Shown here one piece after another: positions 1 to 34,027 of a stretch of DNA of 34,027 bases. The DNA is from Catajapyx aquilonaris (taxonomy: Eukaryota): the NCBI GenBank assembly GCA_000934665.2, contig JYFJ02004191.1, positions 1 through 34,027 on the forward strand, in the 5' to 3' direction. How positions within the stretch are numbered: the first letter of the stretch is position 1; every line of letters starts with the position of its first letter. A model generated the notes under the pieces. That model saw only the letters and a program-made list of their open reading frames with translations. It was not told the DNA's origin and searched no databases. The translations under genes were made by a program, and so were the position numbers.

Positions 1-148
1 TAGTTGCGTGGCTCTTTATTACGCAAACAAACCAGAATTGTTACACCCTTCCAGTGCCTACATAATTATGCAAGGGAATGAGCAGTTTTGCATTTAATAT
101 TGCTTGAGATCTAAGATTTCGTCGGTGTAATTATCCACGCTCTTTTTT

Positions 149-178
149 CCCCGTGCGAAGAACGGGTACCGCTGCTAG
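149..178 (+). mobile_element. Helitron-like 3' terminus (hairpin plus CTAG)
   Basis: Short hairpin cccgtgcgaagaacggg followed a few nt later by CTAG|T (175-179), the typical Helitron 3' end. The 5' end was not identified. Confidence 0.5.
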
Positions 179-947
179 TATTACAATATTATGAAAGTAA
201 CATGGACCAAAAGTTATGATTCTATCTCGCATTATGGACTTTCATGTGCATTTTGAGTTCAGTTCTTCTGGCAAATTGCTTTCCACACACCGAACATGTG
301 CAAGACATCAAAGCATGGTGAACTGCAATTAGATGGGACTTGAGGTTGAACTTGCGAGCAAATTCTAGTGAACAAAAGTCACAAGCATATGGTCTCTCTC
401 CTTGGTGAGAGGATTTTACGTGCCTATTCAGGTCGGGCTTGGCAGCATATTTCATAGAGCAGTGGCGACACACATAGGGTTTCTCCCCAGTGTGACTTCT
501 CAAATGGCAGATCATTACACTCCTTGACGCAGCTTTGTAGGAACAAAAAGTGCAATTACGCCCAGCATTATTCCTTGCAAGTGCTATTTACTCCTCCCTC
601 TTTCAGAGAGTGTTTTACTCTCAGTTGATATGGTCTCAGTCTTGTTTCCTTCCCCACCCTGGGATATCTCTTCATTAGCATCTCTGCTTCCTCGATTCTT
701 TGTCTGGTTCTTGTCATCATCTGCAACTCTTTCATGTGACTTCTCACATGGTTCTAGTTCCCATTCCATCATGGGTTTCACTTGTTCCGCGTCCCCATCT
801 AACATGCCAGTCTTCCAGTCCTCCTTTGAACAGAAAAAAAAAGTGCAAAAATTTACATATTGCAGTCCACATTATTGAGACTCCATGGTTAGAAGAAAGT
901 TTCGTATAACTGCAAGTTTTTAGCATATTTATAAAACATTACATAAT

Positions 948-1250
948 AAACCAGAGAAGACAATGCAAAGAAAAGCCACCTGAGTCTCAAAATGCTCGTC
1001 CGCTTCTTCCGAATACACAATGGTCACTCTGGGAAGGACCAAGCCGATATCTGGACATGTCTTTTGTGGATCATTGTTTTTTTCCAGATTCTTCCACTTC
1101 TATTGCATTATCCTCCACATCATCACAATCATCCCTGCAGTCATAACCTGAAATGATCAGAAAACATTCGTAAACATTCCTGAGAACTTCAATGATGCAA
1201 CTCTCAACTGACTTGTGGCTCCTTCACCAGTGACTACTGTGCTGTCACTA
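948..1250. repeat. Internal duplication of gene A exon 3 end plus exon 4; partner at about 2525-2825
   Basis: Near-identical sequence in both copies, from aaaccagagaagacaat to gtgactactgtgctgtca. Confidence 0.9.
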
Positions 1251-2020
1251 TAATCAATGACACCAGGGGCCTCTTCCACATATATTTTTTTAAACTGTTG
1301 CAACTTGCGTGATCGTTTCTTGGATCGCATCCCTGACAGACGCATGATGAATAATGACTGTCAACAATATGTACGTTAATGAGATCCTCTATTATGTGGC
1401 ATACTAAAATGCAAACTCAGTGCAATGAGTGTCAGTTATCCTTACAAAAGCATGTTTTCCTGCAGAGCGTGTCTTTTTGGCTGTTTTGCTATCACAGGCA
1501 CGGTCCCACAGCAAGTTGGGGTAGGCATCTGAGAGAGCGTAACCTAAGTCTTCATAATCCCATCTAGTTCCTGCTGTAGAACCGCCTTCAATGAGATTAT
1601 TTTCACTAAGGGAGAATAACCACAGATCATTAGCATTTCATCATCTGCAAATCGCCTTGTTTCCCATCGCATCTTTTACTAACTCTAAATAATCAATCAG
1701 CTGATTTCGCAGCTCTCTGCTCAAACGTGCTTGCTCCTCCTTGGTCATATCTGTCCCCTGGAGCAGCGGCTGGACACTGCAGCTGAATTCAGGGAGAGAA
1801 AAAGGCTGCCTTCTTCGTTTTATTCCCCTCTTCACTAGCTTATCGTTACTGTTACTTTCTTCTCCAGCTGTTGCTTCCACTTCTGCGGCTGTTAACTGCA
1901 ATATGGTATTAGTTCAATAAATAAGACTGCATTGGAAGACATACATGTGGAAAGAAGCCCTTCCTTATTTTAATCTTCAGCAGTATGTTTCGCAAAATCC
2001 ATTGTTTGCACAATCACATA

Positions 2021-2227
2021 CAGGGTGGTCCAAGTTCAAGTGTCGTTTTATAACGGTGATTAATAGAAGCGCTTAACGATGACGTAGCAGAGACGTGTAA
2101 AATTGCCCACTTCGATTGCGCCGAAGATGCGCCGAAGTGGGACATTTTTCGCGTCGCTGCTACGTCATCGCAAAATCACTGCTATTAATCGCCGTTATAA
2201 AACGACACTTGAACTTGGACCACCCTG
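2021..2227. mobile_element. Tc1/mariner-type MITE in a gene A intron
   Basis: TIRs cagggtggtccaagttcaagtgtcgttttataacgg / ccgttataaaacgacacttgaacttggaccaccctg, flanked by TA on both sides. The interior is also largely palindromic. Confidence 0.88.
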
Positions 2228-3599
2228 TACAATATTTCCTTACTAACTTTGTAATGCCACTGTGGCCATGGCAATAGTAAGTACTTTGAGTTTACAACGA
2301 AAGTGTGTGGGCAGCTCCCAACGCAAAAGGAATTGTAAGATTTGACAAATTTCTTAACATACAAAGGTATGCAAATAATTAAGAACACATCACTTTTCAT
2401 GACAACAATTGATTGAATTTTGCAAAACGCTGGTACCTGACTGGCATAACCTGACAAAACAATATCATTGACACAAATCTTCACGTCTTTTACTACAGCT
2501 GACACAATGGCCCTAGTTACATAATAAACCAGAGAAGACAATCCAAAGAAAAGCCACCTGAGTCTCAAAATGCTCATCCGCTTCTTCCGAATGCACAATG
2601 GTCACTCTGGGAAAGACCAAGCCGACATCTGGACATGTCTTTTGTGGATCATTGTTTATTCCAGATTCTGCCACTTCTGTTGCATTATCCTCCACATCAT
2701 CACAATCATCCCTGCAGTCATAACCTGAAATGATCAGAAAACATTAGTAAACATTCCTGAGCACTTCAATGATGCAACTCTCAGCTGACTTGTGGTGCCT
2801 TCCCCAGTGACTACTGTGCTGTCAGGATCTTCATCAACCAATCCTTGAATCTGCAATGGGCACAACTTTAATGTAATTTAACTTCCAGATAAACATTACC
2901 GGCCATTTCCAATTACACATGGAGACATTCAATTTGACTGAATATAAATTACCCTTCCAGCATCACCACACCAATCCAATGATCCCTCTGGTTGGACTTC
3001 ACCTCCAGAAATGACCAGTGATGTCACACTCTCAGGTTGCAGTTCAAGTACTGGTTCCACTTTTATGGCATCATTTGATGGCTCGACAACTTCAGCTGGT
3101 TGGTGCAGTCCACATGGCATATCACTCAGGGATGTAGCAGACTGCGCGGCTGATATGAAAAAAATATTCAAGATGATTAAGAAATTGCTGTAACAGCTGT
3201 TAAAAGGTACAGTGTTTTTCATCTCAAATTGTTTGGCACTCACCGTCATACCCGTTTCCTCCCCTGGCACTGATCAGCTCCTCCAGCAGCCTCTCCACCA
3301 TCCTCTCCAGCCTCCCAATCTTCCTCTCCATGTCCTCCATCTTCCTGTTTCCTTCGTCCAAACACCGCCTGTTTCCAACCACCACATCCATCATTCTCCT
3401 CATCCACACCTGCATGTCTCCTCCTTGGTTCATGCCTGCCCACTGATCACCGAAACACCAAAAAGCGGATCCAAACACGAGGGAACAACACCCCCACGTC
3501 CTTCTGTCCAGGTTGTGGCGGCAAGTAAGGCAAACACGGCTCAAAATCAGACAAAATAAGAAGAAACGAGGTCTACAAAAGGAAAAAGAGGAAAAAGGT

Positions 3600-3698
3600 C
3601 GGCCATCTTGGAAATGTCGGGCGCATTCGAATCGCTGACAGTGCAGCAGTTTTCAAGCGACGATCCGAACGCACCTGATCATATCCAAGATGGCCGCC
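3600..3698. promoter_or_regulatory. Divergent promoter core 1 with inverted YY1/Pho-like motifs
   Basis: cggccatcttgga (3600-3612) and tccaagatggccgcc (3684-3698) point outward toward the ATGs at 3433 (-) and 3792 (+). Confidence 0.6.
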
Positions 3699-3791
3699 GA
3701 ATAATTTCCCCTTCATTTCCTTTTCCCTTTATTTTCTCTTGGAAATAAGTCGGAGTGTCCATTTCCAGTGGCTTCTCTCCAGCTGGACGCC

Positions 3792-5527
3792 ATGGAGGGA
3801 CGCTGGACACCTGGAGGAAGCCAAGGTGTGGACCTGAGGAGCGTGATGATGGCGGTGCTGGACAACAGGGACATCCTGGTCAAGCTGCAGAGGAGTGTGG
3901 ACAGGGTCGAGAGGAGGATGCAGAAGATGGAGGAACTCATGGTCGCCAGTGGGGGTCAGTATGGGGCGGTTAACAATTGGGCAGCTCAGTCAGCAAAAGT
4001 GGTTGGCCAAGAGCAAGATTTTGTCCACATTTTACATGCAAAAAGCCGTAGATTGCAGACTAGTTACTGTACCGCACAATAATACATTGAGTAATTACTG
4101 TCATCGTACTAGCCATGCCCAGAGCTGCGCTGGAGGATATACCATCACGATTGGATCAAGAGGAGGAGTTTCCATGTCATCAGGTAGTGAAACAGGAACT
4201 GGTGGGAGACCATCTGCTGGAAACTGATGAACCGGGTGCAAATGAGCAGGTTAGTCATGGAAGTAAATAGCCCAATTGCAGCGTAAAATGAAGGATGTTT
4301 TTATTGCAGGATGAACGATTATCGAATGAGTTTGTGGACGTGAACGGCACGGAGGCAACACGGAACAGTCAGTTGATTGTTTGTGCATGTGAAATTTCGC
4401 TTGACATTTAATTATTTCTACAGGCTTTGACTACAGAGCTAGTGGTTTCGATGCTGGAGGCGAGGCAGAAATTCAAGCGGGACCTGTCATCATGCAAGTT
4501 ACGTCGGCGGTTAATTCGGATTCTATCTCATTGCCGTCTAACAGAATCACGGGACAGGAAGAAGCGGAAGCATATTTGGAAACTCAGGTATTACTTGCAG
4601 CATGTTAGCTTTTATTCCAGTTGCCTTGCACTTCAAACAGCAAGAGATTTGTTCTCAAAAATATTTTCCTTGCTGAAATCATAACTGCCCATTTCATTAC
4701 TTTTGTAGGGATCGCAGGTGCAAGACGTCAAGAGTGAAAATGTATCCCTGCAGTGTAAGGTGTGCTCCAAGATGTTTTCTCATCAATGGGAACTAGAAGA
4801 ATCTGAGAAGTCACGTGAAAGTGGTGCGGATGGGGACAAGAACAAGTCGAAAAGTCGAGGTAGGAGACATGGTAGTGAAGAGACATCTCAGGACGGGGAA
4901 GGAAACAAGACTGAGGACATATCGACTGAAAGAACAACCCTGGCTGAAGGAAAAAGGAAGAAGACTAAGAAAACACCGTCTGCAAGGAAAAGTGTCCATG
5001 AGTGCACCTTTTGTACCTACATAGCTCCGAAAAAGAGTAAATTGATCTTGCATTTGAGAACTCATACTGGGGAGAAACCCTATTCATGTAAACTATGCGC
5101 TCTGAAATACACTTCCCAACGTTCATTGACAAAGCATGTAAAAGCCATTCACCTGCGAGAGAAACCACATGCTTGCATCCACTGCACTAGGAAGTTTTTT
5201 AACAAAGACAAATTGATGCGCCATGTAAAATCAGTTCACCTTGACGAAAGACCATTTGAATGTAGCAGTTGCCCTCTGAAATTTTCTGAGAAGAGTGGCT
5301 TGACGAGGCATGTAAAATCATCTCACCAGCGAGAGAAACAATATGCTTGTGAATTTTGTTCTCGGAAATTTGCTCGCAAATCTAGCCTGCAGTGTCATCT
5401 AAATGCAGTACACCTTGAATTGAAACCGTTCACCTGTTCATTGTGTGAAAATAAGTTTTCCCAAAAATCCTATCTCAATTTCCACATGAAGAAGGTTCAT
5501 AACCGGGGAGAAAAACGTAGCTTTTAG
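3792..5527 (+). CDS. Coiled-coil + 6x C2H2 zinc-finger protein (gene 1), about 446 aa, 5 exons
   Basis: Exons 3792-3954, 4113-4249, 4310-4367, 4424-4587, 4709-5527. All introns are GT-AG with phases 1,0,1,0, totalling 1341 nt. N-terminus MEGRWTPGGSQGVDLRSVMMAVLDNRDILVKLQRSVDRVERRMQKMEEL, an acidic linker with VKQE, then the finger array with HTGEKPY. Confidence 0.88.
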
Positions 5528-6016
5528 TAGGTGTTTTTTTACCGTAATAATACCAGGTAATGCACTCCGTACTTTACATACCGTACTTTCCCGCATGGAA
5601 TATACTGAATCCAATAGTAGTACCTACAATGTGCGCTGGTACAACAGTGTCGTCTAATTGCTTCATCTGGGTTTCATTGATGGAATAAAACTGAGGAAAG
5701 GACATGTTCCAATTGAAATTACTCCTTTGGGTACTGATTTATTGTCATTAAACTGATTATTGGTATTCAGTTTTTTATTAAAATATATTTTGTAGCTATC
5801 AAAAGGCTGCACAGACCCTTCTCCTTTCGATGCTGGGCCGTGTGTCTGGCCTCCAAAGAAAGAATTCAGTGGTTGATACACTGTATTGTATGATTGTTAT
5901 CTGTACTGCGTAATAGCCTTCGATTAATTTTTTGTACTCTTTATAATTATGATCTGATTAAATATGTGTTTTCAAGACTGGAATGGACTTGATATGTTCT
6001 CCTGTTTAATTGCATT

Positions 6017-6066
6017 AATTTTTATTTCCATTCAAATATACCTATATTTGAATGGAAATAAAAATT
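6017..6066. repeat. Perfect AT-rich hairpin (24-bp stem, 2-nt loop)
   Basis: aatttttatttccattcaaatata-cc-tatatttgaatggaaataaaaatt. Confidence 0.85.
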
Positions 6067-6436
6067 GATTAAATACCTATTTAATCAACTAGATTTATTT
6101 ACATTTGTAGTGGTCATGTATTGTTTGATCTATTTTTTTACTATTACTTTTCAGACACGCACATAGTCTACTCGCATTTTCTCAATTCCTGATGCTTGCT
6201 GTAGAGATGAGATGGTGTAGTGTGACTACTACTGTTTAACTGTAATGCACTGTACACGAACATGTTTTGGCAGCCTCCACGTGAACACTTCCATTTTAAG
6301 TGATTTATTATTTTTATTTTTACAAGCCACATTAAAAAAAATATTGAGATGAGATGATTACAAGCAAATAATGAGGATTCGGGATTTTTAAATGCCTGGT
6401 ATTACAATATTATCAAAATAACATTGACCAATGATT

Positions 6437-7523
6437 CTATCTCACATTATGGACTTCCATGTGCCTTGTGAGTATGGCACTCTTGGGAAATTGCCTTCCA
6501 CACACCGAACAGACGTACGGTTGCATTCCAAGGTGAATGGCATTTAGATGACGCTTCAGGTTGCTCTTATGAGCAAATGTTTGAGGACAAAAGTCGCATG
6601 CATAGGGTTTCTCCCCAGTGTGAGTTCTTATATGGGTCATCAATTTACTATTTGACGCAGCTTTGTATGAACAAAAGGTGCAAATATTATGCACAGGATT
6701 ATTCACTGCAGATGGTATATTCATAGTCTTCTTTTCTTGCTTCTTTCTCTCTCCTTCAGCCAGGGTTTTACTCTCAGGTGATATGTTCTCAGTCTTGTTT
6801 CCTTCCCGGTCCTCGGATGTCTCTTCCTTGTCCTCATCAAAAATTCCGACCTTCCAGTCCTCCTTTGAACAGAAGAAAAGTGCAAAAAATTACATACCGC
6901 AGTCCGCAATTTCTTTGCGACTACATAGTTGGAAGAAAGCTGTATATATCGACAAGTTTTAACCTGTATTCATGAAGCATTTTTATAAAACTGAGGACGC
7001 AATTATTAAAAGGGAAGCTACCTGAGTCTCAAAATGCTTGTCCGGTTCTTCCGAATGCACAATGGTCACTTTGGGACGGGACGGGCCGACATCACCAGAT
7101 AAGACCTGAAATGTCACGCTCTCGGGTTGCGGTTCAAGTTCTGGTTCCACTTTTACGGCATCATTTGATGGCTCGACAACTTCAGCTGGTTGGTGCAGTC
7201 CACATGGCATATCACTCTGGGATGTAGCAGACTGCGCGGCTGATATGAAACAAATATGCAGGGTGATTAAGAAATTGCTGTAACAGCTGTTAAAAGGTAC
7301 AGTGTTTTTCATCTCAAATTGTTTGGCACTCACCGTCATACCCGTTTCCTCCCCTGGCACTGATCAGCTCCTCCAGCAGCCTCTCAACCATCCTCTCCAG
7401 CTTCCTAATCTTCCTCTCCATGTTGTCCATCTTCCTGTTTCCTTCGTCCAAACACCGCCTGTTTCCAACCACCACATCCATCATGCTCCTCATCCACACC
7501 TGCATGTCTCCTCCTTGGTTCAT
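6437..7523 (-). CDS. Coiled-coil + 3x C2H2 zinc-finger protein (gene B), about 277 aa, 3 exons
   Basis: Exons 7523-7334, 7239-7022, 6862-6437, all GT-AG and in frame (834 nt). Paralog of gene A. Confidence 0.85.
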
Positions 7524-7680
7524 GCCTGCCCACTGATCACCCAAACACCAAAAAGCGGATCCAAACACGAGGGAACAACACCTCTACGTCCTTCTGTCCA
7601 GGTTGTGGCTGCAGGTGAGGCAAACCCGGCTCAAAATCAGTCAAAATAAGAAGAAACGAGGTCTACAGAAAGGAAAAGAG

Positions 7681-7783
7681 GGCGGCCATCTTGGATATGC
7701 TCCGGGCGCATTCGAATCACTGACAGTGGAGCAGTTTTCAAGCGACGATCTGAACGCACCTGATCATATCCAAGATGGCCGCC
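7681..7783. promoter_or_regulatory. Divergent promoter core 2 with a perfect 19-bp inverted repeat containing YY1/Pho-like motifs
   Basis: ggcggccatcttggatatg (7681-7699) and catatccaagatggccgcc (7765-7783), between the ATGs at 7523 (-) and 7877 (+). Confidence 0.6.
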
Positions 7784-7876
7784 AAATAATTTCACCTTCA
7801 TTTCCTTTTCCCTTTATTTTCTCTTGGAAATAAGTCAAAGTGTCCATTTCCAGCGGCTTCTCTCCAGCTGGACACC

Positions 7877-10747
7877 ATGGAGGGACGCTGGACACCTGGA
7901 GGCAGCCAAGGTGTGGACCTGAGGAGCGTGATGATGGCGGTGCTGGACAACAGGGACATCCTGGTCAAGCTGCAGAGGAGTGTGGACAGGGTCGAGAGGA
8001 GGATGCAGAAGATGGAGGAACTCATGGTCGCCAGTGGGGGTCAGTATGGGGCGGTTAACAATTGGGCAGCTCAGTCAGCAAAAGTGGTTGGCCAAGAGCA
8101 AGATTTTGTCCACATTTTACATGCAAAGAGACATAGTTACTGTACCGCACATTGATAAATTGAGTAATTGCTGTCATTGTACTAGCCGTGCCCAGAGCTG
8201 AGCTGGAGGATCTACCGTCCCAACTGGATCAACAAGAGGGATATCCATGTCTTCCGGTAGTGAAACAGGAACTGGGACATGGTCTGCTGGAAACTGATGG
8301 AAATGATGAACAAATTGCAACTGACCAGGTTAGTTACGGATGTTAATTTAAATATTGCAGTGTAAAATGAATGATCGTTACATTCCAGGATGACGGATTG
8401 GCGAATGAGTCTGTAGACACCGGATGCATGGAGACGACAAGTAACAGTCAGTTAATTGAAACTTGTGCGTATGAATTTTCTGTTGACGTTTCATTACTTC
8501 CACTGGCTTTGACTGTGACGACACTGAAGAAAACGAGGGGGAAATTCCAGAGGGACCTATCATCATGCAAGTAACATCAGAGGTTAATGTGGATGCCAGC
8601 TCATCGCCTTCTAACAAAATGCTAGAGCAGGAAGAGGCGGAAGCATATATGGAAACTCAGGTAATATTTGCGGTGAGTTTACTTTAAATTCAAATGATGT
8701 TTTGTGCTTGATTAACTTCCACTTAGTGCTTAGTAAGCTGTGGTACGATAAATTTATAATGTAATATGTTCCTAATAATATTACAGTAAAAGGTGAAGCT
8801 ACCATAATATTCTGTTACATAATTTTCATATATTTTTTTTTCCACCTTTGAAATGGTGCATTAGGTGCTACAGATTTTAATGTACTTTTTATTGCTATTG
8901 TAGATGCTTTAATCTTTTGAATTGCAAAATTGTCCACTAAAACTGTCATTATGATGTAAAAATAATTGGTGTACAATGTGGGACTTTACCTATAGTTAAT
9001 AAATTCTCCCTTTATTTTAAACCAAGGGGGACTGGAAGGAAGGCATTTTAAGTACAAGGGAAGAAAATGTTCGTAACAGCGTGAGGAGTGGAGAATCCGT
9101 TGCAGTACAAAGAGTGGCGAGCATAATAATACAGTAGTTAGAAAAAGCAGAAATGTCAATCCTGAGAATGTCGATGAAAATTAATTGTGATTACTCAGTA
9201 GTTGTTGACTGAAGTATGTAAATTTTTGCACATTTCATATACTCAAAGGAGGACTGGAAGTTCGGCACATTAGATTGGGATGAGGAACATGTGGCAACCA
9301 GTATGGAAGAAGAAGCGACCCTGCAAAGGAATGTATGTCAACTATTTTTTGAACATTCAAAACGAAGATCATGGCCTCTTTGAAGAATTTTCAGGCATTA
9401 TGCGACTTGCTTCTGGACAATGGGTGATTGTGGCCAATTTTTTTAGTGACATTTTTCACTAACAGTAATTCGAATGAAGGAAAAGGATGATGTGCTACAT
9501 TGCAAAAACCCCCATTTTAAGCGTTGCCACATTGTGCAAATGCCATTGAGCCAGCATTTTTATTGAATATAAGTTATATGCTGCTTTAAAAAATTGGCCA
9601 TCAACTACTACTACTACTACCTTATAAATAAAAATTGTAGGAAGATCATAGTGTGGCCTTGTTAAGTTAAGTTAAGTTAAGAGTAACTATCGAAAGAAAT
9701 TCTAGTCCCACCAAAAATTACCTGCCGGACTGAAAGCTCGATCATTTGTTATGCTCCTATTGCACATGCACAGAGCATTAAACTGGGTTAGAATCGCACA
9801 TGAATGGGGGTTATGCCCATTTATGACAGGTATAGAATCCTATTCCTGAATAGTTCGAACAGCACAGCTCTCGTCTGAGTTTTGTCCTCAATTTTAAAAA
9901 TGCTTTTTATCTTGCTGAAATCATAACTGCCATTTCATTACTTTTGTAGGGATCGCAGGTGCAAGACGTCAAGAGTGAAAATGTATCCCTGCAGTGTAAG
10001 GTGTGCTCCGAGATGTTTTCACTGCAATGGGAACTAGAAGCATGTGAGAAGTCACATGAAAGTGGTGAGGATGGGGACAAGAACAAGTCAGAAAGTCGAG
10101 ATGGTAGTGAAGAGACATCTCAGGACGGGGAAGGAAACAAGACTGAGGACGTATCGACTGAAAGAACAACCCTGGCTGAAGGAAAGAGGAAGACTAAGAA
10201 AACACCGTCTGCAAGGAAAAGTGTCCATGAGTGCACCTTTTGTTCCTACCAAGCTCCGAAAAAGAGTAAATTGATCAAGCATTTGAGAACTCATACTGGG
10301 GAGAAACCCTATTCATGTGAACTATGCGCTCAGAAATACGCTTCCCAAGATTCATTGACGAAGCATGTAAAAGCCATTCACCTGCCAGAGAAACCACATG
10401 CTTGCGTCCACTGCACTATGAGATTTCGTGACAAAGGCAAATTGATGCGCCATGTAAAATATGTTCACCTGAGCGAAAGACCATTTGAATGTAGCAGTTG
10501 CCCTCGGAAATTTACTCAGAAGAGTGGCTTGACGAGTCATATAAAATCATTTCACCAGGGAGAGAAACCATATGCTTGTGAATTTTGTTCCCGGAAATTT
10601 ACTTGCAAAGCCAGCGTGCAGCGTCATTTACAAGCTGTTCATCTTGGATTGAAACCTTACACTTGTTTAGTATGCGGAACTAAGTTTGCCCAGGATGCAA
10701 ATCTCACCGCCCACCTGAAGATCCATAACCGGCGTAGAGCAACGTAG
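7877..10747 (+). CDS. Coiled-coil + 6x C2H2 zinc-finger protein (gene 2)
   Basis: Exons 7877-8039, 8186-8328, 8389-8446, then exon 4 ending at 8660. Its paralogous acceptor reads TG at 8504-8505, with an in-frame CAG available at 8548-8550. Then optional 9027-9116 (GC donor), 9249-9332 and 9950-10747 (finger array). Confidence 0.78.
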
Positions 10748-10900
10748 CCTTGTTAGGCAGGTGTCATTCAGTGATTGATGTGTTATTGTCACTGATCCAA
10801 TTTTGTACTCTTCTAACCTGAGTAAAAAGGTGGATTGGACCTGATATGTTCCTCCTACTGGTGAAATACACTAATTGTTATTTCTATGGTGCATTTTATC

Positions 10901-11960
10901 TCCAGGTTGTGGCTGCAGGTGAGGCGAACTCGGCTCAAAATCAGTCAAAATAAGCGGAAACGAGGTCTACAGAAGAAAAAAGAGGAAAAAGGTCGGCCAT
11001 CTTGGAAATGTCGGGCGCATTCCAATCGCTGACAGTGCAGCAGTTTTTAAGCGACGAACCGAACGCACCTGATCATATCCAAGATGGCCGCCAAATAATT
11101 TCCCCTTCATTTTCCTTTTTCCTTTATTTTCTCTTGGAAATAAGTCCGAGTGTCCATTTCCAGCGGCTTCTCTCCAGCTGGACGCCATGGAGGGACGCTG
11201 GACACCTGGAGGAAGCCAAGGTGTGGACCTGAGGAGCGTGATGATGGCGGTGCTGGACAACAGGGACATCCTGGTCAAGCTGCAGAGGAGTGTGGACAGG
11301 GTCGAGAGGAGGATGCAGAAGATGGAGGAACTCATGGTCGCCAGTGGGGGTCAGTATGGGGCGGTTAACAATTGGGCAGCTCAGTCAGCAAAAGTGGTTG
11401 GCCAAGAGCAAGATTTTGTCCACATTTTACATGCAAAAAGCCGTAGATTGCAGACTAGTTACTGTACCGCACAATTTGAGTAATTACTGTCATTGTACTA
11501 GCCGTGCCCAGAGCTGCGCTAGAGGATCTACCATTGGATCAAGAAGAGGACTTCGCAAGTCATCTGGTAGTGAAACAGGAACCTGGAGTGGGAGACGATC
11601 CGCTGGAAATTGACGGAAACGATGAACACCAGGTTAGTGACTGAAATAAATGCCGCATTGCAGCGTAAAATGATTACATTGCAGGATGAACGATTGGCGA
11701 ATGAGTTTGAGGACACCAGATGCACTGAGACGGCGATGAACAGTCAGTTTGATTCAAATTTGTGTGTATGAATTATCTGGTGACGTACAATTACTTCCGC
11801 AGGATTTGACTGTGGCGCTAGTGATTACGATGCTGAAGGCGAGGCAGAAATGCAAGCGGGACCTGTCATCATGCAAGTAACATCAGAGATCAATTCGGAT
11901 CCAAGCTCATTGCCGTCGAACAGTATCACGGCACAAGAAGAAGCGTATTTAGAAGCTCAG
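10901..11960. repeat. Third copy of the promoter plus 5'-exon duplicon (others at about 3505-4590 and 7595-8660), lacking the minus-strand partner gene
   Basis: Homology starts abruptly at tccaggttgtggctgcagg (10901). YY1-like pair at 10994-11006 and 11078-11092. Confidence 0.85.
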
Positions 11961-14789
11961 GTATTTACTTGCAGCATGATTATAATTTTAAATGGAAAAG
12001 CTCAGTTTTTTTCCATAATATTCTGTCGCATTATGAAAATCTGGGACTGAAAATTGCAATTTTGCCATCTTTGAAATGCACACAGTAGGTGCTACAAATT
12101 ATTATTGACATGGTAGACGTTCAAATTTTTTAATATTGCGAAAAGTGTTCACGGAAACTGATTTAAAAATAAGTGATGTACAACTTGGCAATTTCTTATA
12201 AATTAATTAATTCTCATATTATTTCTAACCAAGGAGGAGTGGAAGGATGGCATTTTAATTGCACTGGATGAAAATCGTCACACCAACATCGGAGAATCAG
12301 CGGGAGGACAAACAGTGGTGAGTGTTCAGCTTCCAAAAGGACGGAAATGTCAAATCCTGATGCAAATTAATTGTCATTACGAAACTTGGGATATTGAGGT
12401 TCATAATTATTGCAAAGTTATGCCGTCATATCCATGTCTCTAATAGTGAAACCATGAAAAATGGATTCTGAAGCATGAATTAGGATTCAGAATAATTGTC
12501 TGATCGGCATGTCACTAAGTAGCTAAAATAATGCTCAATTAATCTGAGACAATTAAGCACATTAAGCTCCCAGTTTCTAATGGCAAGAAAATTGGTTGCA
12601 TTTATTAGACCCTAATTGTCTGAACTGCGAGTTGATTTCACGGAAAGCCCCGACTTACGTAGACCTAGACGTCATGCACAAAAATTAACAGAATCGGCAA
12701 AAGAAACTGGTAGATCCTAAAATGCTGCTAATTGTGAGCATTTAATTGCGGCATGTGAATATTTTCATTTTACATTTTTTTGTTTGTTTAATTCCATTGA
12801 AAAGGGCGGTGGAAAAAAGCGTTCGTCTGACGGAAAGGGGGAGACATCTCGAAAGCGTCGTGTAATCAACTTGGAGACCAAAATGAGCATCATCAGTAAA
12901 CACGAAGGCGGCCAGACCATGACCTCAATTTCTCACGAACTTGGCTACGCACTTTCTACAATCAACACTATCATCAAAGACGCCAGCCGCATACGAGAGT
13001 ACGCTAAAAGTCCTGCCGCCACGAAGTCAGCGATAATCACTAAGAAACGCGAAGGTGCAATTAACGAGATGGAGAATTTGCTGTCGATTTGGTTGGAAGA
13101 GCAGGCTCGAAGGAATGTTCCTCTGAGCGTCCAGTACATTCAGGAAAAGGCCAAAAGCATTTTTGAGGACGTCAAGGTCAATTATCCGGATTGCCTGCAA
13201 ACCTTCTTGGCCAGCAAGAGTTGGTTGAAGCGCTTCAGGAGTCGGGCAGGGTTTCACAACCTGAAGCTCTCTGGCGAGGCCGCCAAGACTAAAAACAAAG
13301 ACCCTGAGTCGTACTGTCCGGAACAGTTTAACGTCAGTGAAACTTCTTTTGCCGTTACAACCACTCCAGTTACCACCACCTCAAGCGATACGAAGGAATA
13401 AGGTACGCTGGATTCCATGGCAACCAGGTCCTCAGTCTTGGCTCACGGCTTGTGAAAGAACGTTATTGTGGCTTTGCCATCTCTGTGAACTGTGAGAGAA
13501 TGTTATTGTGGCTTTGCCATTTCTGTGAGAGAATGTTATTGTGGCTTTGCCATCTCCGAGCGAATGTTATTGTGGCTTAGCCATCTCTTTCTTATTAATC
13601 GGAAGCTGGGAGCTGTGAGCGAATGTTATTGTGGCTTTGTCATCTCCGAGAGAGAGTGTTATTGTGGCTTTGTCATCTCTGTGAGAGAATGTTATTGTGG
13701 CTTAGCCATCTCTTTCTTATTTATCGGAAGCTGGGAGCTGTGAGCGAATGTTATTGTGGCTTTGTCATCTCCGAGAGAGAGTGTTATTGTGGCTTTGTCA
13801 TCTCTGTGAGAGAATGTTATTGTGGCTTTGCCATCTCTTATTAATCGGAAGCTGGGAGCTGTGAGCGAATGTTATTGTGGCTTTGTCATCTATGTGAGAG
13901 AATGTTATTGTGGCTTTGGCATCTCTGTGAGAGAATGTTATTGTGGCTTTGCCATCTCTTTCTTATAAATTGGAAGCTGGGAGCCGGGATTGGGGACAGT
14001 CCATAAACATGGTCCGAGTGACAAAAAAATCCAAGCGCGACAACAATTCGCTTACGTAAGTCGGGGACTTTCTGTGCAAGTCCGCTGTAAAAAGTGTGGG
14101 AGCAAAATGAGATTAGCAGTTAATTAACTAGGCATAAGTGCATAAAAATTCGCAATTTTTCAAAGACATTTTCCTTACAGGAGCCTGCAGCTTGTGAGAC
14201 GTTGCATGAAGCTGCGGATAACAGTGTGGGTGAGACTAGCAAGGCTGCTGGAAGAGGAAGTTCTGACCGTGTGAAAGGAAAGAAGAAGGATGCGGACAAA
14301 CCAGGTGGAAGCAAGCAGGTTAACGAGACGCCTGACGACATCGACGATGTTGTGCACGAGTGCGGAATATGTTCCTACCCAGCCAAGTCGAAGTCGGGGC
14401 TGGCTGTGCACATGCGCCGTCACAAACACAAAGGGCATAATAAACTGCACATTTGCACCGTCTGCGGCCAGCAATTTAACCAAAAGGGCCATCTGAACAA
14501 TCACGTAACATCCATACATTTGAAAGAGAAGCCATACCCTTGCGAGTATTGCCCCCGTAAATTTTCTCAGAACAGCAACCTAAAAGTTCATGTCGAAGCA
14601 GTTCACTTTGGACTGACGCCTTTTCCGTGCCCAGAGTGTGGGCAGGGGTTCAAGAGCCGACGTAGCATGGATGTCCACGTGTACAAGCAACACAAGGAAA
14701 AGGAGCCCTACTCTTGTTCTACGTGCGAAAAGAGATTTCGCAGCAACAAGTGTCTCAAACTCCACATGCGTCTTCATGACACTCCATGA
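11187..14789 (+). CDS. Coiled-coil + 5x C2H2 zinc-finger protein (gene 3), about 400 aa
   Basis: Exons 11187-11349, 11502-11632, 11685-11742, 11803-11960, 12234-12317, 14181-14789. All GT-AG and phase-consistent. AATAAA near 14827. Confidence 0.82.
12805..13401 (+). CDS. CENP-B/Tigger transposase-derived DNA-binding region (HTH_psq + HTH_Tnp_Tc5); candidate alternative terminal exon of gene 3
   Basis: Sequence RKRRVINLETKMSIISKHEGG...ISHELGYALSTINTIIKD...MENLLSIWLEEQ...IQEKAKSIF...FLASKSWLKRFRSR. A long T-rich tract and AAG acceptor at 12802-12804 lie in phase 0. The DDE domain is absent beyond a degenerate YCPEQFNVSETSF. Confidence 0.75.
   Translation, partial: GGGKKRSSDGKGETSRKRRVINLETKMSIISKHEGGQTMTSISHELGYALSTINTIIKDASRIREYAKSPAATKSAIITKKREGAINEMENLLSIWLEEQARRNVPLSVQYIQEKAKSIFEDVKVNYPDCLQTFLASKSWLKRFRSRAGFHNLKLSGEAAKTKNKDPESYCPEQFNVSETSFAVTTTPVTTTSSDTKE
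13456..13985. repeat. Minisatellite with ~31-bp core gagaatgttattgtggctttgccatctctgt and longer variant units ending ggaagctgggagc
   Basis: Tandem copies are directly visible. The ORFs here are just repeat translations (ECYCGF...). Confidence 0.92.
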
Positions 14790-15100
14790 TTCTGATGTGT
14801 ATCGTCTAATTTCTTTCCCCAGGGTAATAAACTGTTCAGCTTAATCTAATTTAACATTTTTCTGATGCAAGTTCGATCCCTGCGGGTTCTCTCTATATTC
14901 ATGTGGGTTTTCTCAGGATCTTTTATTTCCTCCCATTTGAAAAGCCAGTCAGCAGCGGCCAAAATGAATGACGTTGTATCAAGTCGATACACTTTTGCTT
15001 TGATATTTCGTTGTCCATAATCTCGATGTCGAAAATAGTCGCAAACAATTTCAGCGTAATAATAAACAATATAGGCCATGACCATACTAATATTATGAGT

Positions 15101-17805
15101 TTATGCTTTTTGTAAAATGCCCGCAGCCATGCTGAACCTCGATGCCACCAGCGCAACGGCTGTCCCTGAAAGAACGGTTAGTAAACGTGGGACAACGAAC
15201 AAGAAATTAACAAATGCGCAACGTACCAAATTGCGCGGCCACAACCGCTGTTCGGCTTCTTTCTTTTCCAGAAGTTCAGCAACAGCCGTGTGGCCTCTTC
15301 GGATTGCAAAATGTCGTGCGGTGTAGCCGTATAACGCAGGTCTTTTTCTCGTATCTGCCCCCTTTTCCAAGAGGTGCCTCACAATTTCAAGGTGGCCGAA
15401 CCATGCGGCGTACTGCAACGGCGTGAGACCTTCTTCGTCTTCTCCGTCCACCTCTGCCCCGAGGTCAACCAGGAGGCGAACCACTTCCAGCTGACCGTTC
15501 ACCGCAGCCGCATGAGCCGCAGTCATCTCCCTTCTTGTCTCGTCCGTTAAACCAAACACCCACCAATTTACGACCCAATGAACTATTGAGACTTGCGGTA
15601 ACTCCCGACATGTATGATCCGACATTGCTGTGATGTTCACACCTTTTTTTATCCAATCCGCTACCTCCGTCAGACTACCCTTTCTGCATGCTTCAGCAAA
15701 ATTCCATATAGGAACCTGAAGAATACGACTAATGATTGTCCATACTGTTACGAGATGATAATGCACTTACTTTTTCAGACTCGGCCAGCAGCCATTGCTT
15801 CATTTCGGTCTCAATGTAAAGAGCGGTTGGACGACATGATGGGACGCTGCTCGTCATGGACTTGAGAAGCTCCTTTTCATCCGGATTCAGCTGCGAGTCC
15901 ACCTCTTCTGGGAGTGGATTCTGGCTTCTGAGGGACTCGAACGCTTCGTTCCGTAGTTTCTTGTTGGCGCCAAACGGAACCAGCATCTCCAACAGGATCA
16001 ACCCCATTGAAAATACATCTGATCGCTCGTCGTAATCGTTTTCGTCGAGTCTTTCTGGCGACATGTACAGCCTAGTTCCGATGCATGACGATTCCTCATC
16101 TCCATTGGAAGCCCAACTGGTGCTAAGGCCGAAGTCCCCGATTTTAATACACTTCCCGTCAAGCGACAGGAAAATATTGTGCGGCTTGAGATCTCGGTGG
16201 ATGTATCCTTTGTCGTGAATGTAACATACGCCTGATGCAATCTGCTGGAAGTAGCTCATGTTGGTGTATTTGTACGTTACGTTGCTGTTGTTAAGCTTGT
16301 GTCCGAGCGTTTCTTCCTGGCATAGCTCCAGCTGCATGTAGAGAAAGTCAATGGTTGGGCCGGTCAGGATCGTTTCAGAGGTGAAGTACTCCGAAGCTCT
16401 TTCCGACGCTTCGGGAGTCGACATGTAAGTAAAAAGCATTGCGTCCAGTTCCGCCTGGACCCAACCCGGCGGATTTTCCTCCCATACATGATGGCACTTG
16501 ACGACATTCTCGTGGCTCAGATTCATCAATGCGCGGACCTCCCTCAGAACCACCAACTTTTGTCGACCATCCGGCAACTGGACTCGCTTCACTGCGAACA
16601 TGGCCTGAGCCAGCTTCAACTCCGCCTTCAGTACGACCCCAAACGACCCGTTTCCTATGAGCGACTTGTGATTGAAGTCGTGCATATACCTCGACTTGAA
16701 TGGTATGTCGACAGTAGTTCTGCGGAGAAGTACAACAATTAAATATTGGTAAAACAATGTAATAAGTGCATACCTGTGAATTTTCTGCATGTGTCGCATT
16801 AGTATCTGATGAGCTTTGACGTGGCCTTTGAGAAATGCAAGGCTGGCCGCAGTTCCTTTTGTTCCGTCCTGGGCATGCGGGTCAGCACCTGTTCTCAGAA
16901 GCAACTGGACAACATCCGAGTGTCCCGAATGCGCCGCAGCATGAAGTGGAGTGCGGCCTGTCTTCGAGCAGATGTCCACTGCGGCATGGTTGTCCAGCAA
17001 GAGTTGGCATATGTCCACATGTCCGTTCCTGGCTGCCTCGTGCAACGCTGCATTTCCATCCAGATTTTGAGCATTCACGTCACAATCCGATGCGGCCAAG
17101 AGCAACCGACATGCTTCGGTGTTGCCCATACGAGCTGCCAGAATCAGCGGTGTCTCCTGATACTGGTTGCGCTCATTTGCATTGTACCCATCCGGCAGTG
17201 GCATGCGACAAGCGGCCGCAATATGCACATCATTCGGCGCAGAGACCAGAAACTTTGCAAATTCAGTCCGGTCCTGGTTAGTCGCAACCATGAATGGAGT
17301 AAGCTTCTCCGCATTTTTACACTCCAGGTTTGCACCTCCCTCCAACAGCAACCGTCCGACTTGGATATGCCCTCCGTACGCAGCCGTGTGCAAAGGAGTG
17401 TCCAGCGTCACTGTCATCTGTTGCATGTCCGCACCGTGGTCCAGCAGCATCCTGCAGATCTGTACGTGTCCGTTAGCAGCAGCATTATGCAGAGCCGACA
17501 GATGGTTGCGGTAATCCTGTAATTTTATTGTCATTGTTATCATCCAGAGTATATTTGGTACACAGAGAACATTATCATATTGCCTGAGCATTGACTGAAG
17601 CACCATGTAGCAACAGCAGCTCGCACACTGACGGGGATCCCAACCCAGCGGCAACCATCAGAGCGGTGGTGCCCCGCCTGGTGGTTGAGTCCACTCTGTC
17701 GCCTCTCTCCAGAAGGGTGCGAACCAAGGTTGCTGATCCAGTAGCCGCGGCACAGTGCAAGTCAGGTACGCTTGCGTCGCTCTCCAGCAACTCTGCGCAG
17801 GCCAT
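15101..17805 (-). CDS. Ankyrin repeats + PERK-like eIF2-alpha-family Ser/Thr kinase + ankyrin repeats + hydrophobic C-terminal tail, about 842 aa, 4 coding exons
   Basis: Exons 17805-17584, 17516-16774, 16719-15771, 15715-15101 (2529 nt, in frame). Introns are 67 nt (GC-AG), 54 nt and 55 nt (GT-AG). Ankyrin motifs include TALMVAA, SALHNAA, TPLHTAA, TPLILAA, TPLHAAA and TPLQYAA. Kinase motifs are GNGSFG, FAVK, LREV, HRDLKPHN, DFG, GTRLYMSPE and DVFSMG. Confidence 0.85.
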
Positions 17806-18254
17806 GCTTTACGACCTGTAGGTTCAACTAACGCCACAAGACAGATCATTTGATGGGAAAGTAAGAAAGAATTATGATAAACCTGAATGTGAACCAACAT
17901 TGAAATTATTTGGGGGAAAATAATTCATTAAAATATGTGCATTTGCAATAATTTATCGTGTCAAGTAGAGCGACGCATACACCTACCCTCTATAGTAGTC
18001 TAAATAACAGACTTGACCTCTCACATATCTAGCTGTAACCAGCAATCCCAAGCAACTGATAATAGAAGCGGACAGCCGTCAAGTTCAAATAAGTCATGTT
18101 CTTATCGCCACACGTTATCTCTTTTCCTTTGTCCTTCATACATCTTTAAAAAAAAGCAGTAACTATATATAATGAATTTTATTACTGCTGATTGATTTCG
18201 GTTAATTTCATGGCTCCGCAGGCCACTACAAGGACATGCGAGGCATTTAAAACA

Positions 18255-18726
18255 GTTGTACCAGTTAGTTAATTGATTAATTAGTTACCGGTAGTTATAG
18301 TTAATAAAATTAACTGGCTTCCACATGAACCTATTGAAAGGTCGTGGCGTATAAGAGGGAAAGTTTGTTTGCATGTTAGTTAACTTATTAGTTAGTTAAT
18401 TAATAAAATTATAAGCTGCCTCCACATGAATCTTACATGTGTGTACAGGCCTATAAAAGGGAATCCGGAAAGTTAGTAAGTATGTCTGTATAAGTATGTT
18501 AGTTTATTTGTTTGCTTCTTTGTTAGTATACTAACAAAGAAGCAAAGAAGATTAGCATGTCTGTATGTTAGTTAGTTTGCTTGTTTGTCCATTGTATATA
18601 TGGCATCAAACGATGGAAACAACAAAGTCAAAGCTTCACATGAATTAGTACAGCCAGTATAGTAATTAGTAGTAGTCTGCTGGTTAGACCACCTCCCATT
18701 CAAAGAGTGCGAAGTACGGTACTATA
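18255..18726. repeat. Degenerate (ttag/tttg/tatg)n-rich repeat region, possibly Helitron/HINE-derived; includes a perfect 36-bp palindrome at 18511-18546
   Basis: Repeated gttagttaattaataaaatt...ctccacatgaa units and microsatellite-like tracts. Confidence 0.45.
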
Positions 18727-18868
18727 ATTGTGTGCCAAATTAAACTAATAAACACCAATCCTTTAGTAGATTGCTCTCAATTTGTAAAAGTACGAGCCCC
18801 GTTTAATCATATTTTGCATCGATTGAAGGTCAACGGCATACGATTTTCGCCGCCGCCGATGCGTGTTA

Positions 18869-19074
18869 CCGAAACGGACACCGTTTGGCTCAGGGTCGGA
18901 TCGGGTCGGTCGGTCGTGCAGCCGTGCGCCGCGGCCGTGAACAAAATATTCCGGAAGCCACACTATTTGTTCACGGCCGCACGGCCGCACGGCTGCACGA
19001 CCGGCGCGGCGGCATGACCAGCCGTCCGACCGTCCGACCGCGTCCGACCATGAGCCAAACGGTGTCCGTTTCGG
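18869..19074. mobile_element. GC-rich foldback MITE-like element between the kinase and SEC11 5' ends
   Basis: 24-bp TIR ccgaaacggacaccgtttggctca / tgagccaaacggtgtccgtttcgg, plus inner inverted repeats gcggccgtgaacaaa / tttgttcacggccgc. Confidence 0.7.
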
Positions 19075-19515
19075 AATCTCGCGATACTACCGATCAAACT
19101 ATATTGGCATCATTTCCATCTGGCAACCCCCCACATGTCAAAACACCACCTGGCAACCTTGACGTGACGTTTCACACCCCCAATAGCCGCTACTTTCCAT
19201 TCTAGCAGCTACTGTGCCGACTAATACCCGGCGCGTCCGTTCCTTTTTGGTGTTTGCGACTCTCGCAGGTAACGGCTATCCGTTCCAACTCCAATGCAGC
19301 AGCTGTGCTACCTTCTGGGCCGGTGAGTTGGCGTCTCCCGGAGAGAAGCCATATCGAGTCGGATCCGGCCTGCCTCTCTCTCCGTGTGTGTGCCCTCCGT
19401 TCCCACTGCCTTTCCTTTTAGAACGTCTGTCGCCCCGGTTTTGGAACGCCTTTCGTCCGGTTGGGGCCTGGCGTTCGATCCAAGAGGACAAGAGGGAGCC
19501 AAACACACTCCAGCC

Positions 19516-21454
19516 ATGATCCAAGGCCTGTTCGACGATGTCAAGCGAATGAACAAGCGTCAGGTAAAAATGACCCAAGTGTAACATGTGTTTTGCAGCA
19601 TCCACATCAACATAAATTGAACTCTAATTTTGCACCTTAAAAATCTCAACACAATATGTAACGGAAAGTTTTGTTTGTTTGTCAGTTGTCGTTGGACATA
19701 TCCAACGAGGTCACGATGACAGCGGGTTGCCATGGCCATTTAAAAAAAAATCTAGCTGTAGATTGTTGTTGTTCGCAATACTACTTCACCCCTTATTTTT
19801 GACAATGTATCTGTAGTGACACGCCGCTTTCGAACATTTGCAGTGGGCCTGCCGGACCAGTGCGCTAACCATATGGTGTGCGCACCGGTCCGGCAGCAAA
19901 ACCGGTCGAAATGCAAAGGATGGGCTAATATAACAATAATATAATAATAATTCATACCCCGTTATCAGCCGGCGGCTCTTTAGGGGGGATATTTTTTTTG
20001 TTTTGACTGGAACTCTTCGTTTCGTTTTTACTGCGCTTTTTGGGATAGGAAAGGAAGGAGGCGGCTGTGGCCTATTAGTTTAGGAAACAACTCCAGAATT
20101 CTCCTGGAGGAACCATGGGATACCACAGAAAACCACGGTTAGAGTTGCCGGCACCGGGATTCGAGCCCGGGACCTCCCGATAAGCAGTCGGATACCTTAT
20201 CTCCTCCGCCACCACTGCTTCGGTGGCTAATATAATAATCATCATCGTCATCATCATTAATTAATATTCATCATGGCCTTGATTCCATTAATACTAATAA
20301 TACTGGAGGAGGACACTTTTTTGTCCACAATTCAGTACAGTACTTGTAATTCTCATTATTTTCTGTACGTTCGTAGTTTCCTGTTCAATGCGTTCTGCAG
20401 TGACCAGGCTCTTGTCTAATGCGGTGTGTTGTTTATTGCAGTTTCTCTACCAGGCGCTTAGTTTTGGCATGATAGTTTCGTCGGCGCTGATGATATGGAA
20501 AGGCCTCATGGTGGTTACTGGAAGCGAGAGCCCCATTGTCGTGGTACTCAGGTCAGTTTTAGCACTGGAAAAGTTGACCGCCATTTTCATGGAATAATGA
20601 ATTTGTAAGCAACTGCCAAAATTGAAACCATTAAACTTCAAGTCTGCCTTTCTGCTGAAATTAATATCCATTTTCCTTCTGTCTATGTTCTGTTCACATG
20701 TTTTTATCCTTAAAGCCGCTTTTACATGCGAGCGATTTGATCAGCGATATTGCAGTGATATACATCGCTGAGTGAAAGTAACAAGCGTTTCGGCCCAAAC
20801 AATTGCTCAGTGATGTACATTGCTGCAACATCGCGGATCAAATCCATTGAATGTAAAGGTGGCCTAAAGTCAATTATGAACAGATGAAATCAGTCATAAA
20901 TTTATTATGGGCATTAAAAAGTAGGTGTGAAATGTTGATGAAATATTTGTGAACATTTACAGTGGAAGTATGGAGCCGGCGTTCCATCGAGGCGACCTCC
21001 TCCTCCTCACCAATTACGAGGATGAGCCTATTCGAGTCGGTGAAATCGTAGTGTTCAAGGTGGAGGGCCGAGACATTCCAATTGTGCATCGCGTGTTGAA
21101 ACTGCATGAAAAGTGAGTTGCACCGTTGCAAATGGACACCTGAATCTGACCCAAGTTGCGTTTACAGGGAAGATGGCAAAGTCAAGTTCCTGACCAAGGG
21201 AGACAACAACAGTGTGGATGACCGAGGACTGTACGCACCAGGGCAGCTGTGGCTGACCAAGAAGGACGTCGTGGGCCGAGCAAGGGGATTCCTACCCTAC
21301 GTCGGCGCTATCACCATTTACATGAACGAATATCCAAAGTTTAAAGTGAGTATTAATGCAGGATACGGTGGATGCGACTAACTCACAATTTTTTCCGCCG
21401 CAGTATGCTGTACTAGCGTGTTTGGGCTTCTACGTGCTAATTCATCGCGAGTGA
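19516..21454 (+). CDS. SEC11: Signal peptidase complex catalytic subunit SEC11, 178 aa, 5 exons
   Basis: Exons 19516-19563, 20442-20551, 20963-21112, 21168-21345, 21404-21454 (537 nt). Motifs [29 protein letters not shown] and [16 protein letters not shown]. Confidence 0.97.
19848..19897. repeat. Short foldback element in SEC11 intron 1
   Basis: ctgccggaccagtgcgc...gcgcaccggtccggcag imperfect inverted repeat. Confidence 0.55.
20041..20224 (-). mobile_element. tRNA-derived SINE in SEC11 intron 1
   Basis: The minus strand has A-box-like ggtggcggaggagataagg and B-box-like gggctcgaatccc, followed by a non-tRNA body ending ggccacagccgcctccttcctttcc. Confidence 0.72.
20714..20864. mobile_element. 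PIF/Harbinger-like MITE in SEC11 intron 2
   Basis: Degenerate TIRs agccgcttttacat / atgtaaaggtggcc with TAA on both flanks and a palindromic interior. Confidence 0.65.
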
Positions 21455-21879
21455 GTGGACACTGCCGGACAATGGACTGCCACGCAAAGGATGACCTCAT
21501 CGACCCAGTCCACTTCAACAACTCCAGACATTTATTTGTGCCACTGCCTCCATGCAAGAAGAAAAATAACTTGGGACTTCCTCGTTGGATTAATTTATAC
21601 ACATTCGAGTTTACATAGTGATCTTCTTACAAATTTAAATTATGAACATGACAGCAGTTAATTATTGGCTGCGTATATACTGGATGCACAAGCGAGAGAG
21701 ACTCGACAATCTCTTGATGCCAGGTTTTGTTGAATACACCCATATTTTGGGGGTCATTCGTTTGCAATTTTTTTTTGTACTTCATTTTGGACTTTGGTAT
21801 TGCACATAACGATGTTAATTTTTTTTTTCTTCATTAAATGGCATGGAGAGGAACAATGGTTCTGAATTTCTTTGCATTA

Positions 21880-22085
21880 CCGTTTGGTGTTGGTGGAATA
21901 AATAAGGTCACTTTGCATCGACCAAAAGTTTCGAAATCAAATTAATTTATGGTGAATATATATTAATTTATGGTCTCGCATTTTTACGAGGGCTTCCTGA
22001 CATTTTTTGGCAGGCGTAGTCATTCGAGCAAATTTTCACGTTCGGCAGGCTCACTCGAATAATTTTTCCATTAACGTAAGACAGG
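21880..22085. repeat. Non-coding ~205-bp segment duplicated at about 22732-22942
   Basis: Both copies run from ccgtttggtgttggtggaataaa through gtttcgaaatcaaattaatttatggtgaata to agacaggt. Confidence 0.85.
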
Positions 22086-23239
22086 TAATTTAATCATGGA
22101 GTCATACTGTTGCAAAAAAAATACGTGAGAAGAGGGAATCGAGATTTGTGCAAAATTTTGTTATATAACATGCAGGTAATAACTCGGGAAAGAGACGCCT
22201 CAATCAATTTGTTTCCACCGTGCTGTTAGCTGGAACATTACGAGGTTGGACACTAGCGCACTCCTAATTATAATGATTCCTAATTGACGTTAAATCGAGG
22301 CTTAGAGGCTGTTAGGAGTTTGCCTTTTTGTACATTTTTTGGTGTATAAATTTAATGGGCCATTTTAGAAGTGTGTGGTATATATACAAGTGCATGGACA
22401 CAGATGTGTGAACAAGTCAAAACTACATTTTATGATCCGAATTTTTGACAGAACATGAAATTACCCGTAAACCATGTTTAGGTGTATGATGTCACGAAAA
22501 AAAATAAATCTCATGTTCAGACGCACAGGCTAAAAGTCATTAAAACGTGATCCTTTCCGGTGAGTTGCATTTAGTTCACATTCTAAGATTTTCTGTATTA
22601 TTCGGTAAAATTGGGCATAATAATTTACAATTGCTATTAAAATTAAAATAAACAGTATGAGAGTTAATAATTCTAGTCCGCTTCATTAAATGCAATGGAC
22701 AGGCCAGATGGTTTTGAATTAATTTGCATTTCCGTTTGGTGTTGGTGGAATAAACAGGTCACTTTGCAAATCGACCAACAGTTTCGAAATCAAATTAATT
22801 TATGGTGAATATGTTTTAATTTATGGTTTCTCGCATTGTAAGAGGGCTTACAGACTGTAATTTTTTGCAGGCGTACCCATTCGAGCAATCTTCACTTTCA
22901 GTAGGCTCGCTCGAATAATTTTTCAGTTAACGTTAGACAGGTCAAATCATTTCTTCCTCGTCGTATGTGCTGTACTCCATATAAGTAATTATTATGCTAA
23001 CAATATTCCGGCACTTTTTGTATAGTGACTCACTTGTCAGCAGAAATGAATAGATTTCCAACGCTCTCAATTTCCTGTATACATAATTAAAGACATTTGA
23101 ATCCAGAGGCCAACACCTGGAGAGCAGCTTTGGGATCAATATTCCAGTGAATAATTCACTGGAATGACTCACTGCGGCAACTGCTCGTAATGCGCATCGT
23201 TCAAGACTTGGTCATACACGAGTACGTGCCCAGCAGAGG

Positions 23240-23650
23240 ATGATGGTCTCGTTCCCAGCTCTGATCGTCATGCTGACGTTCACATCAGTCTTCAGCGGTG
23301 ACTTGAGCAACAGCAATTGCCAAATCTGTAAGTGTCAATAACTATCTCGCAATATGTATTTTTATTTCAACTTGATTTCTGGTCACATACTATGCAAGTT
23401 TAATGTTCCTGATGCATTATTTCTCTCATTGCAAGGTCTGCCACAAGACCCCGTGGAATGCCCTTCAATGGTTGTGCCCTTCCCATACTGCGGCAATGTG
23501 ACTCGATGTCCGGAGGACGGCTGTTGTCCGGAGGGCCAGAAGTGCTGCACCCAAATCTGCTTCAATGGGATCAACTGTCTCGGCGCTGTGCAGACCTGCC
23601 GACCTGAAGACCCAATCGAAAATGTGTTCTTGAAACTGACAGGCCAATAA
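23240..23650 (+). CDS. Secreted cysteine-rich WAP (four-disulfide core)-like peptide, about 100 aa, 2 exons
   Basis: Exon 23240-23327 encodes signal-peptide-like MMVSFPALIVMLTFTSVFSG and ends at a gtaagt donor. Exon 23436-23650 encodes ECP...C...RCPEDGCCPEGQKCCTQIC...C. AATAAA at 23673. Confidence 0.8.
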
Positions 23651-23994
23651 TAAGAATTTAAAAAAAAAGTGCAATAAAATGCTATACGTGAAGATATTTG
23701 GATGTATTAATTTGTGCTCTGATCAATTACGGCATTGCCGTACGTATTAGTGTGAGAGATAATCATTAAACAAAGAGTTCACTATTGCGTATGGATACAG
23801 CCTATGACACTTCCATCTCCTTTTTTGGTTGCAACTTGCATTAAAATTAAAGTGCTATTAAATTGGCTGGAGTCTGTACCTCCAGGTTTGGTGAGTCATC
23901 ATCTAGGTTCATGTATAGTGCCACTTTCCCCTGCATGACCCTGAGAGTTCATGATTAATTAAAAGTATTTAAAATGACCGAATATTAGCGATCC

Positions 23995-24061
23995 GCGATC
24001 GCAGTTAAGGTAGCCGTTACTTGTAGAGCTACAAGTAACGGCTACCTTAAACTGCGATCGC
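23995..24061. repeat. Near-perfect hairpin upstream of LRR gene 1
   Basis: gcgatcgcagttaaggtagccgttacttgtag-ag-ctacaagtaacggctaccttaaactgcgatcgc. A caagatggccgc motif follows at about 24104. Confidence 0.85.
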
Positions 24062-24859
24062 TTCAAAGCAGCTGCGTTTCATTCGACCCGCCATGTTCGA
24101 TTCAAGATGGCCGCTCCGAAGGAATGGAATTTCTCGATTTCTCCTCACATTTTTGGCAATATTCGAGCTTTTCGTGGCGTGGATGACCTTTTGGACTAGA
24201 GGAGAAGACTCTGGGGGCTGCCCCGGGTTCGGGGAGAGTAGAACAGGTAATGATTGCTGCCTACCAGCACCTCCATAAGATCACTGATCACTAGAGTAAA
24301 GATTTAATAATGATCACTAGTTAATATTAATGACAAATATGACCTTGAATGTCTAAAATTAGCAAACAAATATATTTTTTTTGCACATTTTAATGTCCGC
24401 AGAGAAGACTAGTGCCTTACTTCCAGTTACTTCCAGGATTTGTCAGCGTGTGCCTTTACCCTGGAGCTGGAGAAAAAGGAGAATTTTTTGCTGGAGGCTT
24501 GAAAGGACTTTGAAAGACTCCCTGGAACAACTTGGAACAACCGGTAATAATTTTTTGGCCTGAGTCGACATGAGTGAGCTGGATTTAGCATTTGGGCATT
24601 GGCCGAGTATCCCTGAGAATGCACGTGATAATGTACCCACTGGTTACAATAATACAGCAAATGCGAAAATCTGGAGTTCGTCAAGATTGGTAATGAAAGC
24701 CAGATTCTTAACACTGTGAGATTCCGCAATTCACTTCTTGAATTATTGCATGTTTAATAGTACTCATTGACTTCCCAATAGCGAAAAAGTAGCGAGAGGA
24801 ATGTTTAAATTTTACGTACAGAAAGTACCCTGTTTAATGATGCTTCAATTTTCCAGGCC

Positions 24860-26365
24860 ATGCCAAGAAGGAGACAGCCTCAAAGTCTGAGACACTTGAG
24901 TGTGAGCTGCCTGGCCAGCACTGTCCTGCAAGTGTCCAAGCGGAGCAACGGCCACAATCAGGATGGGATCAGCCAATTTGTGCAAGACATTCCGGAGATG
25001 TTTGCGAACGAATACGTATTGAAGATACTCAGGTTGTACTCAGAGGCGAAAGACGCAGCCTACAGCATTAGCCGTGCATTTCATCCCAAATGCACCAAGA
25101 TTACCGCAGAAGATGGAATGGGCTATTTGACACTCCCGTCACATAGTTACTGCCAATTGTTTATGAATCTGCATGTTATGAATGAGCTGCAGGTTTTTAA
25201 AGCTTTCTTTTGCGGGAGGGACGAATCTGCTGTTCACGATGTGTTAAGATCTCATCCGTTTCCCAATCTGAGCAAACTCCGTGAAGTTTCGATAACGCAA
25301 ATTCCAGATGCACAACACCTGGAGCAGGTGATTGAAAATTGTCCGCTCCTGGAGAATGTGATGACTGAAGGCCTCTTGACACGCGATATTCACATTGTTT
25401 CAAGCTGCAGGCACCTTAAAACATTTTGGGCTTATCCCATTAATCCTGATGTTGCCGTACATCTGCTTGAGAACCTGCCCAACCTGGAATGTCTGAGTAT
25501 TGAAAATGTGCCCCAATTGTTGCCACTCTGTACACGGGCATATCCTTTGAAGCGATTTGCTTCGTATGTGAAGCCAATCGGAGTCGCTGACATACCAAAG
25601 CTCGTGACCCACTTTCCGCATCTGGAAGATCTAAACCTAAACATTGATAGTGACGCAGATGCAAGCCCCATTAACCATCTCCTAGGCCTCAAACGCTTCA
25701 TAATAAGAAGAGGTTCGGCTTCCAGACTTGTCTGCCTGAGAGACGTTCTCATGGGTCGTATTTCCTGGTTAACAATTCTTAATGTCACCAACCTTAATTT
25801 GTTGTTCTCACTAGAGATGAAGCTTCCAAGCGCACAGCTCAAATCCCTGATAATTTCAGGATGCACTGGCATCAACGTGGCTGCCATCGGTCAGATATTT
25901 CCAGATTTGCAGTCACTCGACTTGTTTGGCAGTGAATTCGAACCTCTTCCTCCATGCCAAATGATGACAGGTTCTGCTTTTCAAGCACTTGAAGAATTGA
26001 AGATTAATCAGAATGTGCCGATGGTTCATGCTAAATATCTGCTGTCAGCATCCGGCAACAAATTAAAGGAACTCCAATTGTCCAACTCATCAGACGTTTC
26101 GACTGCATGTGAACTTCTGTCTGGAGCTAGACTGAAGGAGTTGCGTGAAATCGTCGTGAGTGACGCGAAGGTGACAAAAGATGTCATCCCAATAATTTTG
26201 GCTGCATGCGGAGATCACTTGGCAGTGGCAAGTGTGTGCGGTGATAATATGGAAATGTCAGTGGATGAAGACCTTGCGTTGAAAAGTCAGTTGCGACCGT
26301 ACGACATGATCTTTGATGTCTCAACCCCAGTCACATTTGGGTTGTTAGATGTGAATGGCAATTAA
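24860..26365 (+). CDS. Leucine-rich-repeat protein with N-terminal BC-box-like motif (LRR gene 1), 501 aa, intronless CDS
   Basis: Uninterrupted ORF with LxxLxL repeats (LPNLECLSI, FPHLEDLNL, FPDLQSLDL) and N-terminal PQSLRHLSVSCL. The acceptor tttccag|gccATG implies a spliced 5' UTR. Confidence 0.88.
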   Translation: MPRRRQPQSLRHLSVSCLASTVLQVSKRSNGHNQDGISQFVQDIPEMFANEYVLKILRLYSEAKDAAYSISRAFHPKCTKITAEDGMGYLTLPSHSYCQLFMNLHVMNELQVFKAFFCGRDESAVHDVLRSHPFPNLSKLREVSITQIPDAQHLEQVIENCPLLENVMTEGLLTRDIHIVSSCRHLKTFWAYPINPDVAVHLLENLPNLECLSIENVPQLLPLCTRAYPLKRFASYVKPIGVADIPKLVTHFPHLEDLNLNIDSDADASPINHLLGLKRFIIRRGSASRLVCLRDVLMGRISWLTILNVTNLNLLFSLEMKLPSAQLKSLIISGCTGINVAAIGQIFPDLQSLDLFGSEFEPLPPCQMMTGSAFQALEELKINQNVPMVHAKYLLSASGNKLKELQLSNSSDVSTACELLSGARLKELREIVVSDAKVTKDVIPIILAACGDHLAVASVCGDNMEMSVDEDLALKSQLRPYDMIFDVSTPVTFGLLDVNGN

Positions 26366-27018
26366 TTGTTCTGCATGGCACTGTGGAACATCAAACTGCA
26401 AACAGGGTCATACAGGGTCATTATCAGTAGTGAGTAATATTGCGTAATTTCATTTACATGTTGCTGTGTAGCCGATTCCATTAGTGCAAAACAAGTAGGT
26501 TTTGTACTTTGCGTAAACGCTATTCTCAAGTTAAAATTCACGGGTTAGTTTACGCAGGAAGGTATACCCGGTATACCAATAATTGCAGTGTATGTGTAAT
26601 TTATTATTACGCGTTTAATTTTGGTGTATGACGTCATGAAAATAAATCTCATATTCAGATCCACAGGCTACCTAATTAAATGTGATCCTTTCAGGTAGTA
26701 ACAGAAATAATATTTTATTAAGCATAAGTTTTAGCAAATATGTGAGTGGAAAAAATTGGACATAATTTACTGCAATTAAACGAACATCCTGGAAGATATC
26801 GTAATCATTCTGTGGTCATTTTGAAGCTTTGAAAATTATTAAATATCGAAATTACGCACGCCAATAAGTCGGACACATAACAATTGGTTCTAAAAAAAAA
26901 AAAATCCCTAGTTTAGACAGTTTTTTGGGAGGTAAAACGTAAACACCTCAGTGTGATCTACTACTCAATTTTAATACAATTAACAACATTATTATATCGC
27001 ATGAAATTTTGACATGTT

Positions 27019-29452
27019 CTAGAGGTATCGTTGCACAAAATGCCAGAACCCCATGAAGTTGACCATCTCCCTGGACCGGCTGTCTCCGTAGTCCACCTCA
27101 TACCCTGCGTACACGACCTGGCCCGAGAGACACAGGGTCAGGTCGTACATCCTGAGCTGCTTCTGCAAGTGGTACATGTCGCTCAGGAACATTGGGCTCA
27201 GATGCGCTCCGCTCAGCTGGACCTTCTCCAGGCAACTGCTGTTCTTGAAAGCCTCCAGCACCACCTCCAGTATGTCCTCTCTGAGATGGTCGCTGTCCAG
27301 GTTCAGACTACGAAGGTTTATCGCTGGATTCCTCCTGGAACATTGGTTTATTAGTAGCTTACTACTGTAGATAAAAAAACTGTGTTGCGCTCGTTTCAGG
27401 GTCGTGCGAGAGGTGGACGAAGCACTAACTTGTTTATCTGCACAAGTACTTGAACCGTGACTGCGTTGCATCCCAGCAGCTCCAGTGACTCCAGTCCTTG
27501 ACACGAGCACAGCAGGAACTGGAGGTGGTCTTCCTGGACGTTGTCGGTGAAGACGATGGACAGAGACTGCAACGTGTGGAATGGCGTGTCCGTGTACGGC
27601 GAGGCCACTTCGGTCACCTCGCATTCCTCGATGCACAGGTGCTGAAGGTTCGGGAACACCTCGCTGATACCGGACACGTCGACGTCCTCGCACATGTACA
27701 GGCTAAGGTTCTGGACGTTCGGGAACACGGATTGGTCGTACCTCTTGATGGTGATGTCCACCTGAGACGTGTCTATGAGGGTGAAAGTGGTCAGGCGACG
27801 CAGACACGGTCTCAGCTCGATGGTCAGGAAAGGAAGAGGGTACGTGCTGCTCTCGATGGTCAGGTCCACCAGGCCGACCAGCTGGTTGAGCGGTGCCAGC
27901 GGAGTGGACACGTTGGTCAGCCTGACTATGAGCACGTCCAACAAAGGGAAGTGACGCACCAGCCTGTCCAGGACACCCGGGTCGTTATCGATCGGGGTCT
28001 GAAAGTCCTTCAGGTTGTACCTCTGGTCCTGGAACTCGCTGAGGACCCCGGACATGTTCGGTACCGACAGGACCTCCGATAGACAAAGACAGTCTTTTAT
28101 TAATATTATAATACTCGCTGCGACACCCGGCGTTGCTCGGGAAGAAATGAACGGAAAGCAAGCTGAAAAGGACATGCAAAAAAAACATGTAATTAAGAAT
28201 CTTAATTAAAGCAAGATTAAAGGAAGGACGGGAGAGGTTGGGAGGTGTAGGAGGCGGACCACAGATGGCAGGCATATGGGTTATTGGCGTTCCAGGCGGA
28301 CAGACAGACAGATCACAAACGGCTTTATTTGTATAGAAGATATGAATTAATGAAGAATTTGCCAAAACTTGGCAACACCGCCCGGACCGTGGACTTAGTA
28401 CCACATCCCTCACATAGATGGCACACACTACTCGGACAAACAGGGGGCACAGACCCAAGCCTTGGCAACGTCGCAAACGTCGGCCAATTTGTTCTCCCGT
28501 TGGTGTTTGTGTCATCTGTATGGCTTTTGGGTGACCGCACCAGTGCTGTCCGTCTTGTGGCGCCGAAGCCCAACGAACGTTATTGTGGCTTGACCGCCGC
28601 TGCTTACTGTTGGTGTCATCTAGTGAGGCGCTGGAGTGACCGCATCTGGATTTGTGGCCCTGCCAGGCACGGTACGTCGCGATTGCCCGGCGTGGGTTGT
28701 GTATCCGCGACATTACTGCCCGTCTTGTGCGCCGCAGCCCAACGAACGTTATTGTGGCTTTGCCAATTTGCCATTTGTTTAAAAAATATCGGAATTCTGT
28801 AAATATGAGTTACCTCCAGTAGTGGCAGGGCGTCCAGGATGTATATGATGTCTTCTGCCGTCGCTTCGGGACAGTCCACCAAGGCCTTCTGGAGGTGTCC
28901 GAAGCTGGTGAGCAACAGGAACTGGTTTGTGGACATCGGATAGAGCAGCTGGATCCTCTCCAGCTGGTGACAATGTCTGATCAATCCGTTCATCAGCTGG
29001 GGCTCGACCGGTACTGGAAGCTGCAGATCTCGGACGCTCTTCATCCTGTGGACGTTCTCGATGGCGATTCTGTCGTCGAAGTCGGACGGAAAGTATATCC
29101 CGGCCCTCAAGGTGGTCAGGTCCGGCATGGCGTCCAGGTTGTCGAAGAGCTGGCGACACACGACGGTCGAGATGACCGTTCGTATGTCCGCGCACATGTA
29201 GGACAGGTCGACGTCGTCGCATCGCGGATGGAACGCGTCTCGAAGGCTCACCTCCGCGTCGCGACTCCAACGCTTCCTGGATGCCAGATCCAGCAACGTG
29301 TAGACGTACGCGTTGGCCAGGTGCGGCGGAACGCGTCTGACGTACCACCGGACACCCTCGTCGTTCTTGCCGGCCAGCTTCTCACACGCGTCGATGACCG
29401 CATGAGTCACACAGTGTAGCGACAGACCTTCCAATGTCTTCCTCTTAGGCAT
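27019..29452 (-). CDS. LRR protein with BC-box-like N-terminus (LRR gene 2), about 532 aa, 3 coding exons
   Basis: Exons 29452-28814 (MPKRKTLEGLSLHCV...AFHPRC), 28073-27430, 27334-27019, totalling 1599 nt. The junctions LPLLE|VLSVPN and QINK|RNP restore alignment to the paralogs. Confidence 0.8.
28114..28340 (-). mobile_element. Non-autonomous Helitron-like element in LRR gene 2 intron 1
   Basis: The minus strand begins TC (tcttctatacaaataaag), carries a (tctg)n tract, and ends with hairpin ccgagcaacgccggg and a CTAG-like CGAG|T. Confidence 0.6.
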
Positions 29453-30009
29453 TGCTACATCACAAAAACAAGTGAAAACTGGCAACACCGTGCGCGTAGT
29501 ACCACATCCCTCACATAGATGATGGCCACCATCAGGGTAATGCGAGTGGCTACGCGAGGGATGTGGTACTACATGCACTTGTCGCCCCCCGGACACTAAG
29601 AATATGCATACATTACACTAATTGACATCACTTGCCTTAAATTCAGGGTGTGTGGTGACTGGCAGATTCGCGCAATTAATGTGATTAATAAGTCCTAATT
29701 TGACTAGGTATTTTAAAAAACGGCAAGTCCAGGATTACAACAATTTTTTTCGATTAATAATGAGAAGGGCATAGCTTAGCAACAGTGAAGTACTTGGATT
29801 AACGGCTCTCTGACTGTCAGGCCAACGAACGTTACTGTGGCTTTGCCACCGCCGCCGCCTGGTGTCATCTGTGAAGCGTTGGAGTGACCGCACCAGTACT
29901 TTGTGACGCTCATAGGCCCGGATTCCAACAATGTTTTGAACTAATAACGAAGTGAGTACCGGTATCTCAGCAACAAGTACTCGATTATTGCCAATCTTTT
30001 ATTACTTAT

Positions 30010-32821
30010 TCACGCATGAGCATGATCCTGCAGGTAAATGGCGAAACCCAGCAGGTTGTCGTCTCCCACAGCCGGATTCTCCTTCAGGCCGTCGTAGTAC
30101 CCTGAGTAAATCGCCTGGCTACCAACCAACAACATCATGTCCGACATGCGCAGCATTTGACGCAGCTGCGTCTTGACCGCCTCGTCCAGCCCTTGATGAA
30201 GCTGAGGCCCGCTGAGATCAACCCTCTCCAGGACTAGGTTGGGCACGAAAGATCTCATGAGGATCGGGATCATCTCGTTGGTCAAGGCTTCGCTCTCCAG
30301 AGACAAGAACCTGCAGAAGTGAAGAATAGAGTTCAACACTATATCTTCATCGGAATGTGTCCGTTGTGTCATCTGTATGGCTTCGGGGTGACCGCACCAG
30401 TATTGATGTGCCCCCGCCAGGCACGGTCCGGCTCATTGCCCGATGATTTTAGTCTGCGGTCTTATTGCCGGTGCTGTATATCAGCGTCGCAGTCAAACGA
30501 ACGTTATTGTGGCTTTGCCAAGGCCCAAGCAACAATATTTTTAACAATAAATAAATAAATAACCAACGCGAGCTTTAGAGGATAGGAAAAGCCACGTCTC
30601 ATTCGTTTAAAGTCTCAATTAATAAATAAACACGCTAGCTTAGATTTGGCAAAGCCACAATAACGTTAGTTTGTCTTAATTAATTAATTAATTAATTAAT
30701 AGCTATGCGAGCTTTGGGACCTGGCAATGCCACAATAACGATCGTTTCTTAATTAATAAATAACTATGCGAGCTTGGGGATCTGGCAATGCCACAATAAC
30801 GTTTGTTTGTCTTACTAATAAATAACCATGCGATCTTTAGACTAGAAAACGCCACAATAACGTTCGTTTGTCTTAATTAATTAATTAAGTAATTAATAAT
30901 TAATAACTATGCGAGATTGGGACCTGGCAATGCCACAATAACGTTCGTTTGTCTCAATTAATTAATTAATTAATTAATAACTATGCGAGATTGGGACCTG
31001 GCAATGCCACAATAACGTTTGTTTGTCTTAATAAATAACCATGCGATCTTTAGACTAGAAAACGCCACAATAACGTTCGTTTGTCTTAATTAATTAATTA
31101 GTAATTAATAATTAATAACTATGCGAGATTGGGACCTGGCAATGCCACAATAACGTTCGTTTGTCTTAATAAATAACCATGCGAGCTTTAGACTAGAAAA
31201 CGCCACAATAACGATCGTTTGTCTTAATTAATTAATAACCATGCGAACTGACTAATTGTGCAGAGAGGGATGATGCGCCATCTATGCGAGAACATGGTGC
31301 TACGACATTTATAATACACTTCTCATGCCTGAGCTGGTTCAGTGGGTTCCTGGCGTGTATGGTGGTGATCAGAGACGGTGTGATGCCGCACTGGCACCCG
31401 GTGACCTCAAGGTCATTCAGGCCGAAGCAGCAGCTCAGCAGGTAGGTCAGATGGTCGCTGGTGACCCCGTCGCTGTCGCATATCGAGGCCGACGAGAGGT
31501 GACGAAAGTTGCGATGGAAGCTGAAGTTGCTGGCCAGATACACCAACTCGCACTTTTCCAGGCGGACCTTCTCCAGGTTCGGAAACGCGAATCCGATCCC
31601 GGCTATTTCGACGTCCTTGCACGACTGGAGGGTCAGGGAGGTCAGCAGAGGGAAGGTCGTGGACCTGTCGGTCCTGAACGTGTTGCTGAGCGTGGTGTAG
31701 CCCTCGAGGGCCAGGGAGGTCAGATTCTCCAGGGATGACCGCAGCTGGTACATGATGAACGGGGAATTGTAATGTAGACAAGACAGCGACAGGTCCTTCA
31801 GGTCCACGAAGCCATTGATTGTGTCCATCCTGTCCAGTCCGGCCTCCTCCACTTTCAGGGTGGTCAGCCACGGAAAAAACTGCAAAGGAAATGCGTTTTT
31901 AGACCTTTTCTCTACAAAAAAAAGTCGTATAGAACGGTTGTGTCTGTCTGTGGACAGGTATCAGGGACCAAGCCGCATGAGATAGCGACAAACGGTTTTC
32001 GGATTCGGAGGACACTAAATAAGTTTAATGGCCAACTTCCGGTGACCGGGCACTTCCGGTTTTCCGGGTTCACTCTATCCGCCAAGGTCAAATGGCATCA
32101 TTTAGAAATTAGTTTCCTCGCGTTCGTTGGCAACAGGAAATGTGACTGACTACAATCAATGTTGTCCTCTTCGAATGGGATTGTCGTCAGCCTCATTTCC
32201 CTCTGCCAAATGAAAAAAAAAGTCTACTCGAATCATCCAATCTTGCTTAAAATGTCAAAGGTCAGGAAGAGGCATACTTCAAACAGCTTGTCCAAGTGCG
32301 AATCCCTGTTGTCGATGGTGTTGCCGAAGTCCTGTAGCGTGTACTCGCGAGTGCATGCTTCCAGCACGTCTTCGATGATGGGTATGGACAGGTACACCAG
32401 TCGAGGGATTCGGTCCAGGATGTACATAATATCATCGGTGGTCATGTCGACGCTAGCGAAGTTCAGACTGGTCAGATTGTCAATCCTGGAGAGGATCCTG
32501 ATCTGCTCTGAGTTGACCTCTCCAAGAAGATGAAGGTCCTCCAGATCCGTACAGTTGTGTGCCAGTCTCTCCACGAACGACGTTCTGACCTGACAGGACA
32601 GCTGGAGTGTCCGAAGCTTACGGAGGCACGGGACATGCCGACACGCGTAACGTCGGTCGAAGCTGCCCGGAAAGAACACCCCGGACTTGAGGAACTCCAT
32701 GTCCGACATCACGTCCAGGTTGGCAAAGAGCTGGCTGCACACAGGGGCGGACATGCCTCTGTGGAAGTTCCAGCACATGTCGGACAGGTCCAGTCGGGTA
32801 CATCCAGGGTGCAGGGCATGT
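30010..32821 (-). CDS. LRR gene 3, partial (N-terminal exon lies upstream, probably at or beyond the window end)
   Basis: Exons 32821-32278 (HALHPGCTRLDLS...), 31879-31329, 30310-30010. Phases are consistent if the last intron uses a GC donor (CAG|GCATGA). Collinear with LRR gene 2. Confidence 0.75.
30650..31235. repeat. Minisatellite with core gccacaataacgttcgtttgtcttaat and (taat)n spacers
   Basis: Tandem units are directly visible. The core is the reverse complement of the 13456-13985 satellite core. Confidence 0.9.
31896..32235 (+). mobile_element. HINE/DINE-1-like (Helentron-type) element in an LRR gene 3 intron
   Basis: tttttagacc start, (gtct)n tract, core ggacaggtatcaggg...acttccggt...ccgccaaggtcaaat, and an aaaagtctactcgaatca end shared with the copies at 32880-33905. 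Confidence 0.55.
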
Positions 32822-32877
32822 CTGGAAGTGTACAGAAGATGAGTCATTCACACAAATTTTCTCGTCAAAATATCTGC

Positions 32878-33905
32878 TCTGTCCGTCCGTCTGTCCGTGG
32901 ACAGGTATCAGGGCCTAAACCGCAAGAGATAGCGACAAACGGTTTTCGGATTCGGATTCATCAGACTCGAAATAGGCTTAATGGACAACTTCCGGTCACC
33001 GGCGACTTCCGGTTTTCCGGGTTCACTCTATCTGCCAAGGTCAAATTCATGAGACCGACAGCATTCTATGTCGTTGTTGTCATATTAGAATCGCATCGTG
33101 TCGTATCGTATCTGCAGATGTCGAGTACCGTACTTTACACCAACGACTCTGTCCGTCCGTCTGTCCGTGGACAGGTATCAGGGCCTAAACCGCAAGAGAT
33201 AGCGACAAACGGTTTTCGGATTCGGATTCAGCAGACTCGAAATATGTTTAATGGCCAACTTCCGGTCACCGGCGACTACCGGTTTTCCGGGTTCACTCTA
33301 TCCGCCAAGGTCAAATCCATCAGACTGACAACATTCTTTGCCGTTGTTGTCATATTATAATCGCAACGTATCGTATCGTGTTCAACGAAGTTGCAGCCTC
33401 ATTTTATTCCCTCTTCGCAATGAGAAAAAGTCTACTCGAATCACGCCGGGTTTCCGGGTTCATTATATCCGCCAAGGTCAAATCAACGGGCGGATTTCCG
33501 TATAAATTAGGTTACTTGGTAAAGGCCGGAAATGAGGCTGACAACATTCAATGTGTCGTTGTTGTCATATTATACAAGTAGATAATTTTTTAAATGAGCG
33601 CAACCGAGTGCGCAACACAGTTCGCGCAAGTTGTTTCCAACACTACGTTTTGAGGGGGTAACAACATGGCCGACTTTTGCGATGTTGCCAAAAACTCCGG
33701 AACGAACCTAACGAACCTTTAGAGACAACTGGCCCTTGAGGAGTAAATGTGGCAACGTTGTTGTAACAACGGACTTGCGCGAGTGTGGGTGCGCACTCGG
33801 TTGCGCTCGTTTAAAAAATTCATCCGAATCGCAGTGGTGTCGCATCGTATCGTATTCAGCGAAGTTGTCAATGTCCAATGAGGAAAAAAAAGTCTACGCG
33901 AATCA
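32878..33905 (+). mobile_element. Tandem copies of the same HINE-like core (about 32878-33110, 33148-33380, partial 33420-33485)
   Basis: A near-identical ~270-bp unit starting gtccgtccgtctgtccgtggacaggtatcagggcctaaaccg is repeated. Confidence 0.65.
33581..33824. mobile_element. Foldback MITE nested in the HINE-like array
   Basis: Inverted repeats attttttaaatgagcgcaaccgagtgcgca / tgcgcactcggttgcgctcgtttaaaaaat. Confidence 0.72.
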
Positions 33906-34027
33906 CGTTCGCGCGATTTGCCAATCTTTGTGGTAATTGGGGAGTTTAGGTCGGCGCGAAATACAGCTCTGTTGTGATACTTACTTGAAAAACGAGTGTG
34001 CAGGGACCTAGTACTGACGCTGAGGAG

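Follow-up and report, generated by a model that had tools for sequence, protein, structure and literature searches.

The question raised by this locus is whether a transposon fragment in the last intron of a zinc-finger gene provides that gene with a second terminal exon, or whether it is a passenger that leaves with the intron. The window, a stretch of 34,027 nucleotides from Catajapyx aquilonaris (contig JYFJ02004191.1), contains a tandem family of C2H2 zinc-finger genes, and the fragment lies in its third member, gene C. A preliminary description had read the locus as a host-transposase fusion, in which one splice donor serves either a double helix-turn-helix (HTH) of CENP-B/Tigger type or an array of five zinc fingers. 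Most documented instances of transposase capture by alternative splicing come from tetrapods. Cases caught before the loss of the parental exon are informative, as they show the transposon's parts (acceptor, DNA-binding domain) against those of the host. From the evidence set out below, the locus is probably an ordinary intronic transposon relic, and at most it may be an initial stage on the way to a new fusion gene.

Table. Features of gene C and of the element in its last intron, in window coordinates.
Feature	Positions	Strand	Basis
Exon 1, gene C; 54-residue helical N-terminal module	11187..11349	+	ATG at 11187
Exon 2, acidic linker	11502..11632	+	X5 contig 24 covers 11528-11629; GT..AG joint to exon 3
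Exon 3	11685..11742	+	X5 contig 24, joints 11632>11685 and 11742>11803, both GT..AG
Exon 4, phase-0 donor	11803..11960	+	X5 contig 24, joint 11960>12234, GT..AG
Exon 5, 28 codons, phase-0 donor GTG/GTGAGT	12234..12317	+	X5 contig 24, contig end 12318
Whole internally deleted pogo/Tigger-type element, 1,444 bp, last intron, sense	12636..14079	+	Inverted ends; transposase remnant inside
Left inverted end	12636..12661	+	24 of 27 alignment columns identical to right end
Candidate acceptor AG at ancestral transposase ORF start	12803..12804	+	Sequence context
Remnant transposase ORF: paired CENP-B-like HTH (residues ~20-150), disordered tail, TAA stop	12805..13401	+	Pfam, phmmer, PDB profile, structure model
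GT after HTH stop (AAG/GTACGC), possible donor	13403..13404	+	Sequence
Tandem array, 33-nt unit in 125-nt higher-order repeat, 13 copies of 22-nt core	13451..13984	+	Repeat analysis
Right inverted end	14053..14079	-	Paired with left end
Last exon, linker and five C2H2 fingers	14181..14789	+	Pfam; X5 contig 26 covers 14180-14862
AATAAA	14826..14831	+	37 nt past finger-exon stop

Gene C is expressed and spliced with its C2H2 finger array. Five runs from two studies contain the locus, and one of them, X5, is RNA-like, its kind not being on record. X5 contig 24 runs through exons 2, 3, 4 and 5 across joints of GT..AG type, which the DNA runs lack, and X5 contig 26 is headed by eight loose letters equal to 12309-12316, which indicates the junction 12317>14181. 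This is the only continuation of exon 5 observed in X5. The finger exon, which ends with a stop codon at 14787-14789, gives five zf-C2H2 matches in Pfam (E 9.1e-24), in agreement with the five fingers counted in the preliminary description. At the start of exon 5, an AAG-type acceptor is demonstrably in use; the joint between exons 1 and 2 is inferred only.

The front end of the gene family has been homogenised between paralogs. Exon 1 of gene C shows 0-1 differences in 163 nt to those of paralogs A and B, and both the N-terminal helix and the first intron are nearly identical across the family. The exon 1 peptide, for which the preliminary description had proposed a coiled coil, was modelled from single-sequence input as one long helix (residues 15-52, pLDDT 86.9). 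Pfam assigned it to no family, its matches in the protein atlas were unnamed hypothetical clusters only, with recognition under the useful level, and a search against longer proteins returned five candidates, none of which scored.

The intron insert is a non-autonomous DNA transposon of pogo/Tigger type, as judged by its paired HTH and its terminal inverted repeats (TIRs). The inverted ends share a perfect 14-nt core (12648-12661 and 14053-14066), which matches twice in the window against an expectation of 0.08, a count that was reached in none of 100 shuffles. The preliminary description had called these ends decayed; they are indeed not perfect, but with two mismatches and one gap in 27 columns their decay is only slight, and less than had been implied. 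Searches for a longer TIR, or for a TA duplication further out, found neither. The two bases outside the CAC...GTG ends, where the exact tips of the element are uncertain, read TT and CA; according to Gao et al. (PMC7386202), the target-site duplication of pogo elements is TA, and these flanks hint at an element of some age.

The remnant open reading frame spans 12805-13398 and is closed by a TAA at 13399-13401, the stop to which the preliminary description had already traced it. Its first in-frame ATG, at ~12883, corresponds to residue 27 of the exon; the ancestral start codon of the element is gone and, as noticed before, no ATG precedes the HTH domain. In Pfam searches, residues 88-151 matched HTH_Tnp_Tc5 (E 1.2e-12) and CENP-B_N stayed under the cut-off (14.8 vs 21.2 bits). 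A profile of 58 family members matched both subdomains of the CENP-B DNA-binding domain (1hlv) with an E-value of 6.2e-22, the identity of the HTH to 1hlv being ~26%. The AlphaFold model predicts two helical bundles (pLDDT 88-98), and a Foldseek search with it gave 1hlv_A as the sole hit at E <= 0.001 (E 1.7e-5), in agreement with the double HTH that had been proposed. Of 49 strongly conserved columns, 40 are kept, compared to a median of 39 among 120 sequences, and 48 retain the same residue class; by this sequence measure, the HTH domain is as intact as that of a typical family member.

Little is left of the remainder of the transposase. At the position of the first catalytic Asp, the element reads ...PEQFNVSETSF, compared to ...IFNVDETGL in the full-length relatives P0005 and P0007, which bears out the reported change of Asp to Ser and the loss of the catalytic domain. 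Pfam found no DDE_1 match in the element, and tblastn searches with six relatives as queries located only their residues ~1-197 and nothing beyond. Because DDE_1 is missing, the Asp is replaced and only residues ~1-197 are present, this copy is non-autonomous. Its nearest full-length relatives are DDE_1 pogo-type transposases. Searches of the HTH exon against longer proteins gave 863 candidates, none of which scored; among proteins of near length there was one match (58% identity over 31% of the query), and long protein matches to the frame did not exceed 53% identity. Neither an ortholog nor an annotated isoform of either kind appeared in protein searches with HTH and exon 1 queries.

This type of HTH is predicted, from sequence, to be fused to other host domains elsewhere. 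Among the 150 best relatives, 17 place the HTH at least 90 residues into the protein, and six of the eight that were scanned with Pfam carry a KRAB, SCAN, BTB or zf-FCS domain. Pogo-derived genes include CENP-B-like genes, TIGD and POGK. The frame studied here shares the paired HTH fold with CENP-B (1hlv), TIGD and POGK; unlike them, it lies between transposon ends and has no start codon of its own.

The splice anatomy on which the fusion proposal was built is present in full. Exon 5 ends at 12317 with a phase-0 donor (GT at 12318-19), and the two acceptors, at 12804 and 14180, are both where they had been placed and match its phase: AG 12803-04 would open a candidate HTH exon at 12805 and AG 14179-80 opens the finger exon at 14181, each in phase 0. 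A usable T-rich tract precedes AG 12803-04. Compared with 117 relatives whose HTH is N-terminal, the start of the candidate exon falls exactly on Met1 in 25 and within one residue of it in 49. The sequence presents one feature expected of a host-transposase fusion: a transposase-derived domain forms a putative exon of its own within a host gene, and a candidate splice site marks the beginning of its ORF. The GT at 13403-04, reported as a donor behind the stop, is there as well and might act as one. The splice-ready acceptor had been taken as support for the fusion. An AG in phase does exist, but all six AG dinucleotides in 12721-12871 are phase-compatible, as AAG and GAG codons abound in the HTH frame, and an in-frame acceptor is therefore expected by chance. 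Further, the intron from the HTH stop up to 14180 contains neither AATAAA nor ATTAAA. No joint into 12805 was seen in X5, which has no cover on 12374-13445 and so speaks neither for nor against such a joint.

The open frame had likewise been cited in favor of a fusion. Open it is, but its survival is compatible with neutrality at the rough ages that can be given to the element (P about 0.01-0.4). These ages were estimated from the mismatches of the ends, the flanks and the divergence of the array units, of which the three complete 125-nt ones differ pairwise by 1.7-7.2%; with counts this small and an array of such uncertain history, no firm age can be given. For the 594-nt frame, the probability of remaining open by neutral survival, which is to be read as a range and not as a test, is 0.15-0.39 at 2% divergence and 0.014-0.12 at 4.5%, the span to which the array units and the arms of the ends point, and 0.0001-0.04 at 7-10%. 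Among the contigs of three DNA runs from one sample, we found no sibling copy at least 80% alike over 12106-13445, which indicates that the element does not belong to an abundant young family, and the HTH frame may for this reason be older than the rough dating suggests. Many near-identical copies, which the preliminary description had named as evidence against itself, were thus absent from these runs, where one bridging contig and no second one at least 80% alike were recovered. Its proposal that the fusion protein is retargeted to Tigger TIRs genome-wide gained no support: in the same three runs of one sample, no second contig was at least 80% alike to the left end or the ORF, and thus there is no sign of cognate ends genome-wide.

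We propose the following course of events for the relic that we consider probable. A pogo/Tigger-type transposon would have inserted, in gene orientation, into the last intron of gene C and lost its catalytic and C-terminal coding parts, in whose place the tandem array is now found, while retaining the 5' leader, the part coding for the N-terminal paired HTH and both inverted ends. With exon 5 joined to the finger exon (12317>14181), a junction that is observed, the element would be removed with the intron. The HTH frame would be open since there has been too little time to break it, and AG 12803-04 would be a by-product of a Lys/Glu-rich ORF start next to a T-rich leader. The element would then be a splice-compatible passenger and not a working second terminal exon. 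By a rule given by Gao et al. (PMC7386202), a transposase sequence with flanking TIRs is a transposon and not a domesticated gene; domesticated pogo sequences are expected to lack flanking TIRs or TSDs, and here inverted ends stand on both sides.

On the side of the relic we count the TIRs, the DDE_1-type relatives, the restriction to residues ~1-197, the 12317>14181 message, the occurrence of AATAAA only after the finger-exon stop, the phase compatibility of all six AGs and the neutral survival of the frame at 2-4.5% divergence. On the other side stand the intact HTH, the loss of the start codon with an AG and T-rich tract nevertheless at the ORF start, the use of an AAG-type acceptor at exon 5, the lack of a sibling at least 80% alike in the DNA contigs, the low neutral probabilities at 7-10% and the TT/CA flanks.

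A nascent or established host-transposase fusion, in which some transcripts splice 12317 to 12805, is possible, but we consider it unlikely. Its product would consist of the family's N-terminal helix, the acidic linker and the CENP-B-like paired HTH instead of the five fingers, and its message might end at a weak intronic poly(A) site or continue from GT 13403 into the finger exon as 3' UTR, in which case the stop would lie 1-3 nt ahead of the join. The agreement of the exon start with Met1 of the relatives argues for this, as do the preservation of the HTH domain after the loss of the element's own ATG, the GT behind the HTH stop, the lack of a second copy at least 80% alike in the DNA contigs and the predicted fusions of this HTH type with KRAB, SCAN, BTB and zf-FCS. 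A weak and ambiguous hint comes from X5 contig 24, whose end at 12318 is the final base that all three possible continuations share; the assembly graph may have branched there. Since its overlap with the following contig amounts to just ~10 letters, a gap in coverage would account for this end equally well. Against the fusion speak the continuation of exon 5, observed into 14181 only, the lack of a canonical poly(A) hexamer downstream of the HTH stop, the chance expectation for an in-frame AG, the compatibility of the open frame with neutrality at the estimated age, the TIRs, which are still there (by the rule from Gao et al., PMC7386202), and the lack of an ortholog or annotated isoform in the protein searches. 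The preliminary description was right in its anatomy; on the fusion itself the data cannot tell.

The more specific proposition, that the fusion has been caught at a two-isoform stage, where the pogo HTH exon and the finger exon compete for a single phase-0 donor, seems to us improbable. If a 12317>12805 message exists, the locus would be a clean invertebrate case in which both endings occur next to each other; if not, it is a useful negative control for how splice-ready a sense pogo relic can look. Since such a relic easily acquires this look, with AGs in phase and an open frame, anatomy alone should not be scored as a fusion.

According to Cosby et al. (bioRxiv 10.1101/2020.05.07.082677), the route to host-transposase fusions begins with a transposon located in a zinc-finger gene's last intron, with an acceptor directly ahead of the transposase ORF; an acceptor placed at the ORF start is used in eight of nine traced vertebrate fusions. 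One fusion, KRABINER of vespertilionid bats, joins ZNF112 to the mariner Mlmar1. Our locus resembles KRABINER and the other tetrapod fusions in having a sense DNA transposon within the last intron of a zinc-finger gene, a parental finger exon that is still there and in use, and a transposase DNA-binding domain that would replace the fingers behind a host N-terminal module. It differs in that it offers a candidate anatomy only, that its host module is an unclassified helix and not KRAB, that its transposon is pogo-type, has no catalytic domain and keeps recognisable inverted ends, and that the genome is not a tetrapod one. With non-autonomous deletion derivatives of pogo/Tigger elements, as portrayed by Gao et al. 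(PMC7386202), it shares inverted ends of at most 40 bp, an N-terminal CENP-B-like coding part, a deleted body and nearest full-length relatives carrying DDE_1. In contrast to them, it has no intact TA duplication and no sibling at least 80% alike in the DNA contigs, and its deleted part is filled by an array based on a distinct 22-nt motif that is itself dispersed.

Translation from the ATG at ~12883 could also yield a stand-alone HTH protein of ~172 residues without a catalytic domain, for instance a repressor-like truncated transposase, transcribed from the element leader. Several relatives start at the same Met (query residues 23-27 align with their residue 1, for example in P0005, P0024, P0035 and P0048) and the frame is open to 13401, but we regard this as very unlikely, since in the model this Met lies where the first predicted helix (H23-34) begins, so that the basic N-terminal arm kept by relatives would be lost, and no sibling elements were seen as targets in the DNA contigs.

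The array, which occupies the place of the missing catalytic and C-terminal coding parts, has a 22-nt core that forms a dispersed family of its own, with ten further copies at 28575-31158 and, in the DNA runs, many contigs and loose ends, and this would suit a view in which the inverted ends and the array make up one repeat-bearing element and the HTH piece is an unrelated older fragment. That view we hold to be hardly credible, as the window has just two occurrences of the 14-nt end core, neither of them next to the other arrays, the left end, the 143-nt leader and the ORF start follow the ordinary pogo order, and a single DNA contig connects host intron, left end, ORF and array without interruption.

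On the plus strand of the window, a zinc-finger gene is present as three tandem paralogs (A, B and C). Gene C, modelled from the sequence with six exons, carries an internally deleted, sense-oriented transposon of 1,444 bp in its last intron, which separates exon 5 from the finger exon. The preliminary description regarded this layout as a host gene with alternative last exons, encoding either the transposase helix-turn-helix (HTH) or C2H2 fingers, and the underlying phases agree with it: the 12317 donor (GTG/GTGAGT), AG 12803-04 and AG 14179-80 are all in phase 0.

Features of the zinc-finger cluster, the transposon and the neighbouring sequence
Feature	Positions	Strand	Remark
5' parts of paralogs A, B, C	3507-4604, 7597-8616, 10901-11978	+	84-87% alike
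Last exons of paralogs A, B, C	4709-5524, 9950-10744, 14181-14786	+	C2H2 arrays
Gene C exon 1	11187-11349	+	ATG at 11187
Gene C exon 2	11502-11632	+	
Gene C exon 3	11685-11742	+	
Gene C exon 4	11803-11960	+	
Gene C exon 5	12234-12317	+	28 codons
Gene C exon 6	14181-14789	+	five C2H2 fingers (Pfam)
Inverted ends of element	12636-12661, 14053-14079		24/27 columns identical
HTH frame	12805-13398	+	open, TAA next
Tandem array in element	13451-13984		33-nt unit within 125-nt higher-order repeat, 91% matches
Further C2H2 finger ORFs	225-587, 6440-6889	-	44-51% identical to paralog A/B fingers
Long ORFs, ankyrin repeats and protein kinase domain	15104-17657	-	642 and 221 codons; Pkinase, E 7e-49
ORFs with weak leucine-rich-repeat matches	24809-26362, 27399-28205, 32236-32847		one open frame of 518 codons
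Tandem repeat	32877-33379		270-nt

The host message skips the element. X5, a sequencing run of unrecorded kind from a second study (no run that covers the stretch is recorded as RNA), behaves as RNA: one contig shows the joints 11632>11685, 11742>11803 and 11960>12234, all GT..AG and present in none of the three DNA runs. It confirms the modelled exons 2-5 and ends at 12318. A second contig spans 14180-14862 and its first eight letters are identical to 12309-12316, so the junction 12317>14181 is seen; the zinc-finger isoform of gene C is real. The two contigs overlap by only ~10 letters, and 12318 is the last base common to three possible continuations (unspliced, into the finger exon, or into the HTH exon); the contig may end there at a branch of the assembly graph or for want of coverage. 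Paralog A lacks exon 5, and an X5 loose end shows its exon 4 joined directly to its own finger exon. Look-alikes of exon 5 occur in the last intron of paralog B (9030-9116, weak, 41% over 29 residues, E 0.005) and at 6791-6862 on the minus strand, heading the finger ORF there. Counting the two minus-strand finger ORFs, there are five or more finger exons in the cluster.

The element's inverted ends share a perfect 14-nt core. The window contains two copies of it where chance predicts 0.08, a count reached by none of 100 shuffles. The left end is followed by a 143-nt leader and then by the coding frame, which is open as the preliminary description had it. Pfam assigns this frame to HTH_Tnp_Tc5 (E 1.2e-12), with CENP-B_N under the cut-off, and an exhaustive phmmer search returned 2,125 relatives at E <= 0.001, with identities of at most 53% in long matches and 65% in one 96-residue fragment. 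Since all four full-length relatives scanned against Pfam (574-609 aa) contain DDE_1, the family is pogo/Tigger-type. A 58-sequence family profile matched 1hlv, the DNA-binding domain of CENP-B, at E 6.2e-22, and the AlphaFold model (pLDDT 81.9; two helical bundles, tail disordered from about residue 160) had 1hlv_A as its sole Foldseek match at E <= 0.001. Only transposase residues ~1-197 survive. The frame stops just past ...PEQFNVSETSF, where the full-length relatives P0005 and P0007 have ...IFNVDETGL, so that the first catalytic Asp is replaced by Ser; the loss of the catalytic part was thus read correctly. The tandem array occupies the place of the missing coding sequence. At the flanks, which are TT and CA, there is no intact TA target-site duplicate of the kind expected by the rule for pogo-type elements (PMC7386202).

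We consider it probable that the element is a passenger relic in the gene C intron. Under the rule of Gao et al. (PMC7386202), its flanking TIRs class the element as a transposon rather than a domesticated gene.

That some transcripts use the acceptor at 12805, replacing helix-linker-fingers by helix-linker-HTH as in KRABINER, is a less likely alternative. The candidate exon starts exactly at the relatives' Met1 in 25 of 117 relatives with an N-terminal HTH and within one residue in 49, and a splice position at the transposase Met1 is used in eight of nine traced vertebrate fusions (Cosby et al.). However, each of the six AGs from 12721 to 12871 is in phase, as AAG and GAG codons make up the frame in that stretch, and an in-frame acceptor is therefore to be expected. 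Among the six, the 12805 site has the highest share of pyrimidines upstream (0.60), similar to verified gene C acceptors (0.45-0.70), including one that is likewise AAG. No AATAAA or ATTAAA occurs from the HTH stop to 14180, and a poly(A) hexamer lies 37 nt past the finger-exon stop. The GT at 13403 would let the HTH exon be internal, with its stop 1-3 nt ahead of the join. X5 shows no junction into 12805, a blank that counts neither for nor against usage.

In the three-step model for the birth of host-transposase fusions (Cosby et al.), the layout of gene C corresponds to step (i); a fusion transcript (ii) and selection (iii) would follow. Among the best 150 relatives, 17 place the HTH at least 90 residues into the protein, and six of the eight of these scanned with Pfam contain KRAB, SCAN, BTB or zf-FCS; fusions of this HTH type with other host domains are predicted in public proteins, and the kind is already known. 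DNA-binding-module co-option in flies is reported by a Drosophila Tc1/mariner domestication screen (PMC13548663).

As to the host module, residues 15-52 of the 54-residue exon 1 peptide are predicted to form a single long helix. The "coiled-coil effector" of the preliminary description is only a guess, since the peptide has no Pfam family and no useful match in a protein atlas search, and the helix comes from a single-sequence model. Between paralogs (11187-11501 against approximately 3790-4110 and 7880-8200), exon 1 differs at 0-1 of 163 positions and intron 1 at 1-6 of 140-152, while exons 2-4 differ by 16-31%, above introns overall (11-13%); this pattern suggests that gene conversion has acted across the 5' end. 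Whole-CDS dN/dS is 0.55-0.76, and the acidic linker looks fast-changing.

A selected function of the HTH ending appears improbable. The domain is intact: of 49 columns with a conservation of 60% or more among 119 relatives it keeps 40 (median over all 120 sequences 39), and 48 are in the same residue class. Intactness, however, argues for selection only if the element is old. By a rough clock, array units differ by 1.7-7.2% pairwise and the end arms by two mismatches and one gap in 27 columns, roughly a few percent divergence. With a probability of 0.039 that a substitution creates a stop, and assuming 0.05-0.15 indels per substitution, neutral survival of the frame has P = 0.15-0.39 at 2% divergence, 0.014-0.12 at 4.5% and 0.0001-0.04 at 7-10%. 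The open frame is suggestive of selection at most.

The preliminary description also envisaged binding to cognate ends genome-wide. In each of three DNA runs of one sample, possibly the source of the assembly, a single contig with zero differences starts at 11446 or 11491, ends at 13488 or 13519, and leads from the host intron across the left end and all of the HTH frame into the array. No second contig at least 80% alike was found over 12106-13445, where the summed depth equals that of the bridging contig in all three runs, although contig depth does not measure copy number and contigs can show that a sequence is present, not that it is absent. Two rough internal controls are a contig of 253 nt covering exon 1 and intron 1, near-identical in the paralogs, at 1.9-2.9 times single-copy contig depth, and the array region, which attracts many contigs and loose ends. 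The element thus looks like a singleton; these runs give no sign of genome-wide cognate ends, nor of the many near-identical deletion derivatives that the preliminary description named as a refuting observation.

Very improbable, finally, are a stand-alone protein started at an internal ATG and, equally, a separate origin of the inverted ends and the ORF.

The ankyrin-kinase ORFs are convergent with gene C and start ~300 nt past its stop. Within the element's array, a 22-nt core, a short part of which is palindromic, has 13 copies (13458-13954). Ten more lie on both strands at 28575-31158, some of them in further tandem arrays whose spacers differ (30688-31236). The core draws many contigs and loose ends in the DNA runs and therefore forms a dispersed family of its own, which may be a binding-site array or belong to another mobile element. 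CG stands in the first array copy (13458) and most dispersed copies, and TG or GT in all 12 later array copies (13498-13954), a CpG-to-TpG type change fixed ahead of array expansion.

Follow-up and report, generated by a model that had tools for sequence, protein, structure and literature searches.

In the textbook view, animals possess four eIF2-alpha kinases that are told apart by their sensor domains: a luminal domain in PERK, RWD and HisRS domains in GCN2, dsRBDs in PKR and heme-binding regions in HRI, none of which is an ankyrin array. To our knowledge, no PKR-like cytosolic sensor has been ascribed to arthropods. Ankyrin repeats are employed as a sensor in RNase L, in which they bind a small ligand and drive dimerisation; the repeats are followed there by a pseudokinase from outside the eIF2-alpha kinase family and, at the C-terminus, by a KEN ribonuclease domain. 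For PKR in jawed vertebrates, a paper on PKR origins (PMC11305385) documents how the eIF2-alpha kinase (PEK) family evolved in modular fashion, with PKR and PKZ combining an eIF2-alpha kinase domain with a new N-terminal sensor acquired by domain shuffling. The gene described here shares this principle with PKR and PKZ, whose kinase domains are approximately 35-40% identical to its own, but has ankyrin repeats in place of their dsRNA- and Z-DNA-binding domains.

We analysed a window of 34,027 nt from Catajapyx aquilonaris (the whole stretch of contig JYFJ02004191.1 under study), and identified a gene on its minus strand, running from 17805 to 14923 in five coding exons, with a spliced product of 881 aa. 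All features given below are on this strand. Exon 1 (17584..17805, residues 1-74) opens with a methionine at the start codon at 17805, two codons downstream of an in-frame TAA, and encodes the first two ankyrin repeats (Pfam Ank, 1e-11). Exon 2 (16774..17516, residues 75-322) encodes ankyrin repeats 3 to approximately 9, and exon 3 (15771..16719, residues 322-638) the entire kinase domain, assigned below to the PEK family; in a Pfam search of 15771-17516 the two exons matched Ank_2 (5.6e-67, in five stretches) and Pkinase (5.5e-49), with a kinase envelope at approximately 15819-16673 and the motif SRYMHDF at 16674-16694. Exon 4 (15227..15715, residues 639-801) carries a C-terminal array of approximately four ankyrin repeats (15245-15706; Ank_2 6.5e-21, on 15104-15715), with a 30-aa insert unrelated to ankyrin after the first of them. 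Exon 5 (14923..15165, residues 802-881, within an open frame of 14923-15177) ends in a TAA stop codon at 14925-14923, which is overlapped by an AATAAA, and is followed by a 3' untranslated region of at least 14846..14922, the contig described below extending to 14846. The order of ankyrin array, kinase and ankyrin array proposed in a first-pass annotation of this DNA was thus borne out by the Pfam families and the translation, in which every kinase motif quoted there is present.

Contigs were drawn from one public run, X1, of unrecorded library type; 16744-17679 lies outside their cover. Two introns are confirmed by a 1246-nt contig (record 2 of this run), which omits both intron 3 (15716..15770, 55 nt, bounded on the minus strand by GT..AG and coinciding with the predicted junction 15771/15715) and intron 4 (15166..15226, 61 nt, GT-AG, GTACGT...TTCTTTCAG). 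Intron 4 had been overlooked in the first-pass annotation, which proposed three introns and a protein of about 842 aa; its removal shifts the frame and yields the 881-aa product. The hydrophobic tail that had been read from the unspliced frame, CAFVNFLFVVPRLLTVLSGTAVALVA, consists mostly of intron 4 sequence and is spliced out in the contig. Introns 1 (17517..17583, 67 nt, GC-AG) and 2 (16720..16773, 54 nt, in frame, GT-AG, GTATGC...CTCCGCAG) are predicted, the only two features in support of intron 1 being a stop codon 6 nt inside it and an ankyrin repeat that stays in register across the join (HGASVNAQ to DYRNHLSALH). Retention of predicted intron 2 would insert 18 residues, mostly hydrophobic. 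An additional intron in exon 4, near the odd stretch HTCRELPQVSIVHWVVNWWVFGL, was considered and ruled out because the contig, which spans exon 4 without a gap, runs continuously through it; exon 5 is likewise covered.

Separate ankyrin and kinase genes could in principle have been fused wrongly in this model, as contig cover is absent over junctions 17584/17516 and 16774/16719. An uninterrupted 642-aa frame (15729-17657), however, holds the N-terminal ankyrin array and the kinase together even without splicing, neither a start codon context nor a stop lies between the parts, and a single spliced contig links the kinase exon, the C-terminal ankyrin exon and the last exon. In the region of exon 3, contigs cover 15769-16207 and 16443-16620. 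We consider such an artefact extremely improbable. The gene is intact and transcribed, and encodes an 881-aa protein.

The location of the kinase domain in one exon had been taken as compatible with a retrocopy origin, for which we found no support. The kinase exon shares no more than 44% of aligned columns with any PERK, and no direct repeats of at least 25 nt flank it within 12500-20500, leaving this origin unsupported rather than disproved. A single-exon kinase domain is in any case unremarkable, because the introns of the gene measure just 54-67 nt.

Several lines of evidence place the kinase among the eIF2-alpha kinases, nearest to PERK, as had been proposed from its motifs. In phmmer searches of the PDB, PERK was the best match (149 bits, 1.4e-42), followed by GCN2 (138), HRI (134.5) and PKR (127), with 101 bits for the best other kinase. 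Among 1.84 billion representative sequences, the best single-domain matches, scoring approximately 180 bits, came from proteins that carry the PERK luminal domain. An AF2 model of the kinase (pLDDT 89.5) retrieved PERK (3qd2, 4.8e-22) as its top Foldseek match, then PKR and GCN2, the first kinase of another family being CaMKII at rank 37. The motif W-x-E-PP-x-W, present in the query as WEENPPGW, was found in 70 of 75 PERK sequences (luminal-domain proteins), and in none of 19 PKR-like, nine HRI and three GCN2 sequences.

The kinase-domain phylogeny that had been called for in the first-pass annotation was built from 77 hand-picked rows, of which only three were GCN2, using a quick PMSF tree and an LG+F+G4 ultrafast-bootstrap tree; AU tests were run in iqtree2 on constrained trees from fast searches. 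The query falls inside the PEK clade (SH-aLRT 99), and a position outside it is rejected (AU test, p=0.0008). Within the clade, it groups with all 13 PERK rows at a support of 84, and in the ultrafast-bootstrap tree with 11 PERK rows, also at 84; this support is moderate, and the terminal branch of the query is long (1.09). The PKR-like clade excludes the query (support 97-98; 97 in the ultrafast-bootstrap tree), and placements of the query with HRI (p=0.0045) and with PKR-like kinases (p=0.049) are both rejected by AU tests. The kinase almost certainly belongs to the PEK family and, as judged from its sequence, is derived from the PERK branch of that family.

The query is nevertheless not a PERK orthologue. 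It shares with PERK (EIF2AK3) the W-x-E-PP-x-W, SRYxxDF and YMSPE motifs and an insert between strands 4 and 5, alongside the best sequence and fold match, and a cytosol-facing, membrane-tethered kinase, which is predicted in the query. It lacks, however, both the signal peptide and the luminal beta-propeller of PERK, with only ankyrin families detected by Pfam N-terminal to the kinase, and its predicted anchor is C-terminal to the kinase, as opposed to N-terminal in PERK. The absence of canonical sensor domains, and the presence of ankyrin arrays on both sides of the kinase, agree with the first-pass annotation. The insert is also shorter, with approximately 40 residues separating WEENPPGW from FLYMQLELC (Q451 and C455 being kept) and modelled as short helices at pLDDT 61-78, whereas PERK rows need hundreds of residues between the two matched stretches. 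Finally, the T-x-x-E that precedes helix G in PERK is changed in the query.

The catalytic residues were described as intact in the first-pass annotation, and we found that, of 41 columns generally conserved in kinases, 38 are retained, among them VAIK lysine K366, the glutamate of helix C, HRD and DFG, with AVKRV, LREV, HRDLKPHN, DFG and SPE all present. The three divergent columns are conservative swaps (I/M, M/L and L/M). The kinase is very probably catalytically active. These same intact motifs argue against the gene being a decaying or regulatory, non-catalytic paralogue, one copy from a lineage-specific expansion on its way to becoming a pseudokinase or scaffold, as do the reading frame, open for 881 codons through four introns whose splice sites are sound, the spliced transcript and the confident fold prediction (pLDDT 89.5). 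Pointing the other way are the low contig depth (approximately 6) and two hydrophobic stretches, unrelated to ankyrin, that break up the C-terminal part of the protein; overall we regard decay as improbable.

The residues specific to the PEK family give a more mixed picture. Of ten columns that all four PEK groups conserve but that are uncommon among other kinases, five are kept, R332 and F337 of the SRYMHDF motif among them; the arginine and aspartate of SRYxxDF form the salt bridge of the back-to-back dimer, as known from work on PKR and GCN2. In the activation loop, the query has a serine (S532) where the family column is a threonine, a column that we take to correspond to PKR Thr446; a serine can be phosphorylated, and the GT that follows is kept. 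The T-x-x-E-R before helix G retains its arginine but has A573 and K576 in place of the threonine and the glutamate, each of which is the majority residue, at 70% or above, within every one of the four groups, PERK, PKR-like, HRI and GCN2 (94-96% for the threonine in PERK). Helix G is said, in 2005 work attributed to Dar et al., to be the docking surface for eIF2-alpha in PKR. With only five of the ten family-specific columns kept and the T-x-x-E changed, eIF2-alpha is a putative substrate, which we hold to be marginally more probable than not.

A somewhat unlikely alternative is that this PEK-derived kinase no longer acts on eIF2-alpha, having been duplicated and fused to ankyrin repeats that recruit other substrates, so as to signal at a membrane without an effect on translation. 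The replaced T-x-x-E and the loss of half of the family-specific columns speak for this alternative, as do the long terminal branch and the general role of ankyrin repeats as protein-binding scaffolds. The nearest relative of the kinase (P0306), a stand-alone kinase of 298 aa, carries the same altered ...KLR... stretch and, like the query, lacks the T-x-x-E. What has been kept, however, includes the dimer motif of the N-lobe, the Q-x-x-x-C, the position of the insert, the activation-loop GT and YMSPE, and PERK is still the best match by both sequence and fold. Phosphorylation of Ser51 is moreover argued to be the shared function of the kinase clade in the PKR-origins paper (PMC11305385), which weighs in favour of eIF2-alpha as the target.

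For the membrane anchor, we identified one predicted transmembrane segment in the last exon (15031..15099, residues 824-846), in which Kyte-Doolittle hydropathy reaches its maximum for the protein (mean 2.24 over a 19-aa window) and which is the sole strong hydrophobic segment, the N-terminus not being hydrophobic. It is preceded by KKHK, and followed by an acidic stretch and a tail of 35 residues to the C-terminus at residue 881. Tail-anchored proteins lack a signal peptide and carry their one transmembrane segment in approximately the last 30-40 residues, which puts the query at the edge of the definition. The tail anchor proposed in the first-pass annotation agrees with this as to a C-terminal membrane segment, which is predicted downstream of the stretch quoted there, but is at most borderline in the strict sense, because 35 residues trail the segment. 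With no signal peptide and with basic residues N-terminal to the helix, the kinase is expected to face the cytosol together with both ankyrin arrays, and the protein should be tethered to an internal membrane.

The combination of ankyrin repeats, a PEK kinase and further ankyrin repeats is rare among the sequences searched, as the first-pass annotation had anticipated. Ankyrin repeats were found in none of the 150 best relatives of the kinase domain, nor in any of the 39 matches of a separate search. A homology search with the whole piece was swamped by ankyrin proteins (3339 matches, few of them with kinases). In the titles and abstract openings of literature on ankyrin repeats with eIF2-alpha kinases, PERK-like or PEK kinases and on arthropod kinomes, subscription journals being outside this scope, the architecture was not found.

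An analogue is a multi-copy family in a crustacean, the ostracod Cyprideis torosa (P0090, P0329-P0342, P0345 and P0349), whose members are uncharacterised and annotated as 'unnamed protein product'. These proteins likewise have an N-terminal ankyrin array (ankyrin repeats in 17 of 18 models) followed by a PEK-family kinase and, in five of the 18 models, a transmembrane segment at the extreme C-terminus. They differ from the query in having no second ankyrin array and in a K/E-rich stretch before the anchor, and are 27% identical to it overall. In the PEK tree their kinases take other positions: one set lies with or near the PKR-like rows or else basally in the family, and the second lies with HRI; the first set has DLG instead of DFG, and a poorly conserved helix-C region. 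A sister relationship to the query is rejected by AU tests (p=0.0098 and 0.03). The design that had been called lineage-specific thus has an analogue in this ostracod family, in which ankyrin repeats, a PEK-like kinase and a tail anchor also occur together. A PDB search with a Cyprideis protein was swamped by ankyrin matches, including latrotoxin entries.

Other proteins also join ankyrin repeats to a kinase fold. RNase L has the same order of an ankyrin array N-terminal to a kinase-fold domain, but the query kinase has all of its catalytic residues, no KEN or ribonuclease family was detected in the query by Pfam, and RNase L is not among its 60 best PDB matches. ANKK1/RIPK4, DAPK1, TNNI3K and TEX14 carry ankyrin repeats and a protein kinase in one chain; in ANKK1/RIPK4, in contrast to the query, the kinase comes first and the repeats after it, and the two RIPK4/ANKK1 rows form a clade of their own (97), outside the PEK clade (support 97-99). 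By language-model features, ANKK1/RIPK4 and other ankyrin-kinase clusters are nearest to the piece holding ankyrin repeats and kinase, and PDIK1L-type clusters lie near the kinase-only piece. The matches also include an arthropod cluster of 219 members named 'IRE2-like' (Pkinase and Ank_4). These features scored 0.96-0.99 for many unrelated kinase clusters and do not discriminate between them.

Taken as a whole, the reading towards which we lean is that of a five-exon gene encoding approximately nine ankyrin repeats, a competent kinase of the PERK branch, approximately four further repeats and a membrane helix, with a mechanism that acts through eIF2-alpha. The ankyrin arrays would stand in for the luminal sensor of PERK and bind a cytosolic protein or ligand, and this binding or clustering would pair two kinase domains via the N-lobe interface, in which the arginine and aspartate of SRYMHDF have been retained. 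The activation loop would then be autophosphorylated, with a serine standing at the family's regulatory threonine site and the GT of GTxxYMSPE still present, and the kinase would phosphorylate Ser51 of eIF2-alpha, lowering translation initiation. That the protein serves as an immune-type sensor seems to us doubtful.

If this reading is true, the gene would be a candidate for the control of translation by a new kind of input. Direct tests would be feasible, as the gene is small (881 aa) and its kinase lies within one exon. The exchange of the luminal sensor for ankyrin repeats, together with a C-terminal anchor, would extend the modular evolution of the PEK family to arthropods, and the parallel ostracod family suggests that a design of ankyrin repeats, PEK kinase and membrane anchor may be recurrent. 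More speculatively, and in our estimate distinctly unlikely, this kinase may exemplify a fifth class of eIF2-alpha kinase in crustaceans and perhaps in further arthropods, derived from PERK, fixed to the cytosolic face of a membrane by its C-terminal anchor and switched on through ankyrin repeats that recognise cytosolic ligands or pathogen proteins. Such a kinase would be a translation-shutoff sensor whose logic would resemble, by analogy, that of PKR and of the ankyrin sensor of RNase L, and its repeated duplication and exchange of domains, in this genome and independently in the ostracod, would point to an arms race with pathogens.

A single minus-strand gene occupies the region under study, as identified by ORF and domain analysis. 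In a 642-aa stop-to-stop frame (15729-17657, minus strand) ankyrin repeats continue unbroken into a protein kinase, and more repeats were found in two other minus-strand frames (17575-17808 and 15101-15766). Pfam assigned Ank_2 (5.6e-67) and Pkinase (5.5e-49) to 15771-17516 and Ank_2 to 15104-15715 (6.5e-21), all on the minus strand, and Ank to exon 1 (17584-17805; 1e-11); ankyrin arrays thus flank the kinase on both sides. All the motifs quoted in the first-pass annotation were found in the translation, and no second kinase copy was found within the window.

Transcript evidence consisted of contigs from one public run, whose library type is unrecorded; among the runs on record as RNA, none contained the stretch. 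A 1246-nt contig aligns to 14846-15164, 15226-15713 and 15769-16207, leaving out two minus-strand, GT..AG-ended pieces of 61 nt and 55 nt, and therefore represents spliced RNA. It confirmed the junction 15771/15715 proposed from the sequence, left exon 4 (15227-15715) unbroken, and exposed an intron at 15166-15226 that the first-pass annotation had read through. That annotation was largely right in what it observed and misread the C-terminus; its 'hydrophobic tail' is mostly this intron, removed in the spliced contig. Splicing of 15166-15226 moves the frame into 14923-15177, with the protein stop at TAA 14925-14923; at the other end, an in-frame TAA located two codons before it fixes 17805 as the start codon. 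The exons, concatenated by their coordinates, encode a protein of 881 aa and are separated by four introns (67, 54, 55 and 61 nt). The transcript is intact and spliced, with introns 1 and 2 predicted from sequence; intron 1 has to be GC-AG, because there is a stop 6 nt inside and no fitting in-phase GT donor, and the ankyrin register is kept across the join. The predicted intron 2 (16720-16773) is in frame and stop-free, and its retention would separate the ankyrin array from the kinase by a further 18 residues, most of them hydrophobic.

Kyte-Doolittle hydrophobicity of the protein is highest in residues 824-846 (2.24), a segment with KKHK on its N-terminal side and an acidic stretch on the other; 35 residues lie between the segment and the C-terminus. 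We predict that the protein crosses the membrane once, close to its C-terminus, and the charge distribution would leave most of the chain on the cytosolic side.

We compared the kinase exon (P0004, 15771-16719) with all PDB sequences. The four members of the eIF2-alpha kinase (PEK) family ranked first, PERK (149 bits, E=1.4e-42) being followed by GCN2 (138 bits), HRI (134.5 bits) and PKR (127 bits), and the next family scored 101 bits. Among 1.84 billion representatives, 492 proteins matched the exon at E 1e-30; whole-protein scores were inflated by multi-kinase models, and by single-domain scores the best matches (~180 bits) were proteins also bearing the PERK luminal domain. This domain was present in 75 proteins of a 200-protein working set, and dsRNA- or Z-DNA-binding domains in 19. 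Word-indexed searching with the kinase part retrieved 39 matches (E 1e-10 or better); at the top were arthropod entries annotated as eIF2-alpha kinase or eIF2-alpha kinase 3-like (37-42% identity). An AlphaFold2 model of the kinase (35-sequence alignment, pLDDT 89.5) retrieved PERK 3qd2 (4.8e-22), other PERK entries, PKR and GCN2 in Foldseek, with CaMKII and Aurora only after these. Ten of the top 40 representative matches carried dsRNA-binding domains (P0163, P0165, P0167-P0171, P0183, P0194 and P0195), mostly with two kinase domains per model and in one case also a Z-alpha domain.

For phylogeny, the query and 27 one-stretch matches were used to build an HMM, to which kinase domains were aligned; only match columns were used, and rows with >30% gaps were removed. 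Redundancy was reduced at 55% identity for PERK (65 rows to 13) and at 75% for the other groups, and the final set of 77 hand-picked rows held the query, 13 PERK, 11 PKR-like, 9 HRI, 3 GCN2-type, 10 domains from the ostracod Cyprideis torosa, 2 PLK, 2 RIPK4/ANKK1 and 26 unlabelled rows. In a quick LG+C20 PMSF tree the PEK clade received an SH-aLRT of 99, and the query grouped with all 13 PERK rows (84), with P0306 as its sister (87); P0306 is a stand-alone kinase of 298 aa from a 1.2-kb contig, and its own best PDB matches are PERK. The LG+F+G4 ultrafast-bootstrap tree grouped the query with 11 PERK and 11 unlabelled rows (84), and placed it outside the PKR-like clade (97). AU tests gave p=0.0008 for the query outside PEK, p=0.0045 with HRI, p=0.049 with PKR-like, and p=0.0098 and p=0.03 with Cyprideis sets 1 and 2, values read under a site-homogeneous model with GCN2 thinly sampled (3 rows), a long query branch and constrained trees from fast searches, the unconstrained fast tree lying 19.9 log units below the full search. 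The PDB and Foldseek rankings, trees and AU tests uphold the earlier assignment to a PERK-type eIF2-alpha kinase, and by sequence comparison the protein is a PEK-family kinase of the PERK branch in which every catalytic residue is present.

We compared alignment columns between PERK (65 rows), PKR-like (29), HRI (9), GCN2 (3) and 47 non-PEK rows. One majority residue (>=70%) was common to the four PEK groups in 51 of 288 match columns. The query keeps 38 of the 41 that are also common in the non-PEK rows, the three changes being conservative. Ten shared columns are rare outside PEK; five are kept (R332, F337, W401, Q451 and C455), and at the other five the query has C397 for Y, S532 (activation loop) for T, R554 for K, A573 for T and K576 for E. 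A573 and K576 replace the T and E of the T-x-x-E-R motif just before helix G, which was reportedly described by Dar et al. and Dey et al. 2005 as the substrate-docking surface in the PKR-eIF2-alpha complex. The main rival to an eIF2-alpha-directed kinase is one in which the docking surface is altered and the kinase now acts on other substrates. The query also has the PERK-type W-x-E-PP-x-W (WEENPPGW), found in 70/75 PERK proteins, in none of the PKR-like (0/19), HRI (0/9), GCN2 (0/3) or Cyprideis (0/18) proteins, and not in P0306.

The combination of ankyrin repeats and kinase is in general common. The nearest Atlas clusters were ANKK1, RIPK4, DAPK1, TNNI3K, TEX14 and algal families, whose kinases belong to families other than PEK; unlike the query, the RIPK4/ANKK1 kinases fell outside the PEK clade. 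An arthropod Atlas cluster auto-named 'IRE2-like' (219 members, 89% of them with Pkinase and Ank_4) may represent a further ankyrin-kinase family of relevance here. We found no ankyrin repeats in the best 150 kinase-domain relatives (searched by phmmer with the ankyrin array from the window), in the top 40 by Pfam, or in the 39 word-indexed matches. One whole-piece match, P0090 of C. torosa (27% identity), aligned over ankyrin and kinase together. A further 17 C. torosa proteins matched its kinase part, and 17 of the 18 combine ankyrin and kinase, although a number of the longer models seem to be fusions of neighbouring genes. This uncharacterised family of ankyrin and PEK-like kinase proteins comprises P0090, P0329-P0342, P0345 and P0349. 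In five of the 18 a conserved hydrophobic segment lies <=10 residues from the C-terminus after a K/E-rich stretch, a predicted classical tail anchor. Their kinase domains are PEK-family like that of the query but lie elsewhere in the tree; thus, either the design seems to have more than one origin, or the domains have diverged past what the tree resolves. On these sequence comparisons, the broad design is not unique to the species. Judged by titles and abstract starts, full-text literature searches yielded no description of an ankyrin-bearing eIF2-alpha kinase. Excerpts of a Stentor kinome preprint report a PEK pseudokinase subfamily, and the word 'ankyrin' is absent from its main text (10.1101/168187).

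At its 3' end the kinase gene (contig to 14846) overlaps the 3' end of a convergent zinc-finger gene (contig 14180-14862) by ~17 nt (14846-14862). The latter belongs to a C2H2 cluster (4709-5527, 9950-10747 and 14124-14789, plus strand; 6437-6889, minus strand), in which the frames at 4709 and 9950 share almost the same N-terminal sequence and so look like recent tandem duplicates. Between an upstream frame (12721-13401) and the zinc-finger gene sits a tandem array (13465-13989) in which a unit of ~121-125 nt is present in at least 4 copies, with 61-93% identity to the reference copy. Upstream of the kinase gene we identified an inverted repeat (18861-18916 / 19027-19082; 56-nt arms, 86% complementary, 110 nt apart), and contig depth climbs sharply from 19318, so a repeat element or a strongly expressed neighbour may lie here. 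Long leucine-rich frames (24809-26365, plus strand; 27396-28205, 28616-29617, 31232-31960 and 32233-32847, minus strand) look like paralogues of each other. In 32512-33360 (plus strand) a ~60-aa stretch occurs twice in one frame (…VRPSVRGQVSGPKPQEIATNGFRIRI…), which implies direct repetition of a few hundred bases of DNA.

Excerpts of PMC11305385 describe PKR as having arisen by domain shuffling, a dsRNA-binding domain being joined to a pre-existing EIF2AK, and treat Ser51 phosphorylation as a function common to the EIF2AK clade. For the Catajapyx protein, we infer a function in which the ankyrin arrays would mediate binding or clustering, and the kinase would dimerise via its kept N-lobe motif, autophosphorylate, and phosphorylate eIF2-alpha at Ser51, which would lead to translation shut-off.
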